Origin: Octopus bimaculoides | Taxonomy: Eukaryota | Assembly (NCBI RefSeq): GCF_001194135.2 | Contig: NC_069000.1 | Location: forward strand, 44,625,833-44,689,832 | Length of the DNA stretch: 64,000 bases | Direction: 5' to 3' | In this document: piece by piece, positions 1-64,000 of the stretch | How positions within the stretch are numbered: position 1 is the first letter of the stretch | Layout: every line of letters starts with the position of its first letter | Position numbers and translations under genes: made by a program | Notes under the pieces: model-generated | Seen by the model: the letters and a program-made list of their open reading frames with translations, nothing else | Databases searched by the model: none | Told to the model about the DNA's origin: nothing

Positions 1-40
<40 letters not shown>

Positions 41-434
41 CAAATATAGATATGCATGTGTTTAAAAGTAAGTAAAAGCAATTTTCCTCAAAACACACCA
101 ACCAACCAACACAAGTCAGTATTCTGTATTTGAAGTATTTTTATCAAGTGAATGGAACGGTGGGGAGATACAAACCATATCAAAGTGTTTGAATTTCATA
201 TTTTTTGTACTCTATAACCTGGAACACTTGTTTTTATTATCCGATTAATCTATTTTAAAATTAGTATTTTCATTGTTATTGTTGTTATGGTTAAAGAAAT
301 GGACATTATATCTGTTGTTACTTATATATCTTCTGTGAATATTTTACATATCAGTATACTATACATACATACATTTATATACACAGCACATGTATATACA
401 TACATATGTGTGTGTATGTGTGCGTGTATCGTAT

Positions 435-559
435 CAGGACAATTATCCCCATAGGACAAATCTCTCCAATGACAATTACCCACTTGGTTAATTACCGCCT
501 CTTCAATATATTAAGAAGTGTTAAATCATAATTTGTTGTTGTCAGGGGTAATTGTCCTG
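435..559. mobile_element. Small inverted-repeat element (MITE-like)
   Basis: caggacaattatcccc / ggggtaattgtcctg terminal inverted repeats; right end abuts an N-gap. Confidence 0.45.
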
Positions 560-609
560 GGGGGGGNNNNNNNNNNNNNNNNNNNNNNNNNNNNNNNNNN
601 NNNNNNNNN

Positions 610-672
<63 letters not shown>

Positions 673-1195
673 CGTTCACACACATGCACATATATATACG
701 TACATAGACATATACATATTATATATACACACACATTCATACATCAATTACTAATCAATTACAGATCATTTCATCAGATGGAAGAAATGAAAATATAACC
801 TGATTGAAATGCTACCCTTTCATAAAAAAAACAACCACACTATCAAAAAGATAAAAAATAGTATAAATGATAAATAACAAAAGGCAAAACTGTTATAACT
901 TATAATTTTTTATTTTTCATTATTTCATATTCTTGTTTTTATTTTTTTCTTCTCACTATTTTATGGTCTCCCCCAGACCTCCCTGTTATACCCAACACTG
1001 GTTATCTTTTATCAATTATTAATCACTTAAGTTTGTCTAAGTGTGATTCTTTTTTATATAAATGCAGTTTCTTAATTGGTTTTTATATTTCGACATATCC
1101 CATCTGATGAAATGATATATAATTTGATGGTTGTTGAAACGTATGTAATAACGCGTATGTAATATCAATAACGTGTTTTCCATTCATTCCAACTA

Positions 1196-1257
<62 letters not shown>

Positions 1258-1915
1258 TATAAATAGTAAATGTATGTATAAAGAAATTTGAATAAAGCTT
1301 TTTCTACAACATTTTTGAACAAGTCTCTTTTCATTTGATTTCTTAAAAAAAAAAATACATTGAAACACAAGTTTGGATGACATATATTACTGCTATATTT
1401 TTTATTGATCCTACCATGACCACCATTACAGCAAGTAGAAGGAACAGATTTGAAAGTACAACCAACTGTGTCTGAATGGCTGGAATGCCTGCAACTTGTA
1501 AACCTTACAGACACAGGAGCCAATCTTAAGATCCTGTCATCAGATGGAAGATATTGAAATATTGTCTTAAATAAATATCAAACCTAATCATGTTTACCTG
1601 CATAATTATCTTCATATCAGCTAACCTGGATTTCTCTTTTGGCAACTCTTTACCCCGTGGACTTAGCACTCAATAAATATTTCTGAGTTTAAGTTCAAAT
1701 CATCTGAGCCCTACAATGTGTTTTCTATACTGAACCAGTTGAGCTTTCACCTGTTTACTAGGTGTCCTCTTCCTGCTGTTATTTAAATGCCACGTCCAAT
1801 GGGGAATATTATATCATCATCTTTTGATGTTTGTCTTCCATGCTGGCATGGGTTACATGCTTAGACAATATCCAATGAGTGCAAAGATTGCATTAAGCTC
1901 CAATGTCTGCATGAC

Positions 1916-1954
<39 letters not shown>

Positions 1955-2991
1955 TTTCACGTACACTCACATATATTCTTATTAAAAACATGTGATTTTT
2001 CAATATATTCAATGGATGACAAATGAGACAGGAAGTTAAATAAGCTTTAAATGAGGAAGAGAATGAAGAGAGGAAGAAGGAGATGGATAAAAAGAAAAGA
2101 AAGAAAAGCAAAAGGTGGCAGGAGAGGATCAAGAAGAAGAAGAAGAAGAGGAGGAGGAGGAGGAAGAGAAGAAGAAGAAGAAGAAGAAGAAGAAAAAGTA
2201 GGCCATTTGAGATGTTAGATCTATTTTATTCAACAATACTTGGAAGTTTGTCTTTACAGCCAAGTCACCATGCTGAGTATATGCATTTGTCTTGTCAATG
2301 GACTGACACTGGGGAGCAGCTGAAGGTAATACAGTGACAGTAGTAGTAGTAGTAGTAGTAGTAACAGTAGTATTAGTAATGGTGGTGGTGGAAATGAAGC
2401 TAGCTTCAACACACAAAACAGACAGTACAGAAGATAGCTTTGAAAATGGAGGGAACAGCTAGACACTAGATACAGTAAGAGTGGTGGTGGTGGTTGGCGA
2501 GTGTCAGACTCAATACGATATTTGACCTTGGCTCGCTCGACTCTGATCAAGTGGACCACTGCACTGGTCAACAATGATTCGGCAATAACCATCCTGCTGT
2601 TTTGAAAATGCAGAGAGCAGATATGGATTAGATGCAGCAGCAGTAGTGGTGGTGGTGGTGGTGGAGGTGGTGAGTGTTGGTTGTGCTATTCAGCCCTGGG
2701 TCAACCGATCAAGCAGCCCACTGCAGTGATCAATGAGGTCTCAGCTCTGTAATCGTCCCCTTATTTTGCATATCAAGGATAACATCATTCAACATATTCT
2801 ATATTTTTTCAAGAAGGTTTGGCAGTAATTTAAAGGATTAGTGACTGCTGCTGCTGCTGCTGAAGGAGGTGGCCATGGTTGGTGTCAGGCATGATGATAG
2901 ATCCAAAGAACTATCACCTCTGGCACCAAAATCACAAAAAAAAAAATATATATAATGAATTGCTTCTTCTTGTATTTGTTGCTCCATTCTC

Positions 2992-3049
<58 letters not shown>

Positions 3050-3521
3050 TGTTTAATAGTCAGAGAATGATTGAAATGTGAATCAAGTGGCATTTTGGGA
3101 ACTAGATTATATTCAAAGAGTCGGAGGAATAAGGAAGCATCCATCATTCATGGTTCCAGAACAAGAAGTCTCACAATTCATTTGTAACAAAGTTTGTGTT
3201 TGCCTGGCTTTTGTAAGGTCTCAAATATATTCAAATCTTATGTGTGATTGTATCATTTATTTGGTAGGGTCAAACTAGACAACACACTTTAAACTAATCA
3301 TTATTATAGACTATGGCTCTGGGACAGGTAAGGTAGATATTGTTATTGTCAGGGGACAGGGGGGTAACAGTGATATCCCTGTACTAGTGAACATCTGTCA
3401 GGTATCAGGTACCTTACTGTAGTATGTACCTTTGATATACTGACAGATTATATATACTTTCATCAAAATGAGGTAGCCCTACTTAGTACATACACACATA
3501 TAGATATATGTATATATGTAT

Positions 3522-3712
3522 GTGAAGGTGCATGGCTCAGTGGTTAGAGTGTCGAGCTTACGATCACGAGGTTGTGAGTTTGAATCCCGGACCAGGCTGC
3601 GTGTTGTGTTCTTGAGCAAGACACTTTATTTCACATTGCTCCAGTTCACTCAGCTGTAGAAATGATTTGTGACATCACTGGTGCCAAGCTGTATCGGCTC
3701 CTTTGCCTTTGC
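3522..3712 (+). mobile_element. tRNA-derived SINE
   Basis: A-box tggctcagtgg, B-box-like gagtttgaatcc, conserved central ttgagcaagacactttatttcacattgctccag, TA tail. Confidence 0.75.
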
Positions 3713-6700
3713 AATATATATATATATTTTGTTTTTGGATTTGGTTTGCCAGATTCTTTATGTGAGTTTGTGTGTTGAAGCATATTTTGTTGTGTCTGGG
3801 GAGAGTCATTCTCTTTTGGTGCCTTATAATTTAACACACTCACTGGTAAAATTTCCACTTATTTCTATTTTGAGAGTCAAAACTATTGAAAAGGTTGCAA
3901 GATGCAACGAAAATTTTAGAAAAATAAAAAAGAAATAAGTGGAAATTTAACCGGTGAGTGTGTTAAATTATAGTAGTAATAATAATAATAATAATTTTTC
4001 TTTACTGGCCACAAGGGCTGAACACAAAACAAATAGGTACGATACTACACAATAATAACAGTATAAAAGGAATGACACAGCTGACCAATGGTAATATAAG
4101 GGGTTTATTCATTGTTAAACAAAGAAACATTCACATGTAAATGTTTAGCCAACCCATGCTCCTCCACATCACCACCATGGTGCCACCATGGTGCCACATT
4201 ATTTATGCTGCTTGATTCTCCCCCACCCCCACCCCACCTAAATACAAGTGCTTGTTTTTATCATTTCTTTTCTTTTTTAATCATGTTTTAATTTTAAATT
4301 TTTAACTTTTTTTTCTTCAAAAAAAAATTTCCCAGATCATTCAGTATATTTATAGACTGAAAGATGTATGTATGTATGTATATATGTATATGTATGTATG
4401 TATATATATATATAAATGTTCTCTATGTGGCCTGTGTGTTTTCTGTACTCTGTTTATCATTTTCTCCACGTTTTTTTTTTGTGACGTCCTGTACCCAGAT
4501 ATGCATCTATATATACATGTAGCTATAGGTATGTACATACATGTACGTATATATGCATATACTCATTTATTATTTGTTTTATATATATATATATATATAT
4601 ACACACACAAACATATATATTACCCTTAATATACATACACACATGAACATAAACATATATATATATAAATGTATATAGACACATATATATATATATATAT
4701 ATTTCCATGTATATAAACATATATGTATATACACAAACACACACATACATGTATCTATATCTATATACACACACAATGAACACGTACAATTACATCAGGA
4801 ATGAAGCAACACCAACCATTTCAAGTATAAACAAACATGTCTACCATTCCCTCAACCTTTGTTACATTTTACAACTGTATTTATCTTCTATAAAATCAAT
4901 CATCAGTCATCAGGTCGACGATGTGCACCAAAACACTTCATGATATTACCAAACAAAAGAGAGAGGAGGTAAACAACAGCACCTGTGACATTTAACTCGT
5001 CAGCATTCAAATTATCCTATCAAATTCAATGCTTATTTATTCACGTTGTTTTGAATTATTCATACTTTATCTCAAGCCTTGAAATTTTGATGATATGATT
5101 GTATAATTTTAGAATGACTTTGTAGGATAGAAGTGTGAGACCAGCTCTGGCTAGTTTGGCCATATTTGGGCTGGATATGACCGGTTTAAATGCTAAAGGG
5201 TGCACTTGTTGCATATCATGTTATCTTTGCTCCTATTATTCATATCGGGTTTGTCTCAAGCATATCTGAAGTAAACTACCTTGAAGCATGATGTGACTTT
5301 TGGGCCCTAATGAAGAACCATGAATAGGAGTTTTACTGTGGGGTATAATGTAAGGGGGTGGTGCTTTGAGTAGAGCATGGAACTATATATGATGTGTTTG
5401 TTGACATGAGGAAAGGTTCCATCAGAATCAACCGAGAAGGTTTGACCTACTGCCTCTCTTTCTTTCTCTTGACCCCTCCGCACAAACAAAACTCCACTCA
5501 TTCACATGTATATGCATTTGCGTGTGTGTGTGTGTGTGTGTCAGTGTGTGTAAATATTTTTTTACTGCCCTATTGAAACCCTTTTTTATTAATTCTGTTC
5601 AGAGTTTTCACAATGTATGTGATCTCTCACACTATAATAGATACATATACATACCTGTGTGTGTGTGTGTTTGCGTGTGTGTGTGTGTTTGCGTGTGTGT
5701 GTGTGTGTGTGCACATGTGTATGTATCATGCTTTGAAAAATAGCTAAGGGTTGGTGACAGGAAGTGTATCTGGTTGGAAAATCCTACCCAAGACAAATCC
5801 TCTTCCATCCCATGCTAGCATAGCAAAACAAACATTAAATGAACAAACGAATATATATATATACATACATATATATATATATACATACACATACACATAT
5901 ATACACATAAATATAAACGCACACATGCATATATACCTACACATTACAAACACACACACACACACATATATAATAAAGAGATAAATAATGAGACAAATTT
6001 TCTGTTTCTCATAGCAAATATTATACACAAAACAATACAAATAATGGCTGACACTGGTAGCTGACCACAACTTTATTGAGAGATGGTCACAGCTGATTCA
6101 ACTGACTCCAGAGGAGGCAAACGCGGAAATCTAACCTGGCAGAATTTAAAGTCAGAATGTATGAAACAATAATCTTCAAGTATTGTGTGCTATTATCCTA
6201 GGACTGGTCTGTAATACATTAATCCCCTTCGTACCAACCTGCCTGGGATTAACCCTAGTTCTACGATAAAAATTCCGTTTTAAGGTTGGGCAGGTTTGCA
6301 AATTTCAACATCTTATATTTGTGACACCAACTTTATTATTGTTTAGCCTCAGATCAACTCTGATCAATCAAAGCTTTGATCGAAGGCATTCCAACTATGA
6401 CCATCCCGCTTGAAACTTTTCAGACCCAGTCTAACACAAACTACTCTAAGATTTTGTTTAAGACAATAAGGTGCAACATGAGGGACATTCAGCTGTTATT
6501 TTCAGTGTTGCTGGTGTTGTTTAGCCCAAGGTCAACCCAAACTGGACAGACACATGATCAAAGTTAATCCAACCAGCCGTTACCATCTTATTTTATTCTA
6601 TTTTTTTTATATACATGGAACTCAGGGCCACATTATTCAATGACATTCAAAGAGGGTGTGATTTGAGGTAGATTTGACTGCTATTTCCAGCAGGTTTAGC

Positions 6701-6746
6701 AACCATAGAGAGGCTCCCTCCTCATTAAATACGTTACTGGACTTAA

Positions 6747-6944
6747 TCCTTTAGCATTCAGATTACTTTGTAACAAATGTGATATTTAGTCCTTCACATT
6801 GTTTTGAAATAATCCTGGATTATCTCATGGCTTTCAGATTTCAATGATGTGATTGTTTATTTTTAGAATGACATTGTAGGGTAGGTGTGAGAGGCCAGAT
6901 CTGACTAGTTTGGGCTGGACATGGCTGGTTTAAATGCCAAAGGG
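6747..6944. mobile_element. piggyBac-type MITE, second family
   Basis: TTAA-tcctttagcatt ... aatgccaaaggg-TTAA; related copies at about 4995-5200 and 20430-20620. Confidence 0.65.
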
Positions 6945-7579
6945 TTAAACCACAATTGTCAGTGGTGGTGGCAGTGTAGGTGAGGGTTATCAGTGGTGGT
7001 GGGCAGTGTTGGATTATTCCTTTACTATAATTAATTGCTGCAGAGCTTGATTAATTCGATAAAATCAAGCACTTGATTGGCAGAGGGAGGAGGGGAGGGG
7101 TATGCGTTTTATTGGGTCCCAGAGCCATGAAAGTTCAAAGCTAGCCACGGTGGAATTTGAACTCAGAGCCTAAAGGGATGTGACTAAATACACTTGTCCA
7201 CCACCCTTGTTGTAAATGATGAGAAATGATTACTGGCACAGGAAGAGGTGGGGGTGTAGGCAGGCATTTTCAGGGAGGGGGTAGGGTGAAGTCATTAAAA
7301 TCAAACCCCATCAGTAAATTATTTCATTGAGTCCACCCCTCACCACTAACCCCCGCCTTGGAAAATTACAGGCAACACCAAGCTGACTCTGATGAGATTT
7401 TAATTCAGGAAGGAAAAGGGGGGGGGCGGGGGNNNNNNNNNNNNNNNNNNNNNNNNNNNNNNNNNNNNNNNNNNNNNNNNNNNNNNNNNNNNNNNNNNNN
7501 NNNNNNNNNNNNNNNNNNNNNNNNNNNNNNNNNNNNATTCTTTATACTTTCCACCACACTTGTTGTAATAGAATAAAGG

Positions 7580-9380
7580 TTTCTAGGCAAAGGACACAGG
7601 GCCAGAAACCCCAGAATCAGGTTGAATCAATTACATCGACCTCACTATGTGACTGGTGCTTTATTCCATCAACCTCAGAGGGGCAGAAAGCAAAAGCAAC
7701 CAGAGCAGGATTTGAACCCAGAATGTAAAGAGCTGGAGGAAATACTGCAAAACATTTCTTGTCTTCTGCTCAAACAGTTCTGACAGCTCACTGCCTTGAA
7801 AATACCGATAATAGCTTCCAATTTTGGCACAAGGCCAGCAACGTTAAAGGAGTGGAATTGGTTGATTACACTGACCCCCGGGGTTCGACTGCTAATTCTT
7901 TTATTGACCTTGAAAGGATAAAAGGCAAAATCGACCTCAGTGAAATTTGAACCCAGAGCATAGAGCTGAAGGAAATGTTAAGCATTTTTATTTGCCACGC
8001 TACCAATTCCACCAGCTCAGCCTTAATAATAATTCTAATTTTGGCACAAAGCCAGTAATTTTTAGAAGATACCATGGAGGGGAGAAAAGCAAAGCTGGTT
8101 TCAACAGGATTTGAACTCAGATCATAGAGAGCCAGAATGCATACCACAAGGCATGTTTTCTGATGATCTAACGGTTCTGCCAACCCACCACTCTTCAGAA
8201 CAGAGGTTTCAGTAATTTCGAAGGCTGGAGATTTAATTGATTACATCAACTCCAATATTTAACAAGTACTTCATTGTATCGATCCCAGAAGGATGAAAAG
8301 AGAAAGATGATTATTGTGGGGTTTGAACTCAGAACCTAAACTGCCAGAACAAACAAAACATTTCTCTCTCATGCTCAAACAATTCTACCAATCCACCACA
8401 CTCCATAATAATAATAATAATAATGGCTTCAAATTTTGGCACAAGGCCAGTAATTTCGGGGGTGGGGGGTGGGGGTGATAACATCAACTCCAGTGTTCAA
8501 CTGGTACTTAATTTATCAACCCCGAAAGGATGAAAGGCAAAGTTGACCTCGGCAGAATTTGAACTCAGAACATAAAGACAGACGAAATGCCAGCTCACCG
8601 GCTTAATAATAATAATAATAATAATCCTTTCTACTATAATGATGATGATGATGGTGGTCTCTAAATGTGATAGGAGTGGGTCAGTTGATAGCATTGACCC
8701 CATTATTCAACTGGTACTTTATTTTATCAACCCTAAAAGGATGAAAGGCAAATTTGACCTTGGCAGGATTTGAACTCAGAATACGAAGAGCTGGAGGAAG
8801 CCATTCAAAGCAGTTTTTCCAACTCCCCCAATGGTTCTGCCAGTTTGTCAGCTGATTTGATAAGAACGGGGGGGGGGGATAAGTCTTTTCCATTACAGGA
8901 ACAAGAGGAGGAGGAGGAGGTGTTGGCCGATCGTTTCAACCCCCAGTACTCAACTGGTACGTTATTTTATTAATCTCAGGTGGATGAAAGGCAAAGTGGA
9001 CCTCAGTGGAATTGGAGCTCTGAATGTAAAGGGCCAAAAGAAATGTTGCAAAAGATTGTGCCAACACACATCACATTAATGGTAATCGTAATAATAATAA
9101 TAATGATCCTTTCTACTAAAGGCACAAGGCCTGGAATTTGGAGGGCGGGGACCAGTCGATCACACTGACCCCAGTATTTCACTGGTTCTTAATTTATCGA
9201 CCCTGAAAGGTAAAGTCGACCTCAGCAGAAATTGAACTTAGAACGTAAGGACAGATGAAATGCTGAGAAACATTTTGCCTGGGATGCTTACAATTTTGCC
9301 AGCTCCCTATTAATCCTTTCTATTTGGTGGGGGGGAGGCTAGTCGATTACATCGACCCCGGTGCTTGACTGGTACTTAAT
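7580..9380 (-). mobile_element. Cluster of about 8 co-oriented SINE copies separated by (AAT)n tails
   Basis: Repeated blocks ggcacaaggcc / gattacatcgaccccag / aaggatgaaaggcaaagt / ggatttgaactcaga. Confidence 0.75.
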
Positions 9381-11159
9381 GTNNNNNNNNNNNNNNNNNN
9401 NNNNNNNNNNNNNNNNNNNNNNNNNNNNNNNNNNNNNNNNNNNNNNNNNNNNNNNNNNNNNNNNNNNNNNNNNNNNNNNNNNNNNNNNNNNNNNNNNNNN
9501 NNNNNNNNNNNNNNNNNNNNNNNNNNNNNNNNNNNNNNNNNNNNNNNNNNNNNNNNNNNNNNNNNNNNNNNNNNNNNNNNNNNNNNNNNNNNNNNNNNNN
9601 NNNNNNNNNNNNNNNNNNNNNNNNNNNNNNNNNNNNNNNNNNNNNNNNNNNNNNNNNNNNNNNNNNNNNNNNNNNNNNNNNNNNNNNNNNNNNNNNNNNN
9701 NNNNNNNNNNNNNNNNNNNNNNNNNNNNNNNNNNNNNNNNNNNNNNNNNNNNNNNNNNNNNNNNNNNNNNNNNNNNNNNNNNNNNNNACCAAAGCATTTC
9801 TACAGATATCGAAACAGGAAAAAAACAAAAAAACAATCGAAAAACGAAATAAAAAAGAAAATGATATTTAAACAGGAATTAAACAGGAATTCCAGAAATA
9901 ATTATGTTTGTTTCGCTATTTTTTTGCAATTTAAAGTAATTAATCGATTGCTATGAAAAAAAAAAAAAAACTTTGGAATTGATTGGCTTCAAAGACAAGA
10001 AGGGACAACATGAAAGGAAAGGTATGATAAGGGGGGGGGGTTGAAAGAAAAACCCAAAAATAACACCTTGGTTTCCAAAAAAAAAAAAAAAAAATTATTT
10101 AAAATGTATGAAATGAAAGATGACAATGTGAACAGAAAGAAAGTTAATCGGCCTCTGTAATTATCATTTACAGATTGTTCTTCTGGTTGTTGCTGTTCGT
10201 TATGTTTCACATCAATTAGTAATAATGATCATTTACAAACAAACTCAAGGCCTCACATTAATTAGTAGTGAAATAAATGGTTAAATTCTATCAAGCTTTG
10301 ACTTCCTCAAGAAGTGGTATGAATGAAGAACACTCAGCAAGATGCCGCCAAAACCCTAGTCGCAAATTTGGTTTCCAATTTGAGCTTCACCAGAGTATAA
10401 CTTAGTATTCTTGGTGCTGTTTACTGCATGCTAGTTCCAAAATAGTGATTCCTTATCAAACTGCAAAACCACCAAGTGTGAAATTGGACAAAATAAGTTG
10501 TTCCTTCTCCAGGAAGTTAAAAAAACAAAAAATGAAGTGTCTTGCCGAAGGTTGGTATTGTGACTTAATTTCTGCAGCAGGACAGGAACCTGAAGACCTG
10601 ACAGAACAAATAAAGTGTTGTATTTATTGGGGGTGCCAATCTTGTACCTTTTCTTCCCAGCCAAGCTTTATCTGAAGGGGGCCAAGTATAATAATAAAAA
10701 AAAAAAGGGGTGGAGGTTAGAAAATATTACTTACAAAAGACAAATGATGGGAAAGAATATTAAATTTGTTTGCAGGGTGAGATGACAGGGTTAGCATCAG
10801 TGAGGTCACAATCCAAAGACGGGGAAGGAAATCGTAGTGAAAGGGTGGAAACAAACAAGGCATTCATAATACTGGTTTTTGGTATTAGATGGGACAGTCA
10901 CTGTATAGGGCTATGATCTGGTGGTAAGGTTAGGGCACAGGGTTAGGGTCAGATGGTGAAATGAGGACATAGGTTCAGGGTCAGATGTTGAGGTCAAGAC
11001 AGAAGGTTAAAGTGTAAGATCTGAGTCTAGATTTAAGAGCAATGACAAAGCTGGATGCTCGTCTTAGGATGAAAGCAGAGACAAGGTTGTGGTGTAGATT
11101 TTGATCATGGGAGTGCTGCTTCTGAGGGAGACAGCACTGTCTTGAGTGGAAGGACACAG

Positions 11160-11278
11160 AATGAGAGAGAGAGAGAAAGGAGAGAGAGAGAAAGGAGAGA
11201 GAGAGAAAGGAGAGAGAGAGAAAGGAGAGAGAGAGAAAGGAGAGAGAGAGAAAGGAGAGAGAGAGAAAGGAGAGGGAG
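11160..11278 (+). repeat. 15-bp purine minisatellite (gagagagagaaagga)n, about 7 copies
   Basis: Directly visible tandem array downstream of the UBL-STPR stop codon. Confidence 0.9.
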
Positions 11279-11612
11279 GAGTGAGTGAGGGTCATGTTTT
11301 CCGATGAAGAGAAAGAGAAGTTTTGTTTTTTTTTCAGTGTCAAAGAGTAGAGATATATTTCAAGGGAGAAAAACAATTCTGGAGGTGGACATATGCCTGA
11401 TAGAAACCTGCTGGCTTTCATAAATACATATATTTTGCATTTATATGTGATAGTTTGTTCTTTCTTTTGCCTGGTTTTTCTGGGTTTTTTTTTGTTCGTT
11501 TGTTAGTTTTGAGTGTAAAGTAGTAAGATGAAGTGAGAGTGAAAGTGAAAGTGGAGTGATAGTGGAGTTAAGTGTTGTTTCGAAAATGCATGTTGCGAAA
11601 CAACAGAAAAAA

Positions 11613-13114
11613 TTAACTGACGGGGTTCGGAAATAAGTGGTAGTTCCTTTTTAATTTTTCACAGGTCTTGCATATCCACTGCTTCTGCTCATCAGCAAGT
11701 TTATTGGGGTCGTGATCTGGGATCAGCGAACCAGGAAATGGTGAAAATCGACTCAGTTGGTCTCTGGGCAATGGTCTTTCACACGAAATACACATATAGC
11801 CCAAACTCTGCTTAGAATACATTTGCATTCCAGCATCAGCAGATTTTCCATAGTTAACAACAGAAGAAGAAAATGCAGAACTAGAAGACTCAACCTCTTT
11901 TTTCCGATGACCATGGTCAGTTTTTTTCCTAACATCTGGCACCGATTTTAGATAAGAGCAGTTTCCATCGCGGTCAATATTACCGCCAGGGACCCCGTAT
12001 GGATTCATGTAGGAGAAGTTTGACATTCGATTTTGCTCAGGGATTATACAAGGGAAGTTTATATCTCTGTCATTGATGTTGCGACTTTGGTTTTGGTTGA
12101 AGAATGGATGGATCACACCACCAGCCTTATCGTTTGGGTCTTTGTTCTGTGACTGAACGCCATAAGGAAACATAGATGCCCTATCAGCTGAAGTGACTTC
12201 AGACTGATAGGGATTCAAGCAGAACGATCCAGCTGCCATTCCACTGCCACCCCCTGGTGTTGTTGCTCCACCACCGCCACCACCACCAGTTGCTGCTGCT
12301 GCCGTTGCCACAGAGACATCCGCACCGCCCCCTGCACCAGTTACTCCACGGTCGGCAGGGAGATTTTTGTTTTGTTCCTGATCCATGCAAGGGAAGACCG
12401 GGCCCTTGTCATGCGTGTCTTTGTTAGGGATCAACGTCATACCTGGAAACACTGGTCCTCCTAAACCAGCCCTGTCCAGTTCGTTCTTGTCAGCAATCTG
12501 ATCCATACACGGGAACACACTTCCCCTTTCAGGAACTATTTTGTTAACTTGATTTCGGCTCATAAACACATTGTCTCGATCCGACATTGTCTTGCCATGG
12601 TTTTCTGATGACATGTTCGACTTGGAGTAAAGGTAGTCCGATTGCCTGTTCGTCACTGCCTTTTGGTTTGAGCCGACGTATGCAAAATCAGGAGACTGTT
12701 CCTCGTTAGGATTCGGTTTTGAGGTCTGCAGACGGTCGTCTTTATTTTTCATTTGCTCAACACAGTAACTGTCTGCATTTCCATCTGGGCTGCAGGTGTC
12801 TGTGTAGCGTAACAGAGAATCCTGTTCAGCCAAAGTTGACCCCTTACCACGTGGTTTCTGTCCTGTCTTCATCATTTGGACCATAAGGCGCTTTCTCTCC
12901 ACACGCATCTTGGAATTCATTCGCATGCGTTCCAACCGTTTCTGACGTTCATCAGGTGACTCATTCTCTAAACGGCGCCGTTGGTACTGTCGCATCTGTT
13001 CCAGTCTTTTCTCACGAGGATTTATGCAGCCACCACTAAACTGGTTTCCATCAGATTTCGACCCCTGGTCACAGTTTGGTCCACACATCATGTTATTAGC
13101 ACATTCATAACAAT
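11613..13114 (-). CDS. Terminal coding exon of UBL-STPR gene: 2 x STPR-like repeats, spacer, C-terminal CxxC...WICKTC putative zinc-binding motif
   Basis: Acceptor tttatctatttgcag|AT at 13114 is phase 1 and in frame with the 492-aa ORF (adds DCYECANN before MMCG). Stop ends at 11613. Repeats at 13031-12894; YMCISC...WICKTC at 11798-11661. Confidence 0.88.
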
Positions 13115-13849
13115 CTGCAAATAGATAAAATATATGAACATTTAATTACAATATAGACATAATTTAAAGTGTGTGTGTGTGTAGGAGGGAGTCTATATGC
13201 ATTGATTTTCCAGTCTCTCAACCTCTCTCTGCCTCTATTCACACACTCTCTCTCTCTCTCTCTCTCATGTATGTGTGCGCATATCTCACGTATACATGTA
13301 TAGTGGAAGACACTTGCCCCAGATGCCACGCAGAACCATGTGGTTGGTAAGCAAGCTACTTACCACACAGCCACAGACAGACAGACAGCTATATGTAGAT
13401 ACATGTCTGTGCGTATATATCATGTTTATTCTCCCCCCTCTCACTTATACACACATACCACCCTCTTACATACTGGTTAACTGGTATGTATGTGCATTGA
13501 AATCAACTTTTATCTATGCGAACTCAGCTGAGAAAACGTAAATATCGAGTTATGGTTACGCTCACAATTACCTTTATCTTTTGCTAACCTTTCAAAAATT
13601 TTAATGGTGATGTATAACTGTAGTAATAACATTTTGAATAACATATTTATATTTTACATAAAAATATCTATTATCATTTTGGTGGTAAATAATACAATTC
13701 GGATGACACACAAGCTTTTTTTTTTCCATAAAATTATTTTACAGTAGTTGCATTCAAAACATAAGACATTGTAATATTTTTCTTTCCTATTAAGTTAAAT
13801 AATAAAACATCAAACCTGTCAAATTTATTTACCTAAAACCCATCAAATT

Positions 13850-14200
13850 CCTCATAATCATCAGTATCTGTTTCTAAAAGTTCCCTCATGCATATCACAA
13901 GATTCATCACATATGGCATCATGGTAAGGATTCCAGTCTGGTTCTGGTGAATCGACTTCGACGTCGCTATTGTTCAGAATATCATCATTGGTACCATCCA
14001 TGGCATTAGAGATACCGCATTTTAAAAATGATTCTTTTCTACTTTAACTTTGTCCAATGCCTTTATAACAAAGAACACAGAGAACTTCAAGTGAGGCAGC
14101 ACGATTAGCTCCACCTTTTGTAAAAGATCTTTCTCCATTCAGTCATTCCATTGCTCTCTCACATTATCTTTAAATGGTTCCTCTTGTGCTTCCTCTTCTC
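13850..14200 (-). mobile_element. Decayed pogo/Tigger DDE transposase C-terminus in intron 2 of UBL-STPR gene
   Basis: PFKDNVREQWND*M, then frameshifted FTKGGANRAASLEVLC, KALDKVK, FLKCGISNAMDGTNDDIL. Confidence 0.75.
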
Positions 14201-14542
14201 ATTGCACATTTTTGTTTGGGCATTTGTCTCAATTTTTCCTCATCCTTTCTCTACTCACGGGTTGGACGGAGTTTATTGAGGCAGATTTTCAACAGCCAGG
14301 TGCCCTTTCCTGTTGCCAACCCTCACCTGTTTGTAGAATATTGGAAATGAATGATATTGCTTGCATGACACTGACAATCCTCTTACAACTACCACATGAA
14401 GTCAACACAAACATATGCACACCAACACACACACACACACATATACAGGATGGGCTTCTTTCAGTTTCCATCTACCAAGAGAGAAACATCATTACACAGT
14501 GGAAGAACTACAATAAATTCTTGATATCTTTATACTACTTAC

Positions 14543-15451
14543 CTTCATCAATAGAAGATATTGGTGGTGCGGAAAGACAATCGCATCCTTTTTTCCGCTT
14601 TTTGCAGTCTTGCGAGCATTTCATGTTAGCATAGCAGCCATCTTTCCCCATATTACAACTGTTCATGTAAGAATAATCGGACATACTGTTGGACATGGAT
14701 TTGTTTTGATCTGAAGAGTAGCAGCCAAAACTGTTTCCATCTCCGTTTGTGGTCACACGGTTCTGAATCTGGTTGAAAGACGGGAAGACAACTTCTCCGG
14801 TTGAACCCCTGTCCATCACATCTTTATTGGTATTGAGTGGTTCCATACAAGAGTAAGAGCCAGTCGAAGTTCCGTTCGAGTGGCTTCTGCTCTGGCATTG
14901 TCTACCGTTCTCTTTCATGCAAGGAAAATCTCCGTTGCAACATAAATTCTCTTGACGACACGACTTCCCACACGGGGCCGAGCAACAGGGGCTGTCTTGC
15001 ATGCTGCTACAACTTTTGTCATTCTGACACATGTAGCCGCAATCTTTATCCATGTTCTTGGAGCTTAATTTCATCGGGAAACTACCACCGTCCCGGTTAA
15101 GCATCGACTGGTATTGAAATATATTCTCGTTATCTTTCATCCGTCGCATCAGAATCGAAATCGCCTGCGACTTTTTTTTCCCTTTCTGAGAGTTTCCCAA
15201 CAGTTGTGCTATGGCTTTTTTCCTCTCTTCGCGTCGCCTCGCGTTTTCTCGCATGCGTACCAGCCTTTTCTGTCGATGCTCGGGGGGCTCGGTTGCCATG
15301 CGCTGGTGCTGATACCGTTTCATGCGCAGCAGTCGCTTTGTGCGCTGTGTATCGGTCTCTGTATGAAGACGCCTTCGTTGCTTCAATCTCATTTTTAGTA
15401 ATTTTCTGTCTTTTGGCGTCATCATCTCAGCTGTAGCGTTGTCATAGTAAT
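14543..15451 (-). CDS. Second coding exon of UBL-STPR gene: 3 x 23-aa STPR-like repeats plus Cys/Ser/Asn-rich spacer
   Basis: Acceptor tttgttttgtag|AT at 15451 and donor GAAG|GTAAGT at 14543, both phase 1; 909 nt, open throughout. Repeats at 15428-15222 followed by KKAIAQLLG, paralogous to RKAIAQILG in exon 1. Confidence 0.88.
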
Positions 15452-16823
15452 CTACAAAACAAATGACACAACAGAAACAAACATTAAGAAAATATGTTAG
15501 AAGAATAAAAAGAACGACAGAAAACAATTCTTACTAATTTTAACCCAAGGCTAGCAGTTCTGATGTGAAAGGGCAGGTTGATTACATCAACCCTAGTACA
15601 TGACTGGTACTCAAGATCCCTAAAGGATGAAAGGCAAAACTTGACCTCAGAACTTAATGCCAAAAGAAATACTGTTAAGCATTTTGACCAGCATTCTAAT
15701 GGTTCAACCATTCAACCGGCACACTACCTTAATAATAATAATAATAATAATCCTTTCAACTGAAAGTAGAAGGCCTGAAATTTGGGGTAAGGAGACTAGT
15801 TGATTACACCGGCCCCAGTGTTTCACTGGTACTAAATTTATCAACCCCGAAAGGATGAAAGGGAAAGTCGACCTCAGTGGAATTTGAGCTCAGAACATGA
15901 AAACGGACAAGCATTTTGCTCAGCGTGCTAAGGATTCTGCCAGCTTACCACCTTAAATAATAATAATAATAGTTATAGGGTGTGATGGTAATGGCTGCAG
16001 TAGAACTGTGGTAGTGATGTTGGCTTTAGTGTAGTAGTGGTTGTAGTAGTGCTGTGATGGTGGTGTCGGTGACGGTAGTGTTAGGGAGGCTGGGAAAGGT
16101 TACTGTTGTTCCACCCACCCCTGTTTTATTTATTTATTTATTTATTTATTGCAAAAAGAATCTCTGGGCAGATGGGAAGGAGAGGAAGCGTGCAGAAGGA
16201 GGGGGAGGGAGAGGAAGCAATCAGGATGCAGTGGCAGTTAATATCTATGTTGCTTAGCAACAGATCAGTCACTCCACGCCATCACCACTCCAATATACAC
16301 AACTACATCCCAATTCAGATATCACACACACACACACACACACACAAGCAGGCATACACACACAGACAGCCAAACATGTAGATACATGCACACACACACA
16401 CACACCTAAACATACACAAGATATTATCACCTCTGCAAGATAAGAAGCCGGTGGATTGAAAATACAGGCAGGAGAGAGAGAGAAAGAAAAGGGGTAGATG
16501 GAGAAAGAGATAGAGAAAGAGTGGGGGAGAGAGAGTGAGAGAGAGAGAGAGAGACAGAAAGGAGACTGGTAAGAGAAGTATGTATGGAAATACATCAATA
16601 TGTATATGAATGCAAATGTGTGTAGATGAGCGTGTGTGTGTGTGTGTGTGTGTATGCGTGAGTATATATATATATATATATGTATGTATGTACATATATA
16701 TATGTGTGTCTGCATGCGTAAATAAAAATATGTGTGTATATGTGTGTGTTTGTAAATGAATGTGTGTGTGTGTGTAGATGAATGTGTGTGTGTGTGTAGA
16801 TGAATGTGTGTGTGTGTGTGTGT

Positions 16824-17676
16824 NNNNNNNNNNNNNNNNNNNNNNNNNNNNNNNNNNNNNNNNNNNNNNNNNNNNNNNNNNNNNNNNNNNNNNNNNNNNN
16901 NNNNNNNNNNNNNNNNNNNNNNNNNNNNNNNNNNNNNNNNNNNNNNNNNNNNNNNNNNNNNNNNNNNNNNNNNNNNNNNNNNNNNNNNNNNNNNNNNNNN
17001 NNNNNNNNNNNNNNNNNNNNNNNNNNNNNNNNNNNNNNNNNNNNNNNNNNNNNNNNNNNNNNNNNNNNNNNNNNNNNNNNNNNNNNNNNNNNNNNNNNNN
17101 NNNNNNNNNNNNNNNNNNNNNNNNNNNNNNNNNNNNNNNNNNNNNNNNNNNNNNNNNNNNNNNNNNNNNNNNNNNNNNNNNNNNNNNNNNNNNNNNNNNN
17201 NNNNNNNNNNNNNNNNNNNNNNNNNNNNNNNNNNNNNNNNNNNNNNNNNNNNNNNNNNNNNNNNNNNNNNNNNNNNNNNNNNNNNNNNNNNNNNNNNNNN
17301 NNNNNNNNNNNNNNNNNNNNNNNNNNNNNNNNNNNNNNNNNNNNNNNNNNNNNNNNNNNNNNNNNNNNNNNNNNNNNNNNNNNNNNNNNNNNNNNNNNNN
17401 NNNNNNNNNNNNNNNNNNNNNNNNNNNNNNNNNNNNNNNNNNNNNNNNNNNNNNNNNNNNNNNNNNNNNNNNNNNNNNNNNNNNNNNNNNNNNNNNNNNN
17501 NNNNNNNNNNNNNNNNNNNNNNNNNNNNNNNNNNNNNNNNNNNNNNNNNNNNNNNNNNNNNNNNNNNNNNNNNNNNNNNNNNNNNNNNNNNNNNNNNNNN
17601 NNNNNNNNNNNNNNNNNNNNNNNNNNNNNNNNNNNNNNNNNNNNNNNNNNNNNNNNNNNNNNNNNNNNNNNNNNNN
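16824..17676. other. Assembly gap inside intron 1 of UBL-STPR gene. Other gaps at about 567-609, 7433-7536, 9383-9787, 29950-29959, 42359-43033, 47788-47811, 51225-51234, 52037-52424, 60385-60594.
   Basis: Runs of N. Confidence 0.99.
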
Positions 17677-18724
17677 ACAAGGCTTTGGTCAGCCCAAAAT
17701 TCCACGTAGCAGGGCTGAACCTGGAACCAAGTCATTGGGAAGCACACTTTTTACCACACAGCCACACCTTAATAATAATAATAATCCTCACCATTGTTGA
17801 ATGTCCACTTTTCCATGCTTGCACAGGTCAGATGGAATTTACTGAGGCAGATGTTCTAAGGGTGAATGCCCTTCCTGTCACCAACCCTCACCTGTTTCCC
17901 AAGCAAGGTAATATTTTCATGAGAAACTGCAAACAAACAACCTCGCATGTATGATGGTGATGCTCATTTACAACCATCATGTAAGAGTATGCGCAAATGC
18001 ATGTATGTGCACATGTGCGCTTTTTACATGTCGGTTATGTGGTGTCACGTAAAAGGCACCTTTCGAGCATTGAGCCTCACAGTGTCAAAGTGGCCGATGC
18101 CAGTGGCACATGAAAAGCTCCTTTCGAGTGTCGGGCCTCACAGAAGCAATAAAAAATGACCGAGACCTTGGCAGATACTGGTGTCATGCAAATGGCACCC
18201 ATGCCAGTGGCACGTATAAGCACTCATTACACTCTCAGAGTGGTTGGCGTTAGGAAGGGCATCCAGCCATAGAAACCATGCCAAATCAGGAGTTTGGTGC
18301 AGCCTTCCAGCTTACCAGCCCTGATCAAACTGTCCAACCCACGCCAACATGGACAATGGATGTTAAATGACGATGATGATGATGATGATATATATACATA
18401 TATATATAAACACAAGTGTGTTTTAAAATTTACGACAGCTGTTTAGATAGAATTTTTGGTAAAATCTTAAACAGGTGAGATAATACCATGAAGGCAAATC
18501 CAATCTGTGTTGGATAGATTCATCATCATCATCAAGATATTATCTCACTTGTTTATAACTTTATCTGAAGATGGTAGATTATACGTTATGACATAATCTA
18601 TGAATACATCTATAAAATTCTACTGAAACAGCTGTTGGAAATTTTTAAACCTATTTATGCTCCTTTTTTTTTTGTGCCTATGTTGCACCTAGAACTAGTC
18701 CAAAGTCAGATCTACAGCTTAAAT

Positions 18725-18937
18725 AAGGCAGCGAGCTAGCAGAAACGTTAGCACACCGGGCGAAATGCTTAGCGGTATTTTGTCTGTCTTTAGGTTCTGA
18801 GTTCAAATTCCTCAGAGGTTGACGTTAGCTTTCATCCTTTCAGGGTCAATAAATTAAGTACCAGTTGCGTACTGGATCAATCTAATCGGCTGGTCCCCTT
18901 CCCAAAAATTTCGGGCCTTGTGCCTAGAGTAGAAAAG
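18725..18937 (+). mobile_element. SINE of the most abundant local family (ggcgagctggcagaa...ctttcatcctttcggggtc...aagtaccag...ccttgtgcct)
   Basis: Dozens of related copies across the window, e.g. 7580-9380, 15540-15960, 28440-28605, 35060-35760, 55100-55250, 61100-61410. Confidence 0.75.
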
Positions 18938-21179
18938 ATCTACAGCTTAAACTGGATTTGGTATTTACATATCCACAATATCCCACAAACACCTGATACC
19001 TTCATGCTTGTTTTTACCTCACTGTGAACCTGATGGTATTGCACCTAGCCATTTGTGGCGTCCTACATCTTGATGTACCTGGATTCTATTGAATCCTATA
19101 GCTAATCTATATGTGTGTGTGTGTTGTTAATATGCTTCTATAATGCAAAACATAACCACTTATTTAGGACTGCATATGCCCTATAACATTCCAATACATA
19201 CACCCAGTAAATATATTCGTGTTAAAATACACCTGAACACATAATGTAGGTGTGCAGGCTGTAATAATAAAGATGATTGATTTAATGACTTTAATCTATT
19301 TTCCAAATAAAGGATCTTTAATTTCACACATCAAAAGCAAAAAGACTGCTCACGTCATGAAAGTGCACACACACACATATATGCAAACAAACGGATGCAC
19401 ACATACACACACAATATATATGTAATTTTGGGGACTAATGGGTATAAGTGAATTAATGTTGAGTAAAGCACTTTCACAGTATGGGGCTACCTGGTGTCAT
19501 CCATGGTTGGAGTATATTTTTCTGCTGGATTTACATCAGGAATTCTGCAGTGTTGGTTGAGGTAATAATAATCGATGAAGGAAACAGAGGATAGATTTGG
19601 TATTAGACTTTATTCAGTACGACAATTGTTTCGACCCATCCTGCAACTGTCCATTATGGGTACGATTTTGTGCATGAATCTCCACAGTTTGTGGAGATGC
19701 ATAATCATCATCATCATTTAACATCTGCCTTCCATGCAGGCATAAATGATATATATACATACATACATATATATAAGGAGAGAGAGAGAGATGGTGCCAT
19801 ATAAAAAGCACCAAGTACACTCTGTAAAGTGGTTGAAATTAGGAAGGGCATCCAGTCATAGAAACCCTGCTGAAGCACAATTGGAGCCTGGTGCAGCTCT
19901 CTTGCTGGCCAGCTCCTGAAACCATCCAACCCATGCCAGCATGGAAAGCAGAAGTTAAATGATGATGATGATGATACACGTACATACTTACAGATATATA
20001 AAAATCTGCCCCAATGAATGCTGTCTGCAAGCATGAAAAAGTGGATGTTATAAATGATGATGATGGTATTCATATCATCATCCTCTTTACGTCTGTTGTC
20101 CCCATGCTTGCATGGGTCGGACAAGTACTGTCCAGTACATCATACTCCCATCACTTGCAGTATTCCTTTGTCATAATTTAACCCCTTAACTCTTAACATA
20201 AAGCCACCACTCTTAGGGTGTATAGCCTTGCAAGTTGTGCGACTACCTCACTAGTGCCTGCAGCACATAAAACAAAACACCCAGTACACTCTGTAAAGTG
20301 GCTGATGTTAGGAAGGGCATTCAGCTGTAGAAACCATGCCAAAGCAGACCAGACATTGATGTAGTCTTTGGCCCAAGCAAATCCTGTCAGATCATCCAGC
20401 CTATAACATTGTGGAACATGGACATTAATCCTTTATAATACTTTATTAATCCATATTGTTTCAAACTAACCATGGCCCTATCTCATAAATTCGAGATTCC
20501 AATGATGTAACTGTTTATATTTAAAGTAACAGTGCGGGGTAGGTGTGAGAGGCCAGATCTGGCCAATTTAATCATAAAATGGAACAAACATCTGAGCCAG
20601 ACATGGCTTGTTTAAACGTTGTTCCCTCGAACTGGCACAGGTCATTAGAGTGTTGAGTAGAATGCCTTGTGGTATTTCTTCCAGCTCCCACTCTGTGCTC
20701 TGAGTTCAAATCTGCTTTTCATCCTTTTGGGGTTGATAAAAAACAAGTCTCAGGTGAGAGTGATCGACTGTTAGAATTATCAGAGCATCAGATGGGATAC
20801 CTTGTCATTGCAGTTCCAGCTTTATGTCTTGTGAGTTCAAATCCCACCCTGAGACTGAGAAATAGTGACATCTTCTGACAGAAGTTGCGAATAAAAGATA
20901 GTGCATCCATCCTCATTTATCACAGAAGTTTGGTTCCAAAAACACTGATAAAAGAATCATCTCCATGCGTTTTGTAAATGGAATGAATAATAAATTCACA
21001 TATTTTTATTGATCATCTCTACATTTTCCTGTACACTTGTTTGTGTATTTTTGCTAGGATTAAGTGCCTTCATACAAATGAATGGTAGAATCACCAGCAC
21101 AAACTTCGTGGCTCAGAGCAGCAAAGTTTCTACCATCATCTAATTATTTTCATCATCTCTACCTTCTCCCATATCAAAT

Positions 21180-21500
21180 ATATTCCTCGGTTAGAATCAG
21201 GACGCCTTGGTATTTTCTCGGTTCACAGGTCTCATGTTGATGGGTGTGAGTATATAAATCCATATAATAAAAATCCACAGCCTCATACCCGGTCATGTGA
21301 GTACAAGTGATGGTCAGTGCATTTTGGAGAGCTGAACCTCATGGGTGGTCACTGGAGAATTGCTTTTGTGGCACAAACAGAACATTGGACTGATCACCAA
21401 CCTGTGTTATCACAATTCAGTCCATGATAAGCGTAACACAATCCACAAGTGAGCATACTGTTTCACCACCGATCAGTGTTGAATGAATCAGTGATAACCA
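21180..21500 (-). mobile_element. Possible highly decayed Tc1-like DDE fragment
   Basis: GGETV followed by frameshifted CGLCYAYHGL (cf. GGSVMVWGCFAYHG) and PRRPDSN (cf. WPxRSPDLNP). Confidence 0.35.
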
Positions 21501-23225
21501 ATGCTTGCATATATCTTCTATCTTTTACTTGTTTCAGTCATTAGACTGCGGCCATGCTGGGGCATTGCCTCGGAGAATTTTTGGCAAACAAGTTGATCCT
21601 AGTACTTACTTTTCTTTTTAGCCTCCAATCTTCTATGGAAAATATGTCTGGCCATGGGGGAATATTACCTTACTTGGAAACATGTACAGTTGGGGACAGA
21701 AAGGTCATCCAGCTGCCTCAACAAATTCAAGCCAACCCATGCAAGCATGGAAAAGTGAACATTACAATAATGATGATGCACACATATAGTTTAAAGGTGT
21801 GTGGCTATGTGATTAAGGTGTTTGCTTCCCAATTGTGTGGTTGTAGGTTCAATCCCACTGAGTGGCACCTAAGGTAGGCCTAGGTATTTTGTCTTTTTAT
21901 TCTTTTACATGAGTCAGTCATTTGACTGTGGCCATGCTGGAGCATCGTATTTAGTCAAATAAATCAACCCCAGGACTTATTCTTCGTAAGCCTAAAACTT
22001 ATTATGTCGATCGCTTTTGCCGAACTGCTAAGTTACGGGGACGTAAACACACCAACATCGGTTGTCAAGCGATGGTGGGAGACAAACACAGACACACAAA
22101 CATATACATACATACAATGGGCTTCTTTCAGTTTCCATTTACCAAATCAACTCACAAGGCTTTGGTCAGCTCGGGGCTATAGTAGAAGACACTTGCTGAA
22201 GGTGCCACACTGAGGGACTGAACCCAGAACCATGGGAGGCAAGCAACCTACCACACCTGCACCTATGTTTAGAAATATGTCTGTGTGCTTGTTTAAATTT
22301 GCACCGCTCTCAAATTTGCTCAGCAACACGCAGTGATGTTATTGTCATTTCCCCATATCAATGGATCACCTGCTAACTTTGTAATCTTGAAGATGTGTGG
22401 AAATAAGATGTCTAGCATTTGTAAAACACTGGTGAGGGTTAGCAACAGGATGGGCATTCAGCTGTCAAAAACTTGCCACAATAATATATTCATCAAACTC
22501 ATGCTGGCATGGAAAACAGACATAAAATGAACCAACAAAATATACGTTTGAGAATGTCTATATACACACACATACGTGTGTGTATACATACATATATATA
22601 TATTTTTTCTTTTATTTGTTTCAGTCACTTAACTGCGGCCATGCTGGAGCACCACCTTTAGTTGAACAAATTGACCCTAGGACTTATTCTTTGCAATCCT
22701 AATACTTACTCTTTTAGTCTTTTTTGCCGAACCGCTTAGTTACAGGGTCGTAAACACATTAACATCGGTTGTCAAGACACACAAACATATACATATGATG
22801 GGTTTTCAGTTTCCATCTACCAAATCCAATCACAAGACTTTGGACAGCCCGGGGACTGAACCTGGAACCATGTGGTTGGGAAGCAAGCTTTTTACCACAC
22901 AGCCACACTTATAATGTTAATGTTTGTTTTTACGCTCAGTTATTATAAAAGCAATTTTACATTAATCAGATGGGTTACTCTACATATATGTGGGTGTGTG
23001 TATATATATATATTTGTATATATACATATGCATATATTTGTATATTTATATACACACATATGTATATATGCATAGACATATATATGTTTATACACATGAA
23101 CACAGATGTACATTATATGTATAGCAATATATATATATATATACATGTACATACATACATACTATATAAGCATTAACATAATGAGCTGTAAACATTATCC
23201 TATCATTACAATTTGAATTACTCAC

Positions 23226-25140
23226 CTTGACTAATGAGTGGCGAAAATGAAGACCCCAACATGTATTCAAGCTTCCTCTCTAGGGTCCCTACATCTTCTA
23301 ATTGCCCAAAGTCAGCTCCTGTTTCGCCCGGACTGAATGTGGATTTTTTCTTCTTGCGCTTCATTGCTTTCGGTGTAAATGAACAGGATGAATTACCAGT
23401 CTTCTGTTGACCACCAATGTCCAGTAATGTCAAATTGTTACTTTGGTCGCTCTGGCCAGCTTTCGCCGCCGTTCCTTTGCTCGATGGATCAAGTGAACTT
23501 TGAATGGCATCCAGGTTTAACAGATCTTCACTTCGAGGAGTCATTATCTCAGTTCGTACACAGTCAACTTGGGTTGGCTTATAGTTAGGCTTGAGATAAG
23601 GAAAAGCCCCATCTCTATCAGAGAGGCCCAAACCTTGAGCTGCACTAATATAAGAAAATCCACCATCTCTTTCATTCGTTCCAGTTTTACCATTCTCTTC
23701 ACTGATATTACTTTGGGGTGATGTCAGGCAATCAAAGCCCATTTCTTTATCAGTCATGTCTTTATTTTGGTTAGAATGCAAGTGAGAAAATATTCCAGAA
23801 GTATCTGCTTTATCTGCCATACCCTGTTTGTTGAGGCCATCCTTTTCCATAGTTGAGTCCATACAAGGTAAAACAGCCCCACCAGCCGATCCGCGCTCCA
23901 TCCCAGGTTTGTGTCCACCTTGCTGGTTCCTATTCTGGCACTGACTGTTGTTCTCTTTCATGTAAGAGTATTCTCCATTGGAATTTTTCTGACTTGAATC
24001 TAGATAAGACAAATCTCCTTGCCTGTTGTTCTTGTCACATTGGTTGGTGAACCCTGATCCATCCTGGGTATTACAAACATTTTTATCATTTTGACTTAAA
24101 TAGCTGAAATCATCTTGTCTATCATTTGGGTCTTTCTGGCCTTGTTGCTCCATGGATGGAAATCCTTGATTACGACCTGATATATTCTTTGAGTTCATTC
24201 TCATGAAAGACAGGTTGTCGCCGGCTTGTCTCATCAGTAATTCAGCAGTTGAGGTCTTTTTCCGCCCCCTCTTACAAGAAGATCCCAATATCTGTGCTAT
24301 AGCTTTTCTCCTTTCGACGCGCATTCGCGCATTTTCTTTCATACGTATCAGTCTTTTGTGTCTACCATCTGCGTCTTCGGTCTGCATTCGATTCCGTTGG
24401 TTTTTTTGAAGTCTCTGCAAGCGCCTCGATCGATCAGGCTCACTTTCGATATCAATCCGTCGATGTTGATTTATCCTTAACCGCATCAACCTAGCTTCCC
24501 TCTCCGCTAAAGTTTCTCGGGCACGTTTAGCCCGTTCGTAAGCTTTCATCTGCTCCAGCCGCATCTGTTTGTCTTCCAGTGACATATTAGCGTAACGTTT
24601 CCTCTGATATTCTCTCTTTCGGATCTTTTTTTCGCTTCTTTTCTCGTCGTCAACTGAAAACGATCGAGATTGTCTATCGATCCGGCAGTTACCGATCTGA
24701 TGATCAGAATAGCAGCCATAGCTATAGTTGCCATCACAAAAAATCTCGGAAGTGGTGTTACAGTCTAAACATCCGTTTGAAGAATTGAGAAAAACATCCG
24801 GATCGCTGTCATACAAGCTTTCGAAGTTACTGAGGTCAGTTCGGTCGCAGACCTTCCGCGTTTTCGTAGTCTTAGCATGTATTTTACATTCGATGTAGTT
24901 GTTTGTGGGCTTTATGTTCTGTTCGGAGAGAGGGAAATACCATAAGAGGATTTTACCGTTGTGGGTCACACAAAAGTTCTTGCTATCGTAGATAGTTCGA
25001 CTAAGGATGTCACAGAGCGTCTGGTGAGGTTGAAAATCGAGAGTAAAATCACGTCCTGAATCGATTCTGAAGCAAATCTTCATTGCTGCTCCACTACTCG
25101 CTTGTCCTTTCGACATATCACTATAGTTGCAATCAGACAT
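23226..25140 (-). CDS. First coding exon of UBL-STPR gene: ubiquitin-like domain, 4 x 23-aa STPR-like repeats, low-complexity spacer, basic NLS-like KRKKKK
   Basis: 640-aa ORF. Residues 20-90 (MKICFRIDSGRDFTLDFQPHQTL...GKILLWYFPLSEQNIK) align by eye to ubiquitin ([23 protein letters not shown]...GKQLEDGRTLSDYNIQ). Four exact 23-aa repeats at 24585-24310. Phase-1 donor CAAG|GTGAGT at 23226/23225, just before the ORF stop. Confidence 0.88.
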
Positions 25141-25289
25141 GACTTTCTTCCTTCTTACTCTTCTCTGCTTGATGTTGACAATAAAGACTTTACACGTGAA
25201 TCCTTAAAACTGGAATGCGAGTCTTGAGCTAAGTCTTTCAAATGAATGTAATTGGTAAAAAAAAATTGGGGAACATCACAGCCCAAAAT

Positions 25290-25400
25290 GCTGCCTGACA
25301 TGAACTACATTCCGAGCAAATAGGCGAATAGCAGCCGGGTAAGCCAACAACGGTTGGTATAAAACTCGGACAGGAAGTCAGCTGAAAAACAACGCACGGC
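25290..25400. promoter_or_regulatory. CpG-enriched promoter-like region upstream of UBL-STPR gene
   Basis: ACTACATTCCGAGCA (ZNF143/SBS-like, imperfect) at 25304-25318; CAGGAAGT ETS-type site at 25371-25378; TATAAAA on + at 25358-25364; 150-260 bp upstream of the ATG. Confidence 0.45.
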
Positions 25401-27814
25401 AAAATAAATCAGCCGTAGAAAATATAACTTCTTCAAATGTTCGTTTTCATGGAAGTAACCTAAAAGAAAATTATTTTAACGATGTTGTTATAATGTAATT
25501 AAACTTTAAAGCTTTATAAAGGAGGCATTAGCACTTACAATAGAAAGTTTAGAATTTGTGAAAGTATCGTTTTTCGTCGAAACCATTCCGTGTTGTATAT
25601 AAACCCTAGGCAGCTCTATGGAAAATGGCTGAATGTTATCAAAGTTTCGATCTCCAAATCCTAAATTTCCTCAGAAATAGAAAAAAATAAGTATTTTCTC
25701 TTCAGTATTTTCTTCTTTTGAACCATTCTTGTTTTTTACTTGTAACGCTGGCATCAGAAATACGTTTTTCCATGTGTTTATTAACGAAAATCCCAAGCTA
25801 TTCGACCCACAAAATAACAAACAAATTAGAATCGAGCGAAATAAGAAACATTTATTTCCTGGGAAAATTGCCAAAGCTTAAATTCCACGTAATTTAATCT
25901 CACCATTATTTATTATAAGTTTCTCATTATAAACTAACTATATTTTCCACGATGGAAATTATCTATAGTCACCATTGTCTCGATATAGCAATGAAGTCAT
26001 TCTCTTCTATGGCTATTACTATTATTAGTAGTAGTAGTATCTGTTCCAGTTTCCTCGCATTAACATAGATCGTTATCAGTGGAAACTGCTTCGTTCTCGT
26101 GACTCCCACTACAATCTTATATATTTACGTATGTCTCTGTAGATGTATGTATCTATCTCTCCATATGTAGATATAGCATTCTCGCTATACATACTCCCTC
26201 CCGCCTATCTTTCTATCTACCTGCCTACCTATCATTTATACACACATATATACATGTATATTTATATATACGACCTTGCTTCACTCCTTTGTTCATCTGT
26301 GTCTGGTCGTAATTAGACTATATATATAATTATAATATATATATATTATTATGTCATATATCATTTTATATATGCATACATATCTATCCTGTGTGTCGTG
26401 GGAGGAATAACAAGCATGGTTTTGTATTTCTAGTCTTTGTTGATTTTAAAACAAAAACCAGATTTTAAATAAAATAATTCCGAATCAATTTAGTTCCGAG
26501 TATTTATTTTACTTCTTTTTTTTTTTCCTTTTTCTTGAGATTAATTATCAAGTTTGCATTACTTATTACTATTAAATTGCTACAGTATTTTTAATTAAAT
26601 CGTAATACATTTGTTGTGAACGTATTTCTATATTTATAAACAATACACGCACATGGGGAGGGAGAGAGAGAAAGAGATGTGAGTGTGTGTGTATCTCTCT
26701 TTCTCTCGCGCGCTCTCTGTTTATACTAACATTTACGAACCAGCAAGGGGTTCTCAATGTGGTCGCTTCACCTACCAGCTAGAAATAGCAGCCAAATCAC
26801 CCCTCTCCTTCCCAGTCACTGCCTACTGTCTTTAAAAAAGTAGAAAGCATTGAGAATGGAATCGTAGTTACGCTATGTTTGAAAATAATAGATGGATGGC
26901 CATGACTAGAGCAACGAGAGCTCATTAATCTGCCTTATCTAAGCTGGTCTATATCCACTGACCTTCCTATATATGTATATCATCATCATCGTGTACACAC
27001 ATGTATACATGAGATCCAAGTTCCGATTTTTCGAGCCCTGATGGTCTGGAATCTCTTATCTGCATTAATTTTCGAGCAAGGACGTCAAATTCCCGTGGCC
27101 ACCAGACTAGTTTACTTAGTGCCTTGCATTTTACTAATAAATCAACAGGTATTTATACCAACACACGGGTACCTGTATTTCATTTAATATTTGATATTTG
27201 TTTAATTCAGAGTGTGTTGACCAAGGTGACCATCCCTGGTTCAGAAATATCTAATTCAGGTCTTTGGAAACAATGGTTCCAGGAAATTGATGTACCAATG
27301 TGTATGTGTGTAGGGTGTTCGGGCTAAATTTGACAGTCTGCATAAAAGGAAAAGAAAATAATATCTCATTCAAAAAATAAGAGTATTTTTTTTAAAATCC
27401 AAAAATGTCAACTAGATTATGAGCGATAAAAATTAACTCAAAGTATCTGTCCTCATCTTCCACCACAGTCTCAAGACAGCTTCAGAACTGCGTCACTGTC
27501 ATCATCATTATCATCATCGTTTAACGTCCATTTTCCATGCTGGGGTCTGGGATGCCAGGTGGCTGCACCAGGCCCCAATCTGATCTGCCAGTGTTTCTAC
27601 AGCTGGATGCCCTTCCCAACGCTAACCACTCCGAGAGTGTAGTAGGTGCTTTTTACGTGCCACCAGCACAGGGGACGGAGGAGCTGGCATCGACCACGAT
27701 TGGATGGTGCTTTTTATGTGCTGCCGGCACAAAAGCCAGTCAAAGTGGCACTGGCATCGGCCACATTCGGATGGTGCTTTTTACGTGCTGCTGGCACAGG
27801 GCTCACAACTACCT

Positions 27815-28140
27815 CTAGTAAAATCTTGGTGCTGCAGGTAGAACGGTTGGCGTCTTTCTCAGCTGCTCGGGGGAATTGGGAAACTGGAGCTGGTGAAGTC
27901 CTAGGAATTCACCAACAACCACTTCCGACTCTTTCCAGAGATATAGCAAGGAGCTGAATCCTGCAGCCACACATGTGGCCTTCCAGCAGCAATTCTCTCC
28001 AGCCAGGGTTTGATCACAGTCTCCAGAAACTTCACATAGCTATTTGAACTGAGTCTGAGGCCATGTTCAATGATTGTAGGGTGGCATGACATCACCCAAA
28101 GACCATCACAGTTTGGGGTAACTTGGTTTTCACAATGTCC
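27815..28140 (-). mobile_element. Decayed IS630-Tc1-mariner (ITm) transposase DDE fragment
   Basis: KTKLPQTVMVFG, EHGLRLSSNSYVKFLETVIKPWLERIAAGRPHVWLQDSAPC, EKDANRSTCSTK; frameshifted. Confidence 0.75.
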
Positions 28141-29439
28141 ATGTCACAACTTACAGCCTCCGGTGCAAATCATCATGATACAAGTAACTCTTTTCCAATA
28201 TTCAGATGGCTTCCAGACCATCATTTCAGCTCTCTTTTTTTCTCCACTACAACTTTAATCTTTATATTCTCCAACACTGTTAACATCAAGCTGTTCCTGA
28301 AAAAAGAAGACAAAAAAGAACAAATTTAACCCAGACACCCAGCATGTATAATATATATACACATAAAAGCACCTTTTGAGTGTTGGGTCTCACGGCAATA
28401 GCAAATGACTGAGGCCCTTGGCATTATGTTGTGCTTGAAAGGCAGCGAGCTGGCAGAAACATTAGTACGAGTTCAAATTTTGCCAAGGTCGACTTTGCCT
28501 TTCATTCTTTTGGGGTCAATAAATTAAGTACCAGTTGCATACTGGGTCGAACTAATTGATCTCCCCCAAAATTTCAGGCCTTGTGCCTAAAGTAGAAAAG
28601 ATCATGTTATGCTTGAGAAGAAGACTCAACAACATTATTGCACATCTCTTAAATATAGAACTGTAAGACCCATCTTGCCAAGTAAAATTGCAATCATGGC
28701 AGATACTGGTGTCACACAAATGGCACGTAAAAGCACCCATTACACTCTCAGAGTGGTTGGTGTTAGGAAGGGGCATCCAGCCATAGAAAGCCATACCAAA
28801 TCAGACTGGAGTCTGATGCAGCTTGCTAGCCCTGGTCAAACCATCCAACCCATGCCAGCTTGGACAACGGGTATTAAATGACGATATATATGTACATGTG
28901 GGTTTGATGGTACGAATAGGGTTGATAGAACTCGAAACATCATCACCACCATTTAACATGTGTTTTCTGTGCTTGCAAGGGTTGGACATGTCAACAGGAG
29001 GTGGTGAGACACAGGAGCTGTACCAAGCATCACTGTCTGGTAAAGTTTCAACAGCTGGGTGCCCTTCCTTGTGTCCAACTTGGTGAGGGTCGGTGACAGA
29101 AGGGCGTCCTGCCATAAAAATCTGTCTGACCCGCACAGAGATGGGGAAGTGTCTTCTACTACAGCCTTGGACTGACCAAAGCCTTGTGAGTGGATTTGGT
29201 AGACGGAAACTGAAAGAAGCCCATCATATATATATATATACATATGGCAAATGAAAGACGAAAGATGGAATATACGAGAATGTATTAGTAATCACAATTG
29301 TTTCGACACATCTAGCATCGATCTCCCATGGATGGGACTCGCAACGACTGGTTCAGGAGCATCTGGCAGTATCTCGTCAGGTGATACAGGTGTAAACCAG
29401 TCATTTTATTATCCATTATATATATCAACTGCAACAGCA

Positions 29440-29665
29440 CTGCAGACCATGCCCACAGAGGGCACCCCCGAGTGACCGCGCCCAGGCAGGACTGTTTCAT
29501 CCACCTGCAACACCTCCATGATCGCTTCAGACCAGCCAGCATGACAGCTCACGAGACCATTGGCACAGGACAGTAGTGACCCATCAGTGACGACACGGTA
29601 CAACATTGACTGGCCACCAACAACCTGCATTGAGGTCATCCTGCCCGAGAGTCTGTGGCGTGACA
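29440..29665 (+). mobile_element. Decayed Tc1-like transposase N-terminal HTH fragment
   Basis: RGHPRVTAPRQDCFIHLQHLHDRFRPASMTAHET...PISDDTVQH*LATNNLH; several stops consistent with CGA>TGA decay. Confidence 0.7.
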
Positions 29666-31465
29666 TCACCCATATTTATACACACACACACATACAGATC
29701 TGTATATAATCAAAAGCCAAAATAGTGTTTAAAATATTTACTTCATCATTTCAAACAAGTTCATCATTTATTCAATCCAATTGATTTTTCTTAAATATGG
29801 AAGCATGTACGCACAATAATTTGGTCATCAGTAAACTTGCTTTAAGAGTTTCAGTTTTATGTGATAAGTTCAAGCTGTCTCCATAAGTTTTTTTTTTAAT
29901 GTTTTTGTTTGTTTCGCTTTCCTTTTTTTTTTTTCCTTTTTTTTTTTTTNNNNNNNNNNTTTTTTTTTTCCTTTTTTTTTTTTGTTCTGCTTTTCATGCT
30001 AGACATTTTTGTAAACAAGGCAAATCTTTGTTCAATCAATATTTGTATCACCCATCACCTTTTGTGATCAACACAGACAAGAAGCCTTAGACTAACCATA
30101 TACATTATATATGTACATATATACACACACATACATGTATATATACAGTACATTTTATATATATATACAGTAAAGATATACATACACATGTATATGAATA
30201 AACATTATATATATGATGTATATATTTATATATATGCACACAAACATATATATATACATATATGTATGTGCGTGTGTGTGTATATATATATATATATATA
30301 ATAAAATTCATATTGTCTGGGACTTTCACCTGACCAGTTATGTAAATCATTGAATATATGCTCAGGTAAAACCTAAATTGAATTTTATAAATTTCGCTCT
30401 ATTTTCAATGTTGAGCCCCACTACACCCTCCTGTATAAATATTCCATTTTTATGCTTAAACTTACTTCAAAACAGTAACCTCTATTCTAATATATGTACA
30501 TGCATGTATATATATAAAATAATATAATAATAATAATATATATATATGAATGTGTATTTATGCTTGAGTGTAAGGTCTTCTCTGTTCCATGTTTGCTTGT
30601 TTTTATTATTAAACTTAACAAAAAGGTTTTTTTAAGTCTTTCTACAGGACATTTTTTTTTTAATTTATCTATTCCCCACCAAAAAAAAAAAAAAAAAAGG
30701 AAGAAAAGTATTTCTCTCTTTCTTTCTCTAACATAGAGAAAAAAAAAGATCTTTTAAAAAGTGAGAGAAAAATGGTAAAAGAAAAATAGCCAAAGTCTTG
30801 CTCTACTGAAATCCACAATTGTGGATTTTTACTTATTGACTTGGCAAAAATCGGAAAGAAAAAAAAAGACATTTTCGCTTTTGCTGCTACCCAAGAATTT
30901 GAATATTTGGTAAGGTAAGGAAGAGTGTAAAGAATTTCAGATTCAGAGATGATACCTGTGGCTAAGATGGAGAATCTCCTGGTTTTCCCCAGGAGTGAAT
31001 GTAATGGACGTCACACACATGTAGCTAGTTTGATTTTAATGAAGGAAAAAAGTTTGTGAGAAAGTTATTTGACATAAAATATCTGGTTGAAGTTCAGTTC
31101 AAGTCAGGAAAGTTTGTTCACCATTTCAACAGAAAAGAAACCATTGAATGGAACAGGAGTCTTTGAATAAGCTTTGAATAACAGTCCTTCTCTTGAGACC
31201 TCTTGTAAGAGCACAGTGCATTGTTATGGCCTCTCTTCAGTCTAAATGCAGGGCCTCGTGCTTCAATCCAGAAATCGGAATAAACCAGCTCTTGTTGAAT
31301 ATACAGATAGATTCATATCCAAACAGTTTGCACTTCAGATAGCAGCAGAGAAAAGGGTTAGAATTGCAAGATTAAAACTTCAGATGAGGCTTCAGGGAAG
31401 AGTGCAAGGCAGGGAGCAGGGTGAGAGATGGGGTCTAAACAAAACAGGTACCAAAATGTCCAAGA

Positions 31466-32215
31466 TTAAAATACTGTGAGAAGGGCAAATACTCCGTAGA
31501 CTAGAGCACATGGATAGGCAACAAGGAGCTGCTGGTGATCCATTGCTAGGGCAGAGACAAACAGCTTTGAGGCCGAGAAACTACACCAGAAAACTGCCAT
31601 GACAGTTAGGAATATACCAAGGGCTCCCTTCAAAGAGATCATGACAGATACAGACGATAGGATAACCATTGGTAATAGACAATAGCCTAATACACTTATT
31701 GTACATCCAGACGAAACACCAGTGATACTCATCAAGTTTAACAGACCATACATGGCAAGGCATCCTACAACCCCGATACCATAGATGTAACCAAAGTGCA
31801 GTTTGCCAGACAGCATCAAAGCAGCACCGAAAGCAATGCAGAATACTAAAGGTCCAGCCAGATCAGTGTCCTTCATTATGTTGTGGTCAGCATCTTGTAA
31901 CGGGTTCAATACGGCCATTGTCTTTTGTGTGATGTGGTCAAAGTTAATGCCCAATTCTTCCATTAGTGGTGGCTCATCCTCAAAACTGTCTGGTGCTGTA
32001 GTCTGGTAGACAGTCGGTTCCGGTGTCATAATAGAACCAAAATATGGATCTTGACTGTTGGTCGTGATGTATTCTGTAGTGGTGGTCTGGCTGTAGACAA
32101 ACTGACCGAACTGAGGTTCCTGGCCAAAGCCTTGAGTGTCCATGTTATATCCAGAACTTTGGTTTTCATAGTAGTTGGATGAGTAAAATTCTCCTTCTTG
32201 GCCGAAAGAAGACAT
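31466..32215 (-). CDS. YIPF5: Yip1-domain Golgi/ER membrane protein, YIPF5/YIPF7 family; single coding exon
   Basis: 249-aa ORF with family motifs [67 protein letters not shown]. Context ccaaaATGt. Polypyrimidine acceptor ttctttccag|A at 32237 shows an upstream 5'-UTR intron. Confidence 0.95.
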
Positions 32216-32321
32216 TTTGGAACGATTTTGAGAATATCTGGAAAGAAGAGAGAAAATAAAAATTATTGAAAATGTTTGGAAAACAGATGAAAATTATGCA
32301 ACAATAAACAAATTCTTTTAA

Positions 32322-32517
32322 CCCTTTTGATATGAACCCAACTGAGACTGCCTCTTGTTCTATGATGTAAGCTTTCTGTTTTAAAATAATTTTCCAGCAT
32401 AATTACATGCTAATTTATTTTCCAAGCACCAGCTTAATAATGACAAATTTATTTTACAAAATTCTTCATTATTTTCAAAATTTATTGAAACAAGGAGAAC
32501 ATGTGGCAACAAAAGGG
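32322..32517. mobile_element. piggyBac-type MITE in YIPF5 5'-UTR intron
   Basis: TTAA-CCCTTTTG ... CAAAAGGG-TTAA. Related, more decayed copies near 6219-6290, 46385-46620 and 49277-49495. Confidence 0.7.
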
Positions 32518-33794
32518 TTAAGGTGATCTAAAAACTTTCCATCAAAATTTATGTTCCAAACACCAGCTTAAATATTTACAGCTATTTTACTGAACTCTTT
32601 GTCATTTCCAAAATTTATTGAAACCGTTGGGCCTCAGAGAGGCAATGACAAAAGACCAAGACCTCTGGAGATCTGCTGTGATTGAGAAGACCCGGCAAAT
32701 AAAGTGAGTGCACAGCTGTAACCTACACCAGTGTTGCATAACCTGCCCCAGCCCACTCAAAAGTACCTTGGATCGTAGAGCGACATGCCATGCTTGAGGA
32801 GACTTATTGAGTCAAGTACATTAAAATCAAATGGAAACTGTAGTTGTGATTCCCGTGCCGGTGGCACGTAAAAAGCATCATCCGAACATGGCCGATGCCA
32901 GCGCTGCCTTGACTGGCTTCCATGCCAGTAGCATGTAAAAAGCACCAACCAATTGTGGTCGATGCCAGCCCCCTCTGGCCCCTGTGCTGGTGGCACATAA
33001 AAAGCACCCACTACACTCTCGGAGGGGTTGGCGTTAGGAAGAGCATCCAGCTGTAGAAACTCTGCCAGATCAGACTGGAGCCTGGTGCAGCCTCCTGTCG
33101 AACCGTCCAACCCATGCCAGCATGGAAAGCGGACGTTAAACGATGATGATGAGAAGCAGACGTATGGCAGCAAAAAGGTTAAACTAAAACGTTGAGGGTT
33201 AAATGCAAGAAAAATGCAGCACAAATCAGTTTGACTGGACATTGAATAAGAGAAATATTTTTGAAAATGGAGCCAAATATGGCCCTCAACTTGAATACAT
33301 TAAGGTACTTTGATACGGAATTGAAAGAAGAAATGGAAGATCAAACTAGTGAAGTAAGGAGAAAAGTTCCGAGCAATTATCTTGGATTTAATGAAAAGCA
33401 ATCACTGACAGATATACAAGAAGAAATAGCTGACATTGTTTATCAGAGTCCTTCACTGGTTTAATTGTAGATAAACCAAGTGGTAGAGACATGTGAGGGA
33501 CATTAGCAGGTTATTGTAGCCATCAGAGTGGTATAGATCTGTGGAAGGTGGCCAGTAGTGACTGTAGTTAATCCATGTGGTATAGATATGTGATGGGTAA
33601 GTACATGTGGCTGGTGGTTGTAGCTAACCTAAGTGATATGGATATGCAATTGCAAAACACTTGTGGCCGAAAGCTAAATGAAAGAGTACAGTCATATTAT
33701 TTGGTAAGTACTAGAGGATAATAATAGATAAACCAATGGTACAGACATGTGATAGATAAATACTATTGAGTAATTATAGCTAGATTATAGCTAA

Positions 33795-34037
33795 ATCAAT
33801 AAAAAGTGTACAGAAAACTTGTCATGAAAAGTGGAAAATCCAATGTTTTGATCACAGACCTTCTTCAGGGGAAAAACTGAAAGGAGAGAAATTAATAAAA
33901 GACGGCAGAGTTTTACATCGTTTAAGTTGAAACATTAATTTCTCTCCTTTCAACGTTTTTTTCCTGAAGAAGGTCTGTGACCGAAACATTGGATTTTCTA
34001 CTCCTAGCAGCAAGTTCAGTGTAATCTTTTTATTGAT
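33795..34037. repeat. About 100-bp imperfect inverted repeat containing Penelope-type hammerhead-like motifs
   Basis: Arms 33795-33896 and 33935-34037; core cctgaagaaggtctgtgaccgaaacattgg. Confidence 0.7.
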
Positions 34038-34363
34038 TTCACTATACAAGTCTTGCTGACACAGAACAACACCAGCCTCAATGGAATCTGTCTGATCATA
34101 GCTAAGCCAAATAGTATAGCTATATGATGGCAGGAATAATGGAGAAATGCTACAGGTATATTTTATATTATTTCTTTAGAAATAAAGAAATTTTGTGCAC
34201 AAACGCAGAAAGAAATTTGGTGCACCAATGCAGTGTTGAGCACTCATTCACATGGTTTGACATTTGTGTGTGTGTATAATGATGGATGTAACCACATCAA
34301 AGGATAATGAGGAGTAGAGGCAAATGTGAAGAGGTGTACATGTGTGTGTAGAGTGTACATATA

Positions 34364-34596
34364 CAAGGTTGGCCAAAAGTCAGCTGCCAGTAAATCAAAA
34401 CCATTTAATTCCAAGATTTATATATGTTTAACGACTGAATGAATTTAATAAAAGCATCTTAATATGAAACACCATGAAAAGGATTCAAACTGAAGTCCTT
34501 CTTGAGCGACACATTTTTCCATTCGAGTCAATACAGAATTACAGATCGCATTTAAGGAAGTTTGATTTACTGTTGGGTGACTTTTGGCCAACCCTG
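34364..34596. mobile_element. Tc1/mariner-type MITE
   Basis: 19-bp TIRs caaggttggccaaaagtca / tgacttttggccaaccctg (1 mismatch) with TA on both sides. Confidence 0.85.
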
Positions 34597-35890
34597 TAGA
34601 GGTGTATAAGTAGTAGCATGAGGGTAGTGGTGTACATGTGATAGGAGGATGTGTGTAGAGGTATATGTGTGAAGTCATTAGGTACAAATAGGCTCAGTCA
34701 GAAACAGGGGATACAGCCACCAGTGCAAGTGCACTCCTACAATTTTTGTTGGGACAGTGAATTTGCTTTGAACATCCTCCTGGAAAAACTGGGTTTGTCA
34801 TCTCTAAGCAAATTTCATTTCCCCATTCATGGACGTACACCATTCACTTTGACGAAGCACTCTTGTATCACTTACCTTTCTAACTCCGCTTCTTCACTCA
34901 GTCATGTGGCAGACGGTCTGTGGAGGAGAAAAATAAACAACTTTACTTTTACACAACAGCAACATCACACACACACACAGAGTCGTCATCATTGTCGTTG
35001 TTGCCATTGTGTGAAGGTGAGAAACTCAAACTAGCAATATTGGTAAACCTCAGATAACAATGGTTTCTGGTTTAGGAACAAGGTCAACAATTTTGAGGGA
35101 GGGGTGAATACCATCAGCCCCAGTACACGACTGGTACTAAATTTCATCAACCCGGAAAGTGAGGAAGGCAAAGTTGACCTCAGTAAGATTTGCAATCATC
35201 ATCAACATAATAATAATAATAATAAATTGTTTCTTCTCCTACTACTACTACTACTAATAAAAATAATAATCCTTTCTACTGAAGGCACAAGGCCTGAAAT
35301 TTAGTGGGAGGGGACAAGTTGATTACATCGACCCCAGTGTTTCACTGGTACTTAATTTATCGACTCCTGAAAGGATGAAAAGCAAAGCTAACTTTGGCAG
35401 AATTTGAACTCAGAACATAACGATGAGTGAAATGCTGCTAAGAATTTTGTCCAGCATGGTAAGGATTCTGCTAGCTTGCTGCCTTTATTAATAATAATAA
35501 TAATAACAACAACAACCCTTTCTACTACAGGCACAAGGTCTGAAGCTTTGGGGTGGGGAATAATCAATTACCTCAACCTCAGTACTTCTTCCAAAAAGGA
35601 TGAATGGCAAAGTCAACCTCAGCGGAATAATAATAATAATAATAATAATGTTTCAAATTTTAGCACAATGCCAGCGATTTTGAGGGGAGGGGCAAGTGGA
35701 TTACATTGACTCCAGTAATTGACTGGTTCTTTATTTTAGTCAACCTTGGCAGGATTTGAACCCAGAACCTAAAGCTCCAGAAGAAATGCTACATAGGCGC
35801 CTGGTGCAGCCTTCTGGCTTGCCAGTCCTCAGGTAAACCATCCAATCCATGCCAGCATAGAAAGCAGATGTTTGATGATGATGAATGTAA

Positions 35891-36140
35891 TTAGGAGTAC
35901 TGAGACATAATGTATCTAGGAGTATTGAAACATATTGTGTCAAAGAGTACTGAGATACAGAATAACTAGATGTACTCAGATAGGGTACACCTAAGAGTAT
36001 TGACATATTGTGTATCTAAGAACAGTCACACATGGTGTACCGAAGAGTACTGTATCCAGGAGTACTAAGGCTGGATTCACAATACCTAGGTGCATAGATT
36101 TAGAGCATATACCCAAGATTATTCAGACATGGTGCATATG
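35891..36140 (+). repeat. Degenerate 25-bp minisatellite, left part
   Basis: ggagtactgagacataatgtatcta / ggagtattgaaacatattgtgtcaa / agagtactgagatacagaataacta / gatgtactcagatagggtacaccta. Confidence 0.65.
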
Positions 36141-37164
36141 CGGCGGTGATTTGAAACTGAACCACTAGGTAACTGGTCATGCATCACAATCAAATCATAG
36201 TAGTTTCACGTGATCAGTTTTATTAAGCAGCCAATTAGTGTCAAACCATCGCGTGAGTAAATTTTCAAGAACTTTCTGCATGTGCCCAACATAGAGCCCT
36301 TTTTGGTACCAATTCTTTGCAGAGCATTGAGACCAGCAGACCCATTCACATACATCTCACCTCTTGCAATACAGAACGTTGAGGCAGTCACATGTTGCAC
36401 CTCCATCCTCACTACATCTAGCTGATTATGACAGATGGCAGATAGTCGACAGGAATTTTGATCGCCCTGAATGTATCACAATTGCTTTCCTGTTATGATG
36501 GACAAACCACAGATTGCTGTATGAATAAGCTTGGAAACTCCAAGCAGTATGTCTCTCCCAGTTAGTAATTATTGCTGTGATAATTTGTAAAAGATCAACA
36601 CAGCTAAAACTCCGTGTGTAATAATAAAATCTGTCAATCGTTTGCAGGTGTTGTCAGTTATTTCTTCACACGACCCGAGAAACACATTTTCATCCAGCAA
36701 CTCAACCAGTTATCACCTCAAATCAACCAACAACACTACAACTCGCGCCACACCTAAGAGTATAGGCGGTGCATCGAGGAATATTACCAAGACGCGGGAT
36801 ATCTAGGAAGTAGTTTGATATGATGTCTGAGTGAAAAAATTAAGTCCCCTGGATGCTGGTGTTTTGAGCTCTAGGACTCATGGGGCCAGATATCTGGTTT
36901 CCATGGCGAAGAAGTGTCCGACATAACATTCCCGCCAAATGGGACGCCAGTCCGTCCCAGGATTTACTCGTTTATAGCGGAGTGGACGGGAGCAATGAGA
37001 AATGAAATAGCTTGCTCAAGAACACAACGCACCGTCTGGTCTGGGAATCGAAACCACGATCTTGCGGTCGTGAGTACAACATCCAAACCACCAGGTCACT
37101 CACTGTGACATAATATATCGAAGATCACTCAGACTGGGAGAATTAAGATGTACAAAATCAAAGA

Positions 37165-37555
37165 GTACTCATATTTGGTGCATCAAGGAGTACTTACGAT
37201 AAAATATGTGTAGGTGTCAGACTTGTGTACTTAGAAGTACAGAAATATCGTACTTTTAGAAAGAGTATGCTCAGACATGGTACATCCTGAGAATATTTGG
37301 CAAAGTATAACCTAGGAATATTAAGATTTAGTGCATTTATGAGTATTCAGACATGGTATAACAGGGAGTACAAACATGCAGTGTGCCTCAGAATGTCTGC
37401 AAAAAAGGCCAAGAACACATCACTTCCTGCAGACCAAAACAATTCTTAAAAATACATTAAAATATCCGGACTTGATGTACCTTGAACAATAGAATATTAT
37501 GAAGACTTAGATATAGTGTACCTTGGAGTACAGAAACTTGTGCACCTAGGAATAG
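37165..37555 (+). repeat. Degenerate 25-bp minisatellite, right part
   Basis: Units such as gagtattcagacatggtataaca and ggagtacagaaacttgtgcaccta match the left-part consensus. Confidence 0.55.
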
Positions 37556-38304
37556 AGACGTTGGACCAATGAATATCGGTGTGATTCGATATTCCAGTTT
37601 TTGTTTGTTTGTTTGTTTTTAAAGGTGGTTTATTTATCTGATCGAAAACCAGAAAATGTCAAACTTCAGCGATTTAGGAGGGTGGTGACGGTTTAAAACT
37701 ACGTAATAACATGGTTATAATAATAATATTAATGCCATAATTATCAATATAATATAATTAATTACTAACGTATCTTTGTGTTCAAATAATAATTTAGATG
37801 TCAAAATATTATATATATATACATATATATATATATGGCAATATTTGAAAACATGTGAGGACATAGTGTGTGTGTGTGTGTACACATATGTATATGTGTA
37901 TATATATATATATATAATATTGTGAAATATACTGTAGAAAATGATGATATTTGAAGTAATTAGTGATATAAGGAATAGAAAAAAATGTTATTTACCCCAA
38001 AATCACCAGCTGGTATGATGACAGAGTGAAGGAGAGAGTGAGAAGACACGTACACAGAGACAGTAAGAAAGTGGGAGGGAGAAAGATAGATAGAGAATAA
38101 CAGTGAGACAGAGGTTGCAAGTTTTATACAGAAAGTGTGAGAGAGTAAAAAAAAGAGAGAGATACACAGCGACAGTTAAAGAGTGAGGGGAAGAGATAGA
38201 GTGACAGACAGATAGAAAGTGAGAGTGGGAGAGCGATTCACAGAGATAGACAAAGACAATAAGAGAGAGAGAGAAGTAGAGATAGAGAGAAAGGGCAAGA
38301 GTGA

Positions 38305-38470
38305 GTGAGAGGCGGAGTAAAGTGAAACCAGCCAATCGTCAACCTTGACTACGTGGTCGATTTCTCCAAACACTAGAGAGTTTCACTTCCCGCTATAACA
38401 GGAAGTTGTTTACGTATTTGGTTTCGCGATTTGTTTTCCGGGTCCGAGTATTAGGATTCGAACGTGCAAC
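38305..38470. promoter_or_regulatory. CpG-enriched housekeeping-type promoter, candidate YIPF5 first exon / bidirectional promoter
   Basis: GGCGGA 38311, CCAAT 38332-38336, ACGTGG 38351, opposed ETS-like sites CACTTCC 38384 and CAGGAAGT 38399, TCGCGA 38424; locally CpG-dense in a CpG-poor background. Confidence 0.5.
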
Positions 38471-39134
38471 GATGAGTGTCGACCTCCGAGATATTTCTTT
38501 TATGATAATATTTAAAGGTTTCGATGAGGCAACATTATTTAACTTGTCGTCTGTTTTTAAAGGCAATCCAATGGGAGACACTGGCTTTAGGGAGACACTG
38601 CTTTTATTGGCTGTGAATGTTTTACTTTTTTCCTCTTGATTTTAACAATTGAGAAACTGGTTAAAAAGAAATCATACTCATAGTTCTAGAGCAATTCTGA
38701 TCGAATCGACCTAAAGGAATAAAGACGTTCTCCCTGCGCTCATCTAGTCTTTTGGTTGTTGTTTTTTCGATATAATTTATGTAGAATGACGTAATACAAT
38801 GCATTAATTATATATTTTTTGTGGTTGTTAGCAACAAGCCGTTTCGGCTCACTTGTAAGTTTTGTTTTATATTAACTGTCTTTTCAAGATAGTATATATT
38901 TAAGTTCGTCACATCACAGCGTTCAATATACACATTTTTTTCACGTCTGGCCTACAGCCCTTCTTGTTTATTTTCGCTGTTTTGTTTTTCTGTCGTGTTT
39001 TCTGTTTGCCACTTAACTCCTCCGCATTACAAATTTCATTTAATTTGTTTCCGCGGGAAGAGCTATTCTAACAATGCGTCCTACCCTAACACTTCGAAAC
39101 GCTTAGTTTAGAATAGGGGCAGCTGATGAAGGAA

Positions 39135-39300
39135 ATGTTCTCTATGTGGCCTGTTTGTTTTCTGTGCTCTGTTTTTCATTTTGTCCACGTTTTTTTGTGA
39201 CGTTCTGTACCCAGATATGCATCTATATATACATCTAGATGTAGGTATGTACATACATGTACGTATATATGCATATACTCACATATTATTTGTATTATTA
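39135..39300 (+). repeat. Dispersed repeat, second copy at about 4397-4570
   Basis: aatgttctctatgtggcctg...gtacccagatatgcatctatatatacat...gtatatatgcatatactca is shared. Confidence 0.8.
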
Positions 39301-41085
39301 TATATATATATATATATATATATACTGTGGCTTTGTGACTGTTTGTTCCCCACCACTGCTTGATAACTGGTGGCTAATGTGTTTACATTCACGTGACTTA
39401 GCAGTTCAGTAAAAGTGACCAATAAAAAAGGAAAGAACTGGTGTTGATTTGTTTGATTAAAATTCTTCGAGGCAGTGCCCCAGCATGGTCGCAGTCTGAT
39501 ATCTGAAAAATATGAAAGAACCACAAAACTTCTTAGTGAAACCTTAAGCTAAGGGAGGTAACTCTTGTTCACCTATCTCAGGAATACTATGGCCCTGAAA
39601 CCTCTCACAGTCATTTTACCTGCTAGAAATAGCAACCCAAACGCTTTTAAATCTAATCCTAATGTTGGATGCTCAAGAACGAAATGAAGGGTAGATTTAT
39701 AATCCTGATTCCCAAAAAGGTATAAATATGTCTGTGTAGACTGAGATACTGGGGTCCCAGATGGACAGACAGAATTTTGCTTTCATTTATAGAGATGAGA
39801 GTTTGTGCCATTGAGACATGCTACATATGCGTTACGGTCGTATTGTTAGGCAATGTTCTGAAGTTGTTGTGGTTGTGGTATGATGGTAGACTTCTTTTGT
39901 GTAACCTTGGGACAGCCCTGACTGAGGGGACCCATGGCACAGAGGTAATCATCAAAATGACTAGGTGTGTCTCACAAAGCCATTCTACTTGTTCTGGCAT
40001 GCTCTATGGGTTTGTAGAGTGACCAATCTGAACATGTTTTGTAAGGATTTGGGGCACCCAAGGTAGAAAAGTTCCTTGTGAGCAGTGCCAAGTCTCTCTC
40101 TGCCAGTCATTCTATTTTGGTTACTTTCTAGAACTGTGACTCTCAAACTTTTTAATATCTGGGGCCAGACCCAAACCTGAATTTTTTTTTAGGGGTTTGT
40201 ACCAAAAAAAGTTAAACAGAAGTTAGTTAAAGAAAAATATGTTCATATGTTTATAAACTATTGGGGGCCACTGAAAGAATGCCTGAGGGCCACATACAGC
40301 CCCGGAAGACAGATGAGAACTGCTGTTCTAGTCTCTGGTGGTTAGTTATCAGTTGTGATGGGGAAAGGGAACACAATCAGAGCACAGAGCTTAGTATTTC
40401 TCTGCCCTTACTATTGGTATCACGCAACCAGCAAAATATTAGGGGCCAGACAGGTTATACATGTTGCAGCTATTTCTATATGTTTGAAATTTCTTTATTT
40501 CATTTTTATTTTGATATTCACTTCCCCACACTTGCATGGGTCTGGCAGAATTCATTGAGACAAATTTTCTACAGCTGGATGCCCTTCCTATCACCAACCC
40601 TCACCTGTTTCCAAGAGATCTAATATTTCTCTATGGCTGGAAACAAATGACACCGCTTGGATGATGAGGATGTTTGTTTACAACAGTCGCATGCTGTCAA
40701 GACAAGGGGACACGAGCAGGGGAACTGGTTCAATGTAAGATCAAGCAAACAAGGTTTAAAAAGAAAACAAACAAAATTATTTGTTTTATTAATTTCAATT
40801 TTTATTTCCATTATATGATATTTGTATGTCTCCATTTACGCATTTACTCCTCATTGGTGTATTTTGGTGTCTGTGTGGATGTATATATGATTATATGCAT
40901 ACATATATTTATCTATATATCTATATGTGTATATATATATATATTTATATATATGTAAATATACACACGTGTGTGTATATATATATATTTATATGTATGT
41001 ATATGTATATATTTATATATATGTATGTATATATATGTGTATATATATATATTTATATGTATGTATATATATATATGTATGTATG

Positions 41086-41152
<67 letters not shown>

Positions 41153-41822
41153 GTATGTATGTATATGTATATATAAAGGATTCCCAACATGTCTAAGTGA
41201 ATAATTAATCTGCTCTATTAAAGACAGAAACAAAGACCATATTATCAGTTGGGAACTAATTAGTACTGCAAAACCATACAGGCCAGAAACTAATGAATTT
41301 TTACCAATTTTTTACATCTAAGCATAATGTAATAAATTCTAGACAGGAAGCTTTAAGATGCTTGCATATGAAAAAATTTACCTTTGCTCAATATAAATGA
41401 GTAATAAACATCTAAACAACAGAATGTTTGAAATAACTGGCTACAAGTGATTATCCAATCAAAACTTGAATTGAAGAGGGTTTACGTCCAAATTAACAAA
41501 CAACTCCACATTATAAAATGCAGAGTAAATAGACGGAAACCTTTAAACAGTTACATCAAAGGATATTAAAGTGAAGACCCTGAAGAAACTGCATCGGTAT
41601 TATAGTAAGGTTGTAATTGAAACAGTTACTAATCAATGCAATAGAAACATGTGTAGGTCTATTCGAAGCTGTATAAAAAGGAATTAAATGTAATGCTATA
41701 CTACTTCATAATAATCCTTATTAATATCATTATATATATATATATACATATATAATTATATACGTATATGTCTGTATTACTCATTTTACTGAGACCATGC
41801 TGAACTGGATAATCCTCAGGTG

Positions 41823-41863
<41 letters not shown>

Positions 41864-42298
41864 AATTACAATGTGGAAGGCACATATCAGCCTTTCATAA
41901 GCACATAGGAATTGTCAATTATTTCCCTTTGTCATTTATTATATAAAGTGTTAAAATTTTTGTCATACTATCTGCAACCTGGTCACTGACACAGCTCCAT
42001 TGTAATTCTGTGTCAGTGACCAGGTTGCAGATAGTGTGATGAAAATTTTGACCCCCTTATATAATAAATGACTCAGAGAAATTAATGGTTGTTTATGAAT
42101 AGTTAATGTATGCCTTCCAGACTGTAATAGCTTTAGTCTCAGACCTGATCACTTGCCTGACAAGTACAGTCCCAATGCATACACACACACACACACACAC
42201 ACACACAAGCACATATATACATACATACATACACATACACACATATGTATGTATGTATATACATATATATATATATAAGTCAGTAACTAGTGGGGTTG

Positions 42299-42358
<60 letters not shown>

Positions 42359-43033
42359 NNNNNNNNNNNNNNNNNNNNNNNNNNNNNNNNNNNNNNNNNN
42401 NNNNNNNNNNNNNNNNNNNNNNNNNNNNNNNNNNNNNNNNNNNNNNNNNNNNNNNNNNNNNNNNNNNNNNNNNNNNNNNNNNNNNNNNNNNNNNNNNNNN
42501 NNNNNNNNNNNNNNNNNNNNNNNNNNNNNNNNNNNNNNNNNNNNNNNNNNNNNNNNNNNNNNNNNNNNNNNNNNNNNNNNNNNNNNNNNNNNNNNNNNNN
42601 NNNNNNNNNNNNNNNNNNNNNNNNNNNNNNNNNNNNNNNNNNNNNNNNNNNNNNNNNNNNNNNNNNNNNNNNNNNNNNNNNNNNNNNNNNNNNNNNNNNN
42701 NNNNNNNNNNNNNNNNNNNNNNNNNNNNNNNNNNNNNNNNNNNNNNNNNNNNNNNNNNNNNNNNNNNNNNNNNNNNNNNNNNNNNNNNNNNNNNNNNNNN
42801 NNNNNNNNNNNNNNNNNNNNNNNNNNNNNNNNNNNNNNNNNNNNNNNNNNNNNNNNNNNNNNNNNNNNNNNNNNNNNNNNNNNNNNNNNNNNNNNNNNNN
42901 NNNNNNNNNNNNNNNNNNNNNNNNNNNNNNNNNNNNNNNNNNNNNNNNNNNNNNNNNNNNNNNNNNNNNNNNNNNNNNNNNNNNNNNNNNNNNNNNNNNN
43001 NNNNNNNNNNNNNNNNNNNNNNNNNNNNNNNNN

Positions 43034-43065
<32 letters not shown>

Positions 43066-43486
43066 AATATGTGTGTATGGAAATATGGAACATAATTATT
43101 ACAGATTTGTAATTAATAATTAAGAAAAAATGTATGAAAGCCATAAATTACACATTTTTTGAAAAATCTGTTCAATGGTTAAATTAAAATTGTGTGATTA
43201 AGATAAACACATATAGTTTGTTGGGAAAAATAAACAGCATTTTGTTTTAATCTCTTTTATATAAATAAATGACAAATTTATATAAATCTTTTTAGATACA
43301 AAAATTTATATCAAAATATTCCAGTATATTCTCCAATATACTATAGAAATAATTCATATAATCACACACATATTACTCATTCAATCGTACACGCTTACAC
43401 ACACACATAGAATCTTGTAAGTTTGATGGATACAAACTAAACCACAAGAATATAAGTTATTATTTTCTTCGCTTTTGACACAATTT

Positions 43487-43655
43487 TTACTTCCATCCTT
43501 GGAGTTCTTTATGCACTGTCATCATTTTCCTAGTTTTCCTACCAAGAGTTTCTAATTCGTTTTTCCTCCATTTAATAACTCCTGCCCCATAGCACATGAG
43601 GGACATGTTATGCTCTAGCACCTGATCTTTTTGGATTGGAAAATCCCAGACGATT
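43487..43655 (-). mobile_element. Internally deleted R4/Dong-like fragment
   Basis: KIVWDFPIQKDQVLEHN (RLE region) fused to YGAGVIKWRKNELETLGRKTRKMMTVH (post-RT region). Confidence 0.6.
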
Positions 43656-44711
43656 TTACTATATATATATGTGTGTGTGTGTAAACATATGTGTGGGGGT
43701 GTATACATATATGTATATTATATTATATTATATCATATTATATTATATATTTGTTTAAATATTCTTTTAAAAAACAAGTTTAGTTCAGATTTAGAATTGT
43801 ACATTTAATATTTTCTTCTATATAATTCACAAGTGGCGTTCAATAAATATAGTTTTAATACAATGATAACATTAATCAATGATAAATTAAGAAACTGTTA
43901 ATCATTTTGCTAGAGGTCATATATAAAATTCATTAAAATCCATAATTATAAAGAAATGCTAATAAATTCAATGAATTATTTTTCAGTTTGGTTGTTGTAT
44001 TTTTTAATATGAATATGTCATTTAAGCACCATTTTAATTTTGATTATTAAAACTTCATTACCTGATACAAGAAAAGAAGATTCAATTAGAAATTAGGAGG
44101 TAAATTTTTTTTAAATATCAGTTTTACATTACACTTTTCCTGTTTTAAAACCTTTTTCAATGAATTTTTTCTTCCTTTGTTGAATTTTAAACTTAATATA
44201 AGTTATACTTGCAACTTTTAACAGAGATTTTTTTTAAATGTTTAACGCAGTCTGGTAGGTAGATAAAAGATTTCACACATGTAGAATTTATTTTCCATGT
44301 CTTCGTATTATTCCAAATTTATTTTGTAGTTTGTTCACTTTTATTGTCATTTCTCAGAGGAAAATAAAAAAAATTGACAATTTTAGACAAATTATAAGAT
44401 TATTATAAAATTTATGAAAACATTTACAATCTATGAAATTATTTTAGTGTTTACAAAATTAATTACGGTTAAACAGTTTAGTAAATTGGTATATTAAACA
44501 GATTAATTAAGCATTAATTAGGTAGTATGAATTAGCAATAATGTTTGATGATGTTTAATAAATTTATTAAGATCATTCTAAGATTGTTACTAATACTTTA
44601 AGCATAATATATATATTGTGAAGATCAAGTTGACTCGGGTTTCAAATTTTACCTATCAGCTTAAGCATGTTGTGTGTGTGAGAGAGAGAGAGAGAGAAAG
44701 AGAGATCAAGG

Positions 44712-44880
44712 ATCCTGGATATCTGTGATGCAAATGACCCAATCGTCTGCAACATCATCTTCAGGAAGTCAGGCCATCCTCTGACTAATCAACCAATGCA
44801 GTAGATGCCAAACAGACCACACAACAGGAAAAGGAACAAGTTCCTTGAACCATTCAAAACAACTGAGTTCATTATACTCA
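44712..44880 (+). mobile_element. Decayed LINE (RTE-like) apurinic endonuclease fragment
   Basis: ILDICDANDPIVCNIIFRKSGHPLT resembles the APE motif LLEFCDANxLxICNTxFRKxxSHLIT; stop follows. Confidence 0.55.
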
Positions 44881-45756
44881 GATTTTGTGGAGATGCATGG
44901 CTCAGTGGTTAGGGTGATGGACTCATGATAGTTAAATCATGGTTTCAATTCCCAGACTATACTATTTCATACTATTTTATAGCAAATAGTTATGAAAAAA
45001 GAAAACACATACAATGCTCATTTATTTTCATAAAAAAAAACGTAAAAGTTACAATATAAGTATTATTATAGTTATGATAAACATATTATGATTAATGACA
45101 CTGATAATATCAAAAATGAGGCTAACTAATTAAAGTGCTAATAATTTTAATGAATTAAGTATTCATAACATTGATGTGAAACTAATTGTATACCTACTTT
45201 TGCACACATACACACCCTGTATATCTTTATATATACATTTGTTAATTTCCTGAGGATGGGGGGGGGGTCATAACCCCAAAATATTGAATGCAAGGTAAGT
45301 CTACATTAATTCATGTATTTGTTTTCTTGTGATTTGCCTTGCATTTACTTCACATTGTTCTGGCCTTACCCACAATCCTTCATACAATATATATATATGT
45401 TTATTTGGGCTTTTGATGTCAATTTGTATATAAAAATAATTCAACATTAAACTTAATATTTTATAGAAGAATACAAATGTATTAATTTTTGCAAGAAGCA
45501 AACCAAAACTCCAAAGTCACAGTCAACCTTTTCCTCAACAACATATATATGTACACACTAGTTTTTAAAAAAGTTAAGCTTTTAATCTAGATCTTTATCC
45601 TGGCCACTGCTTTAGCAAATCTAAGCTGTTGGTTTAATTAATGATTGTTCATTTGTATTGCAAGGAAGAGAATCATTATTATTTTAGTTTTACATAAGTA
45701 ATGTTAAATTTGAGTTTGGTAGAATAAAATATGTCATTTAATCTTTATGCGTTTTT

Positions 45757-45785
45757 CTAATTTAACTTTTTTCTTTTCTGTTTTA
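45757..45785 (-). CDS. Possible terminal exon (V)KQKRKKLN*
   Basis: Strong polypyrimidine tract ending ttccttcag| at 45786 gives a 57-nt intron from the 45843 donor; frame open to TAG at 45759-45757. Confidence 0.45.
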
Positions 45786-45842
45786 CTGAAGGAAAATATA
45801 TAAAGAAAGAAAAGAGAGGGAGAAAGGGAGCCTATACATTAC

Positions 45843-46004
45843 CAATTTCAGAACATTTTGTGCCATAGTAACCAGTCGCACAACCTTGCTCACAGTAGCC
45901 ATTATAAGGATTACAATAACCATAGCGACAATGACCACATTTAAAACAGTTGCCATGGTCTCTGTAATATCCATGCTGACAATGTCCCAAGCTGTATTGA
46001 TAAT
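45843..46004 (-). CDS. Last EGF-like exon
   Basis: 162 nt, tctttcttgcag|AT ... ATTG|GTAATG; YQYSLGHCQHGYYRDHGNCFKCGHCRYGYCNPYNGYCEQGCATGYYGTKCSEI. If unspliced it reads G-N-V-stop (TAG 45834-45832). Confidence 0.85.
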
Positions 46005-47440
46005 CTGCAAGAAAGAGAAGATATCAGAATCTGTCTGTGTACCGCAAATGTGGTTGATATTGTGTGATATCATTTGATAACAGTTTAACTACCATATTTA
46101 ATATAGGACATACTTTTTCCCTCCAAAAATTTTTCCAAAATTTATCCTGGGTTCTATATGTGAAGCTGTGCCTATATTGCATACATTAATGCAGTAAGCA
46201 CTTTTATCCCTGAATATGTGCAGCTGAAATTGCAATGCATCTAATAAATCCATGCATCTGAAATGCCATCATATACAGCAAATTAATTATGTCATCTCTG
46301 ATTTGCCAAAATTTCTTCTGTATTCTTATACTGAGAAGGAAAATAAAGAGGCAAAATACATTGCTTAATGAATATTAATTTATTTTAGCCCTTTTCTTAT
46401 AGTATTTTTGTTGAAATGCCCAAACTTGGTTTCAATTAATTTTGGAAATAAAGAACTTAGTAAAATAACTTTGTTATTATTAAGTAATTATATGGAACAT
46501 AAATTAATATGAAATTTTCATGAAAGGTTTTAATCTAGCTCAATTTAAAGCAGGAAATTGTGTTATAGAATTAAGGGTAAACTCAAGATGGTTGCTTTCA
46601 AATTAATTGGTTAAAGGATAAGTGCCTGGAAGAAATTAGCAAATGTTACTGTGAGAAATATGGTAAGGACACAACAATATTCTCTGAGTGGTCTACACTC
46701 TCTGAGTGGTTGGCATTAGGAAGGGCATCCAGCTGTAGAAACTCTGCCAAATTTAGATTGGAGCCTGGTGTTGCCATCCGGTTTCACCAGTCCTCAGTCA
46801 AATCATCCAACCCATGCTAGCATGGAAAGCGGACGTTAAACGATGATGATGATGATGATGATGATGATTTATTTATTTTTAATGGCTCTGTCAAAGAAAG
46901 AAGGATTGTGCCTAAGATATTTTATCAGAACCTCCAAAACTGATGGATGGAAGGAAGAAATTATCCACAGATCAGAAAGAATACCTGTTCTGGATGCCTG
47001 CATCAGAGAAGACTCAACTAAATATACCTAAGAGTGTTAAACCTGTCAACAAATTAGGTATAACACATAAAATTATATATAAATACAGACAAGTATATAT
47101 AAACTATATATTGTTATCAACCAAACTTCACATGACGCACTGCCAAACACTCAATGTAACAAATATAGAGGTAATCTATGATTTTTTTTTTCTAATTATA
47201 GAATCTAGTTAGTTAATATTACTAATCGTTTCACAAGTCATTCAAAGAAACTGAGCTCATATTTGACCCTTCATCTGGTTTAAAATCACAACCAGGCTCT
47301 TGAGTATTTTTAGAAGAGTTCATCCAGTCACAAGAATACTTTGAGGAAATGTGCACAGCTAAAGACCAAGTATTCAGTGCATGAAATTATAAAAATAAAA
47401 AATTCGTAAAACAGAACAAAAAGTAATACTATATAAATAC

Positions 47441-47599
47441 CATTGCCTTGACATCTTCTGCCATAATAACCAGTTATGCAGCCATCTACACAGTAACCTG
47501 TGTAAGGGTCACACAGATTATAGAGACAGGGACCACATTTCTTACATTTTCCATGGTATTTGTAGTATCCTGGGAAGCAAGGGTTTGTGTCATAATATC
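47441..47599 (-). CDS. Tyr/Gly-rich EGF-like exon (not in ORF track)
   Basis: 159 nt, aattacag|GA ... AATG|GTATTT; YYDTNPCFPGYYKYHGKCKKCGPCLYNLCDPYTGYCVDGCITGYYGRRCQGN. Confidence 0.83.
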
Positions 47600-48618
47600 C
47601 TGTAATTAAATTTTATATAATTTAATATCAGTCAATGATATCCAGTCATCAGTGAAATAAGAATTAATATTGTTAATGTGACTATTATGATAACTTCAGT
47701 TAATTGAGATTATATTTATAATACATTAAGGTTGGTAATGTTTAACAAGGATTAACAAATCTTCACCACTTCTAGCCCCCCCCCCCCNNNNNNNNNNNNN
47801 NNNNNNNNNNNAATATCACAGAAATAAGGTAGACAACTTGAAATGAAAAGAAGATAACATTTGTAGAATTTCACATTAACAAATTGTTGAGAGATGTTGA
47901 AGTTTCTGAAGCTGAGTTTAACCATGTGAATTATACCTTGGCTAAGTTTGGTCGAAAAATTTGCATTCCATTCAAAAGATGGTTCAACATCAAAAATACT
48001 ACTTCATTGGAATTTAGTGTAATTACATAATTGCTATAGAAATAAGCAACAGATCTGTAGGCTTACTGTCCCATCTTCAGTTATTCATACAAGAAAGATG
48101 TCTACAGCTGTAGGTTTGTGTTACATTCTACAGGAACATTTAATTCTTAATAATCTAGATATGTTTCTGTTACAGAATGGAAATGAATGAATACTAGAAG
48201 GGACTGGTGTTATCTCCCTTTACATTAGAGAGTTCCTCACTTCTTTTACAATGAATGTAAACAAGGTTGTTATGATTGTAGTGATGTTGTGTGTTTCAGG
48301 ACTGACTGATTGATATAATTCCATGTGATACTGCATCTTACAGGAAATTAAAAGTTAATTCCATGTAAACCCTCACCCACTAAATGCTTTGTACAACCAC
48401 AGTTAACAACTGCTCCCTTGTATACAGAAAATAAATAGTGCAAGGCTATTGCCTATTTAGTCCTATGTAAATCCAGGAATAATAACCAGTCCCTTTTATG
48501 TAGGACATATGAGGTATGAAGCCCTCAATTACTTAATACCTTGTAAATCCAGAGATAACAACTGGTCCCTTTTATGTAGAGTATATATGTGGCATGGAGA
48601 TAAAAAGCTATACCTTAC

Positions 48619-48777
48619 CTATATTATAACACCTTGAGCCACGGTAGCCATTTTCACAACCTCCTTTACAATAGCCATTGTAAGAATTACAGTAACCTTG
48701 GAGACAGTAACCACATTTCCTACATTTTCCATTGAACCTGTAGAATCCTAAGTGGCATTTCTGTTTTCCATAATAGT
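48619..48777 (-). CDS. Tyr/Gly-rich EGF-like exon
   Basis: 159 nt, tattttacag|AC ... ATAG|GTAAGG; YYGKQKCHLGFYRFNGKCRKCGYCLQGYCNSYNGYCKGGCENGYRGSRCYNI. Confidence 0.87.
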
Positions 48778-48856
48778 CTGTAAAATATTTCAAGACAATA
48801 AATGTACCATGATGGACATAATGTGGAGAGTTATGCTGTGGTCAAATTGTAAATAG

Positions 48857-49038
<182 letters not shown>

Positions 49039-49564
49039 CCTTTCAACTATAGGCTCAAGGCCTGGATTTTCTAGCAAGGGGGACAGTCAATCACATCAAC
49101 CCCAGTATTCAACTGGTACTTAATTTATCGACTCCCAAAGGATGAAAGACAAAGTCAACCTTATCAGAATTTGAACAAAGAATGTAATTAATCTCAGAAA
49201 ATTTAAAATCAACAGACAATCTTTCTATCATTTTTTTTACATTTTTAACTATTTAAAAAACATTTTTTATTTGTTTAATCCTCTTCATACCAACCCACCT
49301 CAGATTACCCCGGATTCTATTATACCAAGTTCCTGTTTTAAAGTGATCTAAATTTAAACCTTTCATTAAAGTTTCATGTCCAAAATTCAGTTTAATTATG
49401 ATGATGTTATTTTGCTAAATTCATAATTATTTTAAAAGTTAATTGACAAAAAAGACCATATACTTCAAATGAATATGGTAATGAAAAGGTTGAACAGTTT
49501 TGAGACAGGAAACAGTTAAAGGCCCTGAATAAGGGGGTCAAGCACTTAATTAAGTATTACCTAC

Positions 49565-50077
49565 CTTTATAATTACATCTCAGTCCATAATAATTCTTTG
49601 CACAACCATCAATACAGTAGCCATTGTAAGGATAGCAGCTTCCATGGAGGCAGTGACCACATTTCTGACAGATTTTACCATGTTTGTAATATCCAGCTTG
49701 GCAACCAGTATAACCAAGTCCATCACCGTAACTGTGACCAAGATAATATTGAGGAGCATAACCTTGACCATGACCATGACCATAACCATGATGGTGGCCA
49801 TAACCTAATCGGCGACCATGACCAAATCGGCGACCATGACCAAATCGGCGACCATGACCAAATCGGCGACCATGACCAAATCGGCGACCATGACCAAATC
49901 GGCGACCATGACCAAATCGGCGACCATGACCAAATCGGCGACCATGACCAAATCGGGGGCCATAACCATGATGACGACGATAACCATGATGACGACGATA
50001 TGGACGACCGTATCGAATTCCATGGTGATAACCGTGGCCATAATGTGGTGAGTTACCATAACCATATCCATAAGAAG
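49565..50077 (-). CDS. His/Gly/Arg-rich (RRFGHG)n exon plus one EGF-like module
   Basis: 513 nt, ttatttgcag|CT ... AAAG|GTAGGT, phase 1-1; about 8 copies of an 18-bp unit; ends GCQAGYYKHGKICQKCGHCLHGSCYPYNGYCIDGCAKNYYGLRCNYK. Confidence 0.88.
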
Positions 50078-50244
50078 CTGCAAATAAATTCAGACGATAG
50101 AATCAGATATTATCATTTTGGGATATCATAAATAAATTATGATGCTATAAAAACTCTCCCTACCACACTCTAGCTACCTTTACCTGAACCTACAGGTCAT
50201 CACTCTGTCTCTCATCCGTCTCTTATTTACTGTATCATATATTG

Positions 50245-50633
50245 TTGTTGTTGTTGGCACTCGGCCGCTTACAACGTTGAGGGTTCCAGTTGATCCGATC
50301 AACGGAACAGCCTGCTCGTGAAATTAACGCGCAAGTGGCTGAGCACTCCACAGACACGTGTACCCTTAACGTAGTTCTCGGTGATATTCAGTGTGACACA
50401 GTGTGACAAGGTTGACCCTTTGAATTACAGGCACAACAGAAACAGGAAGTAAGAGCGAGAGAAAGTTGTGGTGAAAGAGTACAGCAGGGTTCGCCACCAT
50501 CCCTTGCCGGAGCCTCGTGGAGCTTTAGGTGTTTTTACTCAATAAACACTCACAACGCCCGGTCTGGGAATCGAAACCGCGATCCTATGATCACGAGTCC
50601 ACTGCCCTAACCACTGGGCTATTGCACCTCCAC
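50245..50633 (-). mobile_element. Near full-length tRNA-derived SINE, CpGs retained
   Basis: Head ggaggtgcaatagcccagtggttagggcagtggactcgtgatcataggatcgcggtttcgattcccagaccggg and (AAC)n tail; partial relative at 36880-37100. Confidence 0.8.
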
Positions 50634-50752
50634 GTATCATATACATGCTGTTTCAATAACTCTTGCCTAACCAATGTGAGGATGGAAGAAACAATGGTGG
50701 TGATGAGGATGATGTGAAATATCAATAGTTATCAACCAAAATGTCGCCTCAC

Positions 50753-50908
50753 CGTCATAACACCTAGCTCCATAATAGCCATTGGCACAACCTCCTTTGC
50801 AAAATCCATTGTAAGGGTTGCATATTCCAGACAGGCAATAACCACATTTCCTACACTTGTGGTGGTATTTATAATATCCTGAGTGACATTTTCGCAGACC
50901 GTAATACT
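50753..50908 (-). CDS. Tyr/Gly-rich EGF-like exon
   Basis: 156 nt, ttatttgcag|AG ... GACG|GTGAGG; YYGLRKCHSGYYKYHHKCRKCGYCLSGICNPYNGFCKGGCANGYYGARCYD. Confidence 0.85.
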
Positions 50909-51023
50909 CTGCAAATAATTGGAAATGGTCAAATTAGTGGATGTTGTTAGTTAAGTTGTTAAGATTTGAACAAAGATAAATGGTATTAGTGATCTATAGA
51001 ATAAATAGATTAAATGATTTATA

Positions 51024-51150
51024 CAGGGTGTCCAAGAAGTCTGGGTACATGGAGTAAATATAAATATAACATAAACAATTAAATATAAGAAATAATAATT
51101 TCTTAAAGTATGCATTAATCCCCATGTACCCAGACTTTGTGGACACCCTG
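51024..51150. mobile_element. Tc1/mariner-type MITE (127 bp)
   Basis: About 29-bp TIRs cagggtgtccaagaagtctgggtacatgg / ccatgtacccagactttgtggacaccctg with TA on both sides. Confidence 0.85.
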
Positions 51151-51381
51151 TAGATTGATTTATAGGCACAGGATTGGCTGTGTGGTAAGAAGCTTGCTTA
51201 CCAACCACATGGTCCCGGGTTCAGNNNNNNNNNNGGTGCTCCAGCATGACCACAGTCAAATGACTGAAACGAGTAAAAGAGTAACAGTAAAGAAACAGTG
51301 ATTGGTCTATCGGAAGATTATCAGGGATGAAATATCCAGCCAAGCTGTTGCATACAGTAAATCAGCATTTGGTTTAAAGTG

Positions 51382-51438
<57 letters not shown>

Positions 51439-51624
51439 CTCTGTGGTATTGAGAGCAGAATATTTGCTGTAGCCCACCTTTTCATACCAAGACAAAAACA
51501 TGTACATGATAACACTTCCAATCAGTTAAGATCAGAAGCCATGAGAACCAGTGCTTGGTACTGCATCAGGGCACTTATTATTATTATTATTGTTATTATT
51601 ATTATAATTAATATTATTATTATT

Positions 51625-51969
51625 TTATTGCCTTTGCACAGCTTCTAACGCTGGAGATGTACTATGGTGTCAGCATCTTCACTACCAGTGAACTAAGGCA
51701 ACACCTCTTATCTTTCAAGCACCTTCCGGAGTATTCGAGCGGTTCCAATCAGTGCTGTTTTCTGCAAGTGCTCCACCCCTATTGCAGCCCCTATTTGTTC
51801 CATGTACATCTCAAGATTTTTACTCACTGTTCCCAGGGCTCCGACAATTATTGGTACCACTACCACCTTTTCCATCGACCACAACTGCTTAACCTCCCAA
51901 GCTAACCTGTCATATCTATCGACTTTTCTTTCTTCCTTATCGCATACCTTGTTGCCAGCTGGGCATGCT
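51625..51969 (-). mobile_element. R4/Dong-like retroposon 3' fragment
   Basis: ACPAGNKVCDKEERKVDRYDRLAWEVKQLWSMEKVVVVPIIVGALGTVSKNLEMYMEQIG...QKTALIGTARILRKVLER*; (TAA)n on both sides. Confidence 0.8.
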
Positions 51970-51993
51970 TTATTATTATTATTATTATTATTA

Positions 51994-52036
<43 letters not shown>

Positions 52037-52424
52037 NNNNNNNNNNNNNNNNNNNNNNNNNNNNNNNNNNNNNNNNNNNNNNNNNNNNNNNNNNNNNNNN
52101 NNNNNNNNNNNNNNNNNNNNNNNNNNNNNNNNNNNNNNNNNNNNNNNNNNNNNNNNNNNNNNNNNNNNNNNNNNNNNNNNNNNNNNNNNNNNNNNNNNNN
52201 NNNNNNNNNNNNNNNNNNNNNNNNNNNNNNNNNNNNNNNNNNNNNNNNNNNNNNNNNNNNNNNNNNNNNNNNNNNNNNNNNNNNNNNNNNNNNNNNNNNN
52301 NNNNNNNNNNNNNNNNNNNNNNNNNNNNNNNNNNNNNNNNNNNNNNNNNNNNNNNNNNNNNNNNNNNNNNNNNNNNNNNNNNNNNNNNNNNNNNNNNNNN
52401 NNNNNNNNNNNNNNNNNNNNNNNN

Positions 52425-52537
<113 letters not shown>

Positions 52538-52599
52538 GTACATTTTCTCAAACAATAAAGCAACAAAAATACTAATAACTCAGAGTGTTAGTAATTTAC

Positions 52600-53223
52600 C
52601 TTTATAATCACATCTCGGTCCATAATAGCTTAATTGACAACCCCCAGTGCAGTAACCACTGTAAGGGTAACAGTATCCATGGAGACAGTGACCACATTTT
52701 CGGCAGATCTTGCCATATCTGTAATATCCTGCATCACAACCAGCATAACCATAACCGGGACCATATCCATAACCTTGACCATAACGAAGTCCATAACCAC
52801 CAAAGCCATAGCCATGTCCATAACCGTGACCAAGATGACGACTGTAGCGGCGGCCAGGACGACCATAATGGTGGCCAGGATGACCGTAGGGGTAACCACC
52901 TCTGGAACGATAACCATGACCATGAAGGAAACCTTGGTGGTAACCATAAACATGACGACGACCATAACCATAACCACCACCGTGACGATAACCATGACGA
53001 TGACCATGACGATGACCATGACGATGACCATGACGATGACCATGACGATGACCAGGACGATGACCAGGACGATGACCATGACGATGACCAGGACGATGAC
53101 CAGGACGATAACCATGACGATGACCATGATGATGACCATGACGATGACCATGACGATGACCATGACGATGACCATGACGATGACCATGACGATGAACATT
53201 ACTGTAGCCGTGGCCATAGGATC
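52600..53223 (-). CDS. His/Arg/Gly-rich (HRHG)n exon plus GYG-rich segment and one EGF-like module
   Basis: 624 nt, ttatttacag|GA ... AAAG|GTAAAT, phase 1-1; 18 four-residue HRHG-type units at 53194-52979; ends GCDAGYYRYGKICRKCGHCLHGYCYPYSGYCTGGCQLSYYGPRCDYK. Confidence 0.9.
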
Positions 53224-53371
53224 CTGTAAATAATTGCAAACAAATTAATTAGATTTCATTAACAAAAACACTGTCATTTCTTTACTACATAGCCATATAT
53301 ATATGTGTGTGTGTTATATTATGCTTGTATACATAGACATATTTAATCTATTATTATCATTGTCATTATCA

Positions 53372-53411
<40 letters not shown>

Positions 53412-54189
53412 TATTATTATTTTTATCATTATTATTATTGTTGTTGTTGTTGTTGTTGCTGTGAGTAATTACAAACAAAGTCATAATTAAAAAAAGTGCT
53501 GAGTGCTCTCAATATATATTGTACATTAAATATTTATTTCCTTCATTGATATCAGTGCCTGGGATATTAGGATTTTCAATATTCACAGTAACCAAACTAA
53601 CTGAACCTACAAACTCTTGGATTTTCATGTTACATATTAAAGTTGTAGTACTTCCATAACAATGGTATCAAGGAATTTCACTACAGAGATTTCTCCAGAG
53701 ATCTAGCGAATATTTTATACTCTGTCTGCAACTCACCATTAGCTCTGTCGTTCTGTTTTTATTTGTATTATTATTTATAACTTTATATTTCTCATTCAAA
53801 CATAAACTTCAATGTTTTGGATTATTATTGTATAAACTGGCTCTGTTCAAGACGGGCCATATATATGAGCACTTCCAAGCACTATTGCAAAGAATACAAC
53901 TACATCGCTCTCATAGAATATTATGCAAAAGGAAATTATGGGCAAATCTACCAACATTGTATGGTCTATCTTAGGAAGAGCCATCCCATAAAATGAAATA
54001 ATTTAAAACAGTGCAATTATATTGTAAATTTTATATTATATGACAAACTTGTATTACAATAAAATGTTTTATTATAAAACTGGTGTTAAAAAATACAAAC
54101 TTGTATTGTATTAATATATTATATATTTAAACTTGTAATAATAATGTTATGTGGAAAATAAATAAGATTTCCCAATGATTATAACTTAC

Positions 54190-54237
54190 CTCCCACGGCA
54201 TAACCACTCCTGCCATATTCGTGTCTAGCGGATCGAA
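54190..54237 (-). CDS. 48-nt linker micro-exon (RSARHEYGRSGYAVG)
   Basis: Acceptor atatttccag|TT, donor GGAG|GTAAGT; 48 nt, phase 1-1; Gly/Tyr/His composition matches the downstream exon. Confidence 0.7.
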
Positions 54238-54370
54238 CTGGAAATATTTTGGTATCAAAATTAATGTTATTGTCACAAATTTGTCTTTTAGATGTTTAAT
54301 GTTGCTGTTTTTCTTCTTTTTTTCTTTTTCAGTATTAGAATATTTATGGAGAACTTTAAACAAATCGTTT

Positions 54371-54483
<113 letters not shown>

Positions 54484-55262
54484 CCTCATTGCCATCATTG
54501 CTCTAATGCTCATTTTCCCGTGCTCTCATGGGTCGTATGGAATTTATTGAGACAGAGCTTTTTTACAGCAGGATGCCCTTCCTGTCACCAACCCTCACTT
54601 ATTTTTCAAGCAAGGTAACATTTCTTCCATGACCAGAGATGCTTTTACAGAATGTAAAGAGGCATAACGAGATACTGCTACTGCTAATTTGCTTTCCTTT
54701 GTATAATATTAATAATGGCTTCTGAGCTTAACTGATTGGAAGTGTTATCATGTTCATTGTTCTGTCTTGGTATAAAAGATGGGATACAGCAAATATTCTA
54801 CTCAATACAACAGATTTGCTTGTCAGTTGCTTGGATTTAACCAGTTGAGCATGGCCCTTGGTGGCTGACGATATGTGCATCTCTGATCACGAGTAGAAGT
54901 AGTGGGGGAGCATCGTAGCCATGTGTTGAGAGGAATTCTTTGGGGTTTGGATAATTCACCTTTGGAAAGATGGGTGTTTTGCTCAACATCCTTAAACAAC
55001 TCTTATTAAGGGACCTTTTGAGTGTGATGGGCTAATCGACCTGAAGAAAATTCTAACTGGGGTCCACCTGCAAGGTCATGCGCTGTTTATCTTGATCCCA
55101 GTATGCAACTGGTACTAATTTATCGACCCCCGATAGGATGAAAGGCAAAGTCGACCTCGGCAGAATTTGAACTCTGAATGTAAAGACAGATGAAATACCG
55201 CTAAGCATATCGCCCAGCATGCTAATGTTTCTGCCAGCTCGCTGCCTTAATAATAATAATAA

Positions 55263-55345
55263 TAGAATGTCCAACTTGCTGCTCTTTGAGGTCTCTGGGT
55301 GAGACGTAGAACAACTCATAAAACGAAGCAATGATAATGTAAATA
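55263..55345 (+). mobile_element. Short 3'-UTR fragment of R4/Dong-like element
   Basis: gaggtctctgggtgagac is shared with the 3' UTR of the 60038-60855 element; follows an (AAT)n tract. Confidence 0.5.
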
Positions 55346-55844
55346 ATAACACCATCATCATCATCATCATCATCATGTAGCATCTATTGTTCATGCTAGC
55401 ATGGGTTGGACAATTTGACCAGAGCTGGCAAGCTGAAGAGCTGCACCAGGCTGTGATTGTCCGTTTTGGGATGGTTTCTACGGCTGGATACCCTTCCTAA
55501 TGCCAACCACTTTACAGTCGGGTGCTTCTGTGTGGACTGGCACATAATAATATTACTCATAGTGATAATAAAAATAATAATAAGTCTTTCTATTATAGGC
55601 ACATGGTCTTAAATTTTGGTGGGAGGGGCTAGTCGATTACATCAACCCCAGTGTTTGACTGGACTGGACTGGTACTTATTTCATTGAAAGGGTGAAAGGC
55701 AACGTTGACCTTAGCAGAATTTGACTCAGAATGTACAGATGGTCAAAACATTGCTAAGCATTTTGTCTGGTAACAATTCTGCTAGCTTGCCACTTTACTG
55801 ATAATAATAATAATATTAATAATAATAATAACAACAACAACACC

Positions 55845-55905
<61 letters not shown>

Positions 55906-56222
55906 CCAATAATTCTTTCATTTGTCACAGTAACACCAGATGAGTGGGAGCACAAGGCCAGCAGTTTTAATGGGGAGAATTTAGAAAATACTATCGTTCC
56001 CAGTATTAGACTGGTATTTATTTCATCAAACCCAGGGAGATGAAAGATAGAGCTAACTTTAGCAGGATTTGATCTCAGAATGTCAAAAGTGAGAACAAAT
56101 ACTGCAAAACATTGTTTTCTCTTACTTAACTCCTCTGCTAATCCACTACATTTATACTAATAATATTGTTACTAATACTAAGAATAATTATGACGATGGA
56201 AACACGAGAATTCTTCACTCAC

Positions 56223-56408
56223 CTGATCGATGACACTTTTGTCCGTGCCACCCAGGTTCACAACCTCTTATACAATCACCAGTTTGTCTGTCACATGGTT
56301 GTCCATTTTTACATTGACCACATTTTCTAATTCCTTTCTGATAGATATAATATCCAAGTGGACATGTCGTTATGGGATAACGAACCTCAGGCTTTACCAC
56401 TTTATTTA
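56223..56408 (-). CDS. EGF-like exon d (7 Cys)
   Basis: 186 nt, phase 1-1, donor TCAG|GTGAGT; matches track ORF VKPEVRYPITTCPLGYYIYQKGIRKCGQCKNGQPCDRQTGDCIRGCEPGWHGQKCHRS. Confidence 0.85.
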
Positions 56409-57137
56409 CTGTAAATAATGATTAATTATATTTGTGTCAGTAAAGAAATTTTAAAAGTAAGATATCAAAAATTATTCTCCTTAATTTTTCACGTCTGTCT
56501 TGTTTTTTTTTTCTTTTGTTTGTTTTTCTTGTTTTACCATTTTCTCGTAGGTTAAATGACTATATTATTAAGGCTTTGTTTTACAGCCAGATGCCTTTCC
56601 TGTAGCTAACCCATACAGAAGGAAAGCTGCTAAGCATTTTGTATGAGGCATTAATGATTCTACCAGCTCACTACCTCAATCATGGGTACAATGCCCTAAC
56701 AGCTAGGTTTCATGGCTTAGTGGGTAGGGTATTGCACCCATGATCAGAAGACCATGGTTTCAAATCCAAGATTGGCTGCATGAAAAACACTTCATTTCAC
56801 ATTACTCCAGTCCACTCAGCTGAAAAGGGTAACCTTGTGAGATTAGCTTACAAGGGTGAGACACTGACTCAGGAAAATCACTTGAACAGAGGTCACGTGG
56901 GCCACATTTTGTATCCAGCAATCAGTAACTTGAACAGTACAACTCATACAGTGACTCGTGACTTGTTGTGATTGGTTATCCAACCACTTCAAAGGATTGT
57001 CATCATATTTTATTGATCCAAATGGCTGAAAGACAAAGTTCACCTCAGCAGTATTTGAACCCAGGACATGAAGAGTGAGAAGAAATATTGCAAAGCATTT
57101 TGTTCAAAGTACAAGGATTAAAGAATTCGGCACTCAC

Positions 57138-57323
57138 CTCTTTGCTGACATCTTTGTCCATACCATCCTGTTGCACAACCTCTTATACAATAACCCGTTT
57201 GTTTGTCACATGGTTCTCTGTTTTCACATTGACCACACTTTTTAATTCCTTTGCGGAAGATATAATAGCCAAGTGGACATGTCCTTACATGATAACGAGG
57301 CTCAGGTTTTACAACTTTAGTTA
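57138..57323 (-). CDS. EGF-like exon b' (near-identical duplicate of 59770-59955; 7 Cys)
   Basis: 186 nt, phase 1-1, donor GTGAGT; ...CPLGYYIFRKGIKKCGQCENREPCDKQTGYCIRGCATGWYGQRCQQR. Confidence 0.85.
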
Positions 57324-57367
57324 CTGTAAATAATAATTATATTTGTGTCAGGAAATAAATTTTAGAA

Positions 57368-57405
<38 letters not shown>

Positions 57406-57419
57406 TTAAATTTAAATTG

Positions 57420-57640
57420 ACATGAGAGAAGAACAAGCCTCAAAAACTGCTCTGCTGGGGACAGCTAGGATTTTGAGATTGGTAACTTGGATATTGAATG
57501 TCTCCCACGATAATTAAGAACCAAGTATCAAAGCTTATGATGTGAGGAAAGAGACCCTGTGAGACCTCTGACAGCAGGTTGCTGTCCGCTCTCACTGAAT
57601 CTACCAGAACAAACAAGATTGAGCACTCTGAGCAGTAAAA
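57420..57640 (+). mobile_element. R4/Dong-like retroposon extreme 3' fragment
   Basis: EQASKTALLGTARILRL followed by a 3' UTR; AAT repeats on both flanks. Confidence 0.65.
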
Positions 57641-57709
57641 CAATAATAATGATAATTGTAACAATATTATCATACCAGCATGAAAAACAGATGCTAAATG
57701 ATTGATCAT

Positions 57710-57990
57710 CATCATCATCATCATCGTTGTTTAACGTCTGCTTTCTATGCTGGCATGGGTTGGACGGTTTGACTGAGGGCTGGCAAGCCAGGAGGCTGCA
57801 CCAAGCTCCAATCTGATCTGGCAAAGTTTCTACAGCTGGATGCCCTTCCTAACGCCAACCACTCCGAGAGTGTAGTGGGTGCTTTTTACGTGCCACTGGC
57901 ACAAGGACAAGTCAGGCGGTACTGGCATCAACCACACTTGAATGGTGTTTTTTATGTCCCACTGGCATGGGAGCCAGTCAAGTAGCACTG
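57710..57990 (-). mobile_element. SINE-like repeat with (GAT)n RTE-type tail
   Basis: catcatcatcgtttaacgtc...ccatgctggcatgggttggacgg...ctacagctggatgcccttcctaacgccaaccactccgagag; copies at 18040-18390, 19790-19975, 27500-27800, 28710-28885, 32860-33150, 46690-46865, 63230-63620. Confidence 0.75.
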
Positions 57991-58470
57991 GCAACGACGA
58001 TGATGAATAATGATAATAATAATAATAATAATTTCTTTATTCATTCATAATAATAATGTAAATCCTTTCTACCACTGGGACAAAGCATGAAATTTTGTGG
58101 GAAGAGTCTAGTTGATTACACCAACCCCAGTATGCAACTGGTACTTATTTCATCAACCTTGAAAGAACAGGCAAAGCTGACCCTAGCAGAATTTGAACTC
58201 AGGACACAAAGACAGATGAAATACTATTGCGAACTGTGTCCAGCATGCTGACAATTCTGCCAGTGTGTTACTTTCAATGTTTCTTTTGCATAAAAACCAA
58301 ACATTAACTAAAACCTAGCATATGACTGGTATATAATAATTTGCACTGTGAAAGTAAATGGCTTTAGAGAATAAACTAAAAAGATATGGACAACAAAGAA
58401 AATACTGCATCATTGCTGCTCATTCTCTGCCCTTAAGAACACGAATAGTGCTAATGATTTTCGCATTTAC

Positions 58471-58644
58471 CTCTTTGGTGACACTTTCGTCCATACCATC
58501 CAGGTTCACAACCTCTTGGACAATAACCAGTCTGTCTGTCACATGGTTCTTTATTTCTACATTGGCCACATGTTCTACAGCCTTTGTGGTAGACATATTC
58601 CCCAAGTGGACATGTTGTTACAGGATAACGAGTCTCAGATTTTA
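58471..58644 (-). CDS. EGF-like exon c (8 Cys)
   Basis: 174 nt, acceptor tttacatag|, donor AGAG|GTAAAT; KSETRYPVTTCPLGEYVYHKGCRTCGQCRNKEPCDRQTGYCPRGCEPGWYGRKCHQR. Confidence 0.82.
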
Positions 58645-59769
58645 CTATGTAAATAAATAAATAATTAAATGAATGAATTCATTAATAAGTAATTATATTT
58701 GTGTCAGAGAAGAAACTTGTAGAAATTAAATGCCAAACATGATGACAGTGAAATATTTGAGATAAATTAAGGTTTTTCACTTTCAAACATTGATAAAAAT
58801 CTTTTTATGGATGTTATAATGTATAAATTCACTCTAGTGTATAACTGGTACTTATTTTTTTCCATGGTGGGTATATTAAAGACAAAATCGACCTCTCTAA
58901 GTTATAAACACAGAATATAAGATGAAAGGAACATAACTATGGAAGCTGTTTAGTGAGTCCCTTGGTGGTTTTATGTAAAAGTTAACTCTGGTAGGGCTTG
59001 ACCCTAGAGCATTTATCAGCATAAATAAAATTTTTATCTATTTTTCTATCATTGCTGTCAAACTCTATACTAATAATGATTCTATGCTGTGGCATCAGAA
59101 TGAAAACATTGAGAGGGAGAGAAAGAGGAAGAGGGAGGAGAAAAGAGGGAAAGAGGAGAAGAGAGAGCAAAGAGGAAGAGGGAAGAGAAAAGAGGGAGAG
59201 AGGGAGAAGGAAAGACTTTGTTGCATGAAAAAATCTCAGGACTTGACTAATTATTTTATGTCCTGCAATGATGAAGTATGTGTGTTTAAGCAGGATTTGA
59301 ACTCGGATTGTAAAATGACATAAACCTCAATAACAATCTCCTTTCAGAACAATGTGTGTTGCTATCACAATTGATTCAGTGCTGTAGGAGGACTTTCAGT
59401 CACTGGTGTTTCATCATCATTCTGTCCCCTCAGTAAAATCTACCTTCAGAACTCTGAATCTAAACAAAATTGGTTGTTCTTGTTTACAGAATTCAGCAAA
59501 CAAATGATTTATTGATGAGCACTGATGTCTGCCAAATCATTAATAAATCCTCTTCAACATGTAAGACAGACAAGAAGAAAAACAGTGATGTACATATTTC
59601 CATTCATAATATTCTATAATAGCCAAATATTTTATTATGATCAATGAGAGCTTCAAACATCATTTAAATGTCAACTCCCTGCTCTTAAGATACTCAATCT
59701 GGGAATTTACCATTATATTTTCCCACTGCTCCTAGCAACAATTACAGAACTAAAGAACTGTACACTCAC

Positions 59770-59955
59770 CTCTTTGCTGACATCTTTGTCCATACCATCC
59801 TGTTGCACAACCTCTTATACAATAACCAGTTTGTTTGACACATGGTTCTCTGTTTTTGCATTGACCACACTTTTTAATTCCTTTGCGGAAGATATAATAG
59901 CCAAGTGGACATGTCCTTACATGATAACGAGGCTCAGGTTTTACAACTTTAGTTA
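59770..59955 (-). CDS. EGF-like exon b (7 Cys)
   Basis: 186 nt, phase 1-1, donor AGAG|GTGAGT; TKVVKPEPRYHVRTCPLGYYIFRKGIKKCGQCKNREPCVKQTGYCIRGCATGWYGQRCQQR. Confidence 0.85.
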
Positions 59956-60037
59956 CTGTAAATAATAATTATATTTGTGTCAGAAAAAGTATTCTAGAAT
60001 AATGCATGCTATTATTATTATTATTATTATTATTATT

Positions 60038-60853
60038 TTATGTTTGACTTTTGTTTTGCATTTGTACAAGTTGGATCCAAGTCTCACCCAGAGACCTCAA
60101 GAGACAACAAGTTAGAAGTTCATGTAGGTGTTATGCCTAGGGTACCATATATTTGGATTTGTACAGTTTTGTTCAAGTGAATGTTTAAGAAACCATAAGA
60201 AAATTATGTGTTTGCTTTAAAATTTGAGATCACGTAGACAGTATTTTACGTAGGATATGGGCAGTTCCCATGAGCACTATCTTTTGAACTTCAGCCATTT
60301 TGGGGTTTCCTGGTATCTGAGCTAGGTAGTAATCAGCCCGTTTCACTGTCATTCCCAGGGCACCTATGACAATAGGTATTGTTTNNNNNNNNNNNNNNNN
60401 NNNNNNNNNNNNNNNNNNNNNNNNNNNNNNNNNNNNNNNNNNNNNNNNNNNNNNNNNNNNNNNNNNNNNNNNNNNNNNNNNNNNNNNNNNNNNNNNNNNN
60501 NNNNNNNNNNNNNNNNNNNNNNNNNNNNNNNNNNNNNNNNNNNNNNNNNNNNNNNNNNNNNNNNNNNNNNNNNNNNNNNNNNNNNNNNNNNNNNCCAGTG
60601 AATATATTGTGCAGCTCTATCATGCCTGTTGAGATACTCTGTAGGCGCAAGCAGACTGCACATGGAGACAACATGATCGATGGTCTCATTTTGTTGTTGG
60701 CATATACGACATAATGGGGAGCTGCTGTTCTTTAATATGTTGGCCTGGTAGTTCTTTGTAGGTAGGCATTGATCTTGGGCTGCTATGATAAACCCCTCTG
60801 TTTCTGATTTCAAGCCAGAGGCCATTAACCATTGGTGGTTAAGGGCTTTGTCA

Positions 60854-60855
<2 letters not shown>
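60038..60855 (-). mobile_element. 5'-truncated R4/Dong-like (RLE) non-LTR retrotransposon
   Basis: GLKSETEGFIIAAQDQ, zinc knuckle CRIC...ETIDHVVSMC, RHD motif; after the N-gap TIPIVIGALG...QKIVLMGTAHILRKILST*; (TAA)n on both flanks. Confidence 0.85.
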
Positions 60856-60916
<61 letters not shown>

Positions 60917-61858
60917 CTTTCAATTTTGCTTTCATTTCTTACCTAGTGTCTTCCCAACACCTAGGGCAAAGAAACTCATTGTATACACTGGTAGGCCATC
61001 AAGATAAACATACCAGATTGTTCGTTTACAAAGTCATGTGATAGAAAAACTAGGGGAAGAAAGACAGAGAAAAAGGAAAGACGGAAAAAAGAAAAACTGG
61101 TACTTTATTTCATCAATCCTGAAAGGATGAAAGGCAAAGTTGACTTCAGTGGAATTTGAACTCAGAACGTAAAGACAGACAATATGCTGCTAAAACTTTC
61201 TGGTTTTGGCACAAGGCAAACAATTTTGAGGGAATGGGTATATTGATTACAGCAACCTCAATGGTCAACTGATACTTTATTTTATTGACCTCGAAAAAAT
61301 GAAAGGCAAAATTAACCTTGGCAGGATTTGAACTCAGAACATGAAGAGCCAGAAGAAATATTGCTGAGCATTTTGTTTGAGGCTTTAATGATTCTGCCAA
61401 ATCACTGCCTTATATTTGCATAAAGTCACATACATTCATAAAACATGAAGAAATAGTAGTTTGTAATGACCCACACTATATAACTGGTACGTAATTAATA
61501 GAATCTCAGTTCCTTAACAAAGACATAAACTGTTGGGGTTCTAGTGCAACCAGTCACTGAATGATGACGGGGATATCATGAGAGGGACCTGTCTCTCATG
61601 TCAGTTTGTAGCATCTATTTTTCCAGCATCTGTTACTGAAGAGGAGACAACCACTCTGAAATGCATGCATTCAACAGTCCGAGTAGCAGGCATTGTGGAC
61701 TGACTCAGAGTATTTACGTCTATTTGTCAACAGCAAGAAATTTTCTCCATCACAAAATACAGTGAATAGCTTTTTAACGGACTTGAATATGCCTTGTGTA
61801 TCCTTCTCTCCCTGTTCTTAATACCAACGATTATAGAACTGGATACATTTGTTCTCAC

Positions 61859-62029
61859 CTCTTTGCTGACATTTTCGTCCATACCATCCTGGTTCGCAAC
61901 CCCAGATACATTCGCCAGTCAACGTATCACACGGATCTCTGCTTTTACACTGACCACAACTTCTACATCCTGAGTCAGAGGCATATTTCCCAGGTGGACA
62001 ACTTATACTAGATTCTAGTACTTCATTTA
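61859..62029 (-). CDS. EGF-like exon a' (near-identical duplicate of 63754-63942)
   Basis: 171 nt, phase 1-1, AG/GT boundaries; 18 nt shorter than exon a, in frame; SCPPGKYASDSGCRSCGQCKSRDPCDTLTGECIWGCEPGWYGRKCQQR. Confidence 0.85.
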
Positions 62030-63753
62030 CTGTAAATAATTAATTAACTAATAGATTAATTCATTAATAATTTGTGTCAGGAAACAAAATCTGCAAATTA
62101 AATATCAAAACTGGCACCACATAAAAAACAGCCATGCTGGTGCCATATCAAAAGTATCTGTGATACTCTCACTGGTGCCAACATAAAAAGCAGCCAGTAC
62201 AGTCTGTAAAGTGGTTGGCATTATGAAGGGCATCCAGCTGCAGAAACCATGTCTAAACAGACAATTGGAACCTGGTGCCGCTCTCCAGCTGGCTAGCTCT
62301 GGTCAAACTCTCCTACACATGCCAGCACGGAAACTGGATGTTAAAGGATGAGGATGACTGGAGCTGAATTTTTCAACTAACTAGACATTTCTACTTGTTC
62401 TTTAGTCATTACATGTGTCCTCTAAACCCTTTCACATCTTTAACCATCCCTCAATCACTCTCCCTAAACATTCTTGTAACCTCTTCCTCCAGTTCCTCTG
62501 TTCCCAATAGCTTGTAGTTCCCTTTTTTTTACCTTGAGGATTCACCCTGATTCCCATTTTATCTCTCTTTCCAGCCCCACCTCAGTTACTTCCGCCAACT
62601 CTTATATAATGTGAGTAGCAATGTATTTCCCCTACAGTTGGAAACTTGTTTTGACCCCTTCTTTCATACTTTAACCTCTCATCCCTTAACACGAAGCTAC
62701 CTATCTTTCTACTGTAGCATCACTGAATCAAAAAGGAGCCTTGATCTTGAGAGGTGCATGGTGACCTCACTAGTGCGGGTGCAACATAAAAACAAAAAAA
62801 CAAACCACCCAGAATACTCAGTTAAGTGGTTGGCATAAGGAAGAGCACCCAGCCATAGAAACCATGCCAAAGCCAACGCTAGAGTACAATGCAATTCTTG
62901 GATCTGTTTCATCTTGCCAGACCATCCGACCCATGCCAGCATGGAAAAAGGATGTTAAATGATGATGATGATGGACAATTTGCTTCTTTCAGTTTCCAGC
63001 TACCAAATCCATTCGCAAGGCCTTTGATAAAAGACCTTTTCTCAAGGTGCTGTGTCGTGGGACTGAACCTGAAACCTTACGTTTGGGAAGTAAACTTCTT
63101 AACCATGCATCTGTGCTAGAGACAGTTATAGCAAATTTAATTGGTAGGAGAACTAATTTGTGTAACAGTTTAACTGTTTGCTTGGATGTCAGATTCATGA
63201 TGTTCTGTTCTTAGTAGACCATCATCATCATCATCATCATCATCACTTAACATCCATTGTCCATGCTGGCATGGGTTGGATGGTTTGACCAGGGCTGGTA
63301 AGCTGGAGGGCTGCACCAAACTCCAGTCTGATTTGGCATGGTTTTCTTTGGCTGGATGTCCTTCTAAACACCAACCACTCTTAGAGTGTAATGGGTGCTT
63401 TTACGTGCCACCAGCACAGGTGCCATTTGCATGACACCAGTATCTGCCATGACTGAACTTGCTCGGCTTGTGGGTCTTCTTCTCAAGCACGACATTATGC
63501 CAAAGGTCTCCGTCATTGCCTCTGTGAGGCCCAACACTCAAAAGGAACTCAACCACTTGGCCTCCATGAAGCTCAACACTCGAAAGGTGCTTTTTACGTG
63601 CCACCAGCATCGGTGCCATTTACATGACTCCAACATTATCCACAACTATTTCTAATTAATTAAGCAAAGCAGCCAATGAGGAACTTTTCCATTGTATCCT
63701 TCACCTCTGCATTTAACACCATTAATAACAGAACAAGAGATGTTTGTCCTCAC

Positions 63754-63942
63754 CTTTTTGCTGACACTTTCGTCCATACCATCCTGGTTCGCAACCCCAG
63801 ATACATTCGCCAGTCAACGTATCACACGGGTCTCTGCTTTTACACAGACCACAACTTCTACATCCTGAATCAGAGGCATATTTCCCAGGTGGACAACTTA
63901 TACGAGGGCGAATCTCAGGAGCAGGTTCTAATACTTCATTTA
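63754..63942 (-). CDS. EGF-like/His-Gly gene, EGF-like exon a (8 Cys)
   Basis: ttatttacag| ... AAAG|GTGAGG; 189 nt, phase 1-1; NEVLEPAPEIRPRISCPPGKYASDSGCRSCGLCKSRDPCDTLTGECIWGCEPGWYGRKCQQK. Confidence 0.85.
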
Positions 63943-64000
63943 CTGTAAATAAATAAATAGATAAGGGAATTAATTAATTAACCGATTAACTAATTAATTA

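What the first reader, a model, noticed from the sequence alone, without database searches (positions are those of the whole stretch)
11661..11798. C-terminal CxxC...WICKTC motif plus STPR suggests a domesticated Helitron N-terminus
Seen: YMCISCERPLPRDQL-(about 25 aa)-WICKTCEKLK immediately before the stop. From recollection of animal Helitron-type Rep/Pif1 ORFs, STPR-like E(T/S)xExRxxRL repeats and a Y(I/V)CxxCxR...WICxTC zinc motif occur upstream of the Rep and helicase domains. No Rep or helicase sequence is visible here, and the gene has introns and a promoter-like region. Inference: a host gene recruited from a Helitron, keeping only DNA-binding parts.
Basis: inference. Interest (0 to 1): 0.7.

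Follow-up and report, generated by a model that had tools for sequence, protein, structure and literature searches.

The report
Helitron-type zinc finger in octopus gene
The last ~60 residues of a conserved three-exon octopus gene form a four-cysteine zinc finger whose only relatives found outside cephalopods sit at the front of Helitron (rolling-circle transposon) transposases, so the gene most likely kept a transposon's DNA-binding head and lost the rest.

Summary
The motif is real and sits exactly at 11798..11661 on the minus strand. It reads YMCISC-x34-WICKTC. The stop codon is 15 codons after the last Cys, not immediately after. It ends the 1441-aa Octopus bimaculoides gene LOC106870383, which has three coding exons. 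Each exon encodes an STPR array followed by a low-complexity stretch. Only exon 3 carries the zinc motif.

An exhaustive search of 1.84 billion proteins found cephalopod homologues and one other genuine hit. That hit is the N-terminal ORF of a Helitron-like element, followed by Rep and PIF1 ORFs, and it carries five copies of the motif. Its E-value is inflated by the repeats, so I collected six more elements from metagenomes. All six place the motif directly before DUF6570, and one has 23-residue STPR-like repeats upstream.

A Helitron-only profile scores the octopus C-terminus at 23-32 bits (Cys-preserving shuffles reach at most 16.6). hhalign gives 97% probability. The window holds no Rep, helicase or DUF6570 remnant.

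The gene is syntenic with YIPF5 in O. vulgaris and under purifying selection (dN/dS 0.13; no nonsynonymous changes in the motif).

Homology to the Helitron N-terminus is well supported. The direction (transposon to host) and the DNA-binding function are inferred.

The parts
23226..25140 (-). Coding exon 1 of LOC106870383 (aa 1-638): conserved N-terminal region, first STPR array, low-complexity region; ends at donor GTCAAG|GTGAGT
   Evidence: the spliced CDS translates exactly to XP_014771913.1 / P0010
24310..24585 (-). STPR array 1 (aa 186-277; four 23-residue units)
   Evidence: 23-residue period read directly from the sequence
14543..15451 (-). Coding exon 2 (aa 639-941): second STPR array plus a Cys-rich and low-complexity region; no zinc motif at its end
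15222..15425 (-). STPR array 2 (aa 648-715)
   Evidence: (PF21107, 32.2 bits)
11613..13114 (-). Coding exon 3 (aa 942-1441 plus stop): third STPR array, low-complexity FPCMDQ..NK repeats, C-terminal zinc motif
12894..13025 (-). STPR array 3 (aa 972-1015)
   Evidence: PF21107, 28.1 bits; FMBP-1 5d23, E 8.6e-6
11661..11798 (-). The finding: C4 zinc motif YMCISCERPLPRDQLSRF...KQWICKTC (aa 1381-1426). First CxxC at 11781..11792, second CxxC at 11661..11672
   Evidence: the AF2 core resembles a treble-clef zinc finger, with knuckle, hairpin and a helix starting at the second CxxC
11613..11660 (-). Tail EKLKRNYHLFPNPVS plus TAA stop. It aligns with the residues that lead into DUF6570 in Helitron proteins (C-D-x-x-LKRGK-M/L-P-x-QAK)
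   Evidence: the Pfam DUF6570 match starts 7-14 residues after the last Cys in all seven elements

Best explanation
The motif is the C-terminal zinc-binding module of a genuine, selectively constrained cephalopod host gene (O. bimaculoides LOC106870383, 1441 aa, three coding exons).

The gene's basic unit is one intronless block: STPR repeats, then a low-complexity spacer, then a C4 zinc finger. This mirrors the front end of HLE2-type Helitron transposases, which run (STPR-like repeats), the same zinc finger, DUF6570, (OTU), Rep and PIF1 helicase.

The most likely history is that a fragment of a Helitron transposase ORF, cut off just as DUF6570 begins, was recruited as a host gene in a cephalopod ancestor and then duplicated. 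In Octopus, three such units became spliced into one transcript, and only the last keeps the zinc finger.

Inferred function: a nuclear DNA-binding protein. The three STPR arrays would lie along the DNA major groove, as in FMBP-1. The transposase-derived zinc finger would add a second nucleic-acid (or partner-protein) contact. The protein would act as a transcription regulator, or as a competitor of Helitron transposase at its binding sites.

Shown: gene structure, conservation, synteny, purifying selection, STPR membership, similarity of the zinc motif to Helitron N-termini, and absence of catalytic domains. Inferred: direction of transfer, zinc binding, DNA binding and biological role.
For: Gene model and identity.

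STPR. The structural mechanism of STPR comes from PMC4856987.

Exhaustive phmmer of the last 82 aa against 1.84e9 representatives gave only cephalopod homologues and P0003. P0003 is DUF6570+OTU and is followed by Helitron_like_N and PIF1/endonuclease ORFs on its contig.

Six further elements (L005-L010) carry the motif directly before DUF6570. L005 also has OTU and Helitron_like_N in the same ORF.

A Helitron-only HMM scores the octopus C-terminus at 32.4 bits (11 copies) or 23.3 bits (six loci only). Among 5000 Cys-preserving shuffles the maximum was 16.6 bits. The first half of the motif, which was not used to select those six loci, scores 8.3 bits, reached by 7 of 5000 shuffles. hhalign of the cephalopod profile against the Helitron profiles gives 96.7-97.6% probability, P 3e-10 to 3e-12.

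Whole Helitron ORFs searched against the window have their best hits on 11813..11643, and nothing else in the window matches.

STPR-like repeats lie upstream of the zinc motif in Helitrons. L010 has units at an exact 23-residue period, scoring 18.4 bits against a cephalopod STPR-unit HMM (0 of 500 shuffles reach this). L005 gives a sub-threshold Pfam STPR match at 16 bits. The HELIANO paper lists STPRs among the domains stably carried by Helitron-like elements. N-terminal zinc-finger-like motifs are described as general to Helitron proteins (PMC5148889).

Host-gene status: one locus on record per Octopus genome, Yip1/YIPF5 upstream in O. bimaculoides and O. vulgaris, dN/dS 0.13 overall and 0 nonsynonymous changes in the zinc region.

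The unit structure is supported by single-ORF homologues P0015 and P0018. Each has STPR, low-complexity region and zinc motif, and they lie on separate contigs of another assembly. They match exon 3 and exon 2 respectively at nucleotide level.
Against: Per-copy pairwise similarity to the Helitron protein is only 7-13 bits. The database E-value of 1.3e-8 is inflated by five repeats, in the same way as the obviously spurious bacterial repeat hits in the same list.

The six extra loci were retrieved with peptide patterns partly derived from the octopus sequence. This biases the second half of the motif.

The motif is short, and its predicted fold is a generic treble-clef-like zinc finger with no informative structural neighbour.

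The literature assigns Pfam STPR hits mainly to HLE1 and DUF6570 to HLE2, so the pairing seen here is not the commonly reported one. L005's repeats do not match the cephalopod STPR unit model.

Helitrons are well known for capturing host genes, so the transfer could have gone from host to transposon. The host organisms of the metagenomic Helitron contigs are unknown. Expression, zinc binding and DNA binding were not tested.
Confidence: 0.6

Rival explanations
1. Reverse direction. The cephalopod gene belongs to an older host family of STPR-plus-zinc-finger DNA-binding proteins. Some HLE2 Helitrons captured that module and fused it in front of DUF6570-Rep-Hel.
For: Helitron-like elements repeatedly capture host domains, and HELIANO treats STPRs as a captured accessory domain. 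The region upstream of the zinc motif varies between elements: repeats in L005 and L010, none detectable in L007-L009, and a quite different long repeat region in P0003. Host STPR transcription factors exist independently of transposons (FMBP-1, ZNF821).
Against: The zinc motif abuts DUF6570 in all seven elements, which fall into at least three divergent sequence groups, whether or not repeats lie upstream. Host proteins with the motif were found only in cephalopod-type sequences among 1.84e9 representatives. The host protein ends on residues that align with the lead-in to DUF6570. This is easier to explain as a truncated transposase ORF than as the source of a capture.
Confidence: 0.2
2. Coincidental resemblance. 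The C-terminus is an unrelated cellular treble-clef C4 zinc finger that shares a few residues around its cysteines with Helitron N-termini.
For: Single-copy alignments score only 7-13 bits. A profile search of PDB sequences returns only C2H2-array artefacts with a similar K-x-Y-[VI]-C-x-x-C context. Fold search gives generic zinc fingers with E above 0.6.
Against: Cys-preserving shuffles never reach the real profile score (0 of 5000). hhalign gives 97% probability. Five different elements hit the same 170 bp of a 64-kb window. STPR-like repeats lie in the same order upstream in L010.
Confidence: 0.15
3. The locus is a decaying transposon fragment or pseudogene wrongly annotated as a gene.
For: The low-complexity composition and the internal triplication look transposon-like. 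No expression data were examined here.
Against: An intact 1441-1443-aa ORF across conserved canonical splice sites in three Octopus species. dN/dS 0.13, with dS 0.17. A conserved neighbour gene. No Rep, helicase or DUF6570 remnant.
Confidence: 0.05

Closest known systems
N-terminal region of HLE2 (Helentron/Helitron2-type) RepHel transposases, upstream of DUF6570 (PF20209)
   Same: The same C4 motif, [YF]-x-C-x-x-C-x-R-x-[LM] ... K-[QS]-[WY]-I-C-K-T-C-[DEH], with comparable spacing. STPR-like 23-residue repeats lie upstream in at least one element. The tail aligns with the lead-in to DUF6570.
   Different: The octopus gene has no DUF6570, OTU, Rep (Helitron_like_N), PIF1 helicase or endonuclease. 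It is single-copy, syntenic, spliced and under purifying selection. About 330 residues of low-complexity sequence separate its STPR array from its zinc motif, against about 30 in L010.
STPR transcription factors (Bombyx FMBP-1, PDB 5D23; human ZNF821)
   Same: Pfam STPR arrays of 23-residue units, and a significant sequence match to the FMBP-1 STPR domain. These are expected to bind double-stranded DNA as an extended helix in the major groove (PMC4856987).
   Different: From my own knowledge, not tested here: FMBP-1 has a single C-terminal array and no zinc finger, and ZNF821 combines STPR with classical C2H2 fingers. The octopus protein has three arrays in three exons and a C4 Helitron-type finger at its end.
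Host genes built from transposase DNA-binding domains (for example THAP, ZBED, CENP-B and FHY3/FAR1-type domestications)
   Same: Keeps a putative nucleic-acid-binding head of a transposase, has lost the catalytic part, and is conserved and constrained as a host gene.
   Different: The source would be a rolling-circle Helitron rather than a cut-and-paste transposon. My literature searches found no described protein-coding domestication of a Helitron N-terminus. Absence from these searches is not proof.

Membership tests
STPR domain proteins (Pfam PF21107) | Pfam STPR match above the gathering score | tested here: met
   Exon 3 ORF scores 28.1 bits and exon 2 ORF 32.2 bits (cut-off 27). The O. 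sinensis ortholog scores 60.2 bits with 4 stretches.
STPR domain proteins (Pfam PF21107) | Tandem units of 23 residues with E-x-x-E/D-x-R-x-x-R-L | tested here: met
   Units read directly from the sequence, for example ETLAEREARLMRLRINQHRRIDI / ESEPDRSRRLQRLQKNQRNRMQT.
STPR domain proteins (Pfam PF21107) | Sequence similarity to the solved FMBP-1 STPR domain | tested here: met
   5d23_A at E 8.6e-6, query residues 24-63.
STPR domain proteins (Pfam PF21107) | Binds double-stranded DNA | not testable with these tools
   Needs EMSA, DAP-seq or similar.
Autonomous Helitron-like element (RepHel transposase) | Rep / HUH domain (Helitron_like_N, PF14214) | tested here: not met
   No Pfam hit in the protein. 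No tblastn hit of Helitron ORFs anywhere in the window outside the zinc motif.
Autonomous Helitron-like element (RepHel transposase) | PIF1-type helicase domain | tested here: not met
Autonomous Helitron-like element (RepHel transposase) | DUF6570 (HLE2 marker) | tested here: not met
   No Pfam hit. Only the 15-residue tail aligns with the residues leading into DUF6570. There is no remnant downstream of the stop.
Autonomous Helitron-like element (RepHel transposase) | [quoted passage not shown] | tested here: met
   Helitron-only HMM at 23-32 bits against a shuffle maximum of 16.6. hhalign at 97%. Reverse tblastn.
Autonomous Helitron-like element (RepHel transposase) | Multi-copy, with Helitron termini and hairpin | tested here: inconclusive
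   One copy in the window and one locus on record per Octopus genome. Whole-genome copy number and termini could not be searched.
Domesticated transposon-derived host gene | Orthologous single locus with conserved neighbours in several species | tested here: met
   O. bimaculoides, O. sinensis and O. vulgaris orthologs. Yip1/YIPF5 lies upstream in O. bimaculoides and O. vulgaris. Synteny outside Octopus is not shown: L003 and L004 have no YIPF5 within 10 kb.
Domesticated transposon-derived host gene | Purifying selection on the transposon-derived part | tested here: met
   dN/dS 0.13 for the whole gene. In the zinc region, 0 nonsynonymous against 3-4 synonymous differences. This region is small, so that count alone is weak.
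Domesticated transposon-derived host gene | Direction transposon to host shown by phylogeny or taxon distribution | not testable with these tools
   No curated Helitron library or non-cephalopod mollusc genomes were available. The motif is too short for a tree.
Domesticated transposon-derived host gene | Transcribed and translated | not tested
   The only support is annotation-based gene models and Logan contigs of unknown type.
Classical C2H2 zinc finger | C-x2-4-C-x12-H-x3-5-H | tested here: not met
   No His pair follows either CxxC. The PDB profile hits to PRDM9 arrays are repeat-summed artefacts of 2-8 bits each.

The most novel reading that the evidence does not exclude
Cephalopods carry a small lineage-specific gene family descended from the N-terminal nucleic-acid-binding head of an HLE2 Helitron transposase (STPR repeats plus a C4 zinc finger). 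This would be the first described protein-coding domestication of that part of a Helitron. The product may recognise Helitron-derived sequences, acting either as a repressor that competes with the transposase or as a transcription factor wired through dispersed Helitron copies.
Probability: 0.45. Interest if true: 0.65.

Novelty: new member of a known kind. Interest (0 to 1): 0.5.

Why it matters
Host genes built from transposase DNA-binding domains are a recognised source of new regulators. Nearly all documented cases come from cut-and-paste transposons. A constrained cephalopod gene that keeps only the zinc finger and STPR head of a rolling-circle Helitron would extend this route to another transposon class.

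It would also offer a way to study the uncharacterised N-terminal region of HLE2 transposases, meaning the segment before DUF6570.

Finally, it would add a candidate lineage-specific DNA-binding protein to cephalopod genomes, which are already known for large expansions of zinc-finger genes and transposons.

Tried and rejected
- The search for homologous proteins returned nothing in three attempts: the 90-aa tail, the exon 1 ORF, and the motif alignment. It missed even the O. sinensis ortholog, so it was uninformative here.
- The raw E-value of P0003 (1.3e-8) was rejected as proof once the per-domain scores were seen to be 7-13 bits. Hits P0005-P0008 are repeat-driven artefacts.
- Four scans of viral contigs found no relative.
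- The PDB profile search gave only C2H2-array artefacts and did not list any Helitron transposase.
- Foldseek of the AF2 model (mean pLDDT 62) gave only generic treble-clef neighbours with E above 0.6.
- The AF2 model of the N-terminal 184 aa, run without an alignment, was too poor to use (pLDDT 39).
- I looked for remnants of a zinc motif after exons 1 and 2, and for DUF6570, OTU, Rep or helicase remnants anywhere in the window. None were found.
- L005's repeats did not match the cephalopod STPR unit model.
- The HELIANO supplements were not available as text.
- A C2H2 reading of the motif was rejected because there is no His pair.

Full report
**Where the finding sits**

The window is from Octopus bimaculoides chromosome CM046620.1, assembly GCA_001194135.2. 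On the minus strand, 11798..11661 encodes YMCISCERPLPRDQLSRFSPFPGSLIPDHDPNKLADEQKQWICKTC. The reading frame continues with EKLKRNYHLFPNPVS, and TAA is at 11615..11613. So the stop is 15 codons after the last cysteine, not immediately after KLK.

The motif lies at the end of a 492-aa ORF (11613..13091).

**Gene structure**

Two further large minus-strand ORFs (14535..15527 and 23218..25140) are paralogous to that ORF.

- The public annotation lists a 1441-residue product starting at 25140.
- Exactly one combination of canonical GT/AG sites gives 1441 aa. The exons are 25140..23226, 15451..14543 and 13114..11613.
- The spliced CDS translates exactly to XP_014771913.1, 'uncharacterized protein LOC106870383', which UniRef names 'STPR domain-containing protein'.
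- Each exon encodes an STPR array followed by a low-complexity region rich in FPCMDQ..NK-like repeats.
- Pfam STPR (PF21107) scores above its cut-off in exons 2 and 3, and reaches 60 bits in the O. sinensis ortholog. The solved FMBP-1 STPR domain (5d23) matches at E 8.6e-6.
- The zinc motif occurs only once in the window, at the end of exon 3.

**Is it a host gene?**

- O. sinensis (XP_029647615.2) and O. vulgaris (CAI9737178.1) have 1443-aa orthologs with the same three exons.
- In O. vulgaris the upstream neighbour is a Yip1 gene. In the window the equivalent is the YIPF5 ORF at 31466..32215.
- Nei-Gojobori dN/dS between O. bimaculoides and O. sinensis is 0.13 for the whole gene (dS 0.17). 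The last 67 codons have 0 nonsynonymous and 3-4 synonymous differences.
- This is a constrained single-locus gene, not a decaying transposon copy.

**Relatives of the C-terminus**

The search for homologous proteins was uninformative. An exhaustive phmmer search of the last 82 residues against 1.84 billion representative proteins gave eight hits:

- the O. sinensis ortholog;
- two clusters of cephalopod-type homologues, P0002/P0015 and P0004/P0018;
- P0003;
- four bacterial or other repeat proteins that are plainly spurious.

P0015 (482 aa) and P0018 (512 aa) come from one ENA assembly but from different contigs. Each is a single ORF made of STPR, low-complexity region and zinc motif. At nucleotide level their STPR parts match octopus exon 3 and exon 2 respectively. 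So the ancestral unit seems to be one intronless block carrying its own zinc finger. Octopus has three such blocks spliced together, and only the last keeps the finger. That history is inference.

**The Helitron link**

P0003 (1779 aa) carries five copies of Y-[VL]-C-I-[SA]-C ... [YW]-I-C-x-T-C. The last copy is directly followed by DUF6570, then an OTU domain. On its contig the next ORFs are Helitron_like_N and PIF1, with a weak endonuclease signal. This is therefore an HLE2 (Helentron-type) element.

Its E-value of 1.3e-8 cannot be taken at face value. Each copy scores only 7-13 bits, and the sum is inflated in the same way as for the spurious repeat hits.

I therefore looked for independent elements. 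A metagenome scan seeded with three motif copies returned six loci, L005-L010.

- All six place the motif immediately before DUF6570.
- L005 continues in the same ORF into OTU and Helitron_like_N.
- Their second half reads K-[QS]-[WY]-I-C-K-T-C-[DH]; two of them have KQWICKTC, as in octopus.
- In the L005, L006 and L008 group the motif is followed by LKRGK-[ML]-P-x-QAK. The octopus tail LKRNYHLFPNPVS aligns with this.

**Statistical tests**

- An HMM built only from Helitron copies scores the octopus tail at 32.4 bits (11 copies) or 23.3 bits (the six loci alone).
- Among 5000 shuffles that keep the cysteines in place, the mean was 0.9 bits and the maximum 16.6.
- The six loci were selected by a pattern that partly reflects the octopus second half. 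I therefore scored the first half alone. It gives 8.3 bits, reached by 7 of 5000 shuffles.
- hhalign of the cephalopod-only profile against the Helitron-only profiles gives 96.7-97.6% probability, P 3e-10 to 3e-12.
- In the reverse direction, whole Helitron ORFs searched against all six frames of the window have their best hits, for five different elements, on 11813..11643. Nothing else in the window matches, so there is no DUF6570, OTU, Rep or helicase remnant.

**STPR in Helitrons**

- The HELIANO study lists STPRs among 20 accessory domains stably carried by Helitron-like elements, mostly HLE1. It identifies DUF6570 as an HLE2 marker lying in the RepHel ORF (PMC11417382).
- In L010, seven units at an exact 23-residue period (DATEKQxRLSDMxxNSQTWYNSM) lie about 30 residues upstream of the zinc motif. 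They score 18.4 bits against a cephalopod STPR-unit HMM, and 0 of 500 shuffles reach that score.
- L005 has 23-residue ET..ETAQR repeats with a sub-threshold Pfam STPR match (16 bits, E 0.015). These do not match the cephalopod unit model.
- So the order 'STPR-like repeats, then this zinc finger' exists in at least one HLE2 N-terminus. This is the same order as in the cephalopod unit.

**Structure**

AF2 with a ten-sequence alignment gives a modest model (mean pLDDT 62, 70-80 in the core). It has a knuckle at the first CxxC, a beta-hairpin, and a helix beginning at the second CxxC. That is what a treble-clef zinc finger looks like.

Foldseek finds only generic zinc fingers with E above 0.6. 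A PDB sequence-profile search finds only C2H2-array artefacts. The motif lacks the His pair of a C2H2 finger.

**Interpretation**

Homology between the cephalopod C-terminal finger and the HLE2 N-terminal finger is well supported. Four points favour descent from a truncated Helitron ORF:

- The finger is fused to DUF6570 in every element examined, across at least three sequence groups.
- Host proteins with the motif were found only among cephalopod-type sequences.
- The whole unit is intronless.
- The host protein stops where DUF6570 would begin.

Capture in the opposite direction is not excluded, because Helitrons do capture host domains and the hosts of the metagenomic elements are unknown.

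Function is inferred. STPR arrays bind along the DNA major groove (PMC4856987). Helitron N-terminal zinc-finger-like motifs are a general feature of these proteins (PMC5148889); that they bind nucleic acid is my assumption. The product is therefore most likely a nuclear DNA-binding regulator, possibly one that recognises Helitron-derived sequences.

My literature searches found no described protein-coding domestication of a Helitron N-terminus.

Noticed in passing
window 31466..32215 (-): Single-exon 249-aa YIPF5-like ORF (Pfam Yip1), about 6.3 kb upstream of the STPR gene on the same strand. The same neighbour is annotated in O. vulgaris (L012).
   Followed up: partly
window 24841..25140 (-), aa 1-100 of the gene: The N-terminal ~160 residues are the most constrained part of the gene (dN/dS 0.04) and have no Pfam match. 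A single-sequence AF2 model shows a beta-beta-alpha-beta-beta order reminiscent of a ubiquitin-like fold, but at pLDDT 39, so it is unreliable.
   Followed up: partly
window 13114..13060 (-), exon 2/3 junction: The junction encodes a small extra cysteine cluster, DCYECANNMMCGPNC (CxxC-x5-CxxxC). Exon 2 also has a Cys-rich stretch (CGYMCQNDKSC...CCSAPCGKSC...CCNGDFPC). It is unclear whether these bind metal.
   Followed up: no
L003 10001..11449 and L004 10001..11539 (ENA ERZ21867824): Two separate single-ORF homologues (P0015 is exon-3-like, P0018 is exon-2-like), each ending in its own zinc motif, on different contigs of one unidentified assembly (GC 0.29-0.32). This implies that the octopus exon 2 unit lost its finger.
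   Followed up: partly
window 52580..53239 (-) and 49598..50131: A His/Gly/Tyr-rich repetitive ORF (HRHGHRHG..., GYGYG...) that ends in a Cys-rich EGF-like segment, CRKCGHCLHGYCYPYSGYCTGGCQLSYYGPRCDY. A second repeat ORF of similar composition lies nearby. This may be an exon of a structural or matrix protein.
   Followed up: no
window 60364..60825 (-): A fragment resembling the C-terminal zinc-knuckle tail of a non-LTR retrotransposon ORF (CRICQQQNETIDHVVSMC), interrupted by an assembly gap.
   Followed up: no
window 8497..9067, 19714..20124, 28801..29136, 32757..33242, 55053..55394: Recurring short ORF fragments ('FAFHPFGVDK...' and 'FPCWHGLDG...') that look like two families of dispersed repeats.
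   Followed up: no
window 11160..11270: A purine-rich tandem repeat with a 13-bp unit (GAGAGAGAGAAAG-like), about 350 bp downstream of the gene's stop codon.
   Followed up: no
L002 7217..12556 (P0003): This Helitron N-terminal ORF carries five copies of the zinc motif, set in two long internal duplications before DUF6570. The other six elements have one copy each.
   Followed up: partly
window, ten N runs (e.g. 9383..9787, 16824..17676, 42359..43033): Assembly gaps. One of them (16824..17676) lies inside intron 1 of the gene, so that intron's content is incomplete.
   Followed up: no

What the first reader, a model, noticed from the sequence alone, without database searches (positions are those of the whole stretch)
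24870..25083. Divergent ubiquitin-like domain at the N-terminus
MKICFRIDSGRDFTLDFQPHQTLCDILSRTI aligns without gaps to ubiquitin [30 protein letters not shown], and GKILLWYFPLSEQNIK aligns to GKQLEDGRTLSDYNIQ. There is no C-terminal di-Gly, so it would be an integral, non-conjugatable UBL. A UBL fused to DNA-binding repeats could link chromatin to proteasome, p97 or UBA partners (inference).
Basis: partly seen in the sequence, partly recalled or inferred. Interest (0 to 1): 0.72.

Follow-up and report, generated by a model that had tools for sequence, protein, structure and literature searches.

The report
Possible ubiquitin-like domain, octopus STPR protein
The first ~70 residues of an octopus-only DNA-binding (STPR-repeat) protein form a strongly conserved small domain whose only detectable resemblance is to ubiquitin, but that resemblance stays below every significance threshold, so the ubiquitin-like fold is likely rather than shown.

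Summary
That is aa 20-90 of Octopus bimaculoides LOC106870383 (XP_014771913.1), a 3-exon, 1441-aa "STPR domain-containing protein".

It is the most constrained part of exon 1. dN/dS is 0.02-0.04 across three Octopus lineages, so it is a translated and probably folded domain.

The UBL call is not proven:
- Pfam gives no hit.
- hhalign against 20 verified UBLs gives probability 3-6% (P about 0.015).
- The best single-domain PDB hit has E about 0.2, and shuffled or reversed controls reach E 0.3-0.6.
- Two AlphaFold runs have pLDDT 41.
- The best Foldseek hit has E 0.22.

Every weak signal nonetheless points to ubiquitin:
- 11 of 14 PDB sequence hits and most of the Foldseek top 50 are ubiquitin-like.
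- The predicted ββαββ-β order matches ubiquitin element by element.
- Eleven of 11 ubiquitin core positions are hydrophobic.
- The first 30 residues beat 20,000 shuffles.

There is no di-Gly. The Leu8/Ile44 recognition patch is Asp/Thr, so a proteasome or UBA link is disfavoured.

No relatives were found outside Octopus.

Verdict: a plausible (about 55%) integral, non-conjugatable UBL, probably a protein-interaction module. Modest interest.

The parts
24870..25083 (-). Candidate ubiquitin-like (beta-grasp) domain, aa 20-90 of the protein (MKICFRIDSGRDF...YIECKIHAK)
   Evidence: sequence and frame; dN/dS 0.02-0.04. PDB hits mostly ubiquitin-like at E about 0.2; predicted strand/helix order bb-a-bb-b, pLDDT 41; hhalign P about 0.015; no Pfam hit.
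25084..25140 (-). N-terminal leader, aa 1-19 (MSDCNYSDMSKGQASSGAA), Ser/Gly/Ala-rich, carries an indel between species
   Evidence: The annotated start codon at 25140 matches the gene call in GCA_001194135.2.
24622..24869 (-). Basic stretch followed by an Asp/Cys/Tyr-rich linker, aa 91-173
   Evidence: No Pfam hit. Its only database match is a repeat-summed hit to a bacterial repeat protein, judged spurious.
24277..24621 (-). Five tandem 23-residue STPR repeats of exon 1, aa 174-288
   Evidence: PF21107 at 28.4 bits against a cut-off of 27. FMBP-1 STPR (PDB 5d23) at E 3.5e-4. The 23-residue period can be read directly from the sequence.
23226..24276 (-). Low-complexity tail of exon 1, aa 289-638, ending at the donor site CAAG|gtgagt
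   Evidence: exon ends; homologous tails in exons 2 and 3.
14543..15451 (-). Exon 2: second STPR module plus low-complexity tail, aa 639-942
   Evidence: Acceptor ...ttgtag|AT and donor GAAG|gtaagt.
11613..13114 (-). Exon 3: third STPR module, low-complexity tail, C-terminal CxxC...CxxC motif and stop codon

Best explanation
Residues 20-90 form a small folded domain at the N-terminus of an Octopus-restricted nuclear protein. That protein carries three STPR arrays, which are AT-rich, major-groove DNA-binding repeats. The domain most likely has a highly divergent ubiquitin-like beta-grasp fold. It is built into the chain, with no di-Gly, so it cannot be conjugated. It lacks the Leu8/Ile44 hydrophobic patch, so it probably does not dock on proteasome, UIM or UBA receptors. 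I infer that it works as a protein-protein interaction or self-association module that brings partners, or other copies of the protein, to STPR-bound DNA. This would resemble the ubiquitin-like oligomerisation domain of SATB1. Shown: the domain exists, it is under strong purifying selection, and it is fused to STPR repeats. Inferred: the fold and the function.
For: Constraint across three Octopus lineages: 12-16 synonymous against 1-3 non-synonymous differences in 71 codons, dN/dS 0.02-0.04, against 0.10-0.24 for the rest of exon 1 from aa 91.

PDB sequence search: 11 of 14 hits, and 16 of 19 with the 3-sequence profile, are ubiquitin-fold chains. Several cover the domain end to end, for example query 19-79 against chain 4-68. 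Shuffled and reversed controls gave no ubiquitin hits.

The first 30 residues against ubiquitin beat all 20,000 shuffles. For the whole domain, 39 of 20,000 shuffles reach the score.

hhalign against 20 UBLs, all verified as PF00240, aligns 58-61 colinear columns at 26-28% identity, P 0.014-0.017. With a UBL HMM, 222 of 20,000 shuffles reach the score.

Two independent AlphaFold runs give the same element order, E-E-H-E-E-E. The element positions map onto ubiquitin b1, b2, a1, b3, b4 and b5 under that alignment.

The Foldseek top 50 is dominated by ubiquitin, ISG15 and ubiquitin variants.

In the alignment, ubiquitin core positions I3, V5, I13, L15, V17, I23, V26, L43, L50, L56 and I61 correspond to I, F, F, L, F, L, I, V, L, L and I.

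Precedents for integral UBLs on chromatin proteins are SATB1 (PMC3351170) and UHRF1 (PMC6242706). STPR proteins are said to be fused to various other domains (PMC4856987).
Against: No test reaches significance.
- Pfam ubiquitin-clan models give nothing at E<=10.
- hhalign probability is only 3-6%.
- The UBL HMM score is 2.1 bits.
- The PDB single-domain E of about 0.2 is matched by random controls at 0.3-0.6.
- The polyubiquitin hit at E 0.0018 is inflated, because the same weak match is summed over four repeats.
- The C-terminal half alone is not above chance against ubiquitin.
- AlphaFold pLDDT is 41 and pTM 0.26. Foldseek TM is about 0.35 with rmsd 11-16 A, so the models are not compact beta-grasps.

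All the positive signals derive from one and the same sequence similarity, so they are not independent. Only four near-identical orthologues exist, so there is no covariation or deep profile. The function is pure inference.
Confidence: 0.5

Rival explanations
1. It is a lineage-specific globular domain with a different or new fold, and its likeness to ubiquitin is chance. The likeness would be concentrated in an N-terminal beta-hairpin plus helix, a pattern many alpha/beta domains share.
For: All profile and fold tests are below threshold. Random controls get PDB hits of similar E. The C-terminal half is not significant alone. An exhaustive search of 1.84 billion representatives found no relative outside the Octopus cluster. 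AlphaFold cannot fold it with confidence.
Against: The sub-threshold hits are nearly all from one fold family, are colinear, and run domain end to domain end. Controls hit unrelated proteins. The predicted secondary-structure order and 11 of 11 core positions match ubiquitin.
Confidence: 0.3
2. It is a beta-grasp domain, but from another branch of the superfold (PB1-like, Ras-binding/RA-like or similar) rather than the ubiquitin family proper. It would act as a head-to-tail oligomerisation or adaptor module.
For: The C-RAF RBD and RIAM/lamellipodin RA domains appear among the weak Foldseek hits. The RING1B RAWUL domain appears among the PDB sequence hits. The ubiquitin recognition patch is absent.
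Against: Pfam gives no PB1, RA or RBD hit. The best-scoring matches are ubiquitin, ISG15 and designed ubiquitins, not those families. The one Lys on strand 1 (K21) is Gln in the other species. By general knowledge of PB1 domains, a conserved Lys there would be expected for a type-B PB1.
Confidence: 0.1
3. One reading: a Rad23/Dsk2-type UBL that docks the DNA-bound protein on proteasome, p97 or UBA/UIM partners.
For: This holds only if the fold is a UBL. N-terminal UBLs of shuttle factors have the same position and size (general knowledge).
Against: In the alignment, ubiquitin Leu8 and Ile44 are Asp27 and Thr59. The loop equivalent to Glu51-Arg54 is Leu-Trp-Tyr-Phe instead. No UBA, UIM or other ubiquitin-system domain is found in the 1441-aa protein.
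Confidence: 0.07
4. It is not a functional domain. It would be a mis-annotated 5' region or an untranslated leader, with translation really beginning further downstream.
For: No transcript or peptide data were available here. The k-mer searches with the exon-1 ORF returned nothing.
Against: The region lies in frame in a 1.9-kb ORF. There are 12-16 synonymous against 1-3 non-synonymous changes between species. The same start is annotated in three Octopus genomes, and the ORF is present in an independent Logan contig.
Confidence: 0.03

Closest known systems
Ubiquitin family and integral (type-2) ubiquitin-like domains, Pfam PF00240, Ubiquitin clan
   Same: About 70 residues. Predicted b-b-a-b-b-b order. 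Hydrophobic residues at all 11 ubiquitin core positions checked. Gly-Lys before strand 4 and an L-S-x-x-N-I motif at the colinear place. N-terminal position in a multidomain protein.
   Different: No family profile match and hhalign probability of 3-6%. The loop after the helix is 4-5 residues shorter. No di-Gly. The Leu8/Ile44 patch is replaced by Asp/Thr. An aromatic Leu-Trp-Tyr-Phe loop is present.
SATB1 N-terminal ubiquitin-like oligomerisation domain (PMC3351170)
   Same: An N-terminal, non-conjugatable ubiquitin-like domain on a protein that binds AT-rich DNA. That domain also escaped sequence-based recognition until its structure was solved.
   Different: No sequence relationship was detected. 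The DNA-binding part here is STPR repeats, not CUT domains plus a homeodomain. Oligomerisation was not tested here.
UHRF1 N-terminal UBL (PMC6242706)
   Same: An integral N-terminal UBL in a chromatin-binding multidomain protein, working through protein-protein contacts.
   Different: The UHRF1 UBL is a clear PF00240 member and works together with a RING domain and an E2. The octopus protein has no RING or other ubiquitin-system domain.
STPR proteins: Bombyx FMBP-1, human ZNF821 (PMC4856987; PDB 5d23)
   Same: Tandem 23-residue basic repeats. PF21107 scores above its cut-off and there is a direct match to the FMBP-1 STPR.
   Different: There are three separate STPR arrays, one per exon, each followed by a long low-complexity tail. 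An N-terminal UBL-like domain is not reported for the family (one search found no such paper). No orthologue was found outside Octopus.

Membership tests
Ubiquitin family / Ubiquitin clan (PF00240 and relatives) | Significant match to a family profile | tested here: not met
   No Pfam family at E<=10 for aa 1-100. hhalign against 20 verified UBLs gives probability 3.2-5.6%, P 0.014-0.017. A home-made UBL HMM scores 2.1 bits, and 222 of 20,000 shuffles reach that.
Ubiquitin family / Ubiquitin clan (PF00240 and relatives) | Beta-grasp fold: a mixed sheet of b1-b2, then a helix, then b3-b4, then b5 | tested here: inconclusive
   Two AlphaFold runs give the right element order but pLDDT 41 and pTM 0.26-0.27. 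Foldseek's best hit has E 0.22, probability 0.41 and TM about 0.35. The top hits are mostly ubiquitin-like.
Ubiquitin family / Ubiquitin clan (PF00240 and relatives) | Hydrophobic core positions (ubiquitin I3, V5, I13, L15, V17, I23, V26, L43, L50, L56, I61) | tested here: met
   Under the hhalign alignment these are I22, F24, F32, L34, F36, L42, I45, V58, L65, L71 and I76. This depends on an alignment that is itself not significant.
Conjugatable ubiquitin-like modifiers (type 1) | C-terminal di-Gly exposed at the end of the protein or by processing | tested here: not met
   The last strand is followed by KIHAKTTKTRKVCDR and about 1350 further residues.
Proteasome/UBA-binding UBLs (Rad23, Dsk2, parkin type) | Leu8-Ile44-Val70 hydrophobic recognition patch | tested here: not met
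   Leu8 corresponds to Asp27 and Ile44 to Thr59 in the alignment. The Val70 equivalent is uncertain, Cys85 or Lys86.
STPR domain proteins (PF21107) | Profile match above the curated cut-off | tested here: met
   Exon 1 scores 28.4 bits against a cut-off of 27. The whole protein scores 65.8 bits over 4 stretches. The FMBP-1 STPR chain 5d23_A matches at E 3.5e-4.
STPR domain proteins (PF21107) | Tandem repeats of exactly 23 residues, rich in basic residues (PMC4856987) | tested here: met
   aa 174-288 reads as five consecutive 23-mers: RKREYQ...MRLE, QMKAYE...ARLM, RLRINQ...RRLQ, RLQKNQ...KRLI and RMKENA...LGSS (sequence).
STPR domain proteins (PF21107) | Binding along the major groove of AT-rich DNA | not testable with these tools
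   Known for BmSTPR only (PMC4856987). It needs a binding assay.

The most novel reading that the evidence does not exclude
The domain is an Octopus-lineage invention. In this reading a ubiquitin unit, possibly from a polyubiquitin repeat, was captured in front of an STPR gene. One species still reads GGGA-MQICF, reminiscent of the ...RGG-MQIFV junction of polyubiquitin. The unit then diverged beyond profile detection while coming under very strong purifying selection. It would thus have become a new, non-ubiquitin-system interaction or oligomerisation surface on a cephalopod-specific chromatin protein.
Probability: 0.2. Interest if true: 0.45.

Novelty: new member of a known kind. Interest (0 to 1): 0.3.

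Why it matters
If the fold is confirmed, this would be the first STPR protein reported with a ubiquitin-like domain. It would also be a further case, after SATB1, of an AT-rich-DNA binder carrying a cryptic N-terminal UBL. That suggests a testable route to self-association or partner recruitment for a cephalopod-restricted, triple-STPR chromatin protein that is currently annotated only as 'uncharacterized'.

It is also a useful caution. What makes the region credible as a domain is its evolutionary constraint, not the alignment.

Integral UBLs are common in eukaryotes, so the finding is of modest general interest.

Tried and rejected
- **k-mer protein search.** The exon-1 ORF and aa 1-175 both found nothing. 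With the full 1441-aa protein as query, only the Octopus cluster itself came back.
- **Exhaustive phmmer of aa 1-175 against 1.84 billion representatives.** It returned only the Octopus cluster and one bacterial repeat protein. That protein matched the Asp/Ser/Asn-rich linker, not the UBL, through 10 summed repeats, so I rejected it as compositional.
- **tblastn of the N-terminus against the window.** There is no second copy, so the STPR modules of exons 2 and 3 lack the domain.
- **Exact look-up of the 640-aa ORF.** It is not on record, because the annotated product is the spliced 1441-aa form.
- **AlphaFold.** I ran it on aa 1-115 alone and on aa 15-100 with the three distinct orthologue sequences. 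Both gave pLDDT 41.
- **Foldseek on both models.** Nothing scored at E<=0.001.
- **Adding secondary structure to hhalign.** Probability rose only from 3.0 to 5.6%, and global mode was worse.
- **Seeding AlphaFold with an alignment of known UBLs.** I decided against this because it would be circular.
- **The polyubiquitin hit at E 0.0018.** I rejected it as evidence because the score sums four copies of the same weak match.
- **Literature search for STPR together with 'ubiquitin-like domain'.** It returned only unrelated potato papers.

Full report
**What is at the coordinates**

On the minus strand, an ATG at 25083-25081 opens MKICFRIDSGRDFTLDFQPHQTLCDILSRTIYDSKNFCVTHNGKILLWYFPLSEQNIKPTNNYIECKIHAK. 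This lies inside a 640-aa ORF at 23218..25140 that starts 19 codons earlier, with MSDCNYSDMSKGQASSGAA.

The window is Octopus bimaculoides chromosome CM046620.1 (GCA_001194135.2). This was established by an exact look-up of the neighbouring Yip1-family gene. The same look-up shows a gene called from window 25140 with a 1441-residue product.

That product is XP_014771913.1, also LOC106870383 and UniProt A0A0L8IEM2, 'STPR domain-containing protein'. It has 94-96% identical orthologues in O. sinensis (XP_029647615.2) and O. vulgaris (CAI9737178.1). An exon-1 ORF also occurs in a Logan contig of run SRR11869384.

Mapping the protein back on the window gives three exons:
- exon 1: 25140..23226
- exon 2: 15451..14543
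- exon 3: 13114..11613

The splice sites are consensus (CAAG|gtgagt, ttgtag|AT, GAAG|gtaagt, ttgcag|AT) and both introns are phase 1. In exons 1 and 2 the in-frame stop lies two codons beyond the donor. That is why exon 1 reads as a stand-alone 640-aa ORF.

**Architecture**

Pfam finds only STPR (PF21107). Exon 1 alone scores 28.4 bits and the whole protein scores 65.8 bits over four stretches. The exon-1 array matches the FMBP-1 STPR chain of PDB 5d23 at E 3.5e-4. It reads as five exact 23-residue repeats, aa 174-288.

Exons 2 and 3 are paralogous modules, each an STPR array plus a low-complexity tail, 30-34% identical to exon 1. Neither they nor anything else in the window has a second copy of the N-terminal segment.

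[quoted passage not shown] STPR proteins are reported to be fused to various other domains (PMC4856987).

**Is the N-terminal segment a real domain?**

Yes, as far as sequence evolution can tell. Codon alignments of exon 1 from O. bimaculoides, O. sinensis and the Logan species were compared by region:

| Region | Synonymous differences | Non-synonymous differences | dN/dS |
|---|---|---|---|
| aa 20-90 | 12-16 | 1-3 | 0.02-0.04 |
| linker, STPR array and tail | | | 0.10-0.24 |

The three amino-acid changes are K21Q, S28A and I76L. Under the ubiquitin alignment these are two surface or loop positions and one conservative core change. The segment is therefore translated and is the most constrained part of the exon.

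**Is it ubiquitin-like?**

The first 30 residues align ungapped with ubiquitin 1-30, with 7 identities and BLOSUM62 score 37. None of 20,000 shuffles of that half reaches its local score. For the whole domain, 39 of 20,000 shuffles do.

The second block (GKILLWYFPLSEQNIK) is not above chance against ubiquitin alone: 4298 of 20,000 shuffles reach its score. Against a UBL HMM it is marginal (989 of 20,000), although it aligns at the colinear place.

Against all PDB sequences, 11 of 14 hits are ubiquitin-fold chains: designed ubiquitins, di- and polyubiquitin, and the RING1B C-terminal region. The best has E 0.19 and covers query 19-79 against chain 4-68. With the 3-sequence profile, 16 of 19 hits are ubiquitin-like. 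The tetra-ubiquitin hit at E 0.0018 is only four summed copies of one weak match.

Two shuffled queries and one reversed query gave 0-1 hits each, none ubiquitin-like, but at E 0.33-0.59. So an E of about 0.2 is not significant by itself.

The remaining tests gave:
- Pfam ubiquitin-clan models: nothing at E<=10.
- hhalign of the Octopus alignment against 20 UBL domains: 58-61 colinear columns at 26-28% identity, P 0.014-0.017, probability only 3-6% with or without secondary structure.
- An HMM built from those 20: 2.1 bits, reached by 222 of 20,000 shuffles.
- Two AlphaFold runs, on aa 1-115 alone and on aa 15-100 with orthologues: pLDDT 41, pTM about 0.26.

Both AlphaFold runs give the same element order: strands at aa 20-26 and 30-36, a helix at 42-49, then strands at 56-60, 63-67 and about 82-88. 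Under the alignment these fall on ubiquitin b1, b2, a1, b3, b4 and b5.

Foldseek finds nothing significant. The best hit has E 0.22, probability 0.41 and TM about 0.35, with rmsd 11-16 A. Most of the top 50 are nonetheless ubiquitin, ISG15, NEDD8-complex or ubiquitin-variant chains. The N-terminal hairpin-helix fragment fits best.

Eleven ubiquitin core positions are all hydrophobic in the octopus sequence under the hhalign alignment.

These signals are consistent with each other, but they all stem from the same sequence similarity. I put the beta-grasp/UBL fold at roughly 55-60%.

**Relatives**

An exhaustive phmmer search of aa 1-175 against 1.84 billion representatives found only the Octopus cluster and a spurious repeat-summed match of the linker to a bacterial repeat protein. 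The k-mer searches found nothing more. The domain, and the gene as a whole, are so far known only from Octopus. That is also why no deep profile or confident model could be made.

**How it probably works**

This part is inference. The domain is internal, with no di-Gly and about 1350 residues following it, so it cannot be a conjugated modifier.

Under the alignment, the Leu8/Ile44 patch that Rad23-, Dsk2- and parkin-type UBLs and ubiquitin use to bind proteasome receptors, UIMs and UBAs is Asp27/Thr59. The loop equivalent to ubiquitin Glu51-Arg54 is an exposed Leu-Trp-Tyr-Phe. The protein has no other ubiquitin-system domain.

A protein-protein interaction or self-association module on a multivalent AT-rich-DNA binder is more likely. 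The closest analogy is the cryptic ubiquitin-like oligomerisation domain of SATB1 (PMC3351170). UHRF1 shows another mode, E2 recruitment, but that needs a RING domain, which is absent here (PMC6242706).

**Comparison and novelty**

Membership of the ubiquitin family is not established:
- the profile match was tested and not met;
- the fold test was inconclusive;
- the core-residue pattern was met.

Membership of the STPR family is met. No paper linking STPR with a ubiquitin-like domain was found.

If confirmed, this is a new and very divergent member of a known kind, an integral UBL on a DNA-binding protein, in a new combination (UBL plus triple STPR) restricted to a cephalopod lineage. Interest is modest.

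Noticed in passing
window 11613-25140, minus strand: The gene consists of three paralogous exon modules, each an STPR array plus a long low-complexity tail with recurring F-P-C/S-M-D/E ... N-K-D ... D-R peptides. Each of the first two exons ends at a consensus donor with an in-frame stop two codons later, so intron retention would give truncated proteins of 640 aa and so on.
   Followed up: partly
window 24870-25140, minus strand: Synonymous divergence in the UBL codons is about 3-fold higher than elsewhere. dS is 0.38-0.55 there, against 0.09-0.23 in the rest of exon 1 from aa 91 and 0.11-0.15 in the upstream and intron flanks. Fisher P is about 0.003 in each of three non-independent species pairs. 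The changes are mostly third-position C/T. This is unexplained. It may be a counting artefact of two-fold sites or a local mutational effect.
   Followed up: partly
window about 11616-11800, minus strand (C-terminus of exon 3): A C-terminal CxxC ... CxxC motif (YMCISCERPLPRDQLSRF...QWICKTCEKLKRN) looks like a small zinc-binding module. Pfam gives no hit.
   Followed up: no
window 24622-24800; 15420-15451; 13070-13114, minus strand: A short Asp/Cys/Tyr-rich motif precedes each STPR array: FCDGNYSYGCYSD, DYYDNATAEMM and DCYECASNMMCGPNC. Its function is unknown.
   Followed up: no
window 24649-24825 (aa 106-164): The linker gave E 5e-7 to a 1748-aa bacterial protein made of about 10 near-identical repeats (P0002). 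The match is 24% identical and summed over 10 stretches, so I judged it compositional.
   Followed up: partly
window 31466-32215, minus strand: An intron-less 249-aa Yip1-domain (YIPF-like) gene, PF04893 at E 5.8e-10. It is annotated in the assembly and was used to identify the organism.
   Followed up: partly
window 52580-53239, minus strand; similar repeats at about 49600-50130: A 219-aa ORF made of (G-H-R-H)n and Gly/Tyr-rich repeats, ending in a Cys-rich segment (CDAGYYRYGKICRKCGHCLHGYCYPYSGYCTGGCQLSYYGPRCDY). Pfam gives no hit. A second histidine-repeat region lies 3 kb away.
   Followed up: no
window 60364-60825, minus strand: A fragment with a reverse-transcriptase zinc-binding motif (zf-RVT, E 2e-5, 25.6 bits, just under the 27.5 cut-off), interrupted by an assembly gap. 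It is probably a retroelement remnant.
   Followed up: no
window 19714-20124, 27537-27960, 28552-29136 and 32757-33242: Several ORF translations share peptides such as FPCWHGLDG and LDALPNANHSESVVGAFY on both strands, which indicates copies of one interspersed repeat family.
   Followed up: no
(tool behaviour): The k-mer protein search did not return the 96%-identical O. sinensis protein when queried with the exon-1 ORF or its first 175 residues. It did return it when queried with the full 1441-aa protein. Negative results from that tool for this gene should be read with care.
   Followed up: partly
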